A model generated the notes under the pieces. It was not told the origin of the DNA. It searched no databases and worked only from the letters and a program-made list of their open reading frames with translations. Below, piece after piece: positions 1-64,000 of a DNA stretch of 64,000 nucleotides. Numbering within the stretch: the first letter of the stretch is position 1; the number at the start of each line of letters is the position of its first letter. The translations under genes and the position numbers were made by a program. This DNA is from Desulfosudaceae bacterium (GTDB lineage: Bacteria; Desulfobacterota; Desulfobacteria; Desulfobacterales; Desulfosudaceae), in the NCBI GenBank assembly GCA_963674745.2, contig CAXXDV010000003.1, forward strand, positions 288,001 to 352,000, written 5' to 3'.

Positions 1-1
1 T

Positions 2-1189
2 ATCAACCGGCCTCAATCTCTTTATACCCATACCATTGAAGGCCAGTCCTGGAAAACGCCCCAGTTCATGCGGGTTGCCACAGGACCGGAAACACGGCTC
101 GAGGTGTTTCTGATTACCGGCGGTTATGACCAGGCGGTTGATGGCGATCAGCCGGCGGAAGTCGGCCGTTCCGTGTATACCATTAATGCGGTATCCGGAG
201 AAAAACAGGGGTTTTCGGCGGATTCTGAAGATTTTGATGCCATGAGCTGTATTGTCAGTGCTTCGGGCCTGGATATGATCGATGACGGAATTTTTGTCGT
301 AAATCAGATTTACGCGGCTGACATGGCAGGGTATTTATATGCCTTCAGAGACAACAACAACCCGGAGGCCCCTGGCGCCCTGGATGGTCAATGGCAGAAG
401 ATGCATTTGTTTTCGGTCGTATCCGACGGCAAAAAAATATTTGAAGATGTCGATGTTGTTCCTGAAAAGATCAAAGTATTTAACACCGGGGACAATCAGT
501 GGGAACGGGTATCCGGCGATTATGTCTATTTCGGCACCGGTGACCGTGCCAATCCCCTGCGGACAGATCAACAGAACCGGTTTTATTGTATTAAAAATGA
601 CTGGCGCACCGGCCCTTTGACCGTAACGGGCGTGGTGGGTGAGTATCCCACCCTGGATGATGACCCTGGTGGAGATCCGGACGGAGATGATGAGGCCCCG
701 GTTATTATAAATGTGACCGACAATAAGATTCAGGACGGTACCGCAGAGGAACAGCTGGCGGTCAGGCAGGCACTTGAAGCGAATTACAACCGGGGATGGT
801 TTATTGATCTGGAACACACTGGTGAGAAATGCCTGTCCACGCCAATTGTATTTGACGGAGTGGTGTATTTTACAAGCTATACTCCCGCGCTAGATGCAAA
901 TGCCAATGGCGATCCCTGCGCATCAAACAATCCGGGCGCAGGCGTCTCCCGGCTTTATGCGGTTGATTACAGAACCGGCGCGGCTGTTTGTGATTTCGGC
1001 GGTGATGACAAACTGGACAAGGACGACCGGAGCAAACAGATACTGGACGACCTGGTATCAATCGCACCGTCACCAAAGATCTTTATTTCCGATCGTGGGC
1101 CGAAACTGATTGTCGGCCCTCACAGCGAGGATCCGAAATCGGATCTGGAGGGGGTAAGGCGGTTCTACTGGAAAATCCACGAAGAATAA
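2..1189 (+). CDS. pilY1: PilY1/PilC-like type IV pilus tip adhesin, C-terminal beta-propeller (5'-truncated by window edge)
   Basis: Frame is open from position 2 (INRPQSLYTHTIEGQSWKTPQFM...). PilY1-type motifs: GQSWxTP, GGYD, YAADMAG, VYFGTGDR, GWFIDL, GVVYFTSYTP, DPC...G.SRLYAVDYRTG. Confidence 0.75.
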   Translation: MNRPQSLYTHTIEGQSWKTPQFMRVATGPETRLEVFLITGGYDQAVDGDQPAEVGRSVYTINAVSGEKQGFSADSEDFDAMSCIVSASGLDMIDDGIFVVNQIYAADMAGYLYAFRDNNNPEAPGALDGQWQKMHLFSVVSDGKKIFEDVDVVPEKIKVFNTGDNQWERVSGDYVYFGTGDRANPLRTDQQNRFYCIKNDWRTGPLTVTGVVGEYPTLDDDPGGDPDGDDEAPVIINVTDNKIQDGTAEEQLAVRQALEANYNRGWFIDLEHTGEKCLSTPIVFDGVVYFTSYTPALDANANGDPCASNNPGAGVSRLYAVDYRTGAAVCDFGGDDKLDKDDRSKQILDDLVSIAPSPKIFISDRGPKLIVGPHSEDPKSDLEGVRRFYWKIHEE

Positions 1190-1266
1190 AGAGCGTAAAT
1201 GTTGTTTTTGTGAGTGAAATCCAGCGAGGCAGCCGGTGCACCTGCAAGTTGCAGGGCGTGAACTTA

Positions 1267-1326
1267 TGTAGGGGCACCCCCCTGTGGGTGACCTTTCAAG
1301 GGCGGCCACAGGGGGCCGCCCCTACA
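1267..1326. repeat. GTAG-family REP/REPIN-like palindromic repeat, copy 1
   Basis: TGTAGGGGCACCCCCCTGTGGGTGACC...GGGCGGCCACAGGGGGCCGCCCCTACA: two hairpin units in inverted orientation bounded by GTAG/CTAC. Related copies at 19926 and 31165. Confidence 0.8.
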
Positions 1327-1364
1327 ACATTCGCTGAAATTGTACATTAAGGGGGAAACCAGAA

Positions 1365-1631
1365 ATGGAAAAATTTCGAATCTCAAGGAAAGCTTTGACC
1401 GTTTGTTGGGGGTGTCTCATTTGTGCCATGCTGGCGATAACCTGTCCCACATTGGCAGATGCCGAAAAGACTGACATGCCTTCGGGCAAGATTGTTTTTG
1501 AAGATAAAAAGACCGGGGTGAAAATCATAAAAACCAGGGCTGGTGTGATTTTAAAGATCACAACCGACGAGCAGGGCAGGGTAAGGGTTGAAGAACTCGA
1601 AGATGAACCGGCAAAATCAGCAGGCCGGTAA
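1365..1631 (+). CDS. Small exported hypothetical protein
   Basis: 88-aa ORF with a signal-peptide-like N-terminus (TLA-DA) and a purine-rich upstream sequence. Confidence 0.55.
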   Translation: MEKFRISRKALTVCWGCLICAMLAITCPTLADAEKTDMPSGKIVFEDKKTGVKIIKTRAGVILKITTDEQGRVRVEELEDEPAKSAGR

Positions 1632-1687
1632 GCAGTAATATGTAGCGAATTTCATCTTGCACAAGGAGCCAGGGGCTCGGGTCCCGG

Positions 1688-1918
1688 TCAACTTACCTGC
1701 TTTATGGAAACCGCGCCAATGGGGCAGGCTTCGATACAATCCCAGCATCCCATGCACATGTCCTGAAAAACCATGGGCGGTTCAAATGGGCCGTCGATCT
1801 GTTTAAACACTTTATGTTCACAAACCGACACCGGGGCGCAGCGCCCGTTGTCAGGATCACATTCACGGGGCCGGCATTTATCATAGTCCACAATGGCAAA
1901 TGTTTTTTTGGGCTGCAT
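1688..1918 (-). CDS. Small 4Fe-4S ferredoxin (RLI-like Fe-S domain)
   Basis: AIVDYDKCRPREC...C...VC plus CMGCWDCIEACP. AAGGAG lies 9 nt before the ATG at 1918, so the start is moved from the ORF-track 1960. Confidence 0.8.
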   Translation of the reverse strand: MQPKKTFAIVDYDKCRPRECDPDNGRCAPVSVCEHKVFKQIDGPFEPPMVFQDMCMGCWDCIEACPIGAVSIKQVS

Positions 1919-2304
1919 ACGGATATTCTCCTTCAAAAAACCATCGACTTCACTGAACATTATACAATTTGTTTACTGCCACTTGTTTTCTTTATACTTC
2001 ATAACGGCCCGATGATGCAACGACCGGCATTGCCATGATTTTCCATAATATTTTCGATAAAATAAACCCGAACAGGGGTCGTTATTATGCCGCTGTTGCC
2101 CTTTGATTTTCGTGTCAACAAATCGATATTATTGAGTTTTAACGCATCATTCGTGATCAGGGGGCCCCTTTTTGTTTTCCCCGGAAAAGGATCCGCGTTT
2201 CCTCAGAATTAGGTTGAATTGACCGGCTATAAGTAATACTGATATTTAACACAGAAATTAAGCTATTCTTAGTTAATGCGTTCTAAATTGTGAAACGGGG
2301 GAGC

Positions 2305-3822
2305 ATGAATCAGAAAATCGGTTTTGACAACGACAAGTATCTTGAGGAGCAGACCAAGGCGATTCTGGAAAGAGTTCAGCGGTTTAACGATAAGCTGTAC
2401 CTTGAATTCGGTGGCAAGCTGTTATTTGACTATCATGCCGCGCGGGTGCTGCCCGGATTTGATCCCAACGTCAAAATGAGGCTCCTCCAGAAGCTTAAAG
2501 ATAAGATTGATGTGATTCTTTGCATCTATGCCGGGGATATTGAGCGGAAAAAAGTACGCGCTGATTTCGGCATTACCTATGATTCCGACACCCTGAAAAC
2601 CATTGATGATTTTAAAGAATGGGGTATATCCATTACCGCTGTTGTGATTACCCGTTATGAAGACCAGCCCTCTGCCAAAACATTTAAGAACAAACTTGAG
2701 CGAAGAGGCGTCCGGGTATATACCCATTCATTTACAAAAGGGTACCCGACCAATATTGATCTGATCGTCAGCGACGCGGGTTACGGCGCCGATGAAATGA
2801 TCGAAACAACCAGTCCGATCGTGGTTGTGACCGGTCCCGGCCCGGGTAGCGGCAAGTTGGCGACATGCCTTTCCCAGATGTATCATGAATATAAAAAAGG
2901 CGTTAATGCCGGATATGCCAAATTTGAAACCTTTCCCATCTGGAACCTGCCCCTCAAGCATCCGGTCAATGTGGCCTATGAGGCGGCTACCGTTGATTTG
3001 AAAGACGTCAACCTGATCGATCATTTTCACCTGGAAGCTTACAACGAAAAAACAGTCAATTATAACCGTGACATAGATGCTTTTCCGTTGCTGAAACGGA
3101 TTATTGAGAAAATAACCGGCAAAGAAACGTTTTATAAATCCCCCACCGATATGGGGGTGAATCGTGCCGGGTTCGGTATTGTTGATGATGAGGTGGTGCG
3201 TGAAGCGGCCAAACAGGAAATCATCAGGCGTTATTTCAGGTCTTCGTGCGAATATGTCATGGGCCTGATTGATAAAGATGTGCTTGAACTCTCAGAGTTG
3301 ATCATGAAAAATATCGGCGCTGTGGCCGAAGACAGAAAAGTGGTCGCCCCGGCCAGAAAGGCGGCTGAGAAAGCGATGCAAAACGGCATGGGGAATAAAG
3401 GCATTTACTGTGGTGCGGCGATCGAATTGAAGGACGGCACCATCATCACCGCCGAAAATACCGAGCTCATGCATGCCGCCGCCAGCCTGACATTAAAAGC
3501 GATAAAATATCTGGCTGAAATTCCTGAGAAGCTGGATCTGTTTCCGCAGAATATTGTTGATTCGATTACGCATCTGAAGAAAGCCGTGCTACACGGTACG
3601 AAGACGGACCTTGATTTAAATGAAACCCTGATTGCCTTGAGCATAAGTACCATATCCAACCCCACCGCCCAGTTAACGCTGGAAAAACTTGAACTGCTCC
3701 ATGGATGCGAAGCCCATATAACGCATATCCCGACGCCCGGTGATGAAGCGGGTTTAAGAAAGCTCGGTGTCAACCTTACATCAGACCCCAATTTTTCTTC
3801 AAGGCGGCTATACATCAGCTAA
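2305..3822 (+). CDS. DUF1846 (UPF0371) family protein
   Basis: [32 protein letters not shown]-loop-like [23 protein letters not shown]. Confidence 0.9.
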
Positions 3823-4072
3823 CCTTGATGTTTTGTCGGATGGACAAAAAATTTTAAGAAAATTCTTGCAATCAGATAAGGCGCCCATTAAAGTGACTGA
3901 CATGTCAGTCAAGAAAATAAAGAGCACCAATCTCGCACTGGATTCCAGTGTCCACCGGAATGAAGAATATATCATGTCAATTTTATGCCGGATTTCCCGG
4001 TCAAGCCGGGCGATGACGGACGGTATTCGCGCAGGGCACTTTTTACATTCATTATAAAACTAAAGGGGGCTG

Positions 4073-4840
4073 ATGATGGTTTTAACCGAGTATAAATCGC
4101 CGGAAGAAATCAGGCATTCGCTTGGAAAAGCCCGGGGTGTTGTGGTGTTTTCCTGCAGCGGGTGCGCCAACATGAATGAGATCGGCGGCCGGCGCGGGTT
4201 AAAATTCATGAAAAAACGCCTTTCGGCATGGGGATATTCGGTTGTCGCCGGTGCAACCCCTCCCGGTATCTGCATGAACGCGGTTATGGAAAACGCGACT
4301 CATAAATGGATTCAGCCGAACAGATCAAAGGTGGACGCGCTTCTTGCCATCTGCTGTGCTGCGGGAATAAAAAACGCCGCTTATTTTAATCCCGATCTCA
4401 AGGTGGTTGCCGCTGCCGATCCCATGGGCGTGGAATGCCTGCTGCCCCACAATGCATATTATGAAGATGCCGGGGATTATATGGTGGCCCATGAACTGTG
4501 CCTGCCCTGCGGAAGCTGCGTTTTGTCCTTTACCACCGGGATCTGTCCGCTGGTGGCATGCCCGGCAAAATCAAAATACGGCTATTGCAAGAACCCGCCT
4601 TACCCGGGGAATGGTTGCACAGTTAAGCCTGATCAAAAATGCGTCTGGGCAATAATCGAAAAACGGGGTGGTGACCTCGAAGGCCTGGGGAAATTAAAAG
4701 AGATTCATGAAAATCCGGATTATGAAAGAATTCCTTCTATTGACACACCGCCCCGGACCGTAAAACAGCACACAATCGCAGGATACTGCGGCGGTCGGTC
4801 ACCATCATTCATATCGGATCTTTTACGCTGGGTAAGGTGA
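4073..4840 (+). CDS. MetV-like (MTHFR C-terminal zinc-finger domain) Cys-rich protein, copy 1
   Basis: SCSGCA..GG, CCAAGIK, CLPCGSCVLSFTTGICPLVACPAKSKYGYC, C.V...KCVW. Confidence 0.75.
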   Translation: MMVLTEYKSPEEIRHSLGKARGVVVFSCSGCANMNEIGGRRGLKFMKKRLSAWGYSVVAGATPPGICMNAVMENATHKWIQPNRSKVDALLAICCAAGIKNAAYFNPDLKVVAAADPMGVECLLPHNAYYEDAGDYMVAHELCLPCGSCVLSFTTGICPLVACPAKSKYGYCKNPPYPGNGCTVKPDQKCVWAIIEKRGGDLEGLGKLKEIHENPDYERIPSIDTPPRTVKQHTIAGYCGGRSPSFISDLLRWVR

Positions 4841-4882
4841 TCGTTTCTTATAAAGCCATCAGAAATTTAAGAGGGAATAAAC

Positions 4883-5656
4883 ATGTTTCAGACAAAATAT
4901 AAATCCGAGGAGGAGCTGCAATATTCGCTTCGGAATTTTCAGAAAGTGGGCATCATTTCCTGTAATGTATGCTGCAACCTGAGTGATTGCGGCGGACAAC
5001 AGGGGCTGGAATTGATGTCCGGGTTTTGCCGGAACTGGGGGAAAGCGGTCGTGGCGGACTGCCTGATTTTTGGCGGCTGTGTCGGTACGGTTCATGAGCA
5101 CGCGGTGAAAAAGCGGATATATCCTCATCAATCCGATATCGATGCGCTGGTTATGATCAGTTGCGCAGCCGGTATTAAAACGGCCAACCTCTACAGCCCG
5201 GGTCTCCCCGTGGTGGCGGCCTGCGATTCATTCGGATCTTATCCCCTGTCGCCGAGGCAGGGCCCCAATGACAGTCTTACGATACACACCTATTGCCCGA
5301 TATGCCCCGACGGTCATTGCGTCATGTCTTATACCGCCGGAATATGCCCGGTTGTGCTGTGCCCTGAAAAATGTCGCTATGGCTATTGTGAAAACCCGCC
5401 CCAATCCCCAAACAGGCAATGCACGAAAGATGAAAACATGGCATGCGTGTGGAAAACCATTGAAGAAACCATTGCGCAAAGAGGCGAAAGCCTTGATTCC
5501 CTGAAGGAATTAGAGCAGATCCACGCGGACAAAACCCTGCGGCGGATGCCGACCCCTGAAACGGAACGGGCCGCCGGCTGGCAGATCAAAATGGCGCAAT
5601 GGTTCAGCCTGAATGTATTAAATCGCGTGGCGGATTCATTGCATGCCGCCAGGTGA
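4883..5656 (+). CDS. MetV-like Cys-rich protein, copy 2
   Basis: SCNVCC..GG, SCAAGIK, CPICPDGHCVMSYTAGICPVVLCPEKCRYGYC, ACVW. Colinear with copy 1; GAGG RBS. Confidence 0.75.
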   Translation: MFQTKYKSEEELQYSLRNFQKVGIISCNVCCNLSDCGGQQGLELMSGFCRNWGKAVVADCLIFGGCVGTVHEHAVKKRIYPHQSDIDALVMISCAAGIKTANLYSPGLPVVAACDSFGSYPLSPRQGPNDSLTIHTYCPICPDGHCVMSYTAGICPVVLCPEKCRYGYCENPPQSPNRQCTKDENMACVWKTIEETIAQRGESLDSLKELEQIHADKTLRRMPTPETERAAGWQIKMAQWFSLNVLNRVADSLHAAR

Positions 5657-5695
5657 TCCCAACGCAAGCGAAAGCATTTTTTATAAGGAGAGGAC

Positions 5696-6913
5696 ATGGA
5701 AAGAAAACTGTTGAAAAAGCTGCACCGGCTTGGGGACATCATGAATAACGAGTCGGAATTTCCGATGACGGTTATCCGGTGGTATCTGGTGCCGCCGGTT
5801 TACAGATGGTATTTCAAGCCGCTTTACAAGGCCATGGCAGCCGTCCTGCCTGAAGCGGAAATCGATTTTTTACTGAAGTTGAAAAATGATCGATTGACCA
5901 AAAAACAGTTGCGGGAACGGGTGGGCGGTCCTGACGAAACCTTTGACGACCTTTTTAATTCCCTGATAACCAGAAAAGCCGTTCTCTGGTCGGAGGCCCG
6001 CCAGGACGGCGAGGAAGTTTTCAGAATAGCGCCCATGATGCTGGGATGGATGGAGTTAAGCTGCTCTGACGGAAACATTACACCGGACAAAGAAGCCTTT
6101 TCCCGTGAACTGACGAAGTTTTTTAATAGAGTAAAACTGATGAATTTTTTCGGGGTGCGTAACGTCATTAACCAGATTTTTTTCGGTCTGGGGCCGATGT
6201 CCGGGATCGCCCGGCTGCCGTTGAAAACAGAGACCGAAGAACAGATCAAGATCCAGGTCGGGCAGTCGCTCGATATCCCCGAAGCCAGGATATACAGTAC
6301 CGGCAGCGTTAATAACCTGATTGAAAAATACGGTAATGACGACCAGATCGCCGTCACCAAGTGCCTCTGCCGCCAGCACTGGGCACTGGAGGGCGAGCCC
6401 TGCCGGTTGGATCTTCCCCTGGAAACCCATTTATGGATTGGGCCGTTTGCCGACCATGTCGTCAAATATGGCTATGGCCGCCGGGTTTCAAAGGAGGAAG
6501 CCTATGAAATAACCAGGACGGTCCGGGACAAAGGGGGAGTGCATGAAATCATGCATACCAGAATGGACGTGAACCAGGAACCCGGGTTGTCTGTCTGTAA
6601 CTGCTGCTGGGACTGCTGCACGGCCCTTGGCAATTACAACCGGGGGCTGACGCCCCTGGCCCTTAAAGCCTATTACCGGGCGGTTATTGCCGATGAAACC
6701 AGATGCACCAACTGTGGTAAATGCGTGGAATTTTGCCCGGTGAGTGCCATGCAGCTCAAAAACGGTCGGCTATGGCATGATCCGGGTTTATGCATCGGTT
6801 GCGGACAGTGCGAATACCAGTGTCCTGAAGATGCGGTCAGCCTGGTGCCGGATGAACGGGTGGTAAAACTGGGTCTTTTGAAAAAATCAAAAAGAAAACC
6901 GGCCTTTCAATAA
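5696..6913 (+). CDS. 4Fe-4S dicluster domain protein
   Basis: CLCR, CNCCWDCC, and two C-terminal CxxCxxCxxxCP motifs. AAGGAGAGG RBS. Confidence 0.85.
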   Translation: MERKLLKKLHRLGDIMNNESEFPMTVIRWYLVPPVYRWYFKPLYKAMAAVLPEAEIDFLLKLKNDRLTKKQLRERVGGPDETFDDLFNSLITRKAVLWSEARQDGEEVFRIAPMMLGWMELSCSDGNITPDKEAFSRELTKFFNRVKLMNFFGVRNVINQIFFGLGPMSGIARLPLKTETEEQIKIQVGQSLDIPEARIYSTGSVNNLIEKYGNDDQIAVTKCLCRQHWALEGEPCRLDLPLETHLWIGPFADHVVKYGYGRRVSKEEAYEITRTVRDKGGVHEIMHTRMDVNQEPGLSVCNCCWDCCTALGNYNRGLTPLALKAYYRAVIADETRCTNCGKCVEFCPVSAMQLKNGRLWHDPGLCIGCGQCEYQCPEDAVSLVPDERVVKLGLLKKSKRKPAFQ

Positions 6914-6971
6914 CCGCTTTTTTACGTCTGTTCAGATCAGTTAACACCCGGGTCGTATTTTTTATCGCCGA

Positions 6972-9089
6972 TTATTCTTCGGGAATAAACGATTTTCCGT
7001 AATCGCACCACACCTTGATGGCAATACTCAGGGGTTGAATCATGGGTACCGTGTAGGTATGGAATTTTTTGGCGTATAAATAAGCCCGGGTTCTGGCGAC
7101 GTGTTGGGAAAACCCCCTCGGGGAGACGATCAACGGTTTTTTGAGGTCTCTTTGCAGATCGAGGAGCCGTTCGGGAAGATATTCGGACAGATAAGGCACC
7201 TGCAGATAAATGGCCGTCATAATAATATCCGTATTGGGGTCTTCATTGATAATCCGCAGGGCTGCCATTAAACGGTTGTCATCACAGTTACCGAACAGGT
7301 CCAACGGGTTGGCTCCGATACCGCTGATGATCCGGGGCTTGTCCTCCGGCCGGGCGGTTTTGATATTGTCCGCCATCAGCTCCTGAAGCGCTTTCTTTGT
7401 CTCGGGCGCGAATTCGGCCAGTTCCATGCACTGTTCGGTCACCCGGTCCGCCAGCAATATCCCGGCGCCGCCCCCGACACTGACCACGGCCACCCGGTTG
7501 CCTCTGGCGGCCGGCTGGGAGCTGAGCATGGAAAGGGTGTTGACCAGGCCTTTGGGGTCTTCGGTCAGTTTTTCGATCAGGTAAAAGCCGGCCTGGCGGC
7601 AGCAGGCCTTGAAAGCCTCGTGGCTTCCGGCCAGGGAGGCGGTATGGGACAGGGTGGCTGCGGCACCGCCGCCCGTGCCGCCCTTGATGACCAGCACCGG
7701 TTTCTTGGCGGTGACTTCTTTGCCGATCTGCATCAGCTTCAGGCCGTTGTCATAACCTTCCATGTATATGGCGATAATTTTTATCCGGGGGTCGTTTCCC
7801 ATGTGGGCCAGAATTTCCGCTACGCCAACACTGCTGGCGTTTCCACAGCTGACCCACTGGCCCAGGTCCAGGTTGTCGGCGGCCAGCATTTCAACCAGTT
7901 CCAGGCCCACGCCGCCGCTCTGGGAGATAATGCCGATGCCGCTGGAGCCCTTGATGACACTGGTGCGATGTTCCGGTATAAACAGGGTGTTGACTTTGGA
8001 AAAATTATCGATGACGCCCATACAGTTGGGGCCGATATAGGCCACGTCATATTTTATGCTCAACTCCAGCAGCCGCTCTTCCAGGTCTTTGCGGCCGATT
8101 TCGGCAAACCCGTCGCTGAAGATAATGGCGCCCCGCCCGCCCGCCTTGCAGAACTGCTCAAAGCTTTTCACCGTGGCTTCGGCGTTAATGGCAAAGACCG
8201 CCAGGTCGGGTGCTTCTGGCAGGGATTCAAAATCAGGATAGCAGGGCAAGCCCTGGACGGATTCCAGCTTGGGGTTGATGGGATAGACCCTGGGAATGCC
8301 GAGGCAATTTTTCAGGATAATGCCGCCCATGGTACCGGGCCGGGAAGCGCCCACGATGGCAACCGATTGGGGGCTAAAAATGGCCTGCAGGCTTTTCATC
8401 TTGGCTTCGGAAAGATCCGTGCTGGAAGGCACGGCAATGGGGTCGTCGACGATGAGCCGGCAATCCACGATGGCATATCCCTGTTCATAAACGATGACGG
8501 GATTTAAGTCCAGTTCGTGAATTTCCGGATGCTCCGCCATAAACCGGGATACATTTATCGCCAGTTCAATAACGGCCTGTTTATCCAGGGCGGGACCGCG
8601 AAAGCCTTCCAGAACGGTACCGGCCATGGTCTGGCACAGCATTTCCTCAACATCTTTTTCGGTCAGGATGCCGATACCGGGCTGGACGTCGGCCCACAGT
8701 TCCACAAACCGGCCGCCATGCCCAATCATGGTTACCGGCCCGAATCCCGGGTCCTGCTTGGCCCCTACCAGAAGTTCAAACCCGGGATCAGCCATTTTCT
8801 GGACCAGGATGCCATCGGGGCGTCCGGCACCAGCCTGTTTTACGTTTTTCAGAAGTTGGTCCAGGGCTTTTTTTAGCGCTTCTTCGGTTTTGAGGTTTAG
8901 AAAAACAACGTCAGCGTCGGTTTTATGAATAATGTCCTTTGATATGGCTTTAACGACGACTGGGTAACCAAGCTCCCCGGCGACTTCCAGAACCTGTTGC
9001 GGATCGTCGGTCATCCGGCCGAGAATGGTGATTCCATGCTCCGCCAGCATTTCAGCGGATTGCGTAAAGTCTAACTGTGTTTTACTCAT
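6972..9089 (-). CDS. ADP-forming acyl-CoA synthetase (acetate--CoA ligase family), ATP-grasp-first fusion
   Basis: N-terminal GYPVVVKA..IIHKTD, ELLVG..DPGFGP, ELDLNP; then AIVGAS, IGPNCMG, ISQSGG, SHTASLAG (catalytic His), NPLDL. Confidence 0.85.
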   Translation of the reverse strand: MSKTQLDFTQSAEMLAEHGITILGRMTDDPQQVLEVAGELGYPVVVKAISKDIIHKTDADVVFLNLKTEEALKKALDQLLKNVKQAGAGRPDGILVQKMADPGFELLVGAKQDPGFGPVTMIGHGGRFVELWADVQPGIGILTEKDVEEMLCQTMAGTVLEGFRGPALDKQAVIELAINVSRFMAEHPEIHELDLNPVIVYEQGYAIVDCRLIVDDPIAVPSSTDLSEAKMKSLQAIFSPQSVAIVGASRPGTMGGIILKNCLGIPRVYPINPKLESVQGLPCYPDFESLPEAPDLAVFAINAEATVKSFEQFCKAGGRGAIIFSDGFAEIGRKDLEERLLELSIKYDVAYIGPNCMGVIDNFSKVNTLFIPEHRTSVIKGSSGIGIISQSGGVGLELVEMLAADNLDLGQWVSCGNASSVGVAEILAHMGNDPRIKIIAIYMEGYDNGLKLMQIGKEVTAKKPVLVIKGGTGGGAAATLSHTASLAGSHEAFKACCRQAGFYLIEKLTEDPKGLVNTLSMLSSQPAARGNRVAVVSVGGGAGILLADRVTEQCMELAEFAPETKKALQELMADNIKTARPEDKPRIISGIGANPLDLFGNCDDNRLMAALRIINEDPNTDIIMTAIYLQVPYLSEYLPERLLDLQRDLKKPLIVSPRGFSQHVARTRAYLYAKKFHTYTVPMIQPLSIAIKVWCDYGKSFIPEE

Positions 9090-9342
9090 ATCGTTCTTTC
9101 TCCTTGTTCCCTCTCAACCCGGAACAACAATTCCGGTTCAGAATCAGATGAATCATTTTCCCTGACAGAGATCCGCAAAACGGATTCGACCCGGTCATGC
9201 AGCCACATGTTTTTCATCATGTGCGCCATAAAAATCCGTATCGATTGTAGTTTTAATAATCGGATTTATCAATACCCTGCCGGATTCTGTTATAGCTGGT
9301 GTTTCAGGATATCCGATGACATGTATTATGGTGCCGGTATGC

Positions 9343-10395
9343 TCATGGCCGGGGCAGATCCGCAGGTTGTTTGACGGTCATGGCTGTTGTCAGAAGTTCG
9401 GTATAGGTGATATTTCCGGACAGGGTCAGGGCGGTATTGCCCTGTACCCAGCTCAGGGATGAAAAAGGGCCGAAAAAATTCAGGTAGCCGGTATACGCCC
9501 CGATTTTTACCCTGACGCCTGAAGGTTGGCTCCACTGGCCGGCCAGGGCCCGCATCTGGGTCAGGGTGATGTAACGGCCGTTTTTGTGAACCACGACCAT
9601 GGCCATGGGCAGGCAATGCCGGCCTCTGATGATTTTTTTCACTTCCAGCCCCCGGGGAAGGTCGGTCGGCATCAGAAAATCAAAGTTCATTTCTTTTGCG
9701 ATCTCAGCTTTGGGGCTGCCCGGGTCGGTAATGTCAAAATCAAAGACAACCGCGTTGGGCGGCAGGGTAATCTCAAAAAGATCGTCCTCGACGCGGATAT
9801 TGTATTTTATCCGGGTAAATGCCACTTCATACCAGGTATGGTCGGGCCGGTCGAGAATCTGAACACGCAGGGGAACGGAAAATTCTTTGTCCGTCCACGA
9901 GGTATAGGGCAGCAGCCAGGGTTTTTTCTCGGTGGGGCTGGCTTTCCACCCTGTGGCCGGCCGGGCTACCGTCATTTTATCGCCCAGGAATTGAAAATCG
10001 TAATGCCCCCAGAGCCAGGCCACGTCTTCTTCGAGTAATTTTTTATAGTCGGCTTCATCCAGTGGATCAAATCCGGTGACCCGTATGCCGAAAAGCGATT
10101 GGGGCCACCACATGGTCATGGCCCGGCCGTCAAACAAAAACAGCTGACCGGCCAGGGATTTGGGGGCTGTTGTTTCAGCCCGTACCCGCCATGGTTTTTT
10201 ATACCATATCTCGGTGACATTTCCGGGGGCGTCGTTACGCCCGAAATGTTCTTCATATGTGCCATGATAGGATGCTATGGACATGGTGTTGTCGGCAATC
10301 TGGTCGGCGATGACATCGGCCATTATGGTCGAGCAGGAATAAAACGTCATCGCCAGGGATACGGTTATTAACGCTATCTTGTTCATTGCGTTCAC
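9343..10395 (-). CDS. LolA/RseB-like periplasmic carrier-fold protein
   Basis: Signal peptide, IWYKKPWRVRAE, DGRAMTMW, FEITLPPNAVV, then an MPTDLPRG-type C-terminal domain. Starts 5 nt after the upstream gene's stop. Confidence 0.6.
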   Translation of the reverse strand: MNAMNKIALITVSLAMTFYSCSTIMADVIADQIADNTMSIASYHGTYEEHFGRNDAPGNVTEIWYKKPWRVRAETTAPKSLAGQLFLFDGRAMTMWWPQSLFGIRVTGFDPLDEADYKKLLEEDVAWLWGHYDFQFLGDKMTVARPATGWKASPTEKKPWLLPYTSWTDKEFSVPLRVQILDRPDHTWYEVAFTRIKYNIRVEDDLFEITLPPNAVVFDFDITDPGSPKAEIAKEMNFDFLMPTDLPRGLEVKKIIRGRHCLPMAMVVVHKNGRYITLTQMRALAGQWSQPSGVRVKIGAYTGYLNFFGPFSSLSWVQGNTALTLSGNITYTELLTTAMTVKQPADLPRP

Positions 10396-10400
10396 CTCTC

Positions 10401-12887
10401 TTACCAGAAGATTTTATCGGTTGTGTCAAACATCCATGGCGCGGTTAACAGAAACAGCGCCACTGTGGTTAGAAAAAAAGGATAGATCCATTTTTGCGGA
10501 ACCCCGGCAGGGAAACATAATTTTTCCGCCACCACCATCAGACCGTTGACCGGAAAAAACACAAAGACCCCCCAGGACCAACGGCCGGTGGCAACCCCGG
10601 TCATGGCCGCGGTCATTCCTCCGATCATTGCAAATATCGCCATAACGGCAATCACCGGCCGGTTTCGTCCGTCCAGCGGAATATAGACGTGACGCAACAG
10701 AAAATCACCCAGGGGGATGTCCCAGGCCCGCCATAATCCTGAGGGCGGCAGGGGACCGAAAGGCCTGTACCCAAAGGCATCCGGAAGCTTGTAGCCGGCC
10801 TGGCGCCACAAGGCGTTCGACCAGTCCAGTGCGCCTCTTAACACCAGGTACAGGCACAATAACCGCCCGAATATCAGCAAAACGTGCAAGGCCGTGGTGC
10901 CTGACGCGGTAACGATCCAGCCGGCCAGAAAAAAACCGAGCACCAGTCCGGCCAGCAGCCTGAAAAATCCGGCATAGCCTGACAGCCAATGGCGTGAAAA
11001 ATGTACTTTGGTCGTATCCGGTGAAAAACTGTTCTTGTAGTCCAGGGTGGGGAAAAACAGTATGAATGAGATCACCCGGGCGGTCATCCGGCGCTGAATT
11101 GGATCGACCAGCAGTACATCATAACTTTTGAATAGAAAGATAATCGAGAAAAGCATCAGTAGAAACGACCATTCGCTGTCGGCCGGATGCAGGATCATGG
11201 CGGTCAACACCAGGGGGATGGTGATCAAGCTCGGCAACAAAAGGAACAGGCGGGACCCGGCTGGGGACCATTTTTCGTATGCCACCCGGGCCAAGCGGCC
11301 CGTCAGCCAGGTGCCGATCCAGTAAAACAGTACGAAAACGACCAACACCGGTGCCACCGGCGGATATTTGATCGGCCAGTGGCCGGCGGCGGCATCGGAT
11401 ATCCATCTATATCCCCATATGCCCGCTATCAGCCATATGATGATCGGAATAACAGCGGAAAAAACAGACAACGGACCGGATACCTTTTGCCATAAAAGAT
11501 ACCAGTAATGGAAAAAGATCCAGAGCAGGTTGCCCGCAGGATAGATAAAAGGCATCTTTCCGCCCATCAGGGGAAAAGTCTGTTTTTCTTTGCGGGACAC
11601 CGGCCAGGGTGACCGCGTTTTACCCAGTCGCCTGACCCACATGCGGTAATATGCGCGGTAGGTCAGGTTCATGGCCCAGAAATCCGCATTCTGGGCAAAC
11701 CGGAAATTGGCCGCGTTAAACGAACGGGCCAGGATCGACCGAAAACTGTAGAACCGGTCTAAAAATCGTCGGGCGCCCTGGTAGATTAAATCCTCCGACA
11801 AACCGCCGACATCGGCCATTACGTGGGCACCGTCGTATTTGCGTATATCCCGGGTTATCAGTTTATCCTGGTCTTTTAAGGTTTCATAATCGGGCGTCCC
11901 CGGAAACCAGGTGGCGATATTGGTGGAAGCCAGGAACACACCGGCCTCTTCACAGAAACGATAGGTGTCGTCAAAGGACTGAACGCTTTGCCCGGTCAGG
12001 CCCCACATCAGGCCGGTATGGACAAAAATGCCATGGGACTGGACTTTCCTGATGATGCGGGCATATTCCTCAACCGGGTTGAATCCTTTTTGGGCCTGGG
12101 CCAGTACATTTTTTTCAACCGATTCCATTCCCACAAATACGACTTTGCATTGGCTTCGCTCCAGGTGTTTGAGAAGCTTGTCGTCATCAAGCGAGGCCAG
12201 GGTGGCTTCGCCCATCCATCCCCAGACACCCTTGTTCTCCAGGAGCCGGCAGACCTCGATGATGTAATCCCGGTCGGCCGCGAAATGCAGGTCTACCGCC
12301 TCTACCAGTCCGTGGTCCCAATGGTCAAGCTCTCGCTCGATGGATTCCAGGCTGCGGGTCCTGAAGCCGGGCAGAAAGTGACGGCCGAAACAAAAGGAGC
12401 AACGATGCGGGCATCCCCGCGAAAACTCTATGGGAAAATTCACCCAGTAATATTTACCCGCCTTTTGAAGGTCCCTGCGGGGCAGGTGCTCGCCCCAGTT
12501 TTTAGGCGGTTGCGCCAGCCGATAAACGCCTTTTAAACGACCCTGTTCGGCGTCGGCGATAATCTTTTCTCCCAGTCCTTCGACTTCGCCGACCACCACC
12601 GCGTCAAAATGTTCCAGAGCCCGATCGGTCATGACCGAAGCCGGACCGCCGAGAATAGTGGGTATGCCCAGTTCCCGGAACCGGTCCGCCAGGTAAAGGG
12701 CCCGGGGAAAATTATAGGCCTGGGCGGATATGCCGATCAGGTCGGCGGCAGAAAAATTCACCGGTTCGATATTCTCATCGTTGATTTCAACTTCGGCATA
12801 GCGACCGATTTCGGCTGCCACTGTCGGCAACCGGACCTGGCGGTAGCGGGGAATGGCCAGCGGCATATCAATGAGACGAACGATCAT
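10401..12887 (-). CDS. B12-binding radical SAM protein fused to a C-terminal MBOAT-like multi-pass membrane domain
   Basis: DLIGIS...ILGGP...VVVGEVE (B12-binding), SRGCPHRCSFC (CxxxCxxC), VGMES, FPGT. C-terminal ~380 aa is hydrophobic and contains LWRAWDIPLGDFLLRHVYIPL. Confidence 0.75.
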   Translation of the reverse strand: MIVRLIDMPLAIPRYRQVRLPTVAAEIGRYAEVEINDENIEPVNFSAADLIGISAQAYNFPRALYLADRFRELGIPTILGGPASVMTDRALEHFDAVVVGEVEGLGEKIIADAEQGRLKGVYRLAQPPKNWGEHLPRRDLQKAGKYYWVNFPIEFSRGCPHRCSFCFGRHFLPGFRTRSLESIERELDHWDHGLVEAVDLHFAADRDYIIEVCRLLENKGVWGWMGEATLASLDDDKLLKHLERSQCKVVFVGMESVEKNVLAQAQKGFNPVEEYARIIRKVQSHGIFVHTGLMWGLTGQSVQSFDDTYRFCEEAGVFLASTNIATWFPGTPDYETLKDQDKLITRDIRKYDGAHVMADVGGLSEDLIYQGARRFLDRFYSFRSILARSFNAANFRFAQNADFWAMNLTYRAYYRMWVRRLGKTRSPWPVSRKEKQTFPLMGGKMPFIYPAGNLLWIFFHYWYLLWQKVSGPLSVFSAVIPIIIWLIAGIWGYRWISDAAAGHWPIKYPPVAPVLVVFVLFYWIGTWLTGRLARVAYEKWSPAGSRLFLLLPSLITIPLVLTAMILHPADSEWSFLLMLFSIIFLFKSYDVLLVDPIQRRMTARVISFILFFPTLDYKNSFSPDTTKVHFSRHWLSGYAGFFRLLAGLVLGFFLAGWIVTASGTTALHVLLIFGRLLCLYLVLRGALDWSNALWRQAGYKLPDAFGYRPFGPLPPSGLWRAWDIPLGDFLLRHVYIPLDGRNRPVIAVMAIFAMIGGMTAAMTGVATGRWSWGVFVFFPVNGLMVVAEKLCFPAGVPQKWIYPFFLTTVALFLLTAPWMFDTTDKIFW

Positions 12888-12996
12888 CGGCCCTCCACGG
12901 GGAAAACGAAAGATTCGAAAAACCTGAATTAATATTTTTTATGACATCATTACTATCTGAAAACGATTTTTAAAAAAGACGTGAGTTGTTCCGGCA

Positions 12997-13488
12997 TCAA
13001 AGAAACTGCATGAAGTGACAGAAAAGAAGGATGATTATCGTGATCACGGCGGCAAAAATAAAGATGCCCATCCATCCATCTCTGTCGGCCTTTTTTCGAT
13101 AATCCTTCAATTTGTTTTCCAGCACAGCCAGTTTGTCTTGTGTTTTGTTATCAGCCGGATTTATTTTCAGTTTGGTGATGATTGAATCCAGCCTGGTAGC
13201 GGCCGCGTCAGACACACCAACTTCTTCCATCGATAAACTCGTATGGTTCATATAGGAGAGGCAGGCCAGTCCTTCATCAATCAGCAAACCAGGAAAATCG
13301 GGAAGCGGTCCTCCCGTCAGGATGACAGCCAGTGTTGCTTTATCCGCATGACTGAGCCTGTTGTGGAAATCTTTTAAAGCGGCATTCTGCTTATCCCATT
13401 CATCCGGGTTGACCGCAGAAGATCGGCAGTACTCGCAATAAAAACCCGTCATCGGCGCGCCACAATGAGGACAGACACTATCAGCCAA
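12997..13488 (-). CDS. Hypothetical zinc-ribbon protein with C-terminal TM helix
   Basis: CPHCGA..FYCEYC and a hydrophobic C-terminus. AGGAG precedes the TTG start. Confidence 0.65.
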   Translation of the reverse strand: MADSVCPHCGAPMTGFYCEYCRSSAVNPDEWDKQNAALKDFHNRLSHADKATLAVILTGGPLPDFPGLLIDEGLACLSYMNHTSLSMEEVGVSDAAATRLDSIITKLKINPADNKTQDKLAVLENKLKDYRKKADRDGWMGIFIFAAVITIIILLFCHFMQFL

Positions 13489-13704
13489 AAGATTTCTCCT
13501 GTTTCATCGTGTTTTCGGGCAGGAATTTATTCAATCAAATGTTTAAGTATTTTATCATTAATAAGATGAAATTTTCAACCGGGATACGGTCCTCTTCGGG
13601 TTGGCTATCCGCTATTGACCCCCGCCTTCGATATTGGTAAAAGATGATAATCCTTAAGAAATATTATTGACTTATAATTCTGCGCGGAACGGAATAGGGA
13701 CTGG

Positions 13705-15534
13705 ATGTTAAATAAAGAGATAAGAGGCCTTTTCCCAGATAAATATACTTATTGGAAGACGTCCTGGTTTAAAAAGTTGTCCGAGGAACGTAATCGTTTC
13801 CGGTTTAATGTTCTGATTGTCGCTTACCTGATAGCCATTACCATCCCCTGTATTTTGATTGTTCATGATTTTTTCATCGGTCGATCAAACCTGATGATCA
13901 ATTATTTTTCTTCCCTGGCGGCAATGATCGGTCTGCTGGGATACCTGCTGCGCACGGGAGACGTCAAGCGTATGGCGCCCGTCAGTCTGTTGGTTTGTGT
14001 TGTCGGGTTTCATCTTTCCGTGATTTTGCCGGGCGGTCAATCGACATATTTTTTGATGTTTTTTTCATTTCCTCAGCTGGCCTTCCTGCTGGCTGGTGTC
14101 CGCAGGGGGACATTCTGGACGTTCGGTTTTCTGGCAAGTGCCGTATGCCTTTATGCCGGGGTTGTGATCGGCCTTATCCCTTCCTGGCAGGTTGCACTGG
14201 AGCCGGTGCAGATGATCGTGGGCCTGGTGACCTATATCATGCTTTTTGTCATTGCCATGGCCACTGAAAAAATGCACCAGCTATACCTGTCCCGCACGGT
14301 AAAGGGGTTAATTTTTGACAACGAGACCGGGTTGCCTAAAAAGAGAATCCTGGGCCTGACCATCCAACCGGAACGCAGTTACGTGCTGGCAATTATGCGG
14401 ATTGCCAATTTCAGCGAACTGATTTCAATTTTCAGCCAGAACCTTTCCGCCCATGTGGTTCGTTTTGCCGCCCAACGCATAATATCGCTTTCCGAAAATC
14501 GAAAATACGAGGTGTTCCGATTGGACGGAGCTGATTTCGCCTTGTTATTTTCCGTGAAGAGCAAAGATGATGCGCAGGAGGCTTATAAAAAACTGGAAGA
14601 AATTCTGGACCGGATCAGCCCTGTGCCTTTGAAATGGGAATCCCATGATATTTTTCTGGTATACCGTGTGGGGGCCGCCTGGATTACCCCGGACAATCGG
14701 GCCATGGCTTTGAAATACGCGGATGATGCTCTGAAATTAGGCCAGAAGAATAACATCCCGCTGACGGTTTACGATCACATCGATCGGGTTGAAAAGGATC
14801 AGGCAGTTGATTATTATCACGCTTTAGTCGAAAACAAGACCCAAAATACTTTCCGGGCTTTTTATCAACCGATTATCAATAACCGGAGCGGTCGCGTTGA
14901 ATGGCTGGAAAGTCTGATGCGGGTTCAAGTGAACGGCGACCGTTATGATTCTATCCACCCTTACCTGGCAATCGCCCGTTCGACCGGGATCTATCCGGAT
15001 ATCTCTTATTATATTCTGGAAAACGCCGCCAGGGTAATACCCGAAATCGCCTGTGACCTGTCCATCAATATTACGGTGGAGGATATCAATAATCCGGTCT
15101 TTATCCGTCATGCCAGTCAGGTGTGCCGGGCCGTCAGGGACTGTCCCAATACCCTTATTTTTGAAATTCTGGAAAGTGATGAACTCGGCAAAGTGCGGTA
15201 TTGCAAAGATTTTATTGACATGCTTCATCAATACGGATGTAAAGTGGCCATTGATGATTTCGGATCCGGATATTCCAATTTTGTCAATCTTATCAACCTG
15301 GATGTGGATATCGTCAAGATCGACGGGTCACTGATCCGGCAATCCGTTGACAATCCAAAGGCGTTGGCCATTGTTGAAACCATTCATAACCTTTGCGCCC
15401 GTTCGGGCCTGAAAACCGTGGCGGAATTCGTGGAAAGTCAGTCCCTGTTTGATGTGGTCAGGGGCTTAAACATGGATTACTCCCAGGGATATCTGTTCGG
15501 GCAGCCGTCCGGATCAATCGAATCCTATAAATAG
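13705..15534 (+). CDS. Membrane-bound degenerate-GGDEF/EAL c-di-GMP phosphodiesterase
   Basis: About 5 TM helices; RLDGADF in place of GGDEF; YQPI, ESLMR, SINI, EILE, AIDDFGSGYSN, KIDGS, AEFVE, QGYLFG. Confidence 0.85.
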   Translation: MLNKEIRGLFPDKYTYWKTSWFKKLSEERNRFRFNVLIVAYLIAITIPCILIVHDFFIGRSNLMINYFSSLAAMIGLLGYLLRTGDVKRMAPVSLLVCVVGFHLSVILPGGQSTYFLMFFSFPQLAFLLAGVRRGTFWTFGFLASAVCLYAGVVIGLIPSWQVALEPVQMIVGLVTYIMLFVIAMATEKMHQLYLSRTVKGLIFDNETGLPKKRILGLTIQPERSYVLAIMRIANFSELISIFSQNLSAHVVRFAAQRIISLSENRKYEVFRLDGADFALLFSVKSKDDAQEAYKKLEEILDRISPVPLKWESHDIFLVYRVGAAWITPDNRAMALKYADDALKLGQKNNIPLTVYDHIDRVEKDQAVDYYHALVENKTQNTFRAFYQPIINNRSGRVEWLESLMRVQVNGDRYDSIHPYLAIARSTGIYPDISYYILENAARVIPEIACDLSINITVEDINNPVFIRHASQVCRAVRDCPNTLIFEILESDELGKVRYCKDFIDMLHQYGCKVAIDDFGSGYSNFVNLINLDVDIVKIDGSLIRQSVDNPKALAIVETIHNLCARSGLKTVAEFVESQSLFDVVRGLNMDYSQGYLFGQPSGSIESYK

Positions 15535-15648
15535 CGTTTTGTTTTGGACATTGCCGCTGCCTCCCGGGAAATTCGAGAAACATCGGGTTGGATATTTATT
15601 CGTGCAATAAGCTATGCGAGTAATTGTTCCTGGAAAACATCTTTTTGA

Positions 15649-17316
15649 TTAACCTTGACCGCGTTTTTTCTTACGATCTTTTTTCTTTTTAACCGGCGGG
15701 CTTTTTTCAGCATATTGCATCCTTACAGCGCGACCATCGATTTTTGTTTCTTTCATTGCTTTTGCAACCGTATCCGCAACATCTGCTTCAATTTCAATAA
15801 ACGAAAACTCGCGTAATATGTCAATTTTTCCTATTTTTGCCGCCCGGATATTGGACCGTTCACAAATGTTCCGGATGATCGTCCCTTTGTTAATATTATC
15901 CATGCGGCCGGCATTCATGAAAAAGCGACGGGCATCTCCCTGAAGTTCTTGACCTGTACCCGGCTTTTTTTTATCCGTCGTTTTTTTAGATCGCGACACA
16001 TTAATGTCAGCCGCGTCCTTGTAATACATCAGGAAGCGGTTAAATTCCAGGGATACAAACTTCTGGATCAACTCCTCCTTGGTGAGCGTTTTGAGCGTGT
16101 CAAATACAGGCAATAAGAATTTTCCGATTTCATCATCATTGACTTCAACCGCCACCAATTTATTGATCATGGCATAAAGCTGATTTTCACACACGGCCCG
16201 CCCTGCCGGAACTTTCATGTAGGAAAAATTAATTTTGGATTTGTGCTCGATCCTTTGAAGTTTCCCGATTTCTTTGGTGTTGATGATGGCAATGGACATG
16301 CCGGATTTACCGGCTCTTCCGGTGCGACCGCTTCGGTGGGTATAATTATCCGCTTCATCCGGGAGCTTGTAATTGATCACATGGGATATGTCGTGCACGT
16401 CAAGACCTCTGGCCGCAACGTCGGTTGCAATCAGGACCTGAATCGTTTTTTCACGATACCGGCGCATCACCTGATCTCGAACCTGCTGGGACAGATCCCC
16501 GTGCAAGGCTTCTGCATTGTATCCATCTAAAATTAATTTTTCGGCAATCTCCTGGGTCTCTCTGCGGGTCCGGCAGAAAACAAGGCCGTAAATTTCGGGA
16601 TGAAAATCGATAATCCGTTTTAACGCCTGATATCGGTCTTTTTCTTTGACGATAAAATAGATATGCTCGATATTCTCGGCGCCGCTGTCCTTTTTGCCAA
16701 TGGTGACTTCCCGGGGGGCATGCATATATTTTTTGGCAATAACCGCCACCTCCCGGGGCATGGTTGCCGAAAAAAGCCATGTCCGTTTGCTGCCCGGTGT
16801 CTGCTCCAGGATGGCATTGATATCTTCCTGAAATCCCATGTTCAGCATCTCATCGGCTTCATCCAGTACCAGGTAGGCGACCTTCGACAAATCAATCACT
16901 TTACGTCGAATAAAGTCCAGCAATCGGCCGGGGGTGGCAACGATAATTTGGGCCTTGTTTTGGATTTTCTGTCGCTGGTTTTCAATGCTTGCCCCGCCAT
17001 AGACGGCCACGACCCTGGCTTTTGGCAGGTATTTGCAGAACAGATTGATGTCATTTTCTATTTGAAGACACAATTCCCTGGTAGGGCACAGGATCAGACC
17101 CTGAATGTGGGTGGACCGAAAATCAATGCGTTGGGCCATTGGCAGGCCAAAGGCCGCTGTTTTTCCGGTCCCGGTCTGGGCCAGTCCGATCAAATCATTG
17201 TCACCGGAAATGATTTCTGGAATGGCCTCGATTTGAATGGGGGTCGCCTCAACAAATCCAAGGTCATGGATGGCTTCCATCAGTTCGGGATCTAAATCAA
17301 AATTTTCAAAACTCAT
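15649..17316 (-). CDS. deaD: DEAD-box RNA helicase with DbpA-type C-terminal domain (DeaD/CsdA-like)
   Basis: AQTGTGKT, PTREL, TPGR, DEAD, SAT, ARGLD, HRSGRTGR, and a Lys-rich tail. Confidence 0.9.
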   Translation of the reverse strand: MSFENFDLDPELMEAIHDLGFVEATPIQIEAIPEIISGDNDLIGLAQTGTGKTAAFGLPMAQRIDFRSTHIQGLILCPTRELCLQIENDINLFCKYLPKARVVAVYGGASIENQRQKIQNKAQIIVATPGRLLDFIRRKVIDLSKVAYLVLDEADEMLNMGFQEDINAILEQTPGSKRTWLFSATMPREVAVIAKKYMHAPREVTIGKKDSGAENIEHIYFIVKEKDRYQALKRIIDFHPEIYGLVFCRTRRETQEIAEKLILDGYNAEALHGDLSQQVRDQVMRRYREKTIQVLIATDVAARGLDVHDISHVINYKLPDEADNYTHRSGRTGRAGKSGMSIAIINTKEIGKLQRIEHKSKINFSYMKVPAGRAVCENQLYAMINKLVAVEVNDDEIGKFLLPVFDTLKTLTKEELIQKFVSLEFNRFLMYYKDAADINVSRSKKTTDKKKPGTGQELQGDARRFFMNAGRMDNINKGTIIRNICERSNIRAAKIGKIDILREFSFIEIEADVADTVAKAMKETKIDGRAVRMQYAEKSPPVKKKKDRKKKRGQG

Positions 17317-17537
17317 TTACAATCGTTCTCTGTTTATAGGGTTGACGTCAGTAATCGCTCACAATACGAAAATCGATCTTCGGTTGGAAGCCGGTGATGT
17401 GTCCAAAAAAAAGAAGCGTGTTCGGTGAATGGTAATTCGAAGACTTGCTTTTATTGATTACGCAGTATGGTTTAAAACAAAATCAGTGTCAACAATATTT
17501 CAATAAAGGGCGCCCTAAAGTGTTATAAGCACGGTGG

Positions 17538-19100
17538 TCACGCTTTGCTGCCGGCTTGTCTGCCAAATGGAATGCCCAGTTTTTTCATTCGTTTTCTAAG
17601 GGTGCTGGGATTCATCCCAAGCAGGGTTGCCGCACCTTTGGGCCCCTGGACCCGTCCACCGGTCATGTCCAGGACGGATTCAATATGCTGCTTCATGACG
17701 TCGTCGAGCTTCAGGAAACCGGGGACCGGAAGTTGAGCCACCGGTTGTTCCCTGTGGCTGACTTGAGGGCCGGTCCTCTCAAAGTAAAGCCAGTGCCCCT
17801 GGTCCGCATGAATGCTCCGGATCAGCGCCCTTTCCACCATGTTTTCAAGTTCCCTGATATTACCGGGCCAGTCGTGTCCCTGAAGCATTTCGATGCTTCC
17901 CGGGGCAGGTTTCCGGATAAAACGAAGGTTCAGTTCTCTGGATTTTTTTTCGATCAAAAAAGACACTAGGTCGGGAATATCCTCTTTTCGATGCCTCAGG
18001 GGCGGGATGGTGATGGGAAAGACATTGAGTCTGAACCAGAGGTCTTCCCTGAAGGTCTGATTCCGGACCATCTCTTCCAGGTTCCGGTGGGTGGCGGTAA
18101 TGATGCGGATGTCCACGGGAATGGGCTTTGTTCCGCCCACCCGTTCGATTTCTTTTGACTGAATGACCCGCAGCAGCCTGACCTGGGCCTGGAGAGGCAG
18201 TTCGCCGATCTCATCCAGAAAGATCGTGCCGTGGTCGGCCCGTTCAAACCGGCCGCGTTTTTGTTCACCGGCGCCGGTAAAAGCGCCTTTTTCATGGCCG
18301 AACAACTCGCTGTCGATCAGGGACTCGGGGATGGCGCCGCAGTTGACCTTTATAAACGGCCCCTCGCTTCTCGGGGATGCATAATGAATGGCGTTGGCAA
18401 TGACTTCCTTGCCCACCCCGGTTTCTCCCAGCAGGAGCACCTGACTTGACAAAGGAGACACCTGGCGGACCATCTCCATGACATGTTTGAGGCCCGAATG
18501 TTCACCGATAATTTCGCCGCCGGCCTTATCCTGGAGCTGTTGGCTCAAAAAACGGTTGTCGTCGGCCAGAATCTCTTTAAGCCTTAACAGCTCCCTGTGG
18601 CTTAACCCGTTGGCCATGGCAATGGCAAATGGCCCCTGAAGCAGATTGAGTTTGTCCAGGTGCTGTTGCGTGTAGCGGTTGCGGCCCCGGGCGATTAAGG
18701 TCACCATGCCGATATTCTGGCCCTCCACATCCAGTCGTGAGGCCAGGCAGGAGACAACCGGTTTTTCCATGGTCTGCCAGGCGAGCTTTACGATCGGGTG
18801 GTTTTCCGGCTGGTTGATCAGGCCGATAGGGTCGTCACTGAACTCGTATTGTTTGATGTGATCAATCGCCTCCCGGGTCAGCTTGAGCGTTTTGGAAGGC
18901 ATTTTAAGCTCGGGCTCTTTGACCAGTGCCACGAAATTCAACAACCCCTGATCCCTGTCAAACAGGCTCAGGCTGATGCCATCTGCGGGGATGGTTTGCC
19001 GAATGTAGGCATAGGCATTGGTCAGCATGGTGTCGATATCGAGGCTTCCGCAAATTCGCAGTGTTGCCTGGTAAAAAAAATCAATGTCTTCACGCTTCAT
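17538..19100 (-). CDS. GAF-containing sigma-54-dependent transcriptional activator (FhlA/NifA type)
   Basis: GETGVGKE, GAFTGA, FLDEIGE, WPGNIREL, and a C-terminal HTH (GAATLLGMNPSTL). Confidence 0.92.
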   Translation of the reverse strand: MKREDIDFFYQATLRICGSLDIDTMLTNAYAYIRQTIPADGISLSLFDRDQGLLNFVALVKEPELKMPSKTLKLTREAIDHIKQYEFSDDPIGLINQPENHPIVKLAWQTMEKPVVSCLASRLDVEGQNIGMVTLIARGRNRYTQQHLDKLNLLQGPFAIAMANGLSHRELLRLKEILADDNRFLSQQLQDKAGGEIIGEHSGLKHVMEMVRQVSPLSSQVLLLGETGVGKEVIANAIHYASPRSEGPFIKVNCGAIPESLIDSELFGHEKGAFTGAGEQKRGRFERADHGTIFLDEIGELPLQAQVRLLRVIQSKEIERVGGTKPIPVDIRIITATHRNLEEMVRNQTFREDLWFRLNVFPITIPPLRHRKEDIPDLVSFLIEKKSRELNLRFIRKPAPGSIEMLQGHDWPGNIRELENMVERALIRSIHADQGHWLYFERTGPQVSHREQPVAQLPVPGFLKLDDVMKQHIESVLDMTGGRVQGPKGAATLLGMNPSTLRKRMKKLGIPFGRQAGSKA

Positions 19101-19281
19101 CTCTGCTCCCGCTACAAATAAACGCGTGCTTCAATGAGCACGGATTGACGGTAGTTGTCGTTAACTATCCCATAGTCCGGAATTTATAAAAAATATCCCA
19201 TAAGACATTTTTATTCTGTCCTATGGGGCATGTTTTTGCAATAAAAAAATTATAGCCTATAATTTCAAATAGTTATTTGTT

Positions 19282-19297
19282 CGGCACGGATTTGGCA
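19282..19297 (+). promoter_or_regulatory. Sigma-54 (-24/-12) promoter
   Basis: CGGCACGGATTTGGCA: GG at 19283-84, exactly 10 nt, then GC at 19295-96. Divergent from a sigma-54 activator. Confidence 0.7.
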
Positions 19298-19378
19298 AAG
19301 CATAAGAGAAACAAGGCCTCTGATGCATTCAGATGTCAAAACGGATTAAAACAAAATTTTTTATTAAAGGAGAATATC

Positions 19379-19846
19379 ATGAAAAAGAGCATCACAAAAA
19401 GAACACGCATTTCGATCCTGTTCGCAATCCTTGTCGTTGGCTGTTCGGCTCCTGCGGTTTACGCCGGTTCAGCGGTTTCAATGATCGATGATGAAGTCAT
19501 TAGTGCCCTGGAAGGTTTCCGGTTCGGTCAACCTGTTGCTCAAGCCAATGCCGCGCAGCAGCAAAACGCGGATCAGGTTGTCCTTGACGATTGTTCGATG
19601 ATCAACGAAGAAGTCATTGCCGGATTAAAGGACTTCCGGTTCGGTTCTTCAAATCAATACCTCTACGCGCAAAAAAAGAACTCACCCGTTGAGGCCACCT
19701 CATGGAGCGAAAAAAGCGACTCCATTATTGACGCCGAACTGATCAGTCAACTGGAGGGCGTTGAAATTGTCGAAGGCGTCCGGATCGTCGAAGCCAAATT
19801 TGTCGCTGACATGAGAGCAATTATGGATAAATTTGCTGAAAATTAA
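19379..19846 (+). CDS. Exported hypothetical protein with three internal repeats
   Basis: AAGGAG RBS, signal peptide (VYA-G), and repeats SMIDDEVISALEGFRFG / SMINEEVIAGLKDFRFG / SIIDAELISQLEGVEI. Confidence 0.7.
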   Translation: MKKSITKRTRISILFAILVVGCSAPAVYAGSAVSMIDDEVISALEGFRFGQPVAQANAAQQQNADQVVLDDCSMINEEVIAGLKDFRFGSSNQYLYAQKKNSPVEATSWSEKSDSIIDAELISQLEGVEIVEGVRIVEAKFVADMRAIMDKFAEN

Positions 19847-19925
19847 ATCACAAAAGACGGGCACAGGGCCCGGGCCTTTCTCGAGTTGACCCTGCCCGGA
19901 CTCGTCCTGCACGGCGCGAACGAAC

Positions 19926-19984
19926 GAGGGGCACCCCCCTGTGGGTGCCCTTTCATCGGGCAGGCACGGGTGCCGGCCCCTACA
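19926..19984. repeat. GTAG-family REP/REPIN-like repeat, copy 2
   Basis: AGGGGCACCCCCCTGTGGGTGCCCT...GGGCAGGCACGGGTGCCGGCCCCTACA. The first arm is nearly identical to copy 1. Confidence 0.75.
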
Positions 19985-20112
19985 ATATTCGCGAGCGGCC
20001 TGCAGCACGGCAGAAGGGGCCAAGGGGGCTTGTCCGGAAGAGTGAATTCTCCCAACATTTTTATAATGATGATAACCCGAATATCTCCTAAAAATTTCGG
20101 GTCAAAGGAGTT

Positions 20113-20898
20113 ATGATGAAAAAAAATGGCATGTTGTTAATCACAATGGTTTTTCTGTTTACCGCCTCGCCGTCCTGGGCGACGCTGGAAATGGGTATCG
20201 GTGCCTGGAATCAGAATATCGAGGGTGATATTTCCTATTCGCTTTTCAACAATGTTACTGATGAGGCTGATCTGCATCGGGACCTGGATCTTAAAAAAGA
20301 TACCCGTGGCACCGGGTATTTAAAGCTGGAACTGCCGGTACTGCCGAGTCTTTATCTGGGCTTTACCCCCATGTCGTATAAAGGTACGGACGTGATGGAT
20401 CGGCCGTATAATTTCGGGCACTACACTTTTCTGGAGGATCGGCTGCTGGATACCCGTATGAAATTAAATCATTTCGACATTGGATTGTACTACAGCCTTA
20501 CCATGCCGGATCTGGCCGGGTTAAAACAGGTCAAGCTGGATCTGGGACTGGATCTGCGTACGGCTGAACTTGACGTGTCCGTAACCGGCACGGTCGCAAC
20601 CGGCAACGGTGAAAAACGGGTTCGGGAAGCGGAAGATTATACGCTGCCCATTCCCATGCTTTATGCTGCGGTCCAGATTACGCCCGCGGAAAAAATTTCT
20701 CTGGAATTTGAAGGGCGGGGCGTGTCTCTGGGCGGGGATGATCTGGTCAGCCTGCTGGGCAAGGTAAAGTACCGCATCCATGGGGCGTTGTTTATCGCCG
20801 CCGGCTACCGGTATGATTACATCCGCCTGGATGAAGACGATCTTAATATTGACAGTACCGTCAGCGGCATCTTTTGCGAAACCGGCCTGGAGTTCTAG
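20113..20898 (+). CDS. Outer-membrane beta-barrel protein (TIGR04219-like)
   Basis: Signal peptide, GIGAWNQ..GD, PVLPSLYL.FTP, LPIPMLY, GYRY, and a terminal Phe (GLEF). Confidence 0.7.
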   Translation: MMKKNGMLLITMVFLFTASPSWATLEMGIGAWNQNIEGDISYSLFNNVTDEADLHRDLDLKKDTRGTGYLKLELPVLPSLYLGFTPMSYKGTDVMDRPYNFGHYTFLEDRLLDTRMKLNHFDIGLYYSLTMPDLAGLKQVKLDLGLDLRTAELDVSVTGTVATGNGEKRVREAEDYTLPIPMLYAAVQITPAEKISLEFEGRGVSLGGDDLVSLLGKVKYRIHGALFIAAGYRYDYIRLDEDDLNIDSTVSGIFCETGLEF

Positions 20899-20978
20899 GC
20901 GCTCGTTTAAGTGGAATGTGTGACTGGACGTGAATGATCATAAAGTCGATTTTGCACAGATAGAGAACCGGCAACGGG

Positions 20979-21482
20979 TCAACTGGCAAAATCAGCCACA
21001 CATTTATTCAGACAGGAACGGCATGTCTTTCGGTCTAATTTGCCTGCTGAGCAATAGTCCACGTAAGCCTCGATCCAGTCCGCTCCGGCCCTGGGGCAGT
21101 TGTCGATAAACTGGATGAATTTGACTAGGCTGTTGACTGTTTCCGTGTCCATGACATGTTCCATGTGGCAGGCGGTAGCGTCCGCCTTGTCATCACCGAT
21201 TTGCAACACCCGGGACAGGAAGTCTTTGATGACCCTGTGCCGACGTTCGATTTCCCGGCCAATTTTTCGCCCCGCAGAGGTCAGCGTGATATAACTGTAA
21301 GGTTCGTAATTGACCAGCCCTTTTTCTGCCAGAACCTTGAGCGCACTTGTGACCGATCCCCGTTGAACACCGATGGCTTCGGCAATGTCTTTCTGCCTGG
21401 CAACTTTATCGGTAGTCTCCAGACGAAGAATGGCCTCCAGATAATCTTCCAGACTTTCGGAAAGAGGATTTTTCTTGTCCAT
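20979..21482 (-). CDS. DtxR/MntR family metal-dependent repressor
   Basis: SESLEDYLEAI, GSVTSAL..L.EKGLVNYEPY, RRH..I..FL, ACHMEH, and a Cys-rich tail. Confidence 0.9.
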   Translation of the reverse strand: MDKKNPLSESLEDYLEAILRLETTDKVARQKDIAEAIGVQRGSVTSALKVLAEKGLVNYEPYSYITLTSAGRKIGREIERRHRVIKDFLSRVLQIGDDKADATACHMEHVMDTETVNSLVKFIQFIDNCPRAGADWIEAYVDYCSAGKLDRKTCRSCLNKCVADFAS

Positions 21483-21542
21483 ATTTTCTTCCTTTTTAAA
21501 GTTTTTACAGTCTATCTGAGCATATTTTATAAGTTAAAACAA

Positions 21543-21599
21543 AAAAAGTTGGCTATGGCAAACTTTTTTATTGACAAATAAGTTTGAAATACCTAACTT
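21543..21599 (+). promoter_or_regulatory. feo promoter with two DtxR/MntR-type operator palindromes
   Basis: AAAAAGTTGGCTATGGCAAACTTTTT (21543-21568) and AAGTTTGAAATACCTAACTT (21580-21599) flank TTGACA (21571-76), followed by 17 nt and TAACTT. Confidence 0.7.
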
Positions 21600-21641
21600 T
21601 GTAATTCAAATAAAACACTAACTGCCGTGAAAAGAGAGGGT

Positions 21642-21923
21642 ATGATGACAATCAACATGAGAAAAATGCAAAAAAATCAGACTGGAACCATCGTTGCCGT
21701 TAAAGCCGATCGTGAGTTGGGCAGGCGAATAAGGGACATGGGCCTCGTACCGGGGACTGAGATTAGGGTCCAGGGCCGGGCACCGCTATATGATCCGGTG
21801 TCGTTACGGCTCAAAGGATTTACGCTGACGCTTCGCAATAACGAAGCAAATTTTATCGATGTCAAAATTAGTCGAAAGGGGAAAGACGAAAACAATGAAC
21901 GCAACCATCGCTTTGGCCGGTAA
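21642..21923 (+). CDS. feoA: Ferrous iron transport protein A
   Basis: RRIRDMGLVPGTEI.V.GRAPLYDP...LTLRNNEA. Confidence 0.9.
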   Translation: MMTINMRKMQKNQTGTIVAVKADRELGRRIRDMGLVPGTEIRVQGRAPLYDPVSLRLKGFTLTLRNNEANFIDVKISRKGKDENNERNHRFGR

Positions 21924-24105
21924 TCCCAATTCCGGCAAAACAACACTTTTTAACGCGCTTACCGGCGCGAGGCAGCAGGTCGGCAATTATCCCGGTGTAA
22001 CGGTGGAAAAGAAACAGGGCGTATACAAAGCCGCTGAAAGCAATTTTACGATTGTTGACCTGCCGGGGACATATTCGCTGACGGCCTATTCACTGGAAGA
22101 GGTGGTGACCAGGGATTTTCTGGTTAATGAAAAGCCGGGGATGGTAATCAATATTGTGGATGCTTCCAATCTGGAACGCAATTTATATCTTTCACTTCAA
22201 TTCATGGAACTGGGTTTGCCGGTCTGTATCGCTTTGAACATGATGGATGTCGCCCGGGACAGGGGGATAGAAATCGATATTGATATGTTGTCCCGTCTCC
22301 TGGGCGTCCCGGTAATTCCAACAGTGGCCAGAAACGGTAAAGGTAAGAAGGCACTGATGGAGACAGTGGCGAGTCAAGTAATAACACCGAAACCATCGGT
22401 TCTCAGTATCTCATATGGTGCGGAAATCGACCATGCATTGGATGAAATAGAAAAAATTATTGAGAACACGGGTTTCATGAACCAGAAATATCCAAGCCGC
22501 TGGATCGCCTTAAAATATTTGGAAAACGATCAGCAGATTATGGAAAGAGGCCGTCAGGCTTCGTCTCTCTTGTCTGGAAAGATAGAACGGGTTGTTAAGA
22601 AATTAACCGATCATCTTGCCGATACCCTGGATACCTATCCTGAGGTGGTGATTGCAGATCAACGTTACGGATATATCAGTTCCTTATTGAAACAGGGTGT
22701 TGTCAAACACCAACAGGATATCAATCGCCTGCAGTTATCCGACAGGGTCGACCGGGTGGTGACCAACCGGTTTTGGGGGCCGATTATCATGGCAGCGGTT
22801 CTTATCGGTTTATATCAGTTTACTTTTACCTATAGCGAAATACCCGTTGGCTGGATAGAAGGATTGTTCGGCCACCTGGGCGTTCTGGCCGAAAGCCGCT
22901 TGTCTGACGGTTTACTCAAGTCTTTGGTCGTGTCCGGTATTATCGACGGCGTGGGTGGTGTTCTGGGATTTGTTCCACTGATCATGTTCATGTTTTTCGG
23001 GATTTCCATCCTGGAAGATTCCGGTTACCTGGCCAGGGTGGCATATATGCTGGACCGGATTTTTCGAATGTTCGGTCTGCATGGCAGTTCCGTCATGGCT
23101 TTTATCGTGTCCGGCGGCATTGCCGGCGGCTGCGCAGTGCCGGGTGTCATGGCCGCCCGTACCCTTAAATCTTCCCGGGAACGTCTGGCCACTCTGCTGA
23201 CCGTGCCGTTTATGAACTGCGGCGCAAAACTGCCGGTTTTTGCCCTGCTGGCAGCCGCGTTCTTCGCGGAAAACGAAGCCCTGGTGATGTTGGTGATAAC
23301 GCTCATTGCCTGGGTCGGGGCCCTGCTGGTCGCCAAACTGCTGAGAAGCACGGTGGTGAGGGGGGAATCAACACCGTTTGTGATGGAATTGCCGCCTTAT
23401 CGGCTGCCCACTTTCAGGGGGCTGATGATTCACACCTGGGAACGGACCTGGCAGTATATTAAAAAAGCGGGAACCGTGATTCTGGCCATATCCGTGCTGT
23501 TGTGGGCCATGATGACCTTTCCCGGATTACCCGATGCCGAAATCGACCGGTTTGCGCAGCAGCGGTCGAAATTGCTGGCCGGTGCCTCACCGGCGGTCAC
23601 AGCCGAAATCGAAGCCGGTGAAGACGGCACGGAATTGTCTTTAAAAGCCAGGATGCTGGCGGACCGGCTGACAGCCATCGAACAAAAACAAGCCGAGGCC
23701 GGGCTGCGACATTCTCTGGCCGGACGTATCGGTACTGGATTGGAAGGCCTTACCCGTCTGGCCGGATTTGACTGGCGGACCAATATCGCCCTGGTGGGCG
23801 GGTTTGCCGCCAAAGAAGTGGTGGTGTCGACCCTGGGTACGGCCTACTCGCTGGGAGAGGTCGACCCGGAAGAAGCCGGTGCGTTGTCGGACCGGCTGGC
23901 GGCCGCTCCCGGATGGAGCCCTCTGGTGGCCCTGAGCCTGATTGTTTTTACCATTTTTTACGCGCCCTGTTTTGTGGCCGTGGTATGTATCGCCAGGGAA
24001 GCCGGCTCCTGGAAATGGGGTGCTTTTTCCATGCTGTTTAATACCGCTCTGGCCTTCTGCCTGTCCGTGACCGTATTCCAGGTGGGTTCGTTGCTGGGGT
24101 ATTAG
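21895..24105 (+). CDS. feoB: Ferrous iron transport protein B
   Basis: GNPNSGKT, VGNYPGVTVE, DLPGTYSL, NMMD, EDSGY.AR, GCAVP, FVMELP.YR, APC. Confidence 0.95.
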   Translation: MNATIALAGNPNSGKTTLFNALTGARQQVGNYPGVTVEKKQGVYKAAESNFTIVDLPGTYSLTAYSLEEVVTRDFLVNEKPGMVINIVDASNLERNLYLSLQFMELGLPVCIALNMMDVARDRGIEIDIDMLSRLLGVPVIPTVARNGKGKKALMETVASQVITPKPSVLSISYGAEIDHALDEIEKIIENTGFMNQKYPSRWIALKYLENDQQIMERGRQASSLLSGKIERVVKKLTDHLADTLDTYPEVVIADQRYGYISSLLKQGVVKHQQDINRLQLSDRVDRVVTNRFWGPIIMAAVLIGLYQFTFTYSEIPVGWIEGLFGHLGVLAESRLSDGLLKSLVVSGIIDGVGGVLGFVPLIMFMFFGISILEDSGYLARVAYMLDRIFRMFGLHGSSVMAFIVSGGIAGGCAVPGVMAARTLKSSRERLATLLTVPFMNCGAKLPVFALLAAAFFAENEALVMLVITLIAWVGALLVAKLLRSTVVRGESTPFVMELPPYRLPTFRGLMIHTWERTWQYIKKAGTVILAISVLLWAMMTFPGLPDAEIDRFAQQRSKLLAGASPAVTAEIEAGEDGTELSLKARMLADRLTAIEQKQAEAGLRHSLAGRIGTGLEGLTRLAGFDWRTNIALVGGFAAKEVVVSTLGTAYSLGEVDPEEAGALSDRLAAAPGWSPLVALSLIVFTIFYAPCFVAVVCIAREAGSWKWGAFSMLFNTALAFCLSVTVFQVGSLLGY

Positions 24106-24116
24106 GAGATAGTCCG

Positions 24117-24347
24117 ATGGAAACCGTTATTATCATATTAATCGTAACCGCGGCCATGGTGTACTTTATCCGCAGATTTGTAAAATCATGCCGACAGGAA
24201 GGCGGTTGCCAGGGGTGCACAGCATGCAATTGCGGCGGTCCGGAGACTGGATCCTGCTGTGCGATGCAACCGGATATAAGAAATAATAAAAAAAACATTA
24301 TCATGACGGAAAGTCAACTCAATGAGAAACAGGCGCGGACACCATAA
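24117..24347 (+). CDS. FeoB-associated Cys-rich small membrane protein
   Basis: N-terminal TM helix followed by GGCQGCTACNC...CC. AGGAG RBS; directly after feoB. Confidence 0.75.
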   Translation: METVIIILIVTAAMVYFIRRFVKSCRQEGGCQGCTACNCGGPETGSCCAMQPDIRNNKKNIIMTESQLNEKQARTP

Positions 24348-24540
24348 CCCGCAAGGGCAATGCCTGGAAAACCAGGTTCGCTGTTGTTGTGGAAAACTGC
24401 TGGCAAAGCAGATCGATAACGGCGTTGTACTCAAGTGCACCCGGTGCAAGCGGGAAATTATCATCCGCTTTTCCGAGGCGGATCAGTCTTACGGTTCGGA
24501 TGACAGAGGAGATCCTGTTGTGATGCTTCCTGATGAGTAA
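24322..24540 (+). CDS. Mu Com-family Cys4 zinc-finger protein
   Basis: VRCCCGKLLAK...VVLKCTRCKREI matches the Mu Com pattern (IRC..C.KLL...IEIRCPRCKR). Overlaps the upstream ORF. Confidence 0.65.
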   Translation: MRNRRGHHNPQGQCLENQVRCCCGKLLAKQIDNGVVLKCTRCKREIIIRFSEADQSYGSDDRGDPVVMLPDE

Positions 24541-24629
24541 GTGAAAAATTTGATACAAAAAAACGGCTTTGAACGCGTAAGAAAAGCCGGCGGAATAATA
24601 GAGCGGCCAGCGGCCAATTTAGAGCCTAG

Positions 24630-24670
24630 CGCCCGAAACCGGAACATACCGGTATTCGGGCGTTTTTTTT
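24630..24670 (+). terminator. Intrinsic terminator between the Com-like gene and the porin
   Basis: CGCCCGAA-ACCGG / AACATA loop / CCGGT-A-TTCGGGCG followed by T8, ending 27 nt before the porin ATG. Confidence 0.85.
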
Positions 24671-24697
24671 GAAATACATATTTTAACAGAAAGAACG

Positions 24698-25813
24698 ATG
24701 AAAAGGATGAAGCAAATGAGACGAAAAGTGATGTTGGTATGTGGGTTAATGACGATGATGGTTTTCTCGGTCGGAACGACAGCCCGGGCCGGTACAGTAA
24801 TGTCGGAGATGGATATTAACCTGTCCGGTGTTATTGAGGCGGAAGCAGGGTTCTCCAGTGATTATGATAATAACGATACTGGTGACATCGTGCTGGCTAC
24901 CATGGCGTTCGCTGTTGATACGCGACTTAACGCCTGGTGTTCCGGACATGCTCTTTTCTTATGGGAGGAAGACGTTACAGAACCGGTCGATGTTGATGAA
25001 GGTTTTATAACAGTTGGCGGCAAAGACGCGTACCCGTTCTATTTTTCCGCTGGCAAATTGTATGTCCCTTTCGGTGTATATGAAACCAGCATGGTCTCAG
25101 ACCCTCTTACACTTGAAATCGGTGAAACACGTGAGAGCGCCTTGCAGGTCGGTGTCGGATATAACGGGTTTTACGGGGCGGTTTACGCGTTTAACGGGGA
25201 TGTTCAGGATACGACTGGTAACAGCGACGATACCATTGAAACATTTGGCGTTAACACCGGGTATTTTTTTGAAAATAACGAAATCAGCGTGGACCTGGGG
25301 ATTGACTGGATCAGTAATTTAATGGATTCGGACGGACTCGAAGGCGTTTTTCAGGATGCCCGGGATGTGTTTGCTGATGCTAACCCGAACGGTTCATTTG
25401 ATCTGGAAAGTTACGTTGCCGGTATCGGTGTTCATGCCATCGTCAATGTCGCATCGTTCAGCCTCATCGGTGAATACATTATTGTAACTGATGACGTGGA
25501 TTATGTTACCGACGACGGTGCAGGATTAATTACCACCATATCATCGGACAAGCCGATGGCTTTACACCTTGAAGGTGTCTTCACATTTGAGGCCATGGGA
25601 AGAGAAATGAGTCTGGCCGCGACCTGGCAGTCTACGGATAACCTGGGCGGGTTTCTGCCGGAAATACGCTACGGCGCCGCGGCAGGCATTGCCCTGGCCG
25701 GAAATCTGGGGCTTGCCATTGAGTATGTCCATGATGAGGATTACAGCGTAAATGACGGGGGGACGGATGAGAGTGCCGACACGTTTACCCTGCAGCTGGC
25801 GCTGGCGTTTTAA
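24698..25813 (+). CDS. LbtU-family outer-membrane porin
   Basis: Signal peptide, LSGVIEAEA, VDEGFI, GKLYVPFG...SDPLTLEIGETRE, and terminal TLQLALAF. Confidence 0.75.
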   Translation: MKRMKQMRRKVMLVCGLMTMMVFSVGTTARAGTVMSEMDINLSGVIEAEAGFSSDYDNNDTGDIVLATMAFAVDTRLNAWCSGHALFLWEEDVTEPVDVDEGFITVGGKDAYPFYFSAGKLYVPFGVYETSMVSDPLTLEIGETRESALQVGVGYNGFYGAVYAFNGDVQDTTGNSDDTIETFGVNTGYFFENNEISVDLGIDWISNLMDSDGLEGVFQDARDVFADANPNGSFDLESYVAGIGVHAIVNVASFSLIGEYIIVTDDVDYVTDDGAGLITTISSDKPMALHLEGVFTFEAMGREMSLAATWQSTDNLGGFLPEIRYGAAAGIALAGNLGLAIEYVHDEDYSVNDGGTDESADTFTLQLALAF

Positions 25814-25961
25814 CAGTCGAATGAAACAGTCGCCCAAAGCCATGACCGGCCGGAAAATCAGCCTCCTGAAATTCCGGCCGGCCCGCGTTTTTATGATCAG
25901 TTCCGGATTTTTTTACTACAGTTTCTGCCATCACTGGGCGATCTTGAAAACCGGCCTTGTT

Positions 25962-28900
25962 CTACCAACCGAAGGTAATACCGGCCCGTCCGGAAACTTC
26001 ACTGCTTGTGCTGGCCGAGATGCCGGCGTTGACCAGTATTCGGTTTTCTTTCACGTAGTGAAACATACCGGCGGCAATGGCCTGTCTCGATCCATACGTG
26101 CCCACACCGACCGAGACCTGCGTATCGCCGGCTGAGCGGGCATTCGGCACCAGGGCCGACAGGGCCGCTCCCATGGCGCCGACATCATCCATCCTGTCAT
26201 CAAGGTCGCTGAGCTTGTCGTGAATCGTTTTGATATTATGAAAATTGCGGTCAATATTGCCGGTGTTGGTCGCGATGCTGTCGCTGTTGGCCGCTATGTC
26301 GCCGGTGTTGTTGTCAACCCGGCTGTCGACGGTATCCAGTTGCTGTTTGTTGACGGCGTCGGTGCTGTTGACACCGGCCGCCATGTTGGTGACGCGCCGC
26401 TGGTTGTCGGTATTGCCGACAGAAACCGTGTCCGCTTCCGAGGCCACGGCATCTTTACCCAGGGCAACACTGTTGGTCGCGCCGGAGCGAACAGCCGCGT
26501 TCTGCCCGAGAGCGGTCCCGCCATCAGCATTTGCATCCACCCGGGTATCCGCACCCACGGCCACGCTGTTTTCAGAATCAATGCCAGCGTTGGTGCCCAG
26601 GGCGGTGCTGCCGTCGGCAATGACAACGGTGCCGCGCCCGATGGCGATATCGTTGGTCCTGGCAGAGGCACCCGGCCCGATGGCAATGGCACCGTCAAAT
26701 GAAGCGCTGGAAACGCCATCACTGCCGGTTGACAGCCATTCGAGATCGGCCAAGCCGTCAGCATTGGCGGCAATCGCCCGGGTGTTTCGGTCAATATTAT
26801 AGGTATTGTTAATTGAACCGGCAACCATGCCGCTCAACTGGCTGACGTTTACGGCATCGGTCGGGTCGATGCCGGCCGCAACGTTGGTGATACGACGTTC
26901 TGACCCGGCCGCGCCCACGGAAACGGTATTGTTCTGGGCGGCAACAGAACCGGCGCCCAGGGCTACCGAGTTGGTGCCTGTGACGACGGCACCCGTACCG
27001 ATACCGATATTGCCGGTGCCGGAAACCGTGGCGCCCATGGCCGCGAAGTTGCCGTCGCCGGTCACCGTGTTGCCGTTGCCGGACACAAAGTGGTTGTCGC
27101 CGGTGACACTGTTGCTGCTGCCGTACACCCCGTTGTAGCTGCTGTTGACGACATTGTCGCTGCCGATCACCCCGTTGCTGTTACTGTCATCCGCCAGGGT
27201 GTTGTTCTGGCCGCTGACCAGGTTAAAGCCGTTATCCTCTCCGAGAGAGTTGAACATGCCGCTGACGTTATTAAAGCCGCTGCCTTCGTCGAGGCGGTTG
27301 AACATCCCGCTGACATCGTTGGCGATGTTGCCGTCTTCAAGTTGATTGATAAATCCACCGACCCGGTTAAACCCATTGTTGTCTCCCAGGGAGTTGAATA
27401 CACCGCTGACCTGGTTGCCGGAGCTGGATTCTCCCAGGTTGTTATTCAGTCCGCTGACGTTGTTTTGAGAACTGCCGTCCCCCAGGGAGTTAAATCCGCC
27501 GCCAATGACATTCCGGTCATTGTCATTTCCGAGGGTATTGTTCATGCCGCCGACAAGGTTGCTGCCGTTGTCATCACCAAGGGTGTTTAATACGCCGCTG
27601 ACACTGTTCTGGTTGCTGCCGTTACCCAACCTGTTGAGTCCGCCGCCGACAACGTTTCGTTCATTCGCTTCTCCCAGGGTGTTGGAAAAACCGGTAACAC
27701 TGTTGTGCAGGTTGTCAATTGCCAGGGTATTGCTTTCGCCACTGACCAAATTGGAATCGTTGTTGTCCCCCAGGGTATTGAATTGACCACTGATGGCGTT
27801 ATGGAGGTTGTCATTGCCGAGGGTGTTGTTCTGGCCGCTGACAAGGTTCCGATCATTGTTGTTTCCCAGCGTATTATCGCCGCCGCCGACGATGTTCCGG
27901 GCACTTCCGTTACCCAGGCTGTTGTCCCTTCCACTGACGGCGTTGTTATTGTTCCTGTTGCCCAGGGTGTTGTTTCTTCCGCTGACGGCATTGTGGTCAT
28001 TATTATTGCCCAGGATATTGTTTCTTCCGCTGACGGCGTTGTTGGTGTTGTTGTTCCCCAGGGTGTTGCTCTCTCCGCTGACCGTGTTGGCAAAGGTGTC
28101 GTCTCCCAGGGTGTTGTATCCGCCGCCGACCGTGTTGGCAATATTGATTTGACCCAGTGTATGATACCCACCGCTGACATTGTTGCTGTCACTGCCTGAA
28201 TCAAGGCTGTTGAAGATGCCGCTGACATTGTTGTGATAGGTATTATCGTTCAGCCTGTTCATCATTCCGCCGACAGTGTTCCGGTCACTGTCATCTCCAA
28301 GGGAATTGAATATACCGCTGACCTGGTTGCTGCCGCTGCCGTTACCGATCCTGTTGTTGGCACCGCTGACACTGTTCTGGTTGGCACTGTCACCCAGCCT
28401 GTTGTTCCCGCCGCCGACAATATTCCGGTCGGCGTCACTCCCGAGGCTGTTTATTGTTCCGCCAACCAGGTTTGAACTGTTGTCATTAGACAGACTGTTG
28501 TTGACACCACCGACAATGTTCCGGTCACTGTTATCTCCCAGATTATTGTTCTCACCGCTGACGGCATTTGATTCATTGTCGCCGCCGAGGACGTTGTTCT
28601 CACCGCTGACCTGGTTTGAGTTGGTATTTGACGTGCCGGAGGTACCGAGGACATTGTTCACCCCGCTGACGGCATTGTAGTCGTTTCTGCCGTAGATGAA
28701 GTTGTTTTCACCATTGACGGCGTTCATGTCGCTGTTGTTGCCGATATCGTTTTGGGCACCGCTTAACAGGTTACCGACACTGTTGTTTCTTATACGGTTA
28801 TCCTCACCATGAATAATGTTGGCGCTGCTGTCGTCATTGATGATATTGTCCCGGCCGTCGATCAGGTTGGCATCACTGTTACTGCCAATCTGGTTGTTGG

Positions 28901-29078
28901 CCCCGTTTATTTCGTTTAACTGGCTGCCGGCACCGGGGCCCGTATTGCCGGGGCCGTTTATTTCATTGGCCGTGGCAGTTAAAGGCATTGCCAGGCCAAT
29001 ACAGGCCAACATGGCAATCAACATTGCCGGCCGGTATCTTTCAAATAATGTTTTTGCGCGTAGGGTTGACGGTTTCAT
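25962..29078 (-). CDS. YadA-like trimeric autotransporter adhesin with Asn-rich 14-aa repeats
   Basis: Signal peptide; long run of N.VSG.NN.LG repeats; SVALG head repeats; two necks (RRITNVAAG..TDAVN..QL); anchor GAMGAALS...VGVGTYG...AGITFGW. AAGGAGG RBS. Confidence 0.9.
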   Translation of the reverse strand: MKPSTLRAKTLFERYRPAMLIAMLACIGLAMPLTATANEINGPGNTGPGAGSQLNEINGANNQIGSNSDANLIDGRDNIINDDSSANIIHGEDNRIRNNSVGNLLSGAQNDIGNNSDMNAVNGENNFIYGRNDYNAVSGVNNVLGTSGTSNTNSNQVSGENNVLGGDNESNAVSGENNNLGDNSDRNIVGGVNNSLSNDNSSNLVGGTINSLGSDADRNIVGGGNNRLGDSANQNSVSGANNRIGNGSGSNQVSGIFNSLGDDSDRNTVGGMMNRLNDNTYHNNVSGIFNSLDSGSDSNNVSGGYHTLGQINIANTVGGGYNTLGDDTFANTVSGESNTLGNNNTNNAVSGRNNILGNNNDHNAVSGRNNTLGNRNNNNAVSGRDNSLGNGSARNIVGGGDNTLGNNNDRNLVSGQNNTLGNDNLHNAISGQFNTLGDNNDSNLVSGESNTLAIDNLHNSVTGFSNTLGEANERNVVGGGLNRLGNGSNQNSVSGVLNTLGDDNGSNLVGGMNNTLGNDNDRNVIGGGFNSLGDGSSQNNVSGLNNNLGESSSGNQVSGVFNSLGDNNGFNRVGGFINQLEDGNIANDVSGMFNRLDEGSGFNNVSGMFNSLGEDNGFNLVSGQNNTLADDSNSNGVIGSDNVVNSSYNGVYGSSNSVTGDNHFVSGNGNTVTGDGNFAAMGATVSGTGNIGIGTGAVVTGTNSVALGAGSVAAQNNTVSVGAAGSERRITNVAAGIDPTDAVNVSQLSGMVAGSINNTYNIDRNTRAIAANADGLADLEWLSTGSDGVSSASFDGAIAIGPGASARTNDIAIGRGTVVIADGSTALGTNAGIDSENSVAVGADTRVDANADGGTALGQNAAVRSGATNSVALGKDAVASEADTVSVGNTDNQRRVTNMAAGVNSTDAVNKQQLDTVDSRVDNNTGDIAANSDSIATNTGNIDRNFHNIKTIHDKLSDLDDRMDDVGAMGAALSALVPNARSAGDTQVSVGVGTYGSRQAIAAGMFHYVKENRILVNAGISASTSSEVSGRAGITFGW

Positions 29079-29175
29079 CGCATACCTCCTTATGTATGGG
29101 TAAAAAATTTAAGAACCTGTTTGCTCGGGCCGTTGGTTGGCCGGTAGAGGAGACTTAAAAGCCCTTATTCAGGAT

Positions 29176-29212
29176 AAAAAAAGGCCGGGTTACCTTTCCT
29201 GGGAACCCGACC
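29176..29212 (-). terminator. Intrinsic terminator within the adhesin 5' leader
   Basis: Minus strand GGTCGGGTTCCC-AGGAAA-GGTAACCCGGCC followed by T7. Confidence 0.75.
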
Positions 29213-29334
29213 ATAAACAAAATTTCGCTGTTTTGATGCCCCAATGAAAATCGTAAACAAAGCGCCTGTCATCCGGCAGGCCATATTGTGTTTTTGTTTG
29301 CGGTTTCCTTTCTTTTGTTTGTTATATTACTACT

Positions 29335-29363
29335 ATTATAGTATGTTTTTGAAATGATGTCAA
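29335..29363 (-). promoter_or_regulatory. Consensus sigma-70 promoter oriented toward the adhesin
   Basis: Minus strand TTGACA, 17-nt spacer, TATAAT (perfect consensus). Confidence 0.8.
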
Positions 29364-29514
29364 GGACTGCTACTTTTTATTAGTAAAATTAAATAGTTAG
29401 TTTGACGGACCGGTTTCGGGCGATACCCTTTTACATCAGGGGAGAGTTAGATACGCCTGGCCTGTCTTTCAACCAGTCAGGCACCCGATAAGATAATTGT
29501 CTTTCGCAACCTTA

Positions 29515-30408
29515 TCAGCAAAGGGTCGTGGTCAGAAAAATCAGGCCGAAAGCAATGATAACCAGGCTGGAAAGGATTCTGATAATATGTTCGGCTGTAA
29601 GGGAATGTTTTTTAAGAACCGTCTGCATCATACCGGTTTTGCCCAGGATCACACTGACGGCGACAACCGATATGGTCGAGGCCATGCCCAGGGAAATACA
29701 GGCCGCCAGCACCAGGCCCAGAACCAGGCCGTCCATGGAAATACAGAAGAGCATGACCATGACCACGGCCGGGCAGGGGACCAGCCCTACCGTGCCGGCC
29801 CAGGCCAGCAGCCCTTTTCCGGGTTCGTTCGCAGAAGAATGATCCGGACGGGCGTTGCGGCTTAAAATCAGGTCCCTTGTGCTTTTAAAGAAGATAATCA
29901 GGCCCAGAAGCGTAATCAGGCCGAAGCTGACCACCTGGGTAACGGTGGTCACGTCTCCCAGTGTGTCCGCCACACCCTGCTGCAGCACATAGCGCAGGCC
30001 CAGTACAGCCACGGCCCCTGACAGGCCGTGGACAAAAGCAAAGACAAAGGCAAACAGCAAGCCGCCGGGAATGGACACGTTATGTGACAGGATATATGAC
30101 GAAGAGACAACCTTGCCGTGTCCCGGGCCGGCCGAATGAATGGCACCGTAAGCAAAAGCCAGGGCCAGCAGAAAAATCAGGGCCTTGAAGCTTCGACCGG
30201 CCTGGATTTCCCTGATCAGTTCCGACATTTTCAACTTCAGCTGGTGCTGCCACAGGATGAGCTTGACAAAGACCCGGCTTTTAACCGGCGGTGCCGGGGC
30301 CTCGTGCTGTTTATCCGGGCTGGTGGTAAACGGGTTATGGGACAGGGCCGGACCACCCATGGCGCAGAGTAAGCAGACCAGTAATATGAGGTTGATGGTT
30401 TTTTTCAC
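29515..30408 (-). CDS. NicO/RcnA-type Ni/Co/Zn transporter (ZevB-like)
   Basis: YGAIHSAGPGHGK, FVHGLS, GLVPCP; multi-TM. Confidence 0.8.
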   Translation of the reverse strand: MKKTINLILLVCLLCAMGGPALSHNPFTTSPDKQHEAPAPPVKSRVFVKLILWQHQLKLKMSELIREIQAGRSFKALIFLLALAFAYGAIHSAGPGHGKVVSSSYILSHNVSIPGGLLFAFVFAFVHGLSGAVAVLGLRYVLQQGVADTLGDVTTVTQVVSFGLITLLGLIIFFKSTRDLILSRNARPDHSSANEPGKGLLAWAGTVGLVPCPAVVMVMLFCISMDGLVLGLVLAACISLGMASTISVVAVSVILGKTGMMQTVLKKHSLTAEHIIRILSSLVIIAFGLIFLTTTLC

Positions 30409-31037
30409 GGTTTTTCGCGAAACTCCAGAAACAGCGTCCAGGGGTGAATCATGTCATAATAAATCAGGGTGTCGGGGTCCTCTTTTACGGCGGTTTTAAT
30501 TTCCAGTTTTTGAGTGGCGTTCAGGGATACCGGCCGGCTTTCGGCAAAAAAAATGGCCGAATAATAGGTCGGGTCATAAGTGGCCAGTTTGATTTTTTTG
30601 TAGGTTTCCATGGCGGTTACATGGCAGGGGATAAAAAAAATGTATTCAAGCTTTTTGTCCTTCAGCACCGCGTCAAAGTCGGTGACGTATTTGACATCAA
30701 AGGCCCGGCCGTCAATGGTAATAAAAGTGAAGTAGCTGGATTCGGAAATATAGGAAAACGCCTTTTCCTTGATCGAAGCCACTTCCGGCTTTTCCAGTTG
30801 CCCGTTTTGGTCTTTGTCATGGTCGGCGGCGATCATGGTGGAGAACATGTCGTCAAACTGCCAGTGCATCCGAAAACCGGCCAACCCCCTGTCGTCAAAG
30901 ACCACGTCCACCCGCTGGGCAATAAAGACATGGGGATGCCCGAAGACGGGGGCCGTAAAAAGAGTGATCACTATTGTGATTGCAATCAGGACAATCGCCG
31001 GACGATATGTGAGGCAGGTGTTTTCTTTGTTCAACAT
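30405..31037 (-). CDS. DUF1007 family periplasmic protein (ZevA-like)
   Basis: Signal peptide then HPHVFI, W.FD.MFS, EF-hand-like DKDQNGQLE, YDPTYY. 4-nt overlap with the transporter gene. Confidence 0.85.
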   Translation of the reverse strand: MLNKENTCLTYRPAIVLIAITIVITLFTAPVFGHPHVFIAQRVDVVFDDRGLAGFRMHWQFDDMFSTMIAADHDKDQNGQLEKPEVASIKEKAFSYISESSYFTFITIDGRAFDVKYVTDFDAVLKDKKLEYIFFIPCHVTAMETYKKIKLATYDPTYYSAIFFAESRPVSLNATQKLEIKTAVKEDPDTLIYYDMIHPWTLFLEFREKP

Positions 31038-31164
31038 CAGGGTCGGCCTTTATACCGTTCAAAATTTTTATGCTTATACGATATGTAATTTAGATATCTA
31101 AGACAAGGACTATTGCAAGCCATCACGTTAACGCCTGAACCCCTGGTCATTTGAGTCTGTTCAC

Positions 31165-31282
31165 GTAGGGGCAACACCCTGTGGCTGTCCTTTTCGTTTT
31201 TCGGGCAGGCACGGGGGCCTGCCCCTACATTGTTCATGTGCGTCCACCCCGGCCCGTAGGGGCAACCCCCTGTGGTTGCCCT
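31165..31282. repeat. GTAG-family REP cluster, copy 3 (three units)
   Basis: GTAGGGGCAACACCCTGTGGCTGTCC, GGGCAGGCACGGGGGCCTGCCCCTAC, GTAGGGGCAACCCCCTGTGGTTGCCCT. Confidence 0.8.
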
Positions 31283-31422
31283 TGCACCGGCCAGGAACGG
31301 GGGCCTGCGCGAATAGAGTGGATGAGATAAAAAAGGTGTCCATCCACTATCTTTTCGTGTTTCTGACCAAAAAGAGATAGCTGTGGGTTGGATGGACACG
31401 CTTTTTTTGTCTTTATCGGGCA

Positions 31423-31686
31423 TCAGCCCGATAACCGCATTTCCCGGCCGGTCAGGCGCATGCCGCCTTCACGGGAATATTCGGCCATGGCGACCCGGAT
31501 CTGATGCATTCCTTTGACAACCAGTGACCGCCAGGCATCGGAAATGTCCCAATGCCCGTGGTCGTAGCCGACGATTTCCACCTTGTCGGCTTCAGGGACC
31601 AAGTTTCTGGCTGTTTTGTCAATGATGTCCTGATCTGTAGTAATACCCGGGTCACCCGTCACATAAAGAATAATGCCGGTTTTCAT
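31423..31686 (-). CDS. Small hypothetical protein downstream of a B12 riboswitch (weakly CbiX-chelatase-like)
   Basis: AAGGAG RBS. MKTGIILY... and DA...L..KG...I.V resemble the CbiX fold, but the N-terminal HG motif is absent. Confidence 0.6.
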   Translation of the reverse strand: MKTGIILYVTGDPGITTDQDIIDKTARNLVPEADKVEIVGYDHGHWDISDAWRSLVVKGMHQIRVAMAEYSREGGMRLTGREMRLSG

Positions 31687-31956
31687 GTGGTGTATCTCCT
31701 TTCATGGTTAGTCGATTAAAACGCATACCTTTTCAGAAATATGAACAAAATGGTGACCACCATCCGGTTCAGGCCGGCAGTTATACACGGCTGATTTGGG
31801 TTTTTTTTGGCCGGGCCGGAACCGGATGATGGTCGAACCGGATATCTCATGACGCAATTCTTTAAAATTCATGAAATAATCCGGGTAATGCCGGTCGTTG
31901 TAGTTACAACCAGGTCATAACTGGGTCCTCCTTTATTCGGTTTTAAGGGCTCCAAT

Positions 31957-31996
31957 AAAAAAGCCCTTCAAACACGACAAGCGTGTCTGAAGGGCT
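31957..31996 (-). terminator. Expression-platform terminator of cobalamin riboswitch 1
   Basis: Minus strand AGCCCTTCAGACACG-CTTGT-CGTGTTTGAAGGGCT followed by a T run. Confidence 0.8.
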
Positions 31997-32067
31997 GCAC
32001 CCAGTTTTCTTCACCCTTATGTAAATCTGTCTCGATGCCTGATCACCGCAAAACATCGATTTCATTG

Positions 32068-32243
32068 CCAGGGCAGGTCTTCTGGCTCCCCCGCCTTTTC
32101 AGCGGCCTTCCCATATGACTATAATTATACAGTGGCGCATCCAGGCTGAAAAGGTTCCGGTTTATTATGACCGGACCGGGGTTACAGCGGCGGGACCGCT
32201 CCCGATTCACACGGGATTCCCTATTAAGCTATGTCACCCTGAC
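32068..32243 (-). ncRNA. Cobalamin riboswitch 1
   Basis: Minus strand AATAGGGAATCCCGTGTGAATCGGGAGCGGTCCCGCCGCTGTAA...GCCACTG...GGGAAGGC...B12 box GAGCCAGAAGACCTGCC. Confidence 0.92.
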
Positions 32244-32320
32244 AATATTTTATTAGAATGGCCCGGATTCAGGCTGGCATTTAGAAATAATCTGGGCCCA
32301 TTCTGGTTTGTATATTTAAT

Positions 32321-33580
32321 TTAATCGGTCATGGTATGGATAAAACAACCACCACCGCCACCACCACCACTACCGCCTCCCGGTGCGTTACCGCCGACAA
32401 ATACGACCCGGATGGGGTTTAAGGCGGTGTCAATGGATTCGTCAACGGCATCGGTATTGGTGTTTAAAATATCCACCCGGTGGTCCGTCTGGTTGCAGAC
32501 CCAGAGCAGTCCGTTTACGTCTGTGTAGACACCGGACTCCATGCCGGCGATGTTTTTATTCTCAAGCCCGGTGACGGCCGTGCCAACGGGATTGGCGGCG
32601 GATGGATCAAAGGAGTAGAGGGTATTGTCTCCCCATCCGGCATACCCTACAAAATAACCCCTGGTCGGAGAAACGATGGCCATGCCGGAGATGTTGCCGT
32701 AAGGATGGTCCGTGTCATCACCGTCATCCAGGATGACTTGCGTGCCGTATGTGTCGGGATTAATGACGGCAATACCGCCGGTATATTCGGCTGCATAACG
32801 GCCGACACCTTGAACATAAATTAAGCCATTGGCTGCCAGGTACTGAATCCCTCCCAGGTTCCTGATGTTTACGGGGATGCCTTTCATATCGCCGGTGCCC
32901 CGGCCGGTATCGATCTCCGTGTCTGTGTCGGTATCAAAAACAGCCACGTAGGCGGTGTTGGTCAGCCATGGATCGGGATAGGCCGCCTGTGTCATGCGCT
33001 GCATGGCGATAAACAATTTGTTACCCACGATCACGGCACTTTTCATTTCCGGGCAGCCGTCGCCGTCGTCATAGGCGCTTAAATCCAGTTCGCCGATTTT
33101 AAAACCCGCTTCATCGGCGGCTGAAGGATCAACGATCCAGGCTTTTGTTGAGCCATAGCGAAGAATATACGCTTTTTGACCGCTTGCAAAAACCATATCC
33201 TGGGGGTTGCTGGTCGGATCAGAGGGCGCGTCCAGAGTGGAATACTGCCAGATGGGTGTGGCCGGCGCGTCAATTGAGAACTTGGTGACGTTGTCGGCAA
33301 AATATTTTTCAATGCGATAAAAAAAATTGCCGTATGCGGTCACGGTAATGTCCGATATGGTCGCGGCCAGGTTGTTGCTGGCTGTCCGGGGGCCGCCGAC
33401 CGGGTTGACCGAGATGACCGAATGCGCGCCGGAAGAATAATCGGCTGCGGCCGTGGCCACCACCGCTGTCTGGTCGGCCTGGGCAACCGATCCCACGGGA
33501 ACCAGGATGAAAGCCGTCAACATAATGACGGCCGGTAATAACAGGTAAAGGCTAAATCGTTTTCTCCCTTTTGATTGCAT
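32321..33580 (-). CDS. Exported beta-propeller-like protein with Gly-linker/CFI C-terminal tag
   Basis: GGGAGG RBS before MQSKG; signal peptide; blade-like repeats (NPQDM...KAYILRY, IDTALNP); ends GGGSGGGGGGGCFIHTMTD. Confidence 0.7.
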   Translation of the reverse strand: MQSKGRKRFSLYLLLPAVIMLTAFILVPVGSVAQADQTAVVATAAADYSSGAHSVISVNPVGGPRTASNNLAATISDITVTAYGNFFYRIEKYFADNVTKFSIDAPATPIWQYSTLDAPSDPTSNPQDMVFASGQKAYILRYGSTKAWIVDPSAADEAGFKIGELDLSAYDDGDGCPEMKSAVIVGNKLFIAMQRMTQAAYPDPWLTNTAYVAVFDTDTDTEIDTGRGTGDMKGIPVNIRNLGGIQYLAANGLIYVQGVGRYAAEYTGGIAVINPDTYGTQVILDDGDDTDHPYGNISGMAIVSPTRGYFVGYAGWGDNTLYSFDPSAANPVGTAVTGLENKNIAGMESGVYTDVNGLLWVCNQTDHRVDILNTNTDAVDESIDTALNPIRVVFVGGNAPGGGSGGGGGGGCFIHTMTD

Positions 33581-33611
33581 GAATTTCCTCCCTTTTCTGA
33601 TATTTATATTA

Positions 33612-35672
33612 TCATATGGTGTACTTGATTTTAAATGTGAACGACTTTCCCGGCAGGGGATAGCCGTTAAAATCTTCATACTGATTATCCGTCATATTTT
33701 TTGCTTCGAGGCTGATCAAAACGGATCTGTAAAGCAAGGAAACACCGGCGTTGACTTCTTTTTTATCCGCCGCCTTGAGCAGATTGGCGGTATCGTAATA
33801 CATGTCATTTTCCGTCAGGTATTCGAGAAAAAGTTTGACCCCGGCATATTTCGCCTCCAGGCGTCCCAGGTAGGAAGACTCAAAACGTCCCGGAAGCTGC
33901 TTGCCGTCAAAAACCGGGGTGGGACTCTGGTTTTCCGTGTCCTGAAAAGTGGCATTGGCTGTCAGTCTAAAATATTTGCAAAAATCCATATGCCCCCGGG
34001 CCTCGACCCCGGAGATCAGGGAGCCGGATATATTTTCCGAACGGCCGATGCCGCGGGCATCGTAAACACGGGTGATCAGGTCATCCACATCGTTTCGGAA
34101 ATATACGGCGGAAAATGAGAGGTTGTGGACCGGTGATGAATCAATTTGCCAGTTACATTCAAGGCCGATATCAAAATTGGTGCCTTCTTCAGCCGTCAGG
34201 TCCGTATTGCCGGTGAAGAACCCACGGTCGCCGAACAGTTCAAAAAAAGACGGTTCCCGCTGATATCGGCCCAGATTACTTTTAATGGTAAGCCAGGCAA
34301 GGGGATGATAATCGATACCGATTTGCGGCAGGACATAATCTTCGGTGTTGGAAATGCGGTCATTAACGGAGCTGTCAAGAAAATCCTCGGTGGGGCTGAG
34401 TTTGTCCTTGAGGTGGATATATCGCAGCGCCGGCGTAATCATGACCTGGTCCTGAAGCAAAGCCACCCGGTACTGCAGTCCCAGGGAAAGTTGATCCCGG
34501 TGACTTTTGTCCAGATCAGAACCGGAAAGCAGATTCTCCGGCACGTATTTTTCCCGGTGGGCGTCAACGGTCATGGACAACACGTTGCTGCCGGAGATGC
34601 TCTCCAGGTAGGTGCCGCAACCGTATTTCTCGGTAATATATCTCAATTGCTGGTGTCCCAGGCCGATGGCGCCCTGGCTGTCGTCGTATTCTTCTTTTTT
34701 TCTGGTGTAGTCGATTTTTGTACTGGAGTTGATGCCGTATGATGTCAGATCGTCGGCCGTCAGTTTCAGGGTGCTGATGTGGTATTCCGTATCCAGTGAC
34801 GTATTGGCGTCCGGACTGTTGTTAAATCGCGGCAGTCCCTGGTCTTTGAAAAACCAGTGATGGCTGAAATCGACACGCAGGTGGTCATCGGCATCATAAC
34901 CCAGCTTGGCCAGGATGTTGGCCTGATCAAACTGAGCGTTGTTCCTCTTGACGGTCCGGTCATCGGCCTTGTTGTACTTGGTTTGGTTGTCGTAGGTGAA
35001 TTCAAAATCGTTGTCCGAATCCAGGTAGTCGGCCGAAATCAGGTAATCCCAGTTACCGGGTTTGTGGTTGATAAAACCGGAAAAAGTGCGGGTGTTAAAA
35101 GAACCGAAACCGGTACTGGCGTTCATGTCCAAGGCCTTTCGGCTGCGGATGGTTTTGATGTTGACGACACCTCCGATCGAAGACCTGCCGTAGTTGATCG
35201 GTGCGCTGCCCCGGTAAATCTCTATGGCCGCCACATCCGATAAGGCGATATTGCTCAGGTCGACCCCGCCGCCGGAGGCATCGTTGAGTAAAACCCCGTC
35301 TAAATAAATCATCACCTGCTCGCTGGTGGATCCTCTCAGCGTCATGGTGGAAAAGCTGCCCAAACCGCCGGACTGGCGCACCTGGATACCCGCTTCTTTT
35401 TCAATGACCTCGGCCAGTCCTTCCATTTTGCTTTCAAACTGATCCCGCTGGATAACGGTACAGAAGGTCGATGTGGCGTTGACGTCGACATCGCCGGTCT
35501 GGAAATCAGTGTCCTGGTGCTCTGCTGTTACAATGATGGTATCCATGACCAGCGGTGATGCCGGCGGCTCTTCAGCCGCAACCGGCAATACCGTTTGAAG
35601 GCAGAGCAGCACGGTTGCCATCAGCAGTGTCTGCAGGCGGGAAAAGTGTTTAAAAAAGGCGCTATGTATCAT
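33612..35672 (-). CDS. btuB: TonB-dependent cobalamin receptor (BtuB-like)
   Basis: TonB box DTIIVTA, LRGS..QV..YLDGV, IEIYRG, GGVVNI.T, PSF.EL, N.TD..Y...GYPLPG. Directly under a B12 riboswitch. Confidence 0.8.
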   Translation of the reverse strand: MIHSAFFKHFSRLQTLLMATVLLCLQTVLPVAAEEPPASPLVMDTIIVTAEHQDTDFQTGDVDVNATSTFCTVIQRDQFESKMEGLAEVIEKEAGIQVRQSGGLGSFSTMTLRGSTSEQVMIYLDGVLLNDASGGGVDLSNIALSDVAAIEIYRGSAPINYGRSSIGGVVNIKTIRSRKALDMNASTGFGSFNTRTFSGFINHKPGNWDYLISADYLDSDNDFEFTYDNQTKYNKADDRTVKRNNAQFDQANILAKLGYDADDHLRVDFSHHWFFKDQGLPRFNNSPDANTSLDTEYHISTLKLTADDLTSYGINSSTKIDYTRKKEEYDDSQGAIGLGHQQLRYITEKYGCGTYLESISGSNVLSMTVDAHREKYVPENLLSGSDLDKSHRDQLSLGLQYRVALLQDQVMITPALRYIHLKDKLSPTEDFLDSSVNDRISNTEDYVLPQIGIDYHPLAWLTIKSNLGRYQREPSFFELFGDRGFFTGNTDLTAEEGTNFDIGLECNWQIDSSPVHNLSFSAVYFRNDVDDLITRVYDARGIGRSENISGSLISGVEARGHMDFCKYFRLTANATFQDTENQSPTPVFDGKQLPGRFESSYLGRLEAKYAGVKLFLEYLTENDMYYDTANLLKAADKKEVNAGVSLLYRSVLISLEAKNMTDNQYEDFNGYPLPGKSFTFKIKYTI

Positions 35673-35701
35673 CGTTGAAGTACTCTTTAAGCTGTTATTG
35701 C

Positions 35702-35737
35702 AAAAAAAAACCCCGAATCGATATAATCGATCCGGGG
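35702..35737 (-). terminator. Expression-platform terminator of riboswitch 2
   Basis: Minus strand CCCCGGATCGAT-TAT-ATCGATTCGGGG followed by T9. Confidence 0.8.
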
Positions 35738-35800
35738 AAATCCCTTTTTTATCCTCTGATCTGTCGAAAGAAATCTCTCCACGTGATTTCTTTTTTATAT

Positions 35801-35960
35801 CCAGGCAGGTCTTCTGGCTTTCGGATCATCCTACTGATCGCGCCTTCCCGCCGGAATTCAATGCCGACAGTGGCTGATGCGATGTTCGTTCCCGATTACA
35901 GCGGCGGGCCCGCCCCCGACTTTAACGGGGTTCCCTTTTATGTGCCGAGGCACACCTGAA
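35801..35960 (-). ncRNA. Cobalamin riboswitch 2
   Basis: Minus strand AAAAGGGAACCCCGTTAAAGTCGGGGGCGGGCCCGCCGCTGTAA...GCCACTG...GGGAAGGC...AGCCAGAAGACCTGCC. Confidence 0.92.
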
Positions 35961-36291
35961 TATTATGTCTAAACGTCTGTCTAGCAAACCGAAAAGAAAA
36001 AAGCAATATAATTTTAATATCGGCTTATGACCGGGATATGATGTGACGGAACCGATCACCCGGGCAACAGGGTATCAACACTTTCGAAAAAAAGATCAGC
36101 GTCTGGATTTCTTGTGCTTATTTGACTGGAACGATATTTTGTTTTATAATCAAACATTTCCGATTTTGATTATTTCCATGCCATCATTGCCTCTATATTA
36201 TTGACCTGTGCTTTTAAGAAGCAGAAAAGGATACACTGTTTTATATTTCGGCCAGGAGCGATAAACTCAAAACAACGTGAAAGGAGCAAAA

Positions 36292-36507
36292 ATGGAAAAA
36301 AGCGAAAAAGGATTTGTACCGACATTGTTGCTGTGCCTGTTTTTGGGCGGCCTGGGTGTGCACAGATTTTATGTGGGCAAGATCGGGACGGGTATATTGA
36401 TGCTGTTAACCCTGGGGGGACTGGGGATATGGGTGTTGATAGATCTTATCATGATTGCCGTCGGCTCTTTTAAGGACAAGAAAGGCCTTCCCATAAAAGC
36501 TTCCTGA
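36292..36507 (+). CDS. TM2 domain-containing membrane protein
   Basis: LLCLFLGGLGVHRFYVGKIGTGILMLLTLGGLGIWVLIDLI. AAGGAG RBS. Confidence 0.9.
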   Translation: MEKSEKGFVPTLLLCLFLGGLGVHRFYVGKIGTGILMLLTLGGLGIWVLIDLIMIAVGSFKDKKGLPIKAS

Positions 36508-36710
36508 CGCCGCCGTTCGTTTGTGCTCGATGCCTGACCCCTGAAGTTTATTGTTAAAGGGTGTCTTTTACGCCATTGGTTCTTTTTATATGGCCGGACC
36601 TTCAGGCGCCTCTTGGGGATTTATGCTTTTTCCGGCAAAGGGTTTGCTGTATCTTTATCCGCCCGGCGAGTGCTTGATCATTAAAGAACCATCTTGATCG
36701 GGAACAGGGA

Positions 36711-37508
36711 TTATAAACTGCCTTTATTTAGAAAAATAAAGGGTTTGCCGGACACGGGGTTTTTGCCCACATGAACGTCTGTCCGGTAAATTTCTTTTAG
36801 GGATTGTTCGGTCAGGACTGATTCGGCCGGGCCTGAATGATAAACGCGTTTTTCTTTTCGATCCAAAAGGATCAGCCGATCCGCATATTCCGCGGCCAGG
36901 TTCAGATCGTGCATGACCATGATGACCGTCAGCTTCAGTTCTCGGTTCAGTCGGGAAATCAGGTTCATAATGCGTTGCTGATGGGTAATGTCAAGATGCG
37001 AAGTGGGCTCATCCAGCAGCAGGATTTTCGGTTGCTGGACCAGTGCCCGGGTGATGGCCGTCAATTGCCGTTCACCGCCGCTGATCTCATTCATGCGGGC
37101 ATCTTCAAATTCTGAAATACCGGTCAATTCCATATATTGATCGGCCACTTCCATATCTGTCCGGGATTCAAAAACCTGGTATTTACGAAAAAAAGGAATA
37201 CGTCCCAGTAGCACATATTCCCTTACGGTCAGCAGAGAGGATTGAACGGTCTGACCGACAACCGCCATGACGGCTGCCAGTTCCTTACGGGAATATTTTT
37301 CCAGGGGCCGGGAATCGATATCAATAGCCCCCCGCCCGGGCTTGAGCTGACCGGTCAGGGTTTTTAACAGGGTTGTCTTACCGGCGCCGTTGGGTCCGAT
37401 TATGCCGATGACGTCGCCCTTGGCTATGTCAAAGGTAATGTCCTCGAGAACGGTTTTCCCGGGATACCCACATGAAAGATTGTTCAGTCTTATAAAAATA
37501 TCGCTCAT
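36711..37508 (-). CDS. Cobalamin/iron-chelate ABC transporter ATPase (BtuD/FecE-like)
   Basis: GPNGAGKT, ISGGERQ, LLLDEPTSHLD, HDLNLA. Confidence 0.9.
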   Translation of the reverse strand: MSDIFIRLNNLSCGYPGKTVLEDITFDIAKGDVIGIIGPNGAGKTTLLKTLTGQLKPGRGAIDIDSRPLEKYSRKELAAVMAVVGQTVQSSLLTVREYVLLGRIPFFRKYQVFESRTDMEVADQYMELTGISEFEDARMNEISGGERQLTAITRALVQQPKILLLDEPTSHLDITHQQRIMNLISRLNRELKLTVIMVMHDLNLAAEYADRLILLDRKEKRVYHSGPAESVLTEQSLKEIYRTDVHVGKNPVSGKPFIFLNKGSL

Positions 37509-37517
37509 TGTTGATCC

Positions 37518-37639
37518 GACGGTTTCGTAAAAAGTTCAAGATCAAGGCGCGCAAGGCCCGAGAAATGCAGCGAACTTTTGTACGTGAATTTTCGAGGGGC
37601 GCAGCGCAACGAAGATGTTGGGCTTTTTACTGAATCGTC
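37518..37639. mobile_element. ~120-bp MITE-like element with imperfect terminal inverted repeats
   Basis: GACGGTTTCGTAAAAAGT ... GCTTTTTACTGAATCGTC (reverse complement GACGATTCAGTAAAAAGC). Fills the permease-ATPase gap; non-coding. Confidence 0.6.
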
Positions 37640-37641
37640 TT

Positions 37642-38646
37642 TCATAGGGTGATTTGTTTCTTGCCTAAAATATAAATAAAAATCGTCCCGCCGATAATTC
37701 CGGTTATGACACCTACCGGCAGCTCCAGGGGGGCGATAACGGTGCGGGCGGCCACATCACATAAAACCAGGAAGAAAGAACCGGCCAGAAACGAACTGAT
37801 CAGCAGCAGGCGGTGATCGGTGCCGGTGAGAATCCGCATGGTATGCGGCACGATCAGACCGACAAAACCGATAATACCGGACACGGAGACACTTAAGCCG
37901 GTCAGCAGCGAGGCCAGGATAAACAACCATTTTTTGGTCCGTTCCACGTTGATGCCCAGTGAGGCCGCTTCCTCCTCGCCCAGGGCCAGGGCGTTTAAGT
38001 CCAGGCAGAAAAAATAGCTCATGACCAGGCCGGCCAGGGTGCCGGCTGATACGATTTTCACCAGGGTTATATCCGTAATATCCAGAGAGCCCATGATCCA
38101 GAGCACTATCGTATGAATGTCTTCTGATTTGGAAATCGACATCAGCAGCATGACCAGGGAAGAAGAAACAAAACTGATCATGACGCCGATCAGCAGCATG
38201 TTGTTTGTTTTCAGCGTTCCCGCATTAAGGCTGAGGTAGTAGACCAGCATGATCACGGCGGCAGCACCGGCAAAACCGGAAATGGGATAGGCAATGACGC
38301 CGATGATGCTGTCTAATTTGAAAAGAATATTAATGCATACGCCCAGGGAGGCGCCGCCGAAAATGCCCAGGGTGTAAGGCTCCACCAGGGGATTCCTGAA
38401 CATGCCCTGAAGCAGCGTTCCCGCCAGGCTCAGGGCGCCGCCGACGACGATGCCCAGGAGCAGGCGGGGCAGGCGGATATCAAGCAGGATACTGGACTGG
38501 ATGTTTCCCCGGCCCTCGAAAAGAAGCCCGGGGATGCTTTTGACGGGGATGTCCGCCGATCCCACGCAAAGGGACAGGATCGCGGCGCCGATCAATGCCG
38601 TTGTCAGTCCGGCCAGGGTGGTGATAATTTTTGTTTTTCTGCGCAT
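37642..38646 (-). CDS. Cobalamin/iron-chelate ABC permease (BtuC/FecCD family)
   Basis: DIRLPR, QGMFRNPLVEPY.LG, LGEEEA.SLG, GIIGFVGLIVPH, ELPVG. Confidence 0.92.
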   Translation of the reverse strand: MRRKTKIITTLAGLTTALIGAAILSLCVGSADIPVKSIPGLLFEGRGNIQSSILLDIRLPRLLLGIVVGGALSLAGTLLQGMFRNPLVEPYTLGIFGGASLGVCINILFKLDSIIGVIAYPISGFAGAAAVIMLVYYLSLNAGTLKTNNMLLIGVMISFVSSSLVMLLMSISKSEDIHTIVLWIMGSLDITDITLVKIVSAGTLAGLVMSYFFCLDLNALALGEEEAASLGINVERTKKWLFILASLLTGLSVSVSGIIGFVGLIVPHTMRILTGTDHRLLLISSFLAGSFFLVLCDVAARTVIAPLELPVGVITGIIGGTIFIYILGKKQITL

Positions 38647-38648
38647 GA

Positions 38649-39521
38649 TTACTTTTCTTTACCCTGCAGCTCGGGATGGATCAGCGGCACGATATAGGCC
38701 AGGGCTTCGGCAAAGCTGACCGGTGTCGGGCTGCAGACAATTTCCGGATCCAGCACGTAAATCTGACCGGTTCTGGACGCATTCAGGGCGTGGTAGCCCA
38801 TCCAGGTTTCTTTCTCTTTTTCAGCACCTGTTTTATCCGATCCCATGGTGGCAATAAGGATAACGTCGGGATTATTGGCCATTACCTTTTCACGACTGTA
38901 ATTGCCCGACGTTTCCTCCGCCGCCACATTGATGCCACCGGCAAAGGTAATGTATTCATTTATAAAAGTCCCCTTGGGCGAAGTGTGCAGGGGGTTAAAT
39001 CCGATTTGGATAAACACCTTTCGTGGCGCCAGCCGACGGGTACGGCGGGTTATGTCATTAACCTTCGCTCGGGCTTCGTTGATAATCGCCTGTGCCTTTT
39101 CCGCTTCTCCGACCAGGTGGCCCAGTGTCGACATCATGGTGCAGATTTTTTCAAAAGTGGCCGGATTTTCGTACTGCTCCACCCGGATACCCAGGCGCTT
39201 CAACAGCTTGAGCTGGTTTTCGTTGGCCAGAGGGTTGGCGATGACGATATCCGGATCCAGGCTGATGATTTTTTCCACGTCCGCCTGGATAAGAGAGCCG
39301 ATTTTTATTTTGTTTTTAGCGTCTTCCGGAACATTGCAGTAAGTGGTGTCGGCAATGAGGCGATCATCGGCGCCAAGCAGGTAGATCATTTCCGTAATCA
39401 GCGGGCCCAGGGAAATAATGCGCCGGGGAATTTCAGCGTATACCTGAGTTGTAGGCAGGGTCATTCCCCAGAAGACAATCAAAGTCGTAGCCCATTTTTT
39501 TAATATTTTACGTTTTAACAC
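38649..39521 (-). CDS. Cobalamin-binding periplasmic protein (BtuF-like)
   Basis: RIISLGPLITE..Y.LG, YCN.P, E.I.SL.PD, AGG.N. Confidence 0.85.
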   Translation of the reverse strand: MLKRKILKKWATTLIVFWGMTLPTTQVYAEIPRRIISLGPLITEMIYLLGADDRLIADTTYCNVPEDAKNKIKIGSLIQADVEKIISLDPDIVIANPLANENQLKLLKRLGIRVEQYENPATFEKICTMMSTLGHLVGEAEKAQAIINEARAKVNDITRRTRRLAPRKVFIQIGFNPLHTSPKGTFINEYITFAGGINVAAEETSGNYSREKVMANNPDVILIATMGSDKTGAEKEKETWMGYHALNASRTGQIYVLDPEIVCSPTPVSFAEALAYIVPLIHPELQGKEK

Positions 39522-39526
39522 GTTCG

Positions 39527-41557
39527 TTATTCCCGGTGCTTCTGGTATATGCCGGTCAACAGGGCGTTAAAGGCGGTTTTTATCACAATCGGCAGATCGT
39601 CCCGGGTGATATGATTATTTATCTGCGTCATCTCTTTTTCCGCCACCTGCGAGCAGATGTCAAGCGCCAGGCGATTAAAGGCGGTTAAATCCGTCAGCAG
39701 TCCCTTCTCATAATCATCATTGACCGCCAGGGCGGTTTCCACAAAACCGGCAAAAGCAGGGTCCAGCAAAAGTGTTTCAATATCCGCGACGATTTTGTTC
39801 GCCGGCCGGCTGCATTTACAGGCGGCCGGGTCGACCAGATGATACAACGAGATATCCCGTTCTGACAGGCGCTGGAATATGCCCCTTTTTTCCGTCAGGT
39901 GGTTCTGTTTCCGCACCGCCTCTTTGACGCCGGCGTAGACCGCTTCGGCGATCATTTGACCGAGCCGGGAATGGCCGCCGGCGTTTTCAAGCGGTTTTTG
40001 CTTTCCCATGCCCTGAACGACGATGATGTTGTCGGTGCCGGTGCCGGTGGCCCGGTATCGGCCGTGATTAAAGCTGCTGCGAATGTCCATGTCCAGCAGG
40101 GCCGCTGTTTTGGCTTCGGTAGCGGTGATGACGGCCCTGGACATGGCCCGTCGGGTCAGGGGTATGCTGGAAAGAATGATCATATTGATGGTGCCGGGCT
40201 CATAATAGCGCCCCTCGTCGGCCGACATGCGCAGGGCATTGGATTTGACACCCGCTGTTACAAAGGCCCATATGGTCAGATCTTTAAATGAGGCTTTTTG
40301 AATGGACAGGTTGTCCATATCGGCACCGGTGAACAGCAGTGCGGCACTTTTTTCGCTGCGGTCGAGAACCTTCAGCACGTGGCGCTGGAAAGTGTCGATC
40401 CCGATGCTGTGGCTGATAGGCCAGCAGGGGGGCGGAAAATAATGATTGCCAACGGTCCTGATGTCGTCCCGCCAGCCTTCTAAGGTAGAAAGAACGGTCA
40501 CGGGTTTTGTGAAATCCAGGACCAGGGTTTTGTGAATAAAATCATAAATCCGGCTCTGAACGATACGGCCGTCCTTTACATAATCCGGCATGTCAATCGT
40601 GGGGGATAGCCCATCGGTTTCCACGACCGCTTCTTTTTCGACCAGGTTGCCGGTGTCTGAAAACGATTTGGTATAAATTGAAGCAGCCAGCCAGGCCACA
40701 AAATCTCCGGTATGGGTGGCCGCCCGGCAGGTCAGGTCACAGGGGAAATAATAAACCCGGTTGTTTCTGACCGCGGAGACGTCTTTCCAACCGGTCAGTT
40801 TGAAAAAGGCCGCGGCCGTGCGGTCGTCTCCTTTGCAGCCGTAAATAAACTGGGGATCAAAGGACTGCCACTGGTCCCTGGTTACGGGAATGACCGCACC
40901 GTTTCGTTCAATGCCATGGGGAAGGCCGCCGGCGGCACGGATGATCTCATTCTGGAAGGAATCCAGGCCGGGGGTCATGATCGTTTTTTTACCCATCAGC
41001 CGGATGACCCGCTGTTTATCTTTTTCCGGTATTCCGGCTGTTTTTCGGGCAATCAGGTCAAGGTCGGCTTTGATCCGGTTGATGATTTGGGCGGCCTTTT
41101 CTTTTTTGCCCAAAAGCAGTCCCAGCTGGTGGATCGTTTCAAAACTTTTGGCCAGGGTGCCGGTCTCAAGAAAAAGGACCGGGATGCCAGTGTCTGCAAA
41201 GCGCTCTTCCACGGCCAGGTGCATGTCCGAAAGAAAGATAATGTCGGGCGCCAGTGCGGCAATGGTATCAAGCGAAGGGGAAGAAAAACCGCCCACGACG
41301 GTCATCTTGTGGTCCGGGTCAAGATCCGCGTCGTGATAGGTGATACCTTTTAACGCGCCCCGGGCACCCAGCGCGAATATGATTTCCGTAATCGATGGCA
41401 CCAGGCTGACCGCCCGTTGAAAGGGCTTATCAATTTCGACCGGCTGAAAGTTGACGTCCAGGATGGTGTCGGAAAAACAGCCCCCCGGTGTTGGCGCGGC
41501 TATCATGAACAGCCATATGATGATAACGGCCGTCGGCCGGGTTAATTTTTTGTGCAT
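39527..41557 (-). CDS. cbiZ: BtuF-like binding domain fused to adenosylcobinamide amidohydrolase
   Basis: N-half VSLVPSITE...AV.N.RVY. C-half FTGADM, VTAGV.SNA, GTIN, TATEAK, ATGTGTD, GGHS.LG. First gene after riboswitch 3. Confidence 0.85.
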   Translation of the reverse strand: MHKKLTRPTAVIIIWLFMIAAPTPGGCFSDTILDVNFQPVEIDKPFQRAVSLVPSITEIIFALGARGALKGITYHDADLDPDHKMTVVGGFSSPSLDTIAALAPDIIFLSDMHLAVEERFADTGIPVLFLETGTLAKSFETIHQLGLLLGKKEKAAQIINRIKADLDLIARKTAGIPEKDKQRVIRLMGKKTIMTPGLDSFQNEIIRAAGGLPHGIERNGAVIPVTRDQWQSFDPQFIYGCKGDDRTAAAFFKLTGWKDVSAVRNNRVYYFPCDLTCRAATHTGDFVAWLAASIYTKSFSDTGNLVEKEAVVETDGLSPTIDMPDYVKDGRIVQSRIYDFIHKTLVLDFTKPVTVLSTLEGWRDDIRTVGNHYFPPPCWPISHSIGIDTFQRHVLKVLDRSEKSAALLFTGADMDNLSIQKASFKDLTIWAFVTAGVKSNALRMSADEGRYYEPGTINMIILSSIPLTRRAMSRAVITATEAKTAALLDMDIRSSFNHGRYRATGTGTDNIIVVQGMGKQKPLENAGGHSRLGQMIAEAVYAGVKEAVRKQNHLTEKRGIFQRLSERDISLYHLVDPAACKCSRPANKIVADIETLLLDPAFAGFVETALAVNDDYEKGLLTDLTAFNRLALDICSQVAEKEMTQINNHITRDDLPIVIKTAFNALLTGIYQKHRE

Positions 41558-41589
41558 GGTTTTTCCCTTTTGATTGCTTCGGACCGGGC

Positions 41590-41625
41590 AAAAAAAAACC
41601 GGACCGAAAAATTGGTTCGATCCGG
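41590..41625 (-). terminator. Expression-platform terminator of riboswitch 3
   Basis: Minus strand CCGGATCGAA...TTCGGTCCGG followed by T9. Confidence 0.75.
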
Positions 41626-41694
41626 GATTTCCCTTTTTTATCCTGAAAACCGATCAAGTTCGCCCCGATGCCGCGCCAGGCGATAATCTCATGT

Positions 41695-41857
41695 TCAGGC
41701 AGGTCTTCTGACTCCCGGATCATCCTGCCGACCGCGCCTTCCCGTTTTTAGCTTCAAAAACAGTGACTTTATGCGATGGCCGTCCCCGGTTACAGCGGCG
41801 GGCCCGTCTCCGACTTACACGGTGTTCCCTTTTGATCCTCCTGGGAGGAACCTGAAC
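41695..41857 (-). ncRNA. Cobalamin riboswitch 3
   Basis: Minus strand AAAAGGGAACACCGTGTAAGTCGGAGACGGGCCCGCCGCTGTAA...CACTG...GGGAAGGC...AGTCAGAAGACCTGCC. Promoter TTGACA-17-TAAAAA at 41872-41900. Confidence 0.92.
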
Positions 41858-42043
41858 AAGTATTGGCATTATTTTTAGAACCAGGCCCCTTTTTTGTCAA
41901 GGAAAATTACGGCCGCGTTTCAGGTTGCATTCAGGTATACCCTGTCATATTATCAAAAAATACCGGCCTAAAACAATCATTAACCCGGATATTTCATGAA
42001 ATATCCGGGTTAGAAGACAGACTTTAAACCGGAATATTCCGCC

Positions 42044-43579
42044 ATGAAAACAAACAGGACCGTTAAGTCCTTTCGTTATACAGATCTGTTTGCATACCTG
42101 TTTTTGATCATCATCATTCTGATCGTTTTCGGACAGATCACCGGCCATGAATTCATTAATTTTGATGATGATATCTACATTACCAGCAATATTCATGTAA
42201 AAGCCGGTCTGTCATCCGAAAGCGTTGCCTGGGCATTGACAACCATGAAGGCGGAATTCTGGCACCCTTTGACGTGGTTGTCTTTGATGCTGGATACCCA
42301 ACTCTATGGCGTAAAAGCCGGCGGGTATCTGTTTACCGGCCTTTTACTGCATATATTCAGTACCCTTTTTTTGTTCGGAATTTTTAAAAACATGACCGGT
42401 TCCGTGTGGAACAGCGGGCTGGTGGCGGCACTGTTTGCGATTCACCCCCTGCATGTGGAGCCGGTCGCCTGGATCGCGGCGCGCAAGGACGTCCTGAGTA
42501 CCTTTTTCATGATGCTGACCGTATTGTGTTATCTCCGATATGTTAAAAAACCGGGTATGATAACGTACCTGTCGGTCTGTTTATGTTTTGCGGCCGGGTT
42601 AATGGCCAAACCCATGCTGGTGACATTGCCCTTTGTCCTGCTTTTACTTGATTACTGGCCCCTCGAGCGGGCAGGTGCAAACGGTGGCATTACTTTTTCC
42701 CGGGTGAAAGCCCGGGTATGGGAAAAAATACCTTTATTGTTTTTGTCCGCTGCCGCCGGTGCCCTCGCCGTGCTTGCACAGAAAGCCGGCGGGGGGATCG
42801 GAACAATGCAGACCTATCCGTTTTCCCTCCGCATAGCCAACGCGTTGGTGTCCTATGTCGGTTACCTGTCAAAAACCGTCTGGCCCCGTGACCTGGCTTT
42901 TTTTTATCCCTATCATTTTGATTTTTCGGCGGCCCGCACAGGCGTTGCGCTGACAGTTGTTGTTCTGTTGACATTATTATCCCTTAAACTGTGGAAGCGC
43001 TGTCCGTATCTTATCGTCGGCTGGCTCTGGTATCTGGGAACACTTCTGCCGGTGATCGGGCTCGTCAAAATCGGCGGGGCGGCCATGGCGGACCGGTACA
43101 CCTACATTCCGCTGATCGGTATCTTTGTTATGATCAGCTGGGGTGTCTCCGATTTGCTGAAGCATACGCGATGGAAAAGGGGCGCCTTTGGTGTTTTTTC
43201 CATTGTACTGATCATTCAGTTTATGGCCATTGCCCGGGTGCAAACCGGTTACTGGTCTGACAGCACACGCTTATTCGAACATGCTATTGAGGTCACGGAA
43301 GACAACTATATGGCCCATAATAATCTCGGCAATATCAAATTCCGGCAGGACAAAATTCATGAGGCCATGGCACATTATGCCGAAGCCCTGCGGATCAGGC
43401 CTGACTTTCCCGAAGCATTAAACGGGATGGGGGCTTCCCTGGTTCGCAGCGGAAGGATAGACGCGGCGATTGATTGTTTTCAACAGGCCCTGAGGTTGAC
43501 ACCGGATAACACGATTATACGTAACAACATTGACAAGCTCGAGGCTTTAAGCAAGAGCAGGAAGCAGAACCGTAACTGA
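42044..43579 (+). CDS. TMTC-like GT-C glycosyltransferase with TPR repeats
   Basis: FINFDDDIY, WHPLTWLS, HPLHVEPVAW, ADRYTY.P, W.DS..LF, and C-terminal TPRs (AHNNLG). Confidence 0.8.
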   Translation: MKTNRTVKSFRYTDLFAYLFLIIIILIVFGQITGHEFINFDDDIYITSNIHVKAGLSSESVAWALTTMKAEFWHPLTWLSLMLDTQLYGVKAGGYLFTGLLLHIFSTLFLFGIFKNMTGSVWNSGLVAALFAIHPLHVEPVAWIAARKDVLSTFFMMLTVLCYLRYVKKPGMITYLSVCLCFAAGLMAKPMLVTLPFVLLLLDYWPLERAGANGGITFSRVKARVWEKIPLLFLSAAAGALAVLAQKAGGGIGTMQTYPFSLRIANALVSYVGYLSKTVWPRDLAFFYPYHFDFSAARTGVALTVVVLLTLLSLKLWKRCPYLIVGWLWYLGTLLPVIGLVKIGGAAMADRYTYIPLIGIFVMISWGVSDLLKHTRWKRGAFGVFSIVLIIQFMAIARVQTGYWSDSTRLFEHAIEVTEDNYMAHNNLGNIKFRQDKIHEAMAHYAEALRIRPDFPEALNGMGASLVRSGRIDAAIDCFQQALRLTPDNTIIRNNIDKLEALSKSRKQNRN

Positions 43580-43594
43580 TCTTCGGGACAAGCA

Positions 43595-46500
43595 TCACGC
43601 CTCATCCATTCTCGTATCTATCTCGGCACCGGTTAGCAGGTTTTTGATCATATTTTTCAGGTAGTGCAGGTCTTCCAGTATGATGTAACCACAGGGGATC
43701 AGCAGAAGCGTGATGAATGTTGCGAACATCACACCGAATCCCAGACTGATGGCCATTGGAATCAGGAACCGGGCCTGCAGGCTTTTTTCCAGAAGCATGG
43801 GGGTGAGCCCGCCGAAAGTGGTTACCGAGGTCAGGATAATGGCCCGGAAGCGTAATTTACCACTTTCAATGACCGCTTGCTGAGCGTCAAAATCGTTTTC
43901 CAGGCGGAGATGGTTGACGCGGTCGATGAGTACCAGTGAATCATTGACCACCACTCCGGAAAGACCGACAATACCCAGCAGGCTCATGAAGCTGATGTTA
44001 TAACCCATCAACAGGTGCCCCAGAACAGCGCCGACAATGCCGAAAGGAATGGCTGCCATCACGATCAACGGCTGAGAAAAGGACTTAAAGGGCACGGCCA
44101 GCAGCGCATAGATACAGAACAGGGCGATAATGAATCCCCTGCGGATATCACCCATGACCTCTTTTTGTTCCTGTCCTTCCCCTTCAATCGTATAGCGTAA
44201 ACCGGGGTATCGGGTTTTTAAAAGAGGGAGAAAGTCACTTTCCAGGCTCTGCCTGATCTGGCTGGCGTTGGACATCTTTTCGTTGACATCGGCGGAGACT
44301 TTGATGACGCGCAGGCGCTGAGCGCGATCAATGGCGGCGTAACCTCGTTGCATGTTTACCTCGGCCACCGCGGAAAAAGGGACCTCATTGCCGTCGGCAG
44401 TGCGAATACGCATCTCTTCGGCATTGCCCAGGGATTTGCGTTCTTCGTCCGGATAGCGGACAAGTACTTTGATCTCGTCTTTGTCCCTCTGAAAACGCAT
44501 GGCTTCTGCGCCATAAAAAGCGTGGCGGACCTGTTGGGCCAGGTCGGCCAGTTTCAGACCGAGGTTGTCCGCGGCCGGCTTCAACTTGAGCTGCATTTCC
44601 ATCTTGCCGGGCAGAAAACTGTCGTTTATGTCAAAGACGCCGGAAAAGCCTTCCAACTCGGTTTTTAACTCTTCGGCCGCCTTCATCAGCACATTGTGAT
44701 CGTCCAGGGACAGATGCACTTCTATCGGATTCCCGGCACTGTGGATCTGGCTCTGGAAAACCAGTGATTCGGCATCCGGGACTTTGCCCACCCGTTGCCG
44801 CCATTCCCGAACCAGATCGGCAGCACTGATATTGCGCTTTTCGCCTTCCAGCAGTTGTATCCAGACCTGGGCCAGGTGGCCGCCGCTGTCTGCACTGCCG
44901 CGGTGTCCGAACTGGGCGCCTATTAAAGAAACCGTGTGCTCCAGCAACGGCGGGGCGTCATCCGGCCGGTCGGCATCTTTTTCCGCCAGCAGCTGCTGAG
45001 CGGTTTCTTCGATGTGTCTGACCACCGCCGTGGTACGTTTTTGGGGGAATCCGGAAGGCATGGTTATCTTGCATTCCAGGACGTCGCCCTCCACTTTTGG
45101 GAAAAAGGTGTATTTGATAATGCCGGCCGACCAGAGCCCGAAAGTGAGCAGGAGAATGGCTATACCGAAAGCCAGAGTGGCGTATCGCCAGCGGACACAA
45201 AATGTCACCAGGTTGTGATAAGGGACCTGTACGATCCAATTCAACCAGCGGGTCATTCGTTTGGACCGATGTCCGGCTTTCTTTATCGCCTTGCTGCGGG
45301 ACAGGTGGGCCGGCAGAATAAACAGTGATTCTACCAGCGAACCCAGCAAAACCACGATAACCACCAGCGGAATGTTGCGCATGAACATCCCCATGGAACC
45401 GCCGATATTCAGCAGCGGCCAGAAAGCCGCCATGGTGGTCAGCACGGCGAAAATTACCGGACGGCCCACTTCAAGAGTGCCGTTGATTGAAGCTGTTAAC
45501 TGTGTGCCGCCTTCTTCCTGATGACGAAAGACGTTTTCGCCCACGATAATGGCATCGTCCACCACGATACCCAGCACCATAATAAAAGCGAACAGGGAGA
45601 TCATATTCAAAGAAACATCGTAATGGGGCAGCATCATCAATCCAAAAGCGAAACTGATGGGGATACCCAGGGTCACCCAGAAGGCCAGTCGCAGATTTAA
45701 GAAAGCACCCAGCAGCAAACTGACCAGCAGCAACCCCAGGGCCATGTTTTTCATGAGCAGGTCAATGCGGCTTTTCAGGATGGTGGACATATCCCGGTAG
45801 TAATCAACAGAAACACCTTCAGGCAGGGTGGGTTGCAGTTGCCGGACAAAACGTTTAACCGTGGCGGCCACCGCCAGTGCGTTCTGATCGGCCACCCGGT
45901 AAACATTAATAATGGCCGCAGGTTTTCCCTGAAAACCGGCATACAGGTCAACATCGGCAAAACCTTCTGTAATCGAGGCAATTCGGTCAAGGGTGATCCG
46001 GCTGCCGTCAGGTCTGGTGATCACCGGGATATCCCGGAATTCATCGGCATAATAGCAGCGTCCCTTGGTACGGATGAGCACCTCGCCGGCTTCGGCATCG
46101 ACTTTCCCGGCCGGCAGATCCAGGCTGCTGCGGTTTACGGCCTGGGCCACGGCGCCCAGGGTCAGGCCATATTCCCGCAGTGTGGTTTCCGAGACATCGA
46201 TGTGAATCTCACTGGGACGCACCGCCGCCAGTTCGGCCACGGTAACACCCTTGAGGTTGGTTAAATCGTCCTGGGCGGTTTGTGCGATGTGTTTGATGGT
46301 GGCTTCGGGTACGTCTCCGTATATGGCGACACTGATGACCTGGGTCCGCCGTGTGATTTCCCGGACGACCGGTTCTTCGGCTTCCTCGGGCAGGGTGGTA
46401 ATCCGATCCACCTCGGATTTGACTTCATCCAGCAGTTTTTTGATGTCCCAGCCCCCCATGACCTCGATGGTCACCGTTCCGGAACCTTCTCTGGAAACCG

Positions 46501-46747
46501 AATCGATCCGCTTGATGCCATCCAGGCCGGCCACGTTTTCCTCGACGCGCCGGACAACGCCCTCTTCCACTTCTGAGGGGGAGGCACCCGGATAAGCGAC
46601 GGAGATGCTGATTTTATCCAGCTCACTTTCGGGAAAGATTTCCAGTTTGATGCCCAGGGCGGTGACGATGCCGGCAACCAGAAAAAACAGCATGAGCAGG
46701 TTGGCGGCGACATGATTTTCTGCAAACCAGGCGATTGTCGTCCTCAT
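43595..46747 (-). CDS. RND efflux permease (AcrB family)
   Basis: YPGASP.EVE, GIVVDDAIIVGEN, GVVVNDS, RFRAIILTS.TT; 1050 aa. Confidence 0.92.
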   Translation of the reverse strand: MRTTIAWFAENHVAANLLMLFFLVAGIVTALGIKLEIFPESELDKISISVAYPGASPSEVEEGVVRRVEENVAGLDGIKRIDSVSREGSGTVTIEVMGGWDIKKLLDEVKSEVDRITTLPEEAEEPVVREITRRTQVISVAIYGDVPEATIKHIAQTAQDDLTNLKGVTVAELAAVRPSEIHIDVSETTLREYGLTLGAVAQAVNRSSLDLPAGKVDAEAGEVLIRTKGRCYYADEFRDIPVITRPDGSRITLDRIASITEGFADVDLYAGFQGKPAAIINVYRVADQNALAVAATVKRFVRQLQPTLPEGVSVDYYRDMSTILKSRIDLLMKNMALGLLLVSLLLGAFLNLRLAFWVTLGIPISFAFGLMMLPHYDVSLNMISLFAFIMVLGIVVDDAIIVGENVFRHQEEGGTQLTASINGTLEVGRPVIFAVLTTMAAFWPLLNIGGSMGMFMRNIPLVVIVVLLGSLVESLFILPAHLSRSKAIKKAGHRSKRMTRWLNWIVQVPYHNLVTFCVRWRYATLAFGIAILLLTFGLWSAGIIKYTFFPKVEGDVLECKITMPSGFPQKRTTAVVRHIEETAQQLLAEKDADRPDDAPPLLEHTVSLIGAQFGHRGSADSGGHLAQVWIQLLEGEKRNISAADLVREWRQRVGKVPDAESLVFQSQIHSAGNPIEVHLSLDDHNVLMKAAEELKTELEGFSGVFDINDSFLPGKMEMQLKLKPAADNLGLKLADLAQQVRHAFYGAEAMRFQRDKDEIKVLVRYPDEERKSLGNAEEMRIRTADGNEVPFSAVAEVNMQRGYAAIDRAQRLRVIKVSADVNEKMSNASQIRQSLESDFLPLLKTRYPGLRYTIEGEGQEQKEVMGDIRRGFIIALFCIYALLAVPFKSFSQPLIVMAAIPFGIVGAVLGHLLMGYNISFMSLLGIVGLSGVVVNDSLVLIDRVNHLRLENDFDAQQAVIESGKLRFRAIILTSVTTFGGLTPMLLEKSLQARFLIPMAISLGFGVMFATFITLLLIPCGYIILEDLHYLKNMIKNLLTGAEIDTRMDEA

Positions 46748-47943
46748 GAGGTGCTCTCCCCGGTGGGCTGGGTGTCGGGTGTCGGGGGCAAATCGAGGAA
46801 CCTCACTTTCATCCCGTCGGTAACCGCCTTGAGCGGTGAAATTACCGCCAGGTCGCTGTCTTGTAACCCGTTACGGATGATGACCCCCCGTTCATCTTTT
46901 CGGGCAATCTCCACCGGGCGGAAATACAAACGACCCGTGTCCGGGTCAACCACCCAGACGGCGGACTCTCCGCGCAGGGCGGCCCTGGGTAAGACTGCGG
47001 CCTGTTCCAGGGGGCGACCGGCAATTTCAACTTCTACAAACTGGCCGACAGCCAACGGGGGCTGAGTGGCATAGGGGGCGGGCACACGTATGATGATATT
47101 GACCAGACGGGTCCTGGCATCTATGGCGCCTTCCGCGCGGAAGACGCGACCTGACCAGGTCATTTCCCTGCCCGCCACCCGGGCCCGGATTGTGGCTTTG
47201 GAACCGGTTCCCAGGCCACTGGTAAATCCGGGGACGGCCAGCCAGTTCAGGTCGTTGTTTTCCAGGGGGACCACGATTTCGGCGGTGTCAGTGGCATAAA
47301 GACCGGCCAGAACCTGTCCGGGCGTGACATACTGGCCCACATCCACCTGCTCGTCGGCTACCCGGCCATTGAAAGGCGCGGTGATCCGGGTCCGTGCCAG
47401 GTTCAGCCGGGCCTTTTCCAGATTGGCTCGCTGGGCGTCCAGGCCGGCCCGGGCGGCCATCAGTTGCGGTTCCCTGGCCACCAAAGGAGGCACGGGTATA
47501 TCCGGATTGATTCGCCGCCATTCCGCCTTGGCGGCAGCGGATTCCTGGAGGGCTGTTGCGTAATGACTTTCCGCCTCTTTAACACCGGCTTCAGCCAGAA
47601 TAACGGCAATTTCATAATCCCTGGGGTCAATGACCAGCAGTTCTTCATCTTTGATAAAACTGCCGCCGTTGACCAGGTTGTCCGACACCTGCACAACCTG
47701 GCCGCTGATCTGGGGCACAAGCCGGCTTTCGGTTGTTGCCTGGACCGTCCCAAGGCCGGTGATGGCCATTTTTACGGTGCCGATGTGTACCGGAACCGTA
47801 CGCACCAGCGGCAGGAGGTACTCCGACTGTTGATGCGCAGGACCTTTCCGGCATGCTTTAAACAGCATTAATCCCGTCACACCGATAATGATAAGGCCCA
47901 GTGTCACTGCCGTTTGAATAATGATCTTCCGTTTAGTTGTCAT
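46744..47943 (-). CDS. RND membrane-fusion protein
   Basis: N-terminal TM, PQISGQV, ITAPFNGRV, VGQYV, ID..TR. Confidence 0.9.
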   Translation of the reverse strand: MTTKRKIIIQTAVTLGLIIIGVTGLMLFKACRKGPAHQQSEYLLPLVRTVPVHIGTVKMAITGLGTVQATTESRLVPQISGQVVQVSDNLVNGGSFIKDEELLVIDPRDYEIAVILAEAGVKEAESHYATALQESAAAKAEWRRINPDIPVPPLVAREPQLMAARAGLDAQRANLEKARLNLARTRITAPFNGRVADEQVDVGQYVTPGQVLAGLYATDTAEIVVPLENNDLNWLAVPGFTSGLGTGSKATIRARVAGREMTWSGRVFRAEGAIDARTRLVNIIIRVPAPYATQPPLAVGQFVEVEIAGRPLEQAAVLPRAALRGESAVWVVDPDTGRLYFRPVEIARKDERGVIIRNGLQDSDLAVISPLKAVTDGMKVRFLDLPPTPDTQPTGESTS

Positions 47944-47949
47944 GCTGTT

Positions 47950-49416
47950 TTATCCGTTAACATGAGGCCTCTCTCCTGTTGCTTCCTGCTCCCAGTTTCC
48001 GCCCAGCGCCCGGTAGAGAGAGATGCGGTTGGTATATATCTGATACCGTGTTTTAGTCAGGCTGATTTCTGCCTGGAAAACGGCCTGCTGAGCGTCCAGA
48101 ACATTCATATAGTCAATTAAGCCCCGCTGGTATCGATCCAGCGCGGTCTCTTGCGTGGCGTTTGCTTCATTATAAAATATCTGCAACCGGTCCAGACGTT
48201 CGATCTGCTGCTCCCGTGTCAGCAGAGCGCCTTCTACCTCGGCAAATGCGGTCAACAGTGTTTTGGCGTAGTCGGCAAGTTGCTGCTGATAGCGGGCCCT
48301 GGCAGCTTTTTCAATGGCCTTGAGCTTTCCGGCGTCGAACAGGGGCTGGAAAATTCCGGCACCGATTTGCCAGAGTTCGCTTTCCGGTTTAAAAAGAAAG
48401 TCCAGTTCGTCACTGGCATAACCAAAACTGCCGGTCAGCGATATTCGCGGAAAACGGTTGGCCCGGGCCACGCCGATGCGGGCGCAGGCCGCTTCCAGCG
48501 CGGCCTCGGCCGCGCGGATGTCGGGCCGCCGTTGAAGCAGGTCCGAAGGAAGCCCGGCCGGGACCGGCGGCGGCAGGACGAACCGGCCGGGCCTCACCGG
48601 GTTTATTTCTTCAACCGAAGGATAGACGCCCTGCAGGACGGCCAGCGATTGGCGCGCTCGTCCCAGGGCTTCAACCAGGGATGGAATTTCCGCCTGGTAC
48701 TGGGCCAGGGCCTGTCTGGCCTGATGAACGTCCAGAATGGACGCCAGACCCAGTCGATATCTGTTCTCAACCAGATCAAGGCTTTCCTGAATCGTTTTTG
48801 TCAGTTGCCGGGTGATCTGTAGCTGCTCGGTCAATGATTGCATGGAAAAATAACGGCTGACAGCTTCGGCAATCAGGGATTGCGCAATCGTCCGACTGTT
48901 TTCTTCGGCGGCCAGCAGGTCGGCCCGGGCCGCCTGCGAAGCCCGCAAGAGACGTCCCCATAGATCGACTTCAAACGACGCCGGAAAAGCCAGAGAGAAA
49001 GAATCGCTTTTGATAACGATGTTGTCCTCCGTAAGGGGGTTGATCATGGGCTGTTTTTGCCGCCCGGCCTGGGCGTCCAGTCCCAGTGCCGGGAAACGGG
49101 CGGCCCGGGCCTGGACCTTCAGGGCATGGGCTTCCAGGACACTGGCTGCGGCTTTCCGGATATCGGGATTGCCTGTGATGACATTGGCTATTACCTGGTT
49201 CAACCGGGGGTCTTCAAATTCTTCCCACCAGTTATCATCTGAATCCCGGGAAGTTTCTTTTGGCCGGATGCCGTCCACCACGGCCGATAGATACTTATCA
49301 GGCAGGTTCAAACCGGTATCCGGTCTTTCATAATCCGGTCCCAGGCGCAGGCAGCCGGGTATGGCCAGGCCGACGAGTATCGCTACCACTGTCAAAAGAC
49401 TTGACGCGCGATTCAT
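47950..49416 (-). CDS. Outer-membrane efflux lipoprotein (NodT/OprM family)
   Basis: Lipobox-like IPGC..GPDYERP, WW..F.D..L, EVDLWG, PSDLL.RRPDI, LYRALGG.W. Confidence 0.9.
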   Translation of the reverse strand: MNRASSLLTVVAILVGLAIPGCLRLGPDYERPDTGLNLPDKYLSAVVDGIRPKETSRDSDDNWWEEFEDPRLNQVIANVITGNPDIRKAAASVLEAHALKVQARAARFPALGLDAQAGRQKQPMINPLTEDNIVIKSDSFSLAFPASFEVDLWGRLLRASQAARADLLAAEENSRTIAQSLIAEAVSRYFSMQSLTEQLQITRQLTKTIQESLDLVENRYRLGLASILDVHQARQALAQYQAEIPSLVEALGRARQSLAVLQGVYPSVEEINPVRPGRFVLPPPVPAGLPSDLLQRRPDIRAAEAALEAACARIGVARANRFPRISLTGSFGYASDELDFLFKPESELWQIGAGIFQPLFDAGKLKAIEKAARARYQQQLADYAKTLLTAFAEVEGALLTREQQIERLDRLQIFYNEANATQETALDRYQRGLIDYMNVLDAQQAVFQAEISLTKTRYQIYTNRISLYRALGGNWEQEATGERPHVNG

Positions 49417-49622
49417 GAATGTTGCGTCTCCGTTTTTAATTAGGGCCGAAGGAAACAATGCCGGGTTTTTCAGCCGGATTTACACACCCGTGTTCTATAT
49501 TTACAACGGGCTTTATGCCCGTGCAAAAAACCGCCGTGTATTTCAAACATGTATAAGAAACGATTGAAATATACGGCGGTATTAGTAAGTACCAGGTCCC
49601 CGGGAAAGTCCGTCTGTTCAGG

Positions 49623-51155
49623 TCAGACAGCCCGGGCCAGCGGATGCGCCTGTTCGATTCTGGCGAATTCCATATCAAGTTTTTTAAGGCGGTTTTTTGT
49701 TTCACTGTCCCTGGTCGTCATTTTTGTACCGGTGTTATCCGCTCCGATATCCTGAGCAGGCGTATTATATCCTTCCCATAGCGGGTGCAGGTTATGGAGC
49801 AGCCCTTCTTTGTAAAGATTTGCCAATGTATTTAAAAAAACCAGCAGGGCTTCATTCCCTTTCCGATGGTCCGTGGAAAGGGCCAGGTGAGGCTTGTCTT
49901 CCAGTATCTGACCGACCAGCCTGGTCAGGATGTCAGAGGGGCCGATCTCGACAAATATCCGGATTCCGTCCGCATACATTTGTTCAACCTGGGAAAAAAA
50001 GCGGACGGGTTTTTCGCAATGCGTTTTCAGCAGTTTGCGAAACAGGTCCGGATCATTGTTGACTTTTCGGCCGAACAGAAAAGAATATACATCACAATCC
50101 GCCGGCCGGAATGTCAACCCTTTCAAATATCGGAAAAATTTTTCCGCGACGTCTACGGCAAGCGGACAATGCGGTGCGGCTGAAATGGGGATGAGCTGGT
50201 TGCCGATATCTTCATCGTCAAGAATTTTATGGGCCCGGCGGACGGATTCCTTGACCCCGGAAAGAACAGTCTGCCGGAGCGTGTTGTAGTTCGCAATCCA
50301 GACATCGTCGATTCCGTTGGCATCCAGAATCTCCTGGATCTTTTCCGCAGACGCCATCACAATCAGGATACATCCCCGGGTCGCCAGGGGGCAGGCCACA
50401 CCCAGTTCACCGCGGTAGCGGATGGCGTCAAGCATTTTTTCACTGTCGAGAATGCCGGCGCACCGGAAAGCACTGATATCTCCGAAGCTATGGGCCGCCA
50501 CGGCGTCGGGATGAAGGCCCATTCCTGTGAGAAGGGCATAGATCGATTCTCCGACGACGGCAATGCCGGGATTTGTCCAGTCCGCGCCCGAAAGTCGCAG
50601 AAACGCTTCCCGGGCCGATGTTTCATCCATAATGTTTTCCGGAAAGACCACTTCCTGAACGGATTTGTCGCCAAAACGCGTGCTTCCGAGCCCGTTCCAG
50701 ATCCGGCGTGCCGTCGGGAATACGTCGGCCATCGGCCCTCCCATGCCCAGGTACTGGGCGCCCTGCCCGGGGAAGAGAAAAGCCGTACGTCCGAGAGGCG
50801 CGCCCCGGCCGTAAAACAGGCCGGCCGCTGGAAACGAAAACGGGGTCTTTGGATGCTCCTTGATCATTTTTCGTATCTGGATCAGTTTTTTTTCCAACTC
50901 CAGTTCAGTATAGGCGGTTAAGGCCATGCGCATTCCGGCGTTCATACCATTGTGGCCAAAATCCTGCTGAGATTGCCGGGAGACACGTTTAAGATATCCG
51001 ACCTGCTTTCGCTCTGCATCCAAGGCACTGATCCAGTGGTCGATTTGATCGATAATATCGTCGGAATGATCGCCGCAGCCAACTACCAGTTCAGGGATTT
51101 GATATCCCCTGTGTGCCGGTTTATTTCCGACATGTTGCCTGGTATCTGCATCCAT
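49623..51155 (-). CDS. Standalone acyltransferase (PfaB-like AT with linker remnant)
   Basis: FLFPGQGAQY.GM, AHSFG (catalytic Ser), R, ANYN, SAAPH, PVRF, FVEIGP. Confidence 0.85.
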   Translation of the reverse strand: MDADTRQHVGNKPAHRGYQIPELVVGCGDHSDDIIDQIDHWISALDAERKQVGYLKRVSRQSQQDFGHNGMNAGMRMALTAYTELELEKKLIQIRKMIKEHPKTPFSFPAAGLFYGRGAPLGRTAFLFPGQGAQYLGMGGPMADVFPTARRIWNGLGSTRFGDKSVQEVVFPENIMDETSAREAFLRLSGADWTNPGIAVVGESIYALLTGMGLHPDAVAAHSFGDISAFRCAGILDSEKMLDAIRYRGELGVACPLATRGCILIVMASAEKIQEILDANGIDDVWIANYNTLRQTVLSGVKESVRRAHKILDDEDIGNQLIPISAAPHCPLAVDVAEKFFRYLKGLTFRPADCDVYSFLFGRKVNNDPDLFRKLLKTHCEKPVRFFSQVEQMYADGIRIFVEIGPSDILTRLVGQILEDKPHLALSTDHRKGNEALLVFLNTLANLYKEGLLHNLHPLWEGYNTPAQDIGADNTGTKMTTRDSETKNRLKKLDMEFARIEQAHPLARAV

Positions 51156-51237
51156 GCTTTTTTCTCTCCATGGGAAAGGCCCCGGCCTTTCGGCCGGGGC
51201 GTGTTGTTATAAATTCCGGGAATTTCCCGGTTCATCA

Positions 51238-52998
51238 TTATTCCACGAATACCCGGTGAAGTTCCCATCCGCCTTTGCTGTTTCCATATTTGTCCGTATA
51301 GATGCTGGCGGGGTTGGCCGTACCGATATACAGGCCGGTGTCTTCATCTACGGCTACGGACCGGAATCCGTAATTGGTAAAATTCCCCAGACCATCACGG
51401 GTGACCCGTATGGCTTTTTCGTTGCTCGAGGGGAAGCGCCATAAGTCAGCGCCGTACTCATCCTGGCTGGGCGTCCAGAGCCAGGGGAAATCAAATGTGG
51501 GGAAGGAAAAAAAGTCATTGCCCCAGTAATTCTGTTGCAGATTATCCCAGTCCAGCCAGAGATAGGAATGGTCCATGGTGCCGACGAACAGTTGATCGGC
51601 ATAAACAGCCATGGTCCAGGTATAATTGTTGTAAATATTGCCAAATCCTGACTCACCGTATTTCCCGGCGACACCGCCCATATTGTTAATGCGATAGGTC
51701 CAGTAGCCGAAGAAGCTGTTTGAAACATAAACCGGCAGGGTGCGGTCACCGTAAAGCAACTCCACTTTTTTGTTTTCGCCAAATCCGGAACCACGGAAGA
51801 GTGCCGTGGCTCGCCAGGTATTGAAATAGGTCACGGGAAAATCAAAAAGCCCCATGTTGTAGTGATTGATGAATACCACCGCGGATTTGCCGTGGACATG
51901 CATGGTGCCCCAGTAAAGATATCCGTCAAAAGAGGCCATGGCGCCGACGCCGTATATTGAGGCATTCAGCGGATCAGGCTCATATTCGTCGCTCTGCCAG
52001 ACTTTCGTCCAGCGGTAATAGTCGTTGCCGCTCAGACCGCCGGCCGGTACCACCGGGCTCATCCATATCCCGGCATTGGCCGGATTCTCACCACGGCTGG
52101 GCCAGGTGCCGACAAAAACACGACCGTTGTGCTCGACGATTTCAGCCCCGCCACCGTCCAGGCCCCCTACCTCGACAAAAGAAAACGGATCGGCCTGACT
52201 GCCGGTCCAGCGCAGAACCTTACCCCCGCTGATTTCGTCAGCTACAGCGGCATAAAGGACGCCATTCATAACCAGCCACTTCCGGATATTCTGGTATTGG
52301 GGCAGGGTAGCCGACTTAAGAAAAGCGCCGGTATTGGCGTCAAATACAAACATGTTAATGCCGCTGCCAAGCGCTACTGGACCGCTCAGAAAGACCATAC
52401 CGTCAAAAGCGACCGCGGAGCGCAGGCCGAAGGTCGTCTCCAGGCGCATCCGGTCTGCAATGCCGGTCAGGGAACCGGTTTTATCCGTCAGGGACCGGGT
52501 ATTGATATCATATGTATATATTTTAGGCGGTCTGTAATCACCGAAGACATCCGGAATCGTGTTCATCATTTCAGTGGAGGGATACATGCCCTGTTGATAC
52601 TCACAGGCCCACAGATCGTTTTCATAAGGAGAAACACTGCTCAACAGATCTCCCAGTCCGATTCCACCGGTCTCATCCGTGGTATAGGAACTGAATGCAC
52701 GGACCAGGCAGAGCATGTTGGCGGCAGTGCCGAACCACAGCTTGTCTCCTGCCTTGGTCAGCCCCCAGAGATAGTTCTGATTTGCCTTGGGGCTCTCCCC
52801 CCAACCGTCGCAATCCGGTCCGGGCACATATGAATTACCAAGGCCGTTATAACATTCGTCGACTTCCGCCCTGGCCACCAGTTCATGGTCGAACGACACT
52901 TGTGGCACCTCTGGCGGATGAAATCCCATCCCGAAACCGGGCAGGGTGATCGTGAGACACATCCCCACCGCTAAAAAGATTAAAGTTAATTTTTTCAT
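51238..52998 (-). CDS. Secreted hypothetical protein, probable beta-propeller
   Basis: GAGAGG before MKKLTL; signal peptide; blade-like repeats (KLWFGT, RVFVGTW, YLYWGT, QLFVGT, LYIGT). Confidence 0.65.
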   Translation of the reverse strand: MKKLTLIFLAVGMCLTITLPGFGMGFHPPEVPQVSFDHELVARAEVDECYNGLGNSYVPGPDCDGWGESPKANQNYLWGLTKAGDKLWFGTAANMLCLVRAFSSYTTDETGGIGLGDLLSSVSPYENDLWACEYQQGMYPSTEMMNTIPDVFGDYRPPKIYTYDINTRSLTDKTGSLTGIADRMRLETTFGLRSAVAFDGMVFLSGPVALGSGINMFVFDANTGAFLKSATLPQYQNIRKWLVMNGVLYAAVADEISGGKVLRWTGSQADPFSFVEVGGLDGGGAEIVEHNGRVFVGTWPSRGENPANAGIWMSPVVPAGGLSGNDYYRWTKVWQSDEYEPDPLNASIYGVGAMASFDGYLYWGTMHVHGKSAVVFINHYNMGLFDFPVTYFNTWRATALFRGSGFGENKKVELLYGDRTLPVYVSNSFFGYWTYRINNMGGVAGKYGESGFGNIYNNYTWTMAVYADQLFVGTMDHSYLWLDWDNLQQNYWGNDFFSFPTFDFPWLWTPSQDEYGADLWRFPSSNEKAIRVTRDGLGNFTNYGFRSVAVDEDTGLYIGTANPASIYTDKYGNSKGGWELHRVFVE

Positions 52999-53149
52999 TT
53001 GGTCCTCTCCTCTGTTGTGTTGTTGATCCCGGGCGCCGTTCTTCCCCCAAAGCATGGCAGCCCTTATTGATATTCCCCAAAATAAAGCTGATGGATTGTT
53101 TATGTCTGTCGTTATAATTTTCGGTACAACTCCCTGAATATTTTTATCG

Positions 53150-53785
53150 TCAGATGCGGCTGCTGATCGATTTCCGTTGCCGGTATAAATTCGAATCCAC
53201 CATCGCCGCCATTTTTTCCACATCCAGCCCGTTGCCCAAAAATGAACTGACTTCTTGGGCTTTGTCCAGCGGGGCGCTCAATATGTCACTGTAATGGACA
53301 TAGATCACGTGAAAGTGGGGCTGCCCCTCGAGCCATCGGTAAGTTGCCGCCAGATATTTTTCATATTTGGCGGCCATGACTTCGTCCGGCACACCCGCTT
53401 CGGTAGTGGTGCCGCGGCGCGCCAGCATTTTTTGTTGGGATGCCAGGATCTCTTCCATATTCCGCTGCATGAAAATTACGTAGTAGAAGATGTCTTTGGG
53501 CAGCATGGGCAGCAGGGCGGATATGGCTTTGATGACCTTCCCTTTTTCCGCCATCAGCCAGGTATCGTCCGCCTCCAATTGTTTGATTTTTTCCAGCTCA
53601 TAATACCCGTTGGGATTGTCTTCATTGGCCTGGCGGATATTGTCGGTGACAACAGGCATACCACCGGCCGCGAGCATGCGCATCATCATGCTGGTGCCGG
53701 AGCGCGGCAAGCCGGAAACCAGGGTGATGGCATCGGAGACCGGCGGTATTTCATAGGGGTCAGACAATTGCGTATTGCTTTTCAA
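53150..53785 (-). CDS. Sulfotransferase family protein
   Basis: 5'-PSB motif VSGLPRSGTSMMM, NPNGYYE, IFMQR..EEILASQ. Confidence 0.8.
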   Translation of the reverse strand: MKSNTQLSDPYEIPPVSDAITLVSGLPRSGTSMMMRMLAAGGMPVVTDNIRQANEDNPNGYYELEKIKQLEADDTWLMAEKGKVIKAISALLPMLPKDIFYYVIFMQRNMEEILASQQKMLARRGTTTEAGVPDEVMAAKYEKYLAATYRWLEGQPHFHVIYVHYSDILSAPLDKAQEVSSFLGNGLDVEKMAAMVDSNLYRQRKSISSRI

Positions 53786-54644
53786 CTTTATCCTCCTCGG
53801 TCACGCTCATTAAAAAATTTCTGACATGATGGACAAACTGGTCCGGCAGCCGGGCCGGGAACAGGTGACAGGCTTCAGGGACAACGGTTCTTCGGCAGTT
53901 GGTCATGTTTTCTGACAGGTAATTGCAAACAGGGATCAGCGGAGAATACTGGCCATAAAGGGCCAGGGCAACATGATTTATCTCCTTAATGCATTCTTCG
54001 GTCAACCCGGCGATCTCTTTGATGTCGGTTTTGGCGGTGGTTTCATCCAGAATTTTCAAAATAGCGTCGGCCTTGATCGACAGGCCCTTGCGCATGCCGA
54101 AATCAGACAGATCGTCAACGGCTTTACCCTCGCTCAGCTCTTTCAAACGGTATTCCAGATAGTACATATTAAATCCGTTTAAAATTTCCGGGAGTTTGGG
54201 GTTGATCCGGCGCAGCATCTCCTCGCGCTGTTTGCGATAAGGCCATTTTTCCAGATCAATGAGATGCCGCAAGGCCGGGATGTTGCCCTCGGCCAGAACC
54301 AGTCCGGAGACTTTTTTCGGGTATAGATGGGCCGTGTGCAGGGCGACCAGTCCGCCCAGGCTGTGGCCTACCAGAAAGGCCCGTTCCAGTCCGATGGCAT
54401 CCATCAATGCGGAAAGGTCTCGGGCCAGGTCAAGGGAAGTGTAACCGGTTTCAACGAATTGGCTGTATCCATGACCCCGCATATCGTAAACGGTGACCCG
54501 GAAATCCTGTTTCAGGCTGACCAGGGCTTTATTGGCATACCAGAAGGACATGTTGCCACCCATCCCATGGATGAGTATGACATCGGCCCCTTCTCCTTTT
54601 TGCAGGTAATGATGCTTGATTCCATTAACAGTAACAAACGGCAT
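53760..54644 (-). CDS. Alpha/beta hydrolase (candidate thioesterase)
   Basis: IHG, YDMRGHGYS, GHSLGG nucleophile elbow, and a C-terminal His (ACHLF). Confidence 0.85.
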   Translation of the reverse strand: MPFVTVNGIKHHYLQKGEGADVILIHGMGGNMSFWYANKALVSLKQDFRVTVYDMRGHGYSQFVETGYTSLDLARDLSALMDAIGLERAFLVGHSLGGLVALHTAHLYPKKVSGLVLAEGNIPALRHLIDLEKWPYRKQREEMLRRINPKLPEILNGFNMYYLEYRLKELSEGKAVDDLSDFGMRKGLSIKADAILKILDETTAKTDIKEIAGLTEECIKEINHVALALYGQYSPLIPVCNYLSENMTNCRRTVVPEACHLFPARLPDQFVHHVRNFLMSVTEEDKVEKQYAIV

Positions 54645-54666
54645 GAATTAACTCCTGTGACAACAT

Positions 54667-56277
54667 TTATGAGATATAACCAAGTCCTTTCAGGCGTTTC
54701 ATGATCAACGCCATATCTTCTTCATCCATTTCCGGCGCGTCGGTGGTTTGCGGCGCCATCGTCGAAGTGGATGGCCCGATAACCAGCGGCCTGGCGGTCA
54801 GGGCTTCAGGGGTCATCATTTCTACCGGCACACGCCCCTCATAATCATCGGGGACGGCCAGCCCCTGGCTGTAAAGCATGGCCGGGGCCACATCGAGAAT
54901 GTTCAAGGGGGGGAGCCACTCCCCGGCCCGGATGCCCGGTCCTCTGGCCATGAATACGCCCATGGGGTAGTGGACACCGACACACTCGGCCCTTGGTTTG
55001 ACGACTTCATCAGATTTGACCGTGGATACCAGGCCGTTATCCCGCAACTGCAGGGTCAGATCAGGTGCCATATCAGAATCGGTGCCGGCAAAAGCTTCTT
55101 CCCGCGTCCATATTTTTTTCACCACCGGTTTTCCGGTGGTCGGATGGGTAAACGAGAGGAGCTGGTCCCGGAGCCGGTTGCGCACGTTATCGTAATCTTC
55201 GGGCCGGATACCGGTATCACTGTTTTTCCCCTTCACATTGATGGTAATACCGTTGCTGCTGGGTGTGTTGACAAAGGCGGTGGTCCGGTCCCAATCCAGC
55301 AAATGGCCATGATTCTTGACCGCTTCCATAGAGACATCACCGGCGTTTTCCGAATCGGTTACCGCCCGGTCGGACCAGGTCAGGTAACCGAGTCGTTCCA
55401 GCAGGGAGTTTAAATAAAAGCATTCCTCGCTGGGACCAAACCCGTGATCGGAAACGATAAAGACGTGGCCTTCAGGTCCGGCCGTTTTGGCCAGCCGTTC
55501 GATCATGACATCCAGTTGCCGATAGTGGGCGAAAAGAATGGATTGAATCCGTTTTTCATCTTCGGACAGGCCGCTGGCATAACAGGCCGGATCAAGCAGC
55601 CGGTAAAATACATGCTGCAGCCGGTCGGTACTGTCCAGCACCAGGGCATAAAGATTACAAGGGCCATTTTCGGCCAGAAAGGACAACACCCTGACCCACT
55701 GATCATCCTTGTACGTGTGGTATTTGATCCAGTTTTCGGATTCTTCCGGAGAACAGCCGGCCACCACTTTTTCTTCCAGGCCGAAATCATGAGCGATGAT
55801 TTTAAGATCGAATCCGGGAATGGTCTTCAGCGTGTCCATCAAATCTTTGGGATGGCAGGCGTGCCGCAGATGACGCCAGGTCACAAATCCCGGAATGCTG
55901 TAGCCGGCAATTGGCAGGGGTGGGGACATGACCGGATAATTGAGGCATACCGAAGACCTTCCCAGGCGGGTCAGCAGCGACCATACGGTTTCACATTTCA
56001 ATTGTTTGGTGCTGACAAAGCGCAAAAAACGGCTGCCCGGAGATTCCGGGCGGAAAAAGTCCAGTATGCCGTGGGCTGCTGGACTGCGTCCGGTCATGAT
56101 TGTCGTCCAGGCCGGCGGGGTGATTGGCGGGATCGTGGACGCAAGTTCAGCCCGGACCCCTTCGGCGGCCAGTTGCCGCAAGAAAGGCATATGGCCGGCT
56201 TCCATCAGCGGGTCCAGGATAGAGAAGGTGGCCCCGTCAAGACCGATGACCATGGTTGTCGGTTTTTTCGAATTCAT
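54667..56277 (-). CDS. Alkaline phosphatase superfamily (nucleotide pyrophosphatase/phosphodiesterase-type) enzyme
   Basis: IGLDGA, STIPPIT.PAW...TG..P..HG, DRLQH, VSDHGF, GVH, RLKGLGYI. Confidence 0.85.
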   Translation of the reverse strand: MNSKKPTTMVIGLDGATFSILDPLMEAGHMPFLRQLAAEGVRAELASTIPPITPPAWTTIMTGRSPAAHGILDFFRPESPGSRFLRFVSTKQLKCETVWSLLTRLGRSSVCLNYPVMSPPLPIAGYSIPGFVTWRHLRHACHPKDLMDTLKTIPGFDLKIIAHDFGLEEKVVAGCSPEESENWIKYHTYKDDQWVRVLSFLAENGPCNLYALVLDSTDRLQHVFYRLLDPACYASGLSEDEKRIQSILFAHYRQLDVMIERLAKTAGPEGHVFIVSDHGFGPSEECFYLNSLLERLGYLTWSDRAVTDSENAGDVSMEAVKNHGHLLDWDRTTAFVNTPSSNGITINVKGKNSDTGIRPEDYDNVRNRLRDQLLSFTHPTTGKPVVKKIWTREEAFAGTDSDMAPDLTLQLRDNGLVSTVKSDEVVKPRAECVGVHYPMGVFMARGPGIRAGEWLPPLNILDVAPAMLYSQGLAVPDDYEGRVPVEMMTPEALTARPLVIGPSTSTMAPQTTDAPEMDEEDMALIMKRLKGLGYIS

Positions 56278-56576
56278 TATATCGCCTCGCTTTGCGTGAC
56301 AAAATTAATATCTATAAAATCCACCAGATCAGCGACCCGGATGTCTGTTATCTCCTGCTGGGCCAGTTCCGTGAAGTATTCCGTAAATGGAAAAGTTTGA
56401 CCGTAATGCTCTTCTAAAAACTCTCCCAGAACGACCACATCAATGGACTCCATCCCCAGATCTCCCAGCAGATAGGTTTCCAGGGTGATTTCATCGGAAA
56501 ATTCCCAGTCCTCTCCGACCTTTTCAAGGGTGTCGAGGATATCGTTAAAGATGGTTGCTTTATCCGGTTTGATCAT
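56277..56576 (-). CDS. Acyl carrier protein
   Basis: Acidic 99-aa protein with DLGMESID phosphopantetheine Ser motif. GGAGG RBS. Confidence 0.9.
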   Translation of the reverse strand: MIKPDKATIFNDILDTLEKVGEDWEFSDEITLETYLLGDLGMESIDVVVLGEFLEEHYGQTFPFTEYFTELAQQEITDIRVADLVDFIDINFVTQSEAI

Positions 56577-56578
56577 TT

Positions 56579-59500
56579 CTATCCAACCTCCTGTTTTCGT
56601 AGTTGTTTGATTGGCAATATCCGGGCCGATACGAAATCGTCCGTATGGGAAACGGACACGGCGACCTGCTGCTCCAGGCTGGGGACGAGGCGGCTTTGTG
56701 GTATCAGGTTGCCTCGCCGGTCGTCGTAAAGCGTGATGTCAGCAGGCGCCACGGCTCTCCCGCGGTTTTCCCGGAGAAAAACACGGACCGCGTCTTTGGC
56801 GGCAATACGTTCGCTCAACCAGCGTCCGATCAGGTCGTTCTGCCGTAGTCTTTCCCGGAAGAGCGGACGTTCGTCGGCGTTCAAATAAAGGTATCCGATG
56901 GCTTTCTGCCATATGGTCTTGTCCAATTGATCATAGCAGGGAACGGTGCACTTTATTTGACGGGCAACGGATGTTTCATCGGAAACCGTGCTGCTGATTG
57001 TATGCTGAAGGGGAAACCGGTAGAACCGGTAAAGCTCTCCGGGCAGGTCAAATCGCCGGTGCGTCCAGCCGGTAACCCGGGCCCATGCCCGGCCGCTTTC
57101 ATTAAAGATAACCAGATCTGACCGGACAAACTGATGGCTGATATCACGGATGCGCATCCGGCACCAGAGCCATTGTCCCGGTCGGGGCGGGCGGGTGAAT
57201 AAAACGATTTCCTTCACACCGGCCGGAAAGGTGATAAAGCGGTCCGATAAAGCCTCCTGTGCCCAGTATCCGGTAAGCTGGGCGCAGGCATCCAGCAGCA
57301 GCGGATTGATCAGAAAAGCCTGTCGATTATTTTCGCTGAACAAGTCATGATTGCCCGGGGCCTGAAGCAGGGCGATGATTTCATTCTGGTCTGTTCGCGT
57401 CAGGGCGTTGACGATCTGGAAACGGCGGCCATGCGTCATCAGTTTTTGAACATACATCTGCCCGGCCCTTTCCGCGGCCTGAGGTGTCGTCAGTTCGGCC
57501 GGGACCGGCTCCGGCGGCATCGTTTCGGGATAATCAGCCGCATAGAGGACCCGGGCCTCGGTCGATGGGGTTCGGCCGGCCTCACGGTTGAACAGCCTCA
57601 CGACGGCTTCGTCTTTTGCGATCAACCGGGCTTCGGCCGCCAGATGAACGCCTTTTTCCTCGTCCACTTCTATCCAGCGGTTGGCTTTCACGTCCCTGAT
57701 GCCGATCGGTGTTTTACCGGAAAACAGGAAGGCCGCGGCCTCTATCATTACTTCCATGTTCAGGGTAAGCGGGGTAATGATCAGCGGGAAAAGCCGGTTG
57801 TCGACCTGGGAAATATCACCCCCGAATGGATGATCCAGCAGAAAAACATCATGGTTCAAGTCGATATGCCGTTCGGTATGTAATCGCTGGCCGGCTTCCA
57901 GGACGGTCATCCTGTCTACCATCGGCCAGGGGGCTTTCGAGCCGGACTGATCGTTCCGGGCATTCGTCCGGTCGTGACCCGTCAGGCCCATTGTCATTTC
58001 CTTCTGCAGGTCCAGAAATCTGGCCATGGTGTCCATGTATTTTTCCATGGCGCGTGTTCTGGATTTCTTCGTCCGGTCTGCCGGTCTGGATTTTTCCGCC
58101 CGGTTTGCCGGTATGTCGCAAAACGCCGTCGGCGTAATCTTTTCGCGCCATGTCGCCAGCGTCGTTTCATCCCATTGCAGCTCCGGAAGCCCCAGGTCCA
58201 GGTCGACCAAGGCAGTTGATTTTTCAGGTACGGATTCTGACTGCTCAGGCACGACAGACCTGTCGTCCACTGTCAGAAGATCCAGCGCCAGGTCCACATG
58301 CTGGGCCGCCAGCATTCCCAGCAGATGACACAACTGCGCGGTTCCGGAACGCCGGCTGGTGTTGGCCGGGACTGTCATCACGGATTTTCCGCGCAGGATA
58401 TCATCGACAAATCCGCACAGGTTGTTGCCCGGCCCGACCTCGATGAAAATCCGGGCGCCGTCCTGAAACATGGCTTCCACCGTCTCCCGGAAGCGTAACT
58501 GGTGTAACCAGTACCCGACCATCAGTTCGAGAATGTCATTGCGTTCCCTGGGATAGAGGGCAGCAGTTACCGGGGAATAAACCGGAACGCGGGCGGATTT
58601 AATCTGCAAAGCGGAAAAAGCCGCTTCCAGAGGGCTGGCCTGATGGGTTGCCATAGGGGTATGATGCACTTCCCGGGAAGGCAGGTCCGTGAATAAGAGG
58701 CGGGATTTCTTGAGAGATGACCGCAGCCGGTCCATGGCCCCGGTTTCTCCGACCACGACCACCTGGTGCGGACAGTTATCGTTTGATATGTGAATATCCC
58801 CTGCTATATCGTCCAGCAAAGGTTTTACTTTTTTGACACTGGCGGAGACCGCCACCATGGACGTGTCGGGTGTTTCTCCCCGATCTTCATAGATGGCGGC
58901 GATCCGTTCCTGATGGCGATACAGGTCCTGCTTGTCCAGAATTCCGGAAGCAATCCAGGCGCTGTATTCGCCGGCGCTGTGGCCGACTATCATGTCCGGG
59001 GCAACACCAAAGCGATACAACAGGTCGTTCATGGCCAGGCTTGATGACAGTATGGCCTGCAAACCGCTGTCCACTTTCCAGAATTCGGCTTCCAGCGAAT
59101 CATACTCTTCCCGGGACAGCAGGGTAGCGGGAAAAATAAACTGGCTGGGCAGGTACCGGCTTTTCTTGTTGCGGTCGGCAACCGTCATGTTTATTTCGTC
59201 AAAGGCGTCCCGGACCGGCGGGAAATGCAGGCACAGATCCATCATCATGTTGGTGTAGGCGGCCCCTTCGCCCGGAAACATGAAAGCAACTTTGCCTGTT
59301 TTAGCCAGTGGTTTTTCGAAGTAATAAATTCCCTTGATATCTTTTATTTTTCTGCAATTGGGCGCCTTCAGGCGGGTCACGGCATATTCCAGTTTTCTGG
59401 CCAGGTCATCTGCGGACTCGGCAATGACGGCCAGTCGTTGTGCTTCAGGGGTAAAATTTCTCAGCAGCGTCCGGGACAGGGCTCTCCAGTCAAATCCTTC

Positions 59501-61114
59501 TTTTTCCTGTATCTTCGTCAAAACCTGCCGGCAGGCCGTTACCAGGCCGGCCCGGGAAACATCGGCAAAAAGGAACAGGGCGACATCCCAGTCCGGACCG
59601 CGTGATGTCATCTTCCGGCAGGCAGCAGCCACCGGTTCGGTGTTTCCGGTTGTCGTCGATTTCGGGGCTTTTTTGGTCGGTTCCCGGTATTCTTCAAGCA
59701 CCACGTGGGCGTTGACGCCGCCGAAGCCAAAGGCGTTGACGCCCGCCCGGCGGGGTATGTACGGGGAGATACGGATCCATGGACGGGTTTCGGTGTTGAT
59801 ATAAAAAGGCGTATTTTCCAGATTGAATTTCGGGTTGGGTGTATCGCAATTCAATGTCGGCGGCAGAACTTTATGATGAAGCGCCAGAACCGTTTTGATC
59901 AGGCTGGCGATACCCGCCGCCGGCATGGCATGGCCGATCATGGACTTGACCGCTCCCAGCGCGCAGTGACGGGCGGCACCGTCGGCCTTTTTCCCGAACA
60001 CCGTGGCCAGGGACTGGATTTCCGCGGCATCGCCAACACTGGTGGCCGTGCCGTGGGCCTCGATCAGCCCGATCGTTCTGGGGGGGATCCCTGATGCCTG
60101 GTAAGCGCGTTCCAGAGCCAGTATCTCTCCCTCAACCCGCGGTGCGGCCACGCTGATGCCCCGGCCGTCGCTGGAACTGCCCACCCCGCGAATCACGGCA
60201 AAAATGCGGTTGCCGTCCCTTTTCGCGTCGGCCGTCCGTTTCAGAACGACGATACCGACGCCTTCGCCCGGCAGCATGCCGTCGGCTTCTGTGTCAAAAG
60301 GGCGGATTCGCCCCTGTTTGGACATGGCGCCCAGGGTACAGAAAACATTCAGAAAGGGGATGTTGTTGAAAATATGGACGCCGCCCGCCAGTGCCAGGTC
60401 GCTGCGTCCGGACAGAATCGCGGAAACAGCCGCGTCCACGGCAAACAAAGATGAGGCGCAGGCCGCGTCGATGATGTAGTTCGGCCCCATCAGGCCCAGC
60501 CGGTTGGCCACCCGGCCGGCGGTAATGTTGGGCATGACCGATGGTGCCGTTTCCGCTTCAAACGGTTTTAACGAGATCAGCAGGTTGTCCTTGAGTTCGT
60601 CGCCGGCACCGGGCGGCAGGTCCGGATGCAGTTGTTCCACCAGGCGCACGGTCTGGTCGACGATGAAGGTGCGCTGCAACAGGTTGAAGGCACCGGTACT
60701 CAAATAACTGCCTCTTCCCAGAATAAATGCCGTATTCTCATGGTCCGGGCCACCCGGTGCGATGCCGGCATGGCGCAGGGCCTGGTCCGCGGTTTTTAAT
60801 ACCAGAAATTGATCGGGTTCGCCGCCATTGACCGCCTTGGGCATGATACCGAACTCGGCCGCATTGAAACGAAAGGGGGAGTCCAGGTATCCGCCCCGTT
60901 TGGCATATACTTTGTCCCGGTCGTTAAAATCCGGATCGTAGAAACGCTCGGTGTCCCATCGGTCCGTTGGGGCATCGGTTACGGCATCGACCTTATGAAT
61001 GATATTGTGCCAGAACGTTTCCAGGTCGGGTGCCCGGGGAAAACGGCAGGCCATACCGATCACAGCCACGGTATCGTCAATATTTTCGGGTTTTATCTGA
61101 TAATCTGAATTCAT
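56579..61114 (-). CDS. Type I iterative PKS (KS-AT-DH-partial PPTase)
   Basis: KS: DAACASS, EAHGT, GHAM, GFGG. AT: GEG, GHSAG, EVHH. DH: LLDHPFG, LLDACAQ. Tail: ERIAAKDAVR...VSVSHT. Confidence 0.88.
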   Translation of the reverse strand: MNSDYQIKPENIDDTVAVIGMACRFPRAPDLETFWHNIIHKVDAVTDAPTDRWDTERFYDPDFNDRDKVYAKRGGYLDSPFRFNAAEFGIMPKAVNGGEPDQFLVLKTADQALRHAGIAPGGPDHENTAFILGRGSYLSTGAFNLLQRTFIVDQTVRLVEQLHPDLPPGAGDELKDNLLISLKPFEAETAPSVMPNITAGRVANRLGLMGPNYIIDAACASSLFAVDAAVSAILSGRSDLALAGGVHIFNNIPFLNVFCTLGAMSKQGRIRPFDTEADGMLPGEGVGIVVLKRTADAKRDGNRIFAVIRGVGSSSDGRGISVAAPRVEGEILALERAYQASGIPPRTIGLIEAHGTATSVGDAAEIQSLATVFGKKADGAARHCALGAVKSMIGHAMPAAGIASLIKTVLALHHKVLPPTLNCDTPNPKFNLENTPFYINTETRPWIRISPYIPRRAGVNAFGFGGVNAHVVLEEYREPTKKAPKSTTTGNTEPVAAACRKMTSRGPDWDVALFLFADVSRAGLVTACRQVLTKIQEKEGFDWRALSRTLLRNFTPEAQRLAVIAESADDLARKLEYAVTRLKAPNCRKIKDIKGIYYFEKPLAKTGKVAFMFPGEGAAYTNMMMDLCLHFPPVRDAFDEINMTVADRNKKSRYLPSQFIFPATLLSREEYDSLEAEFWKVDSGLQAILSSSLAMNDLLYRFGVAPDMIVGHSAGEYSAWIASGILDKQDLYRHQERIAAIYEDRGETPDTSMVAVSASVKKVKPLLDDIAGDIHISNDNCPHQVVVVGETGAMDRLRSSLKKSRLLFTDLPSREVHHTPMATHQASPLEAAFSALQIKSARVPVYSPVTAALYPRERNDILELMVGYWLHQLRFRETVEAMFQDGARIFIEVGPGNNLCGFVDDILRGKSVMTVPANTSRRSGTAQLCHLLGMLAAQHVDLALDLLTVDDRSVVPEQSESVPEKSTALVDLDLGLPELQWDETTLATWREKITPTAFCDIPANRAEKSRPADRTKKSRTRAMEKYMDTMARFLDLQKEMTMGLTGHDRTNARNDQSGSKAPWPMVDRMTVLEAGQRLHTERHIDLNHDVFLLDHPFGGDISQVDNRLFPLIITPLTLNMEVMIEAAAFLFSGKTPIGIRDVKANRWIEVDEEKGVHLAAEARLIAKDEAVVRLFNREAGRTPSTEARVLYAADYPETMPPEPVPAELTTPQAAERAGQMYVQKLMTHGRRFQIVNALTRTDQNEIIALLQAPGNHDLFSENNRQAFLINPLLLDACAQLTGYWAQEALSDRFITFPAGVKEIVLFTRPPRPGQWLWCRMRIRDISHQFVRSDLVIFNESGRAWARVTGWTHRRFDLPGELYRFYRFPLQHTISSTVSDETSVARQIKCTVPCYDQLDKTIWQKAIGYLYLNADERPLFRERLRQNDLIGRWLSERIAAKDAVRVFLRENRGRAVAPADITLYDDRRGNLIPQSRLVPSLEQQVAVSVSHTDDFVSARILPIKQLRKQEVG

Positions 61115-61123
61115 TATAGCCTT

Positions 61124-64000
61124 TTATTTTACGGCCAGGCGGTTCAAGGATTCACTGCCGATAATTTCCAGGCCTTCCATCATGCCGGTTAGCGAGCCTT
61201 CAGGTGTGAGAAAAAACACATCCGCCGACTTGATCCCGTTGTTATCCGGGGTCCGGACCCGCACTTCGCAACGCAGATCGTCCCCGTTGCGGGGGGCGTC
61301 AAAACGGAAGAATTTTTTCAGACGGGTCGGCAGGGGCGTGGCATTCATCCGGTTCCGCATCCACAAAGAAACCAGCTGAAGACCGCTGTCAATGATCAGC
61401 GGATCGATCAGCCAGTCATAATCATCGGAGGCAGCGGTCCTGGGCAGGTAAGCCTTTGGACGGGAGGCTTTCAGCCGGCCGATGATGCCGTCTTTTCCAA
61501 TGGTTTCCACATGCTGAATGCCGTGCCACAAGGGGCCGTGAAAGAGCTGCTTTTCATAAAGTTCAGAGACGGACAGGGTGAACGGCTCCGGGTCGGAAAT
61601 ATCCAGGGAAATATGCCGTCCAGGGGCCGGTTTTTCCCGAAGCAGCTCAACGTTAGCCCGGTAATAGATGCGTCGTTTATCGCGGCTGTCCCGGATCTGA
61701 ATATCCAGCGTGATCTGCCGGTTTGTGCTTATTACCGGATTCACTACGATGTTAATGGTTTCAAATCCGTTTTTCAGCACAACGCCCTTGAGCACATGAA
61801 AATTACTAAAAGTGCTGAGGAAATAGTCCGGATACCGGAAGGCCACGGCTTCGGCCATTATTTCCATGGCCATGGCCATGGGAAGTACCGGATAGCCGTC
61901 CAGTTTGTGGTCCTGGAGATAGTAATCATGATCGGTGTCCAGGCGGTGAACCAGTTCCACGTTTCCGTTTCCGCTGGGATAAAAATTGGAATTAGAAGAG
62001 AGCAGGGGCAGAGCTATCGTTCGGCTGTCGGCTGTCAGGGCTCTTTTTCGGCTGTCCCATCCGCCGTAAATGACTTCCGTGGCGGTTGCCGGTCCGTACA
62101 GAAGTTCGTTGATGAAGTGATTCACGCCCTCGTCCCGGGGAATCAGCGAAATGCCGGCGGCACTGAATTTTTCCTTGAGTTCCGCCGACACCATGCCCCG
62201 GCTTTCCCAGGGGCCCCAGATGAATGAGACGATCCGTCCCGGCCAGACCCGGTTCAGGTAAAGGGCGGTCTTGTTGTAGACTTCGTTGGCCGCGCCGTAG
62301 TCAGACTGACCGGCATTGCCGAATCTTCCGGCCACCGAAGAAAAAAGGGCCAGAAAACGAAGGCTGCCGGCCTGCAGGGCCTGGCTGAGAATAAAGAGGC
62401 TGTCCGCCTTGGTATCGAAGACCCGGTCAAATGATGTGATATCCTTGTCTTTGATCGGTTTGTCTTCAATCCGGCCGGCGCCGTGAATAACGCCGTCGAT
62501 TCCGCCATACGTTTCATTGATTGTATCGATCAAGCGGGAAAAACCTTCCGCGTCGGTGACGTCTCTTTGCAGATAATGGGCCTCAGATCCGAGTTCGCCT
62601 AACCGGTCCAGCGTTTCCCGGATTTCGCGTTGGGCGACCAGACGGTGATAGGCATTTTCAAGATCGGCCGGTCGGACTTTTTCACTTTGTGATTTCAGTT
62701 GTTCCGCCAGTATCGCTTTCAGTTGTCTTTCATCCTCGATGCCGATGGTTTCCGGATTCTCTTCCGCCAGCGGTGTTTTACCCACCAGCAGCAGCGTCGG
62801 CTGAAACCGTCTGGCCAGTTCCAGGGCTATGGCGGACGTAATCCCCCGGGCGCCGCCGGTGACCAGCAGGCGCGAACCGGGGCCAATCGTTATCTTCGGC
62901 GGATGGTTTGTTATCAACGGTTCTTCCAGAATGGCCAGAACCAGGCGGCAACCGTCCTGATATCCGACTTCGATATCCGCGGAGGGGGTCAGCAGTTCGT
63001 TGGTAATCTGGGTGGCAATGGTTTGTGGCGTGTCTTTGGGATCGTTATCCACAACCCGTATATTGAGGCCCGGCATTTCTTCGGCCAGGGCCTTTAAAAA
63101 ACCGCTGACGCCGCCGCCGACCGGCGAAAAATCCGGTTCGCCGGGTTTTTCGATTTCGACGACGCTGGCAAAAGTACCGCCCATGGCCGTAGCTGCAACA
63201 ATCCCGGAGACACCCGCCGGATTCGCCGAGGTCAGGTCCGTGGCCAGCAGTTTGGTGAGATAGAAGAGGCTTTTGATCATTGTCGCCGCTTCTTTTTTCC
63301 AGGTGGCCAGATCCGGGAAGGGGAAAGCACTGCCCGCTGCCAGAGGTGCCAGATGGAGCAGGGCGGTAACTGGGCCGTGGGTTTCCCGGATGTCATCCAC
63401 CGTTTCGGCCAGCCGGTCAAAATTTGTGAAATCCGCGCAATATACGGCCGTGTTGAAGTTTTCCGCGGTCAGATCCGTTGCCGGCAGATCATGCTCGAGA
63501 ATGATGACATTATAGCCCAGAGGTTCAAGCCCGGCCACAACCGCCCGGGCCAGCGGATCCCCCGGTATCATGGTCACCAGCACGGTGCCCTCGGCGGGAA
63601 ATGATTCCGGACTGACAATCAGGCCGCGTTTTTTGGCATAGAGGGTATATCGCCTGACCGGTGGTATATGGAGCGGGTCCGGCCGCTCTTCCGACGGTAA
63701 CGTGCCCGGCACCGAGGGGATTATCTGCTGTTCCATCCAGTCAGTCAAATCACCGAGACACGCGGCGTCCCCGGGAAACGGCCGGTCGGCTGCCGTCTTT
63801 GCGCCGGGTATGTCGGATTTAAACACTTCTGTCCATTTTGCGATAACCGTTTCTGTCAGCGCCTTGTCCATATTCAGATCGTTTTTCAGCCTAAGGTCCG
63901 GTTCCAGTATTTCCGCAGGATAGCCGGTATGCGATTCAACGATTTGATATAATACGTTCCTGACTGTCTTCTGGTCAGCGGTCAGGGAGGCCGTCGACGG
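61124..64000 (-). CDS. PfaA-like PKS C-terminal part (degenerate ACP-KR-DH), 5'-truncated by window edge
   Basis: Frame is open to 64000 (...IVESHTGYPAEILEPDLRLKNDLNMDKA). KR: VTGGARGIT, IHGAG..EDK, FSSVAG.FGN.GQSDY.AAN. DH: LQDH...PVLP, LFHGP. Confidence 0.88.
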   Translation of the reverse strand, partial: PSTASLTADQKTVRNVLYQIVESHTGYPAEILEPDLRLKNDLNMDKALTETVIAKWTEVFKSDIPGAKTAADRPFPGDAACLGDLTDWMEQQIIPSVPGTLPSEERPDPLHIPPVRRYTLYAKKRGLIVSPESFPAEGTVLVTMIPGDPLARAVVAGLEPLGYNVIILEHDLPATDLTAENFNTAVYCADFTNFDRLAETVDDIRETHGPVTALLHLAPLAAGSAFPFPDLATWKKEAATMIKSLFYLTKLLATDLTSANPAGVSGIVAATAMGGTFASVVEIEKPGEPDFSPVGGGVSGFLKALAEEMPGLNIRVVDNDPKDTPQTIATQITNELLTPSADIEVGYQDGCRLVLAILEEPLITNHPPKITIGPGSRLLVTGGARGITSAIALELARRFQPTLLLVGKTPLAEENPETIGIEDERQLKAILAEQLKSQSEKVRPADLENAYHRLVAQREIRETLDRLGELGSEAHYLQRDVTDAEGFSRLIDTINETYGGIDGVIHGAGRIEDKPIKDKDITSFDRVFDTKADSLFILSQALQAGSLRFLALFSSVAGRFGNAGQSDYGAANEVYNKTALYLNRVWPGRIVSFIWGPWESRGMVSAELKEKFSAAGISLIPRDEGVNHFINELLYGPATATEVIYGGWDSRKRALTADSRTIALPLLSSNSNFYPSGNGNVELVHRLDTDHDYYLQDHKLDGYPVLPMAMAMEIMAEAVAFRYPDYFLSTFSNFHVLKGVVLKNGFETINIVVNPVISTNRQITLDIQIRDSRDKRRIYYRANVELLREKPAPGRHISLDISDPEPFTLSVSELYEKQLFHGPLWHGIQHVETIGKDGIIGRLKASRPKAYLPRTAASDDYDWLIDPLIIDSGLQLVSLWMRNRMNATPLPTRLKKFFRFDAPRNGDDLRCEVRVRTPDNNGIKSADVFFLTPEGSLTGMMEGLEIIGSESLNRLAVK

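Follow-up and report, generated by a model that had tools for sequence, protein, structure and literature searches.

A radical SAM enzyme fused to an MBOAT fold lacking the catalytic histidine, and its RseB/LolA-like lipoprotein partner: a possible cassette for lipid tailoring

Two neighbouring genes on the reverse strand form the locus described here (Table 1); the window, i.e. the whole stretch of DNA that was analysed, comprises 64,000 nucleotides. The first gene (P0001) encodes a radical SAM (rSAM) enzyme that continues into an MBOAT-fold membrane domain. It is present as a single open reading frame of 828 aa, as stated in the preliminary description of this DNA, and its N-terminus agrees with the N-termini of aligned homologues. 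The second gene (P0002) follows downstream. The spacing of 5 nt initially given for the two genes corresponds to a GTG start; judged from the sequence, the likelier start is the ATG, 14 nt past the stop codon of the fusion gene and preceded by GAGAGG, and the database record of P0002 likewise has 347 aa.

Table 1. Features of the fusion gene and its partner gene, in positions of the window.
Feature	Position	Strand	Basis or remark
Radical SAM / pseudo-MBOAT fusion gene (P0001)	10401..12887	-	ORF, 828 aa; 26 full-length homologues aligned; AF2 model
Rossmann-type, B12-binding-like domain, residues 1-~125	12513..12887	-	AF2 secondary structure; VIA-align matches
Radical SAM core barrel, residues ~145-390	11718..12455	-	PF04055 over 153-312; AprD4 Z 28.2 over model 1-388
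CPHRCSFC, CxxxCxxC motif for [4Fe-4S] cluster, codons 159-166	12390..12413	-	Family alignment
MBOAT-fold membrane domain, residues ~394-828	10404..11708	-	VIA-align, PF03062, profile versus DGAT1 and ACAT2
WRAWD, MBOAT 'WRxWN' motif, codons 719-723	10719..10733	-	Family alignment
Codon 759 (Thr), site of the MBOAT catalytic His	10611..10613	-	Alignment to DGAT1 H447 and small MBOATs
GAGAGG, Shine-Dalgarno-like intergenic site	10395..10400	-	Read from sequence
RseB/MucB-fold, LolA-like partner gene (P0002)	9343..10386	-	347 aa from ATG 10386; 350 aa (9343-10395) from GTG 10395
Signal peptide MNKIALITVSLAMTFYS ending in Cys18, probable lipoprotein signal	10333..10386	-	Cys in aligned partners

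The N-terminal half of P0001 (residues 1 to ~390) belongs to the radical SAM superfamily, as seen from the cluster motif, the profile score and a partial TIM-barrel fold. PF04055 matched residues 153-312 in Pfam (E 2.3e-16, 60.9 bits, cut-off 29.5), and C159, C163 and C166 are kept in 27 of 27 family sequences, so that the radical SAM assignment with the CPHRCSFC motif made in the preliminary description holds. The Rossmann-type domain in front of the barrel contains the conserved loops INDEN (35-39), Q56/Y58/N59 and VGEVEG (99-104), and VIA-align matches to TsrM, CysS, OxsB, MgmA and also TokK begin at its first residue. The label 'cobalamin-binding', which had been attached to the protein as well, goes too far: PF02310 (B12-binding) gave no match to P0001 at E <= 1 and 24.2 bits in P0129, compared to a cut-off of 32.1, although 22 of the 26 homologues have a precomputed match to it. 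The best structural and sequence match of residues 1-388 was AprD4 (PDB 6FD2), a radical SAM 1,2-diol dehydratase with a B12-like domain (Z 28.2, rmsd 2.5, 376 residues aligned, 20% identity; profile E 2.3e-13), followed in VIA-align by MgmA (25.8), CysS (23.9) and TsrM (23.3). AprD4 is a B12-domain radical SAM enzyme that functions without cobalamin. It differs from P0001 in being soluble, in having an aminoglycoside substrate and in lacking a membrane domain. In NCBIfam, HpnJ was the best match (E 6.4e-21, 74.8 bits, cut-off 577.6); BchE (E 3.6e-17, 62.4 versus 481), PhpK (55 versus 600), HpnR (47 versus 650), TIGR04072 (27.1 versus 360) and ApyD (E 5.3e-11) remained below their cut-offs as well. 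Because every score is far under the curated threshold, P0001 was rejected as an HpnJ, BchE, HpnR, PhpK or TIGR04072 equivalog. The order of a Rossmann B12-like domain and a subsequent CxxxCxxC barrel is shared with the lipid-tailoring class B rSAMs, i.e. the hopanoid enzymes HpnJ, HpnR and HpnP, the archaeal GDGT ring synthase, the GMGT and GDGT methylases and the tetraether desaturase Ted, none of which is, to our knowledge, fused to a membrane domain. A preprint on archaeal B12-rSAM enzymes describes cyclisation, methylation and desaturation of the inert hydrocarbon tails of membrane lipids (bioRxiv 10.1101/2025.10.20.683597).

In P0001 the barrel passes into the membrane domain without any linker, since VIA-align placed AprD4 on residues 1-388 of the AF2 model (pLDDT 90.2, whole-chain pTM 0.85) and DltB from residue 394 onwards. 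The C-terminal half had been called MBOAT-like on the basis of short motifs, and it proved to be a real MBOAT fold. PF03062 exceeds its gathering cut-off (28.7 bits versus 27, residues 716-792; precomputed in 16 of 26 homologues), and with the profile of the fusion family, DGAT1 (4.7e-8) and ACAT2 (4.7e-7) are the best sequence matches of this domain. In VIA-align, DGAT1 reached Z 22.4 (rmsd 3.8, 307 residues, model 510-828), DltB 20.4 (394-828), ACAT1 20.3, HHAT 18.1, PORCN 17.9 (396-825), MBOAT7 16.9 and LPCAT3 16.1; helical bundles may reach Z of about 13 through their common arrangement, and DGAT1, DltB, ACAT1, HHAT and PORCN all lie higher. Foldseek with the same model also retrieved DltB (9.7e-5). 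Hence, the fold is common to P0001 and to DGAT1, ACAT1/2 (SOAT), DltB, HHAT and PORCN over approximately 300 residues, with Z values of 17.9-22.4.

The MBOAT superfamily and the fusion family also share the 'WRxWN..(R)HVYxPLGG' motif, in which W719 is invariant among the 27 sequences. At position 723, 21 of them have Asn, three, including P0001, have Asp, two have Phe and one has His, i.e. P0001 retains one of the pair Asn/Asp. In contrast to the superfamily, all 27 fusion members have lost the catalytic His, which corresponds to H415/H447 of DGAT1 and H336 of DltB. Its absence from 'IGGMTA' (residues 755-760) had been noticed early on in P0001. There, T759 is the aligned counterpart of H447, the catalytic residue of plant DGAT1, and all seven nearest stand-alone MBOATs of ~310 aa have the His of their 'HEY' motif at the same column. 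None of the 27 family members has His in this column (dead ACYLTRANSFERASE), where Phe, Leu, Ala, Thr, Ser, Cys and Met were observed instead. Furthermore, only P, G, W and F occur as invariant residues in the C-terminal domain of the 27 sequences, so that no polar residue is invariant; K587 is kept in 26 and E788 in 24 of them. Pseudo-MBOATs that lost the catalytic His and are presumed to have a non-catalytic role, such as vertebrate HHATL, exist elsewhere; HHATL is eukaryotic and, unlike P0001, not known to be fused to another enzyme.

The orientation of the fusion protein can be read from P0129, in which the last MBOAT helix is replaced by the signal peptide of the partner; hence, the C-terminus is periplasmic and the N-terminal rSAM module cytoplasmic. 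DGAT1 has the same topology with its N-terminus inside and its C-terminus outside. We therefore propose a cytoplasmic class-B-type rSAM module sitting directly atop the cytoplasmic face of the MBOAT-fold membrane domain, where it would occupy the site at which the acyl-CoA or carrier-protein donor approaches in acyltransferase MBOATs.

A search for the same architecture in other genomes yielded 26 full-length relatives, all from other assemblies, whose names point to at least four phyla, and exact matches to the stretch are present among Logan contigs. Hence, the fusion is neither an assembly artefact nor unique to this assembly. It is a rare gene, found in 1 of the 401 genomes that were sampled from the phylum and in 2 of 13 in the family Desulfosudaceae, and it cannot therefore make a major membrane lipid of the clade. 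Full-text literature searches found no paper on an rSAM-MBOAT fusion.

The downstream protein P0002 was initially described as an exported carrier with a LolA/RseB fold, and the fold is confirmed by Foldseek with its AF2 model (pLDDT 85.7). RseB (2v42) matched over 334 columns and both domains (E 2.2e-18) and MucB (6jau) with 3.1e-16, with the RseB/MucB matches spanning E 2.2e-18 to 1.8e-15, whereas LolA (4.6e-10) covered the first domain only. P0002 thus shows the two-domain RseB/MucB fold (PF03888 + PF17188), consisting of a LolA-like large domain and a small C-terminal domain, and shares its fold with the beta-half-barrels of the RseB/MucB and LolA/LolB/LppX type. In the sequence profiles, PF03888 remained below its cut-off in P0002 (19.4 bits versus 22.3) and exceeded it in the partners at loci L112 (29.6) and L116 (22.4); the RseB model NF006990 gave 13.1 versus 368. 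Assignment as a LolA equivalog was rejected (TIGR00547, 12.3 bits versus 112); the likeness to LolA is confined to the fold of the first domain. Folds of the RseB/LolA type bind acyl chains. P0002 differs from RseB and LolA in its probable lipoprotein signal and in being paired with an enzyme instead of an anti-sigma factor or LolCDE. A Cys stands at the aligned column in six of seven partner N-termini, two of which contain classic lipoboxes (LAAC or ASGC). Such a signal makes a membrane-anchored protein more likely than a free shuttle, a detail in which P0002 departs from the preliminary description.

Several observations support that this LolA/RseB-like protein is a dedicated partner of the fusion, in agreement with the coupling suggested before. 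The partner gene lies directly downstream in six of seven loci (the window, L111, L112, L113, L114 and L116), with gaps of -4 to 24 nt in five of these six and of 71 nt in L111; in L115 no partner was found within 1.6 kb downstream of the fusion. Moreover, two proteins from different assemblies, P0129 (1770 aa) and P0210 (1776 aa; 92% identical), consist of rSAM, MBOAT and three tandem copies of the partner at the C-terminus (E 2e-65, 1e-64 and 8e-42). Among 41 related genomes, strong partner matches occurred only in the two that also encode the fusion (G000 and G003), both of whose sequences are inside the query profile, and neither the partner nor the C-terminal domain was found next to any of 80 loci of rSAM-only paralogues. 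Complex prediction of fusion and partner gave a score of 0.36 (runs 0.36, 0.39 and 0.31; best control 0.00), which is weak support. For comparison, 116 of the 157 solved complexes and 2 of the 215 mismatched pairs got as far as the pass mark; those passing with scores <= 0.60 were just 18 of the 157 solved complexes, together with both mismatches. The runs agreed in at least 88% of the contacts, with a pLDDT of the partner of at least 79. Lipid-metabolism genes conserved around the two genes were not found, and the neighbours differ in every locus. Neither an MMPL exporter nor fatty-acid-synthase-like genes accompany the two genes here.

Our preferred reading, for which we see the arguments as about evenly balanced, is a self-contained two-gene cassette in which the pseudo-MBOAT holds a membrane-embedded hydrophobic substrate for the rSAM module and works together with a lipoprotein that binds lipids in the periplasm. 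The substrate, most probably a lipid tail, would enter the pseudo-MBOAT chamber sideways and be threaded through the equivalent of the cytosolic acyl-CoA tunnel of DGAT1/ACAT to the rSAM active site, assuming that the tunnel is continuous. There, the 5'-deoxyadenosyl radical would take a hydrogen from an unactivated carbon, which could lead to methylation with cobalamin bound and, without it, to cyclisation, desaturation or cross-linking, by analogy with the archaeal B12-rSAM lipid enzymes. The lipoprotein may dock on, or work at, the periplasmic face of the MBOAT domain and either collect the product or supply the substrate at that side. As DGAT1 and ACAT2 are the best profile matches, the domain resembles lipid-type MBOATs, which we count in favour of this scheme. 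Precedents are the archaeal B12-rSAM enzymes of lipid tails and P0119, a related B12-rSAM with a lipid-transporter domain. The absence of conserved lipid genes nearby, the partner-less L115, the undetected PF02310, AprD4 as best match, the weak complex score and the rarity of the family count against it. Chambers of the DGAT1/ACAT type are closed on the lumenal side, which fits poorly with a hand-over to a periplasmic protein. If the cassette works in this manner, fusion and lipoprotein probably tailor a membrane lipid in a way so far undescribed.

The partner could also stand at the beginning of the reaction, which we consider rather unlikely. Here, the tethered lipoprotein would capture a periplasmic or outer-leaflet molecule, e.g. 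a lipid, an acyl chain of LPS or of a lipoprotein, or a lipid-linked glycan, feed it into the MBOAT tunnel and remove it again, so that the pseudo-MBOAT would be a trans-membrane conduit through which the cytoplasmic rSAM does C-H chemistry on a molecule within the inner membrane's outer leaflet or further out. DltB, HHAT and PORCN deliver cytoplasmic acyl donors to acceptors outside; here, the direction would be mirrored. Radical SAM enzymes require SAM and a low-potential reductant. The tunnel-forming MBOATs match nearly as well as DGAT1 (DltB Z 20.4, HHAT 18.1, PORCN 17.9), the partner is probably tethered to the membrane on its periplasmic side, and the three tandem partner modules of P0129 resemble a capture or bridge device more than a single acceptor. 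Nevertheless, the nearest matches of the sequence profile are DGAT1 and ACAT2, enzymes that work on lipids inside the membrane, and we are not aware of any radical SAM enzyme that reaches its substrate across a membrane. If true, it would be the first radical enzyme working in this manner and the first MBOAT fold serving as substrate channel and not as catalyst.

A sensing function of the partner appears similarly improbable. In the sigma-E pathway, RseB sits on the periplasmic side of a membrane protein and lets go upon binding stray lipid or LPS; by the same principle, P0002 might act as a regulator that releases the enzyme, so that the rSAM would be toggled by the state of the envelope. This would agree with RseB and MucB giving the strongest structural matches across the two domains, LolA matching in the first domain only, and with the weakly predicted binding to the membrane domain. 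It is hard to square with three tandem copies covalently joined to the enzyme, and RseB, in contrast to the partner, is not known to carry a lipoprotein signal. Moreover, a Pfam scan of the 18 ORFs in positions 68-29078 of the window revealed no anti-sigma (RseA/MucA) or sigma-E gene.

It is still less probable that the substrate is a hydrophobic non-lipid molecule, such as a quinone, a tetrapyrrole or carotenoid-type pigment or a membrane-associated peptide, with the pseudo-MBOAT mainly serving as anchor. The NCBIfam relatives include the tetrapyrrole enzyme BchE and the peptide/RiPP enzyme ApyD, and in L116 genes for a UbiE-like methyltransferase, an MFS transporter and a chorismate-binding enzyme are located upstream in the same orientation. 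However, all these NCBIfam matches are far below their cut-offs, the neighbours of L116 are not conserved at the other loci, an anchor would hardly need a complete MBOAT fold of ~435 residues and its conserved motifs, and the fold of the partner is known as an acyl-chain binder. Least probable of all is an MBOAT domain still acting as an acyltransferase via other residues, which would pass an acyl group, perhaps modified by the rSAM first, from a cytoplasmic donor to an acceptor on the periplasmic partner: the kept 'WRxWN...VYxPLGG' motif with Asn723 in 21 of 27, the conserved K587 and E788 and the Pfam score over the cut-off speak for it, but the catalytic His is missing throughout, no polar residue of the domain is invariant and P0001 itself has Asp instead of Asn.

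A related B12-rSAM (P0119, 30% identity) is joined to another type of membrane protein, namely an MMPL/RND lipid-transporter domain.

At the centre of the locus stands a fusion in which a radical SAM module of the cytoplasm is joined rigidly to a domain of MBOAT fold that cannot use the catalytic base of its family. In Pfam, the fusion protein (P0001) matched Radical_SAM (E 2.3e-16) as well as MBOAT (28.7 bits against a cut-off of 27), and in NCBIfam its only matches were to remote relatives among the B12-type radical SAM enzymes, each well short of its cut-off (best HpnJ, 74.8 vs 577.6 bits). Compared to solved structures, a profile of 27 full-length family members hit AprD4 with its first half (2.3e-13), and its positions 453-802 hit DGAT1 (4.7e-8), ACAT2 (4.7e-7) and HHAT (0.02). 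The AF2 model of the whole chain (mean pLDDT 90.2, pTM 0.85) was divided cleanly into two halves by Foldseek and VIA-align. Residues 1-388 resemble AprD4 (VIA-align Z 28.2), MgmA (25.8), CysS (23.9), TsrM (23.3) and OxsB (21.7). The C-terminal part (residues 394/510-828) was superimposed on DGAT1 with Z 22.4 (rmsd 3.8, 307 residues), followed by DltB (20.4, model residues 394-828), ACAT1 (20.3), HHAT (18.1) and PORCN (17.9), and at lower values by MBOAT7 (16.9) and LPCAT3 (16.1); helical bundles can reach a Z of about 13 through common arrangement, and the MBOAT values lie well above this level. The MBOAT-like nature of the C-terminal domain, suggested in the preliminary description, is therefore supported by the Pfam score, the profile matches and the model-based Z values of 16.1-22.4. 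The first domain ends at about residue 388 and the second starts at about 394, which leaves no linker and places the radical SAM barrel immediately on the membrane domain.

The same description had noted the lack of a catalytic histidine in the membrane domain, and the family alignment bears this out. The motif FLVSAVFHE of plant DGAT1, which includes H447, was paired by HMMER with FLvSGlllA in the family, the counterpart in P0001 being F752...T759. The column of H447 is occupied by T, A, F, S, L, M or C and in none of the 27 sequences by His (T759 in P0001). Among stand-alone proteins, the C-domain is closest to MBOAT/MBOAT_2 proteins of approximately 310 aa, which carry HEY at this site in seven of seven cases, hence the loss of His in the fusion family is derived. 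The radical SAM half holds dozens of invariant polar residues, including the three cluster cysteines, and the loop motifs INDEN, TAQxYN and VGEVEG of the Rossmann domain are invariant as well, a conservation that argues for a ligand bound there. Cobalamin is a candidate for this ligand: the B12-binding family PF02310 is precomputed for 22 of the 26 homologues and was absent from P0001 in the Pfam scan.

The fusion is real, old enough for its members to have diverged to 33% identity, patchy in distribution and rare. A search of 5.8 billion clusters returned 240 proteins with E <= 0.001 among 8000 candidates; the best 120 of these were listed, and among them are 26 full-length homologues of 813-877 aa, annotated merely as "radical SAM protein", which together with P0001 form the family alignment (P0021, 749 aa with 90% cover, and P0024, 471 aa, were left out). 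Groups named by source are Planctomycetota, Thermodesulfobacteriota, Ca. Schekmanbacteria and Elusimicrobiota. These homologues come from other assemblies, which rules out an assembly artefact or a fusion by frameshift. Moreover, in the related genome G003 the frame stays open over 838 aa, uninterrupted by stops, and the complete gene was found in five metagenome loci (L112-L116, obtained with five closer family sequences as queries), so that the fusion is not confined to one assembly. The junction near position 11500, for which read support had been called for, is spanned by Logan contigs from two runs (X1, X2) of one sample covering 9300-13000 with 0 differences; this sample is possibly the source of the present assembly, in which case the contigs are not independent. 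No RNA dataset matched the stretch among the runs listed.

Among 150 matches listed for 41 related genomes, only those of the window's genome and G003 reached the membrane domain; two of the 13 family genomes thus have the fusion, and the 28 others of the order gave no such match. The C-domain alone was found only in the window's genome among 401 sampled genomes of the phylum; 18 others gave weak matches (E >= 7.5e-7) in ordinary MBOAT-sized frames. Against 1.84 billion representatives it yielded 86 matches with E <= 0.001, seven of them at E <= 1e-10, and no split forms were seen in this search. The only short forms, P0127 (498 aa) and P0128 (454 aa), look like truncated fusions, because their matches begin at residues 117 and 79, respectively, and P0127 opens with a DUF4070 remnant. 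The radical SAM-only proteins P0024, P0033 and P0034 are 42-56% identical and may represent either split forms or fragments. The ESM Atlas contained no large fusion cluster, only radical SAM-only clusters (score 0.84), and a full-length profile scan of GTDB gave, among the matches listed, solely radical SAM-only paralogues of <=35% identity. The genome of the window is itself rich in B12-domain radical SAM paralogues, with 24 matches to P0001 scored from 53 first-look candidates and all but one of them radical SAM-only; related genomes of the family have 10-24 such matches each.

Genes at the fusion locus (feature, window position, strand, description)
fusion gene	10401-12887	minus	ORF encoding 828 aa (P0001)
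partner ORF	9343-10395	minus	second ORF after fusion gene (P0002)
upstream same-strand neighbour	12997-13488	minus	zinc ribbon + one TM helix
downstream neighbour	6972-9089	minus	ADP-forming acyl-CoA synthetase type, 705 aa

The second ORF had been described as an exported LolA/RseB-fold protein, and its AF2 model (pLDDT 85.7) agrees, matching RseB/MucB over both domains (E 2.2e-18 to 1.8e-15) and LolA proteins with the first domain (from 4.6e-10). The spacing of 5 nt between the two genes probably needs revision. The stop-to-start junction reads TAA-GAGAGGTGAACGCA-ATG, and the ATG at 10386, 14 nt past the fusion stop, is the likelier start of the partner, as it is preceded by a GAGAGG ribosome-binding site; the database copy of 347 aa agrees with this start. 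Six of the seven partners with an N-terminus have a Cys at a common column after the hydrophobic stretch, two of them within classic lipoboxes (LAAC, ASGC), which makes a periplasmic lipoprotein the most likely reading; the partner in G003 has a plain signal peptide.

The partner gene lies directly downstream of the fusion in six of seven loci (the window, L111 of G003, L112, L113, where it is cut by the contig end, L114 and L116). At L115 no partner gene was found within 1.6 kb, and the downstream ORF was ruled out as a divergent partner (hhalign probability 0.09). P0032 and P0217, from the same source and both on a contig of 4575, probably represent an eighth pair. The link is most strongly supported by a fusion that occurs naturally in two proteins from different assemblies, P0129 (1770 aa) and P0210 (1776 aa), which are 92% identical and consist of radical SAM, MBOAT and three tandem full-length partner copies (E 2e-65, 1e-64 and 8e-42; 32-38% identity). 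At their junction the partner signal peptide "RRMVSLGMLVALLLFVGLSTGC" replaces the last MBOAT helix, hence this helix runs from inside to outside, which, as read from these sequences, puts the C-terminus of the membrane domain in the periplasm and the radical SAM module in the cytoplasm. DGAT1 has the same topology. The RseB/LolA-fold lipoprotein is thus tied to the periplasmic end of the C-domain genetically and, in one lineage, covalently.

Among the matches listed, 80 loci of the nearest radical SAM-only paralogues had neither the partner nor the C-domain adjoining. The partner profile gave strong matches only in the window's genome and G003 among the 41 related genomes; both of these sequences are inside the query profile, so the informative part is the other 39 genomes, which gave no match below E 2.7e-7. 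A complex prediction with the C-domain and the mature partner scored 0.36 (runs 0.36, 0.39 and 0.31) and the best of three controls 0.00; among solved complexes 116 of 157 attain the pass mark and among mismatches 2 of 215, and at scores <=0.60 only 18 of the 157 solved complexes passed, plus both mismatches. The runs share at least 88% of contacts with a partner pLDDT of at least 79, and the prediction lends weak support to docking of the partner on the C-domain. A further partner homologue, P0126 (36% identity, PF03888), is encoded on a 2.3-Mb contig from which no fusion protein appeared among the matches listed; possibly this partner has no fusion beside it, or a gene was missed.

We consider it highly probable that the fusion protein and its partner work as a single functional unit on some hydrophobic molecule of the membrane. 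The pseudo-MBOAT would retain the chamber and tunnel of the fold and hold a membrane-embedded hydrophobic substrate, presumably of lipid type since the best profile matches, DGAT1 and ACAT2, are lipid-handling enzymes. It would present this substrate to the radical SAM pocket, where hydrogen abstraction could lead to methylation, to ring closure, to desaturation or to a cross-link, and the lipoprotein would receive or supply the molecule outside. Such chemistry of B12-type radical SAM enzymes is described for archaeal tetraether tails (bioRxiv 10.1101/2025.10.20.683597). As a whole, we give this picture of substrate holding, radical tailoring and handling outside an even chance. Delivery of the substrate from outside, which would amount to trans-membrane radical chemistry, fits a partner at the periplasmic end and a catalytic module on the cytoplasmic side, and is rather unlikely; to the same low degree we credit a role of the partner as a sensor, for which its RseB-like fold speaks, and against which its covalent attachment in one lineage stands. 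A hydrophobic substrate other than a lipid is somewhat less probable still. Residual acyl transfer through other residues, for which K587 (26 of 27 sequences), E788 (24), N723 (21, Asp in P0001) and R695 (21) are the best-kept polar residues of the C-domain and none within 440-828 is invariant among the 27, is the least credible. The 10-methyl-branched fatty acids of Desulfobacter-type bacteria, considered as a possible product, were set aside, because only two of the 13 family genomes contain the cassette. The 1210-aa metagenomic protein P0119 combines a B12-binding radical SAM module, 30% identical to that of P0001, with an MMPL/RND transporter domain (PF03176, ACR_tran and a weak sterol-sensing match). 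It is a second case of this clade joined to a lipid-handling membrane module, which shows that such joining has happened more than once.

How radical SAM enzymes gain access to bilayer-buried substrates is poorly understood, as for tetraether synthase, ring synthases and hopanoid methylases. The known task of the MBOAT fold is to provide a chamber where a cytoplasmic donor meets an acceptor that lies in the membrane or is extracytoplasmic. Here a radical enzyme is welded to this fold stripped of its own catalytic residue, which provides a natural example of a pseudo-enzyme MBOAT, and a chain of 828 aa with one partner offers a compact, structurally tractable model for lipid presentation to a radical enzyme. 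The dedicated lipoprotein, covalent in triplicate in one lineage, points to a coupling of modification and periplasmic handling. Lipid tailoring by a radical SAM enzyme paired with a LolA-like protein is of a known type; the new element is the MBOAT pseudo-enzyme as membrane module. In line with the initial impression of novelty, no description of the fusion architecture was found in the full-text literature searched, subscription journals being outside its coverage. The enzyme may make a so far unrecognised lipid in anaerobic bacteria of sediments from the four groups, and such a product would be interesting as a potential biomarker. Given the rarity of the family, its ecological weight is probably small.

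No neighbourhood beyond the gene pair is conserved between the window and L111-L116. Both flanking genes in the window are treated as mere neighbours, since neither is conserved beside the relatives. The upstream gene, 109 nt from the fusion, encodes 163 aa with a motif of zinc-ribbon type (CxxC...CxxC) at the N-terminus and a TM helix at the C-terminus; no Pfam family matched it, and L111-L116 lack a counterpart. Also lacking a counterpart there, the acyl-CoA synthetase is a single chain of ATP-grasp_5, CoA_binding and Succ_CoA_lig, with an archaeal-type acetate--CoA ligase as best NCBIfam match (397 bits vs a cut-off of 1200); its gene has a promoter-like site of its own at 9272-9244, such sites being no commoner in the promoter/terminator scan than in shuffled sequence. 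Elsewhere, the neighbours include release factor 2, a GDSL lipase and DUF169. In L114, the partner gene is directly followed by a member of the fatty-acid hydroxylase superfamily (5462-6607, plus strand; PF04116, E 3.4e-26), and no other neighbour encoding a lipid enzyme was seen in the loci. In L116 alone, a UbiE/COQ5-like methyltransferase, an MFS transporter and a chorismate-binding enzyme of the TrpE/PabB/MenF type precede the fusion on the same strand (713-3899, plus). Farther away in the window, 25962-29078 (minus) encodes a trimeric autotransporter adhesin of the YadA type (1038 aa), in which head, stalk and anchor domains are present, and 4073-6913 (plus) encodes two paralogues that share the MetV-like C-terminal domain of methylene-THF reductase and, after them, a protein with a ferredoxin domain.

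What the first reader, a model, noticed from the sequence alone, without database searches (positions are those of the whole stretch)
24322..24700. Candidate Com-zinc-finger antitermination switch inside an iron-uptake operon
Seen: a non-phage Mu Com-like Cys4 protein ends the feoA-feoB-CysTM run. It is followed by tandem motifs AGAGCGGCC-AGCGGCC (24600-24615) and AGAGCC-TAGCGCC (24621-24633). The last motif overlaps the 5' arm of a strong terminator (24630-24670) that ends 27 nt before the LbtU-like porin, leaving little room for a separate porin promoter. Known: Mu Com is an RNA-binding zinc finger that binds tandem GA..CC-type sites just downstream of its own gene and opens an inhibitory hairpin. 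Inference: a domesticated Com protein, perhaps sensing Zn/Fe occupancy, controls read-through into the porin. This would add a post-initiation layer to DtxR/MntR repression. I know of no description of this for feo loci.
Basis: partly seen in the sequence, partly recalled or inferred. Interest (0 to 1): 0.8.

Follow-up and report, generated by a model that had tools for sequence, protein, structure and literature searches.

The report
Com-type zinc-finger RNA switch at feo
A small zinc-finger protein related to phage Mu's RNA-binding regulator Com sits in an iron-uptake gene cluster of a sulfate-reducer-type bacterium, always with a conserved RNA repeat motif that runs into a strong transcription stop signal, which suggests a previously undescribed protein-operated gate on iron-uptake genes.

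Summary
feoA-feoB, a FeoB-associated Cys-rich gene and a 72-aa Cys-rich ORF (24322-24540) are followed by GAG/GCG..CC repeats (24600-24634). The repeats run into a strong hairpin plus U8 terminator (24628-24670), 27 nt before an LbtU-type porin gene.

Pfam does not call the ORF Com. A profile of its subfamily aligns to phage Mu Com at 96% probability (E 1.7e-9).

In 14 of 17 protein-selected loci from other genomes the same RNA element lies in the locus. It has a GAGNCC box, a mini-hairpin, and a second GAGNCC box forming the 5' arm of an intrinsic terminator. 16 of the 17 are feo/DtxR/Fur/porin loci. All 4 motif-selected metagenome contigs carry the com-like gene just upstream.

A covariance model built without the window ranks the window's site first in its 5.5-Mb genome. 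In 151 genomes of the order, and in 30 porin loci, the motif occurs only where the com-like gene does. The element is not in Rfam 15.

The boxes resemble Mu Com's published RNA motif. In four loci the next gene's ribosome site follows the U tract by 10-12 nt, so it can only be read by read-through.

Best reading is Com-dependent antitermination (about 0.5). Metal sensing is untested, and no RNA data were available.

The parts
20979..21482 (-). DtxR-family iron-dependent repressor gene, divergent from feoA
   Evidence: PF02742 7.3e-21 and PF01325 1.3e-15
21627..21923 (+). feoA
   Evidence: PF04023 7.5e-17
21859..24105 (+). feoB (748-aa ORF; the true start may lie a few codons in)
   Evidence: ORF; 66-82% identical to the FeoB of related loci. 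The name comes from its G-protein N-terminus, its neighbours and those relatives; it was not scanned against Pfam itself.
24117..24347 (+). FeoB-associated Cys-rich membrane protein
   Evidence: PF12669 4.5e-07, 30.5 bits against cut-off 27
24322..24540 (+). Com-like zinc-ribbon protein, 72 aa; conserved core R20-F50
   Evidence: Subfamily alignment; hhalign to Mu Com 96.3%, E 1.7e-9; PHROGs hits; AF2 three-strand ribbon at residues 26-49 with pLDDT about 90
24601..24608 (+). Box 1 (GAGCGGCC); the family consensus is GAG[G/A]CC
   Evidence: Alignments A4 and A5: the box is invariant in 14 of 14 sequences from other genomes
24605..24615 (+). Mini-hairpin P1, GGCC-AGC-GGCC (family: GGCC-AGA-GGUC)
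   Evidence: Folds. Pair counts show 89% of cells paired. One pair appears as G-U, A-U or, in the window, G-C, changing on one side at a time; 2 of 14 sequences break the stem.
24621..24626 (+). Box 3 (AGAGCC); family AGAACC, missing in L044 and L047
24628..24634 (+). Box 4 (AGCGCCC); family GAG[C/T]CC. It is the outer 5' arm of the terminator.
   Evidence: Invariant in 14 of 14 sequences from other genomes; paired within the terminator stem in every fold
24628..24670 (+). Intrinsic terminator: bulged 15-bp hairpin 24628-24664 with U8 tract 24663-24670
   Evidence: -34 kcal/mol for the 80-nt element, z -4.6. Covariation in the family: 6 of 12 stem pairs change on both sides.
24698..25813 (+). 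LbtU-family siderophore porin gene, the candidate gated gene
   Evidence: NF033652 3.7e-85, 286 bits against cut-off 90; single copy in the genome

Best explanation
The 72-aa protein is a chromosomal member of the phage Mu Com family of RNA-binding zinc-ribbon regulators. It is made from the iron-regulated feoA-feoB-cysTM-com transcript. The proposed mechanism is that it binds the nascent RNA just downstream at two GAGNCC-type boxes. Box 1 sits beside a mini-hairpin, and box 4 is the 5' arm of a strong intrinsic terminator. Binding would keep the terminator from forming, so RNA polymerase reads through into the LbtU-type porin gene. In relatives the gated gene is feoA, a Fur-FeoA fusion or another porin. 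Without the protein, transcription would stop at 24670.

**Shown:** homology to Com; the element's anatomy; co-conservation of the protein and the RNA element; overlap of box 4 with the terminator arm; lack of promoter room in several relatives.

**Inferred:** that the protein binds this RNA, and that binding causes read-through rather than some other outcome.

**Speculative:** any dependence on Zn or Fe occupancy.
For: 1. **Homology.** The subfamily profile A3 against Mu Com gives 96.3% probability, E 1.7e-9, over 36 columns that cover both knuckles. Pairwise BLASTP gives 44% over 27 residues. PHROGs gives 'translational regulator' at 6.3e-5 and 'gpCom' at 7e-4. Of 57 family members scanned, 7 hit PF10122 at E<=0.01 and 2 of them exceed its cut-off.
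2. **Conserved element.** Box 1, the mini-hairpin, box 4 and the terminator are found in 14 of 17 loci chosen only by the protein. In 13 of these the element starts 20-76 nt, and once 405 nt, after the com-like stop. In L056 it lies 3.5 kb on, after feoB.
3. **Reverse test.** 4 of 4 metagenome contigs chosen only by the RNA pattern have the com-like gene directly upstream. Three of the four are near-copies of loci already held.
4. **Specificity.** In 151 genomes of the order, the com-like gene is in 2 and motif hits of 60 bits or more are in the same 2. Of 30 LbtU-porin loci, only the 2 with the com-like gene carry the motif; the best hit in the other 28 is 13.5 bits.
5. **Leave-one-out.** A model built without the window finds the window's site as the top hit in its own genome (40.7 bits against 22.3 for the next).
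6. **The motif tracks the com-like gene, not the neighbours.** Upstream regulators vary (DtxR, MarR, Fur) and downstream genes vary (porin, FeoA, Fur-FeoA, unknown).
7. **Read-through is required.** In L048, L053, L054 and L057 the start codon follows the U tract by 10-12 nt with the ribosome site in between. These genes can therefore only be transcribed through the terminator.
8. **Published parallel.** Mu Com recognises GAG(N)2CC and CC(N)2-3GAG motifs in and beside a short hairpin next to, and overlapping, an inhibitory hairpin (PMC6483171, passages read). The layout here is parallel.
9. **Strength and novelty of the RNA.** The terminators are strong (-23 to -35 kcal/mol). The element is not in Rfam 15.
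Against: - There is no expression or binding data. No RNA run was available for this organism.
- Pfam's Com model does not hit the window protein even at E<=1. The first knuckle is CxC rather than Mu's CxxC.
- The window's boxes are off consensus (GCG for GAG in boxes 2 and 4, two extra bases in box 1). Its leave-one-out score (40.7 bits) is well below the 65-81 bits of typical members.
- G003/L043, the closest relative held as DNA (64% identical), keeps the com-like gene but has no motif, no terminator and no porin. L055 also lacks the motif.
- L058, and the more distant G284 and G465, have the repeats but no U tract, with the ribosome site close by. In those cases control may be translational, as in Mu.
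- In AT-rich loci (L045, L049, L059, L082) -10-like hexamers lie just upstream of the motif. A separate transcript start there cannot be excluded.
- The spacing inside the boxes (GAG-N-CC) differs from the Mu SELEX motif (GAG-NN-CC).
- The loci are related to one another, and there are about 20 protein lineages below 80% core identity. The counts are therefore not independent trials.
Confidence: 0.5

Rival explanations
1. Com-like translational or stability control, as in Mu, with a constitutive terminator. The protein binds the boxes, but the hairpin simply ends the feo transcript. The porin is made from its own start site, and the protein tunes translation or decay of its own or the neighbouring mRNA.
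For: Mu Com is a translational activator (PMC6483171; annotation). L058, G284 and G465 have the repeats next to a ribosome site without a U tract. Gaps of 44-63 nt in six loci leave some room for a promoter.
Against: In L048, L053, L054 and L057 only 10-12 nt separate the U tract from the start codon, so there is no room for a promoter. The hairpin does not cover the ribosome site in any terminator-type locus. No promoter-like site was found on the + strand in the window.
Confidence: 0.17
2. The conserved boxes plus terminator are a small RNA, either processed from the 3' UTR or made from its own promoter, that acts in trans on iron-related mRNAs. The com-like protein would be its dedicated partner, or merely a neighbour.
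For: A conserved single-stranded stretch followed by a terminator hairpin is the usual anatomy of a small RNA. -10-like hexamers lie just upstream of the motif in some AT-rich loci (read). The element is 3.5 kb from the com-like gene in L056 and 405 nt away in L046.
Against: The next gene is tightly coupled to the U tract in several loci (10-12 nt). The element is always upstream of, and on the same strand as, an uptake gene. No candidate target pairing was looked for or seen. Where the com-like stop is only 20-25 nt from the motif, a promoter would have to lie inside the coding region.
Confidence: 0.13
3. The protein is a FeoC-like metal-binding accessory of FeoB, or a DNA-binding regulator that uses the direct repeats as an operator. 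The terminator would be an ordinary operon end.
For: Its position after feoB resembles feoC. It is cysteine-rich (CCC). The repeats are direct repeats, which DNA-binding proteins can also read.
Against: It is homologous to an RNA-binding protein. The module also occurs away from feoB, as MarR-com-motif-porin and Fur-com-motif-feoA. The last repeat is always embedded in the 5' arm of the hairpin and always on the transcribed strand. The middle cysteine is not kept in L053, L054 or L058. There is no winged-helix or FeoC hit.
Confidence: 0.08
4. Chance resemblance: an ordinary terminator preceded by GC-rich sequence that happens to look repetitive.
For: The repeats are short, and the window's copies are imperfect.
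Against: Leave-one-out model E 2.7e-7, unique in the genome. Boxes invariant in 14 of 14 other genomes, while the terminator's inner stem and loop vary. Strict co-occurrence with the com-like gene.
Confidence: 0.02

Closest known systems
Phage Mu Com and the com-mom translational activation system (Pfam PF10122)
   Same: Small zinc-ribbon protein of about 60-70 aa with a floppy C-terminal tail. Homologous by profile. The gene lies directly ahead of the regulated gene. The RNA target is built from GAG..CC-type boxes, one beside a short hairpin and one overlapping the 5' side of an inhibitory hairpin (PMC6483171).
   Different: Chromosomal rather than in a phage, and set in iron-uptake loci. The inhibitory structure is an intrinsic terminator (hairpin plus U tract) rather than a hairpin hiding a start codon. 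The first knuckle is CxC, not CxxC. The boxes are GAG-N-CC, not GAG-NN-CC. It is below Pfam's threshold.
Com-like genes preceding lectin-like bacteriocin (llpA), tailocin-cargo and levansucrase genes in Pseudomonas (Ghequire et al., reviewed in PMC6240691; passages read)
   Same: A non-phage, chromosomal com-like gene directly upstream of a cargo gene. The review states that the regulatory role 'remains to be explored'.
   Different: Those proteins are PF10122 members with other cargo. The passages I read describe no RNA element or terminator. Here the cargo is iron uptake and a conserved RNA element is defined.
RNA-binding antiterminators: BglG/SacY/LicT (CAT domain with a RAT site), ANTAR proteins (AmiR, NasR, EutV) and HutP (review PMC12591593, abstract and passages read)
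   Same: The proposed logic is the same: the protein binds nascent RNA at a site overlapping the 5' arm of a terminator and allows read-through into downstream genes.
   Different: No CAT, ANTAR or HutP domain. The protein is a bare zinc ribbon with no sensor domain. The review has no occurrence of 'zinc', and the three matches to 'com' that were shown were web addresses.
FeoC, the small Cys-containing protein encoded after feoB in gammaproteobacteria (recalled, not from a call)
   Same: A small cysteine-bearing protein encoded at the end of a feo operon.
   Different: FeoC is a winged-helix protein (recalled). This protein is a Com-type zinc ribbon with no FeoC or winged-helix hit, and it also occurs away from feoB.

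Membership tests
Mu Com family (PF10122, Zn_ribbon_Com) | Four conserved cysteines in two knuckles of a short zinc ribbon | tested here: met
   C21, C23, C39 and C42 are invariant in 14 of 14 subfamily sequences and align to Com's knuckles. The first knuckle is CxC rather than CxxC. AF2 gives a three-strand ribbon at pLDDT about 90.
Mu Com family (PF10122, Zn_ribbon_Com) | Match to the Pfam model above its gathering score | tested here: not met
   No PF10122 hit for the window protein at E<=1. Of 57 profile-search relatives scanned, 7 hit at E<=0.01 and only 2 exceed 22.9 bits.
Mu Com family (PF10122, Zn_ribbon_Com) | Detectable homology to Mu Com itself | tested here: met
   hhalign of A3 against Mu Com: 96.3%, E 1.7e-9, 36 columns, 39% identity. 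BLASTP 5e-05 for the pair. PHROGs 6417 and 13819.
Mu Com family (PF10122, Zn_ribbon_Com) | Binds RNA carrying GAG..CC motifs in or next to a hairpin | not testable with these tools
   Only indirect evidence: conserved GAGNCC boxes and a mini-hairpin co-occur with the gene. The motif definition comes from PMC6483171.
Mu Com family (PF10122, Zn_ribbon_Com) | Gene lies directly upstream of the gene it controls | tested here: met
   com-like stop at 24540, element at 24600-24670, porin start at 24698. The same order holds in 13 of 17 related loci.
Intrinsic (Rho-independent) terminator | GC-rich hairpin directly followed by a U tract | tested here: met
   15-bp bulged stem plus U8. Stem covariation across the family: 6 of 12 pairs change on both sides, and 0 of 500 shuffles reach the score.
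CAT/PRD or ANTAR RNA-binding antiterminators | CAT (PF03123) or ANTAR (PF03861) domain | tested here: not met
   No such hit at E<=1. This is a functional analogy only.
Any described RNA family (Rfam 15) | Match to a curated covariance model | tested here: not met
   0 matches at E<=1 in window 20000-27000. Nothing on the element at E<=0.1 in 10 related loci.
FeoC | Winged-helix FeoC domain | tested here: not met
   No FeoC or HTH family hit among the Pfam results at E<=1.

The most novel reading that the evidence does not exclude
Com-type zinc ribbons are a previously unrecognised family of bacterial RNA-binding antiterminators. A bare protein of about 30 structured residues reads GAGNCC boxes on nascent RNA and disarms an intrinsic terminator. 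The Mu com-mom system would then be one phage offshoot of an old and wider protein-RNA recognition pair. In Desulfobacterota the module gates ferrous-iron transporter and siderophore-porin genes. The cysteine site's metal occupancy (Zn against Fe(II), or oxidation state) would set RNA binding, giving iron uptake a second, post-initiation sensor on top of DtxR or Fur.
Probability: 0.15. Interest if true: 0.9.

Novelty: new variant of a known kind. Interest (0 to 1): 0.72.

Why it matters
Known protein-operated terminator switches in bacteria use a handful of RNA-binding domains: CAT, ANTAR, HutP, TRAP and PyrR-type. A Com-type zinc ribbon doing this job would add a new and very small domain to that list. 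It would also give the many unexplained chromosomal com-like genes a testable function; the Pseudomonas bacteriocin review calls their role unexplored.

It would further show that iron-uptake genes in anaerobes carry a second control layer after transcription initiation. The conserved 70-80-nt element with two invariant boxes, together with a 72-aa protein, makes a compact pair that is easy to test in a gel shift, an in vitro termination assay or a reporter. It could also be useful as a small orthogonal regulatory part.

I found no description of it in four literature searches or in Rfam 15.

Tried and rejected
- **Pfam and NCBIfam on the 72-aa ORF:** no Com hit.
- **PDB sequence search with the subfamily profile:** nothing at E<0.1, and no Com entry.
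- **Foldseek of the AF2 model against PDB:** no match at E<=0.001. The top rows are assorted zinc ribbons at E>=0.8 and were not used as evidence.
- **Sequencing runs:** no RNA holder listed, only two DNA contig runs from one study.
- **Repeated element (REP or MITE) idea:** rejected, because the intergenic stretch is single-copy in the genome.
- **Generic porin-leader idea:** rejected, because 28 of 28 com-less porin loci lack the motif.
- **Weak covariance-model hits (21-37 bits) in com-less genomes:** cmsearch printed six alignments. The three weak ones (from G024 and G082) were plain terminators lacking boxes 1-2. The other weak hits were not inspected.
- **DtxR-box reading of 24618-24636:** rejected by eye against a recalled consensus; the fit is poor.
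- **The 43-aa ORF at 24541-24672:** no family hit, treated as spurious.
- **A shared -35-like TTGATA upstream of the motif in the window and G014:** no usable -10 follows, so it was not pursued.
- **Word-index protein search:** found only 3 relatives. The exhaustive profile search was needed (735 hits at E<=0.001).
- **Complex prediction:** not used, since no protein-protein claim is made.
Full report
**Observation.**
ORFs and family scans give this layout:
- a DtxR-family repressor gene at 20979-21482 (-);
- feoA at 21627-21923;
- feoB at 21859-24105;
- a FeoB-associated Cys-rich membrane protein at 24117-24347 (PF12669);
- a 72-aa cysteine-rich ORF at 24322-24540 that overlaps the previous gene by 26 nt;
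- a 157-nt spacer;
- an LbtU-family siderophore porin at 24698-25813 (NF033652, 3.7e-85).

The spacer holds AGAGCGGCC-AGCGGCC (24600-24615) and AGAGCC-TAGCGCC (24621-24633). It also holds a bulged 15-bp hairpin (24628-24664) whose end runs into a U8 tract (24663-24670). Folding gives -34 kcal/mol for the 80-nt element, z = -4.6, and 0 of 200 shuffles fold as well. The simple terminator scan missed the hairpin because of the bulge. The same scan found no sigma-70-like site on the + strand anywhere in 20800-26200. The spacer is single-copy in the 5.5-Mb genome, so it is not a dispersed repeat.

**Is the protein Com-like?**
Pfam and NCBIfam give no Com hit, even at E<=1. PHROGs gives two Com-type families: 'translational regulator' at 6.3e-5 and 'gpCom control of modification' at 7e-4.

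The word-index search found only three relatives. An exhaustive profile search found 735 proteins at E<=0.001 and 19 at E<=1e-10. They are small proteins with a shared core, R-C-x-C-G-x-L-L-A-K/R ... I/L-K/R-C-x-R-C-K-R. Of 57 scanned, 7 hit PF10122 at E<=0.01 and 2 exceed its cut-off.

I fetched phage Mu's annotated com gene (AF083977) and compared it with the 14-sequence subfamily profile. hhalign gives 96.3% probability, E 1.7e-9, over 36 columns that span both knuckles. The pairwise BLASTP is 44% over 27 residues.

The first knuckle here is CxC, one residue shorter than Mu's CxxC, which may be why the Pfam model fails. AlphaFold2 with the subfamily alignment gives a confident three-strand ribbon (residues 26-49, pLDDT about 90) with low-confidence tails. 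That fits the published description of Com as a zinc finger plus a disordered tail (PMC6483171). Foldseek and a PDB sequence search gave nothing significant.

I conclude that the protein is a real but distant Com homologue that does not meet Pfam's own threshold.

**Genomic company of the protein.**
A scan of one-genome-per-species contigs with the subfamily alignment returned 17 loci, mostly Desulfobacterales MAGs by their record titles. In 16 of 17, feoA, feoB, a DtxR-like gene or an LbtU-like porin lies within the 4-kb flanks. The exception is a Polyangia locus with a tandem-doubled Com-like protein.

The gene's position varies:
- after feoB (window, L043, L046, L052, L058);
- between a DtxR- or MarR-type regulator and a porin (L044, L047, L049-L051, L059; MarR shown only for L044, by Pfam);
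- after a Fur gene and ahead of feoA-feoB (L048, L053), or ahead of a Fur-FeoA fusion (L054, L057).

**The RNA element.**
Reading the DNA downstream of each com-like stop showed the same element in 13 of the 17 loci. A pattern scan found it in a fourteenth, L056, 3.5 kb further on, after feoB.

Aligned, the element consists of:
- box 1, GAG[G/A]CC, invariant in 14 of 14 sequences from other genomes;
- a mini-hairpin GGCC-NNN-GGUC that shares its 5' arm with box 1;
- a usually present AGAACC;
- box 4, GAG[C/T]CC, invariant in 14 of 14, which always forms the outer 5' arm of a strong hairpin followed by a U tract.

The terminator's inner stem and loop vary freely and covary. 6 of 12 pairs change on both sides, 89% of cells are paired, and 0 of 500 shuffles reach the covariation score; slid controls fall to 26-55% paired. 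The mini-hairpin has only one-sided changes and is broken in 2 of 14 sequences, so it is plausible but not proven.

Three protein-selected loci do not have the full element. L058 has the repeats but no terminator. L043 (the same genome as G003) and L055 have neither. The window's copy is a divergent variant: box 1 has two extra bases, and boxes 2 and 4 have GCG where the family has GAG.

**Controls.**

| Test | Result |
|---|---|
| Model built without the window (R2), searched on the whole genome | Window site 40.7 bits, E 2.7e-7; next best 22.3 bits |
| 151 genomes sampled from the order | com-like profile in 2 (G000, G014); motif hits of 60 bits or more in the same 2 |
| 30 LbtU-porin loci from 201 genomes of the order | Motif only in the 2 that also hold the com-like gene; best in the other 28 is 13.5 bits |
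| Strict IUPAC version of the motif against metagenome contigs | 4 contigs, all 4 with the com-like gene 40-70 nt upstream (3 of 4 are near-copies of loci already held) |
| Rfam 15 | No match for the element |

In the order sample, seven further genomes had weak hits of 26-35 bits. One search printed six alignments; the three weak ones were plain terminators with boxes 1-2 deleted. I did not inspect the rest.

The loci are related, and the core of the protein falls into about 20 groups below 80% identity. The counts are therefore not independent trials.

**What follows the terminator.**
The gap from the end of the U tract to the next start codon differs between loci. The automatic values for L048, L050, L053 and L054 were wrong, so I corrected them by reading the sequence.

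| Gap (nt) | Loci |
|---|---|
| 10-12 | L048, L053, L054, L057 |
| 26-31 | window, L044, L047, L052, L056 |
| 44-63 | remaining six |

In the first group the ribosome site sits in the gap and the next gene is FeoA or a Fur-FeoA fusion. No promoter can fit there, so these genes must be transcribed through the terminator. A very stable, sequence-conserved terminator inside an operon, always accompanied by a gene for an RNA-binding-type protein, is the signature of a conditional terminator.

**Link to what Mu Com does.**
I read passages of PMC6483171. SELEX gave a bipartite motif, NGAGNNCC(N)2-3GAGNNCCNN. Com prefers the motif in a short hairpin whose loop-closing pair is C-G, with an accessible GA. 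In mom mRNA the motifs lie next to the translation-inhibiting hairpin and partly overlap it, and Com is thought to melt that hairpin.

The element here has the same logic: one box at a short hairpin with a C-G closing pair, and a second box overlapping the 5' side of the inhibitory hairpin. The differences are that the inhibitory hairpin is a terminator and that the boxes are GAG-N-CC. One detail is off: in Mu the site lies inside the 3' part of com, ahead of mom.

**Mechanism proposed.**
1. When DtxR or Fur repression lifts, the feo transcript, including the com-like gene, is made.
2. Transcription stops at 24670 unless the Com-like protein has accumulated.
3. The protein binds boxes 1 and 4 on the nascent RNA, box 4 cannot pair, and polymerase reads on into the porin gene.

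This gives a delay or threshold gate on outer-membrane uptake. In other genomes it gates FeoA and FeoB themselves. Homology, anatomy, co-occurrence and the need for read-through in some loci are shown. Binding and the direction of the effect are inferred.

Metal sensing is speculation. The extra middle cysteine (CCC) is nearly invariant in the closest subfamily, but it is R, H or P in the motif-bearing L053, L054 and L058.

**Evidence against, and limits.**
- No RNA run exists for the organism.
- G003/L043, the closest relative for which I have DNA, keeps the gene without the element. There the gene abuts two convergent small ORFs.
- A phylum-level sample found the com-like gene in 6 of 401 genomes, including this one. 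The five new carriers have no feo gene within about 1.5 kb.
  - The model hits 2 of the 5 weakly (28.8 and 21.5 bits). Both hits lie 60-75 nt downstream of the com-like gene on the same strand.
  - By eye, GAG..CC-type repeats follow the gene in 3 of 5.
  - G284 and G465 have no U tract and have a ribosome site close by, so control there may be translational, as in Mu.
- The module is therefore wider than feo, and its output may differ between lineages.
- In AT-rich loci, -10-like hexamers just upstream of the motif leave open a separate start for a leader or a small RNA.

**Rivals.**
- Translational or stability control with a constitutive terminator: 0.17.
- A small RNA, 3'-UTR-derived or independent: 0.13.
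- A FeoC-like accessory protein or a DNA operator: 0.08.
- Chance: 0.02.

**Known or new.**
Chromosomal com-like genes ahead of cargo genes are on record for Pseudomonas bacteriocin, tailocin and levansucrase genes, with the role 'to be explored' (PMC6240691, passages read). A 2025 review of RNA-binding antiterminators covers CAT, ANTAR and HutP and contains no occurrence of 'zinc' (PMC12591593, abstract and passages). Four literature searches gave no paper that links Com-like proteins to feo loci or to terminators.

An earlier unchecked note of this scan (e1-6357027) proposes a doubled Com-type zinc finger next to a terminator-ending RNA ahead of phage capsid genes. I did not test it, but it points the same way.

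I file this as a new variant of a known kind: a Com-type regulator whose target structure is a terminator, domesticated in iron-uptake loci, with a defined conserved RNA element.

**Verdict.**
Confidence in Com-dependent antitermination is about 0.5. Interest is 0.72.

Noticed in passing
L032, L035, L036, L039, L040 (upstream of LbtU-like porin genes in com-less genomes G019, G030, G002, G186, G188): A different recurring leader lies 30-60 nt before the porin start: GCCACGAAGG ... inner hairpin ... CGTGGC plus a U tract. It is not in Rfam 15. It may be a second, Com-independent attenuator or terminator class for these porins (seen).
   Followed up: partly
L017 (G071), about 40 nt before the porin start: A near-perfect palindrome, TTAGTTAGGCTTACCTAA, lies downstream of a terminator. 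It looks like a DtxR/IdeR-type iron box (consensus recalled, not tested), so that porin has its own iron-regulated promoter.
   Followed up: no
window 24379-24480; L058 4010-4110: The two elements with GCGGCC-type boxes (the window and L058) belong to proteins with V/I-L-K-C before the second knuckle. Every locus with GAGGCC boxes whose core was read has I-K/R-C there. This is a possible protein-RNA co-variation, but it rests on only two cases.
   Followed up: no
P0011, P0014-P0016, P0020-P0022, P0024, P0025; L055 2377-2577: Many relatives from the profile search are tandem-doubled Com-like ribbons in one chain. This would fit recognition of two RNA boxes.
   Followed up: no
L045 1021-2214; L046 6013-7209: A DUF2325 protein of about 398 aa recurs in com-like feo loci (PF10087, 1.9e-27 and 3e-22). 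Its function is unknown.
   Followed up: no
L046 4162-4509 (G014): A 115-aa predicted membrane ORF with no Pfam hit lies between the com-like gene and the RNA element, overlapping the com-like stop.
   Followed up: no
L002/L043 (G003), directly after the com-like stop: Two small convergent ORFs that look like a toxin-antitoxin pair (by eye, not scanned) replace the RNA element and the porin. This is a possible insertion that broke the module.
   Followed up: no
window 19277-19846 (+): A 189-aa ORF with a signal-peptide-like start and three internal repeats of about 35 aa (..D/E-E-V-I-x-x-L-x-x-F-R-F-G..). No family was found beyond a chance-level hit.
   Followed up: no
window 25962-29078 (-): A 1038-aa ORF made of dozens of N-x-V/I-S/G-G repeats with a YadA-like C-terminal end lies convergent to the porin. 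It looks like a trimeric autotransporter adhesin (by eye, not scanned).
   Followed up: no
L089 (G284) and L085 (G465), downstream of the com-like gene: GAG..CC repeats are followed within 15-40 nt by a ribosome site and a secreted-protein or porin-like gene, without a U tract. This may be a translational version of the same switch.
   Followed up: partly
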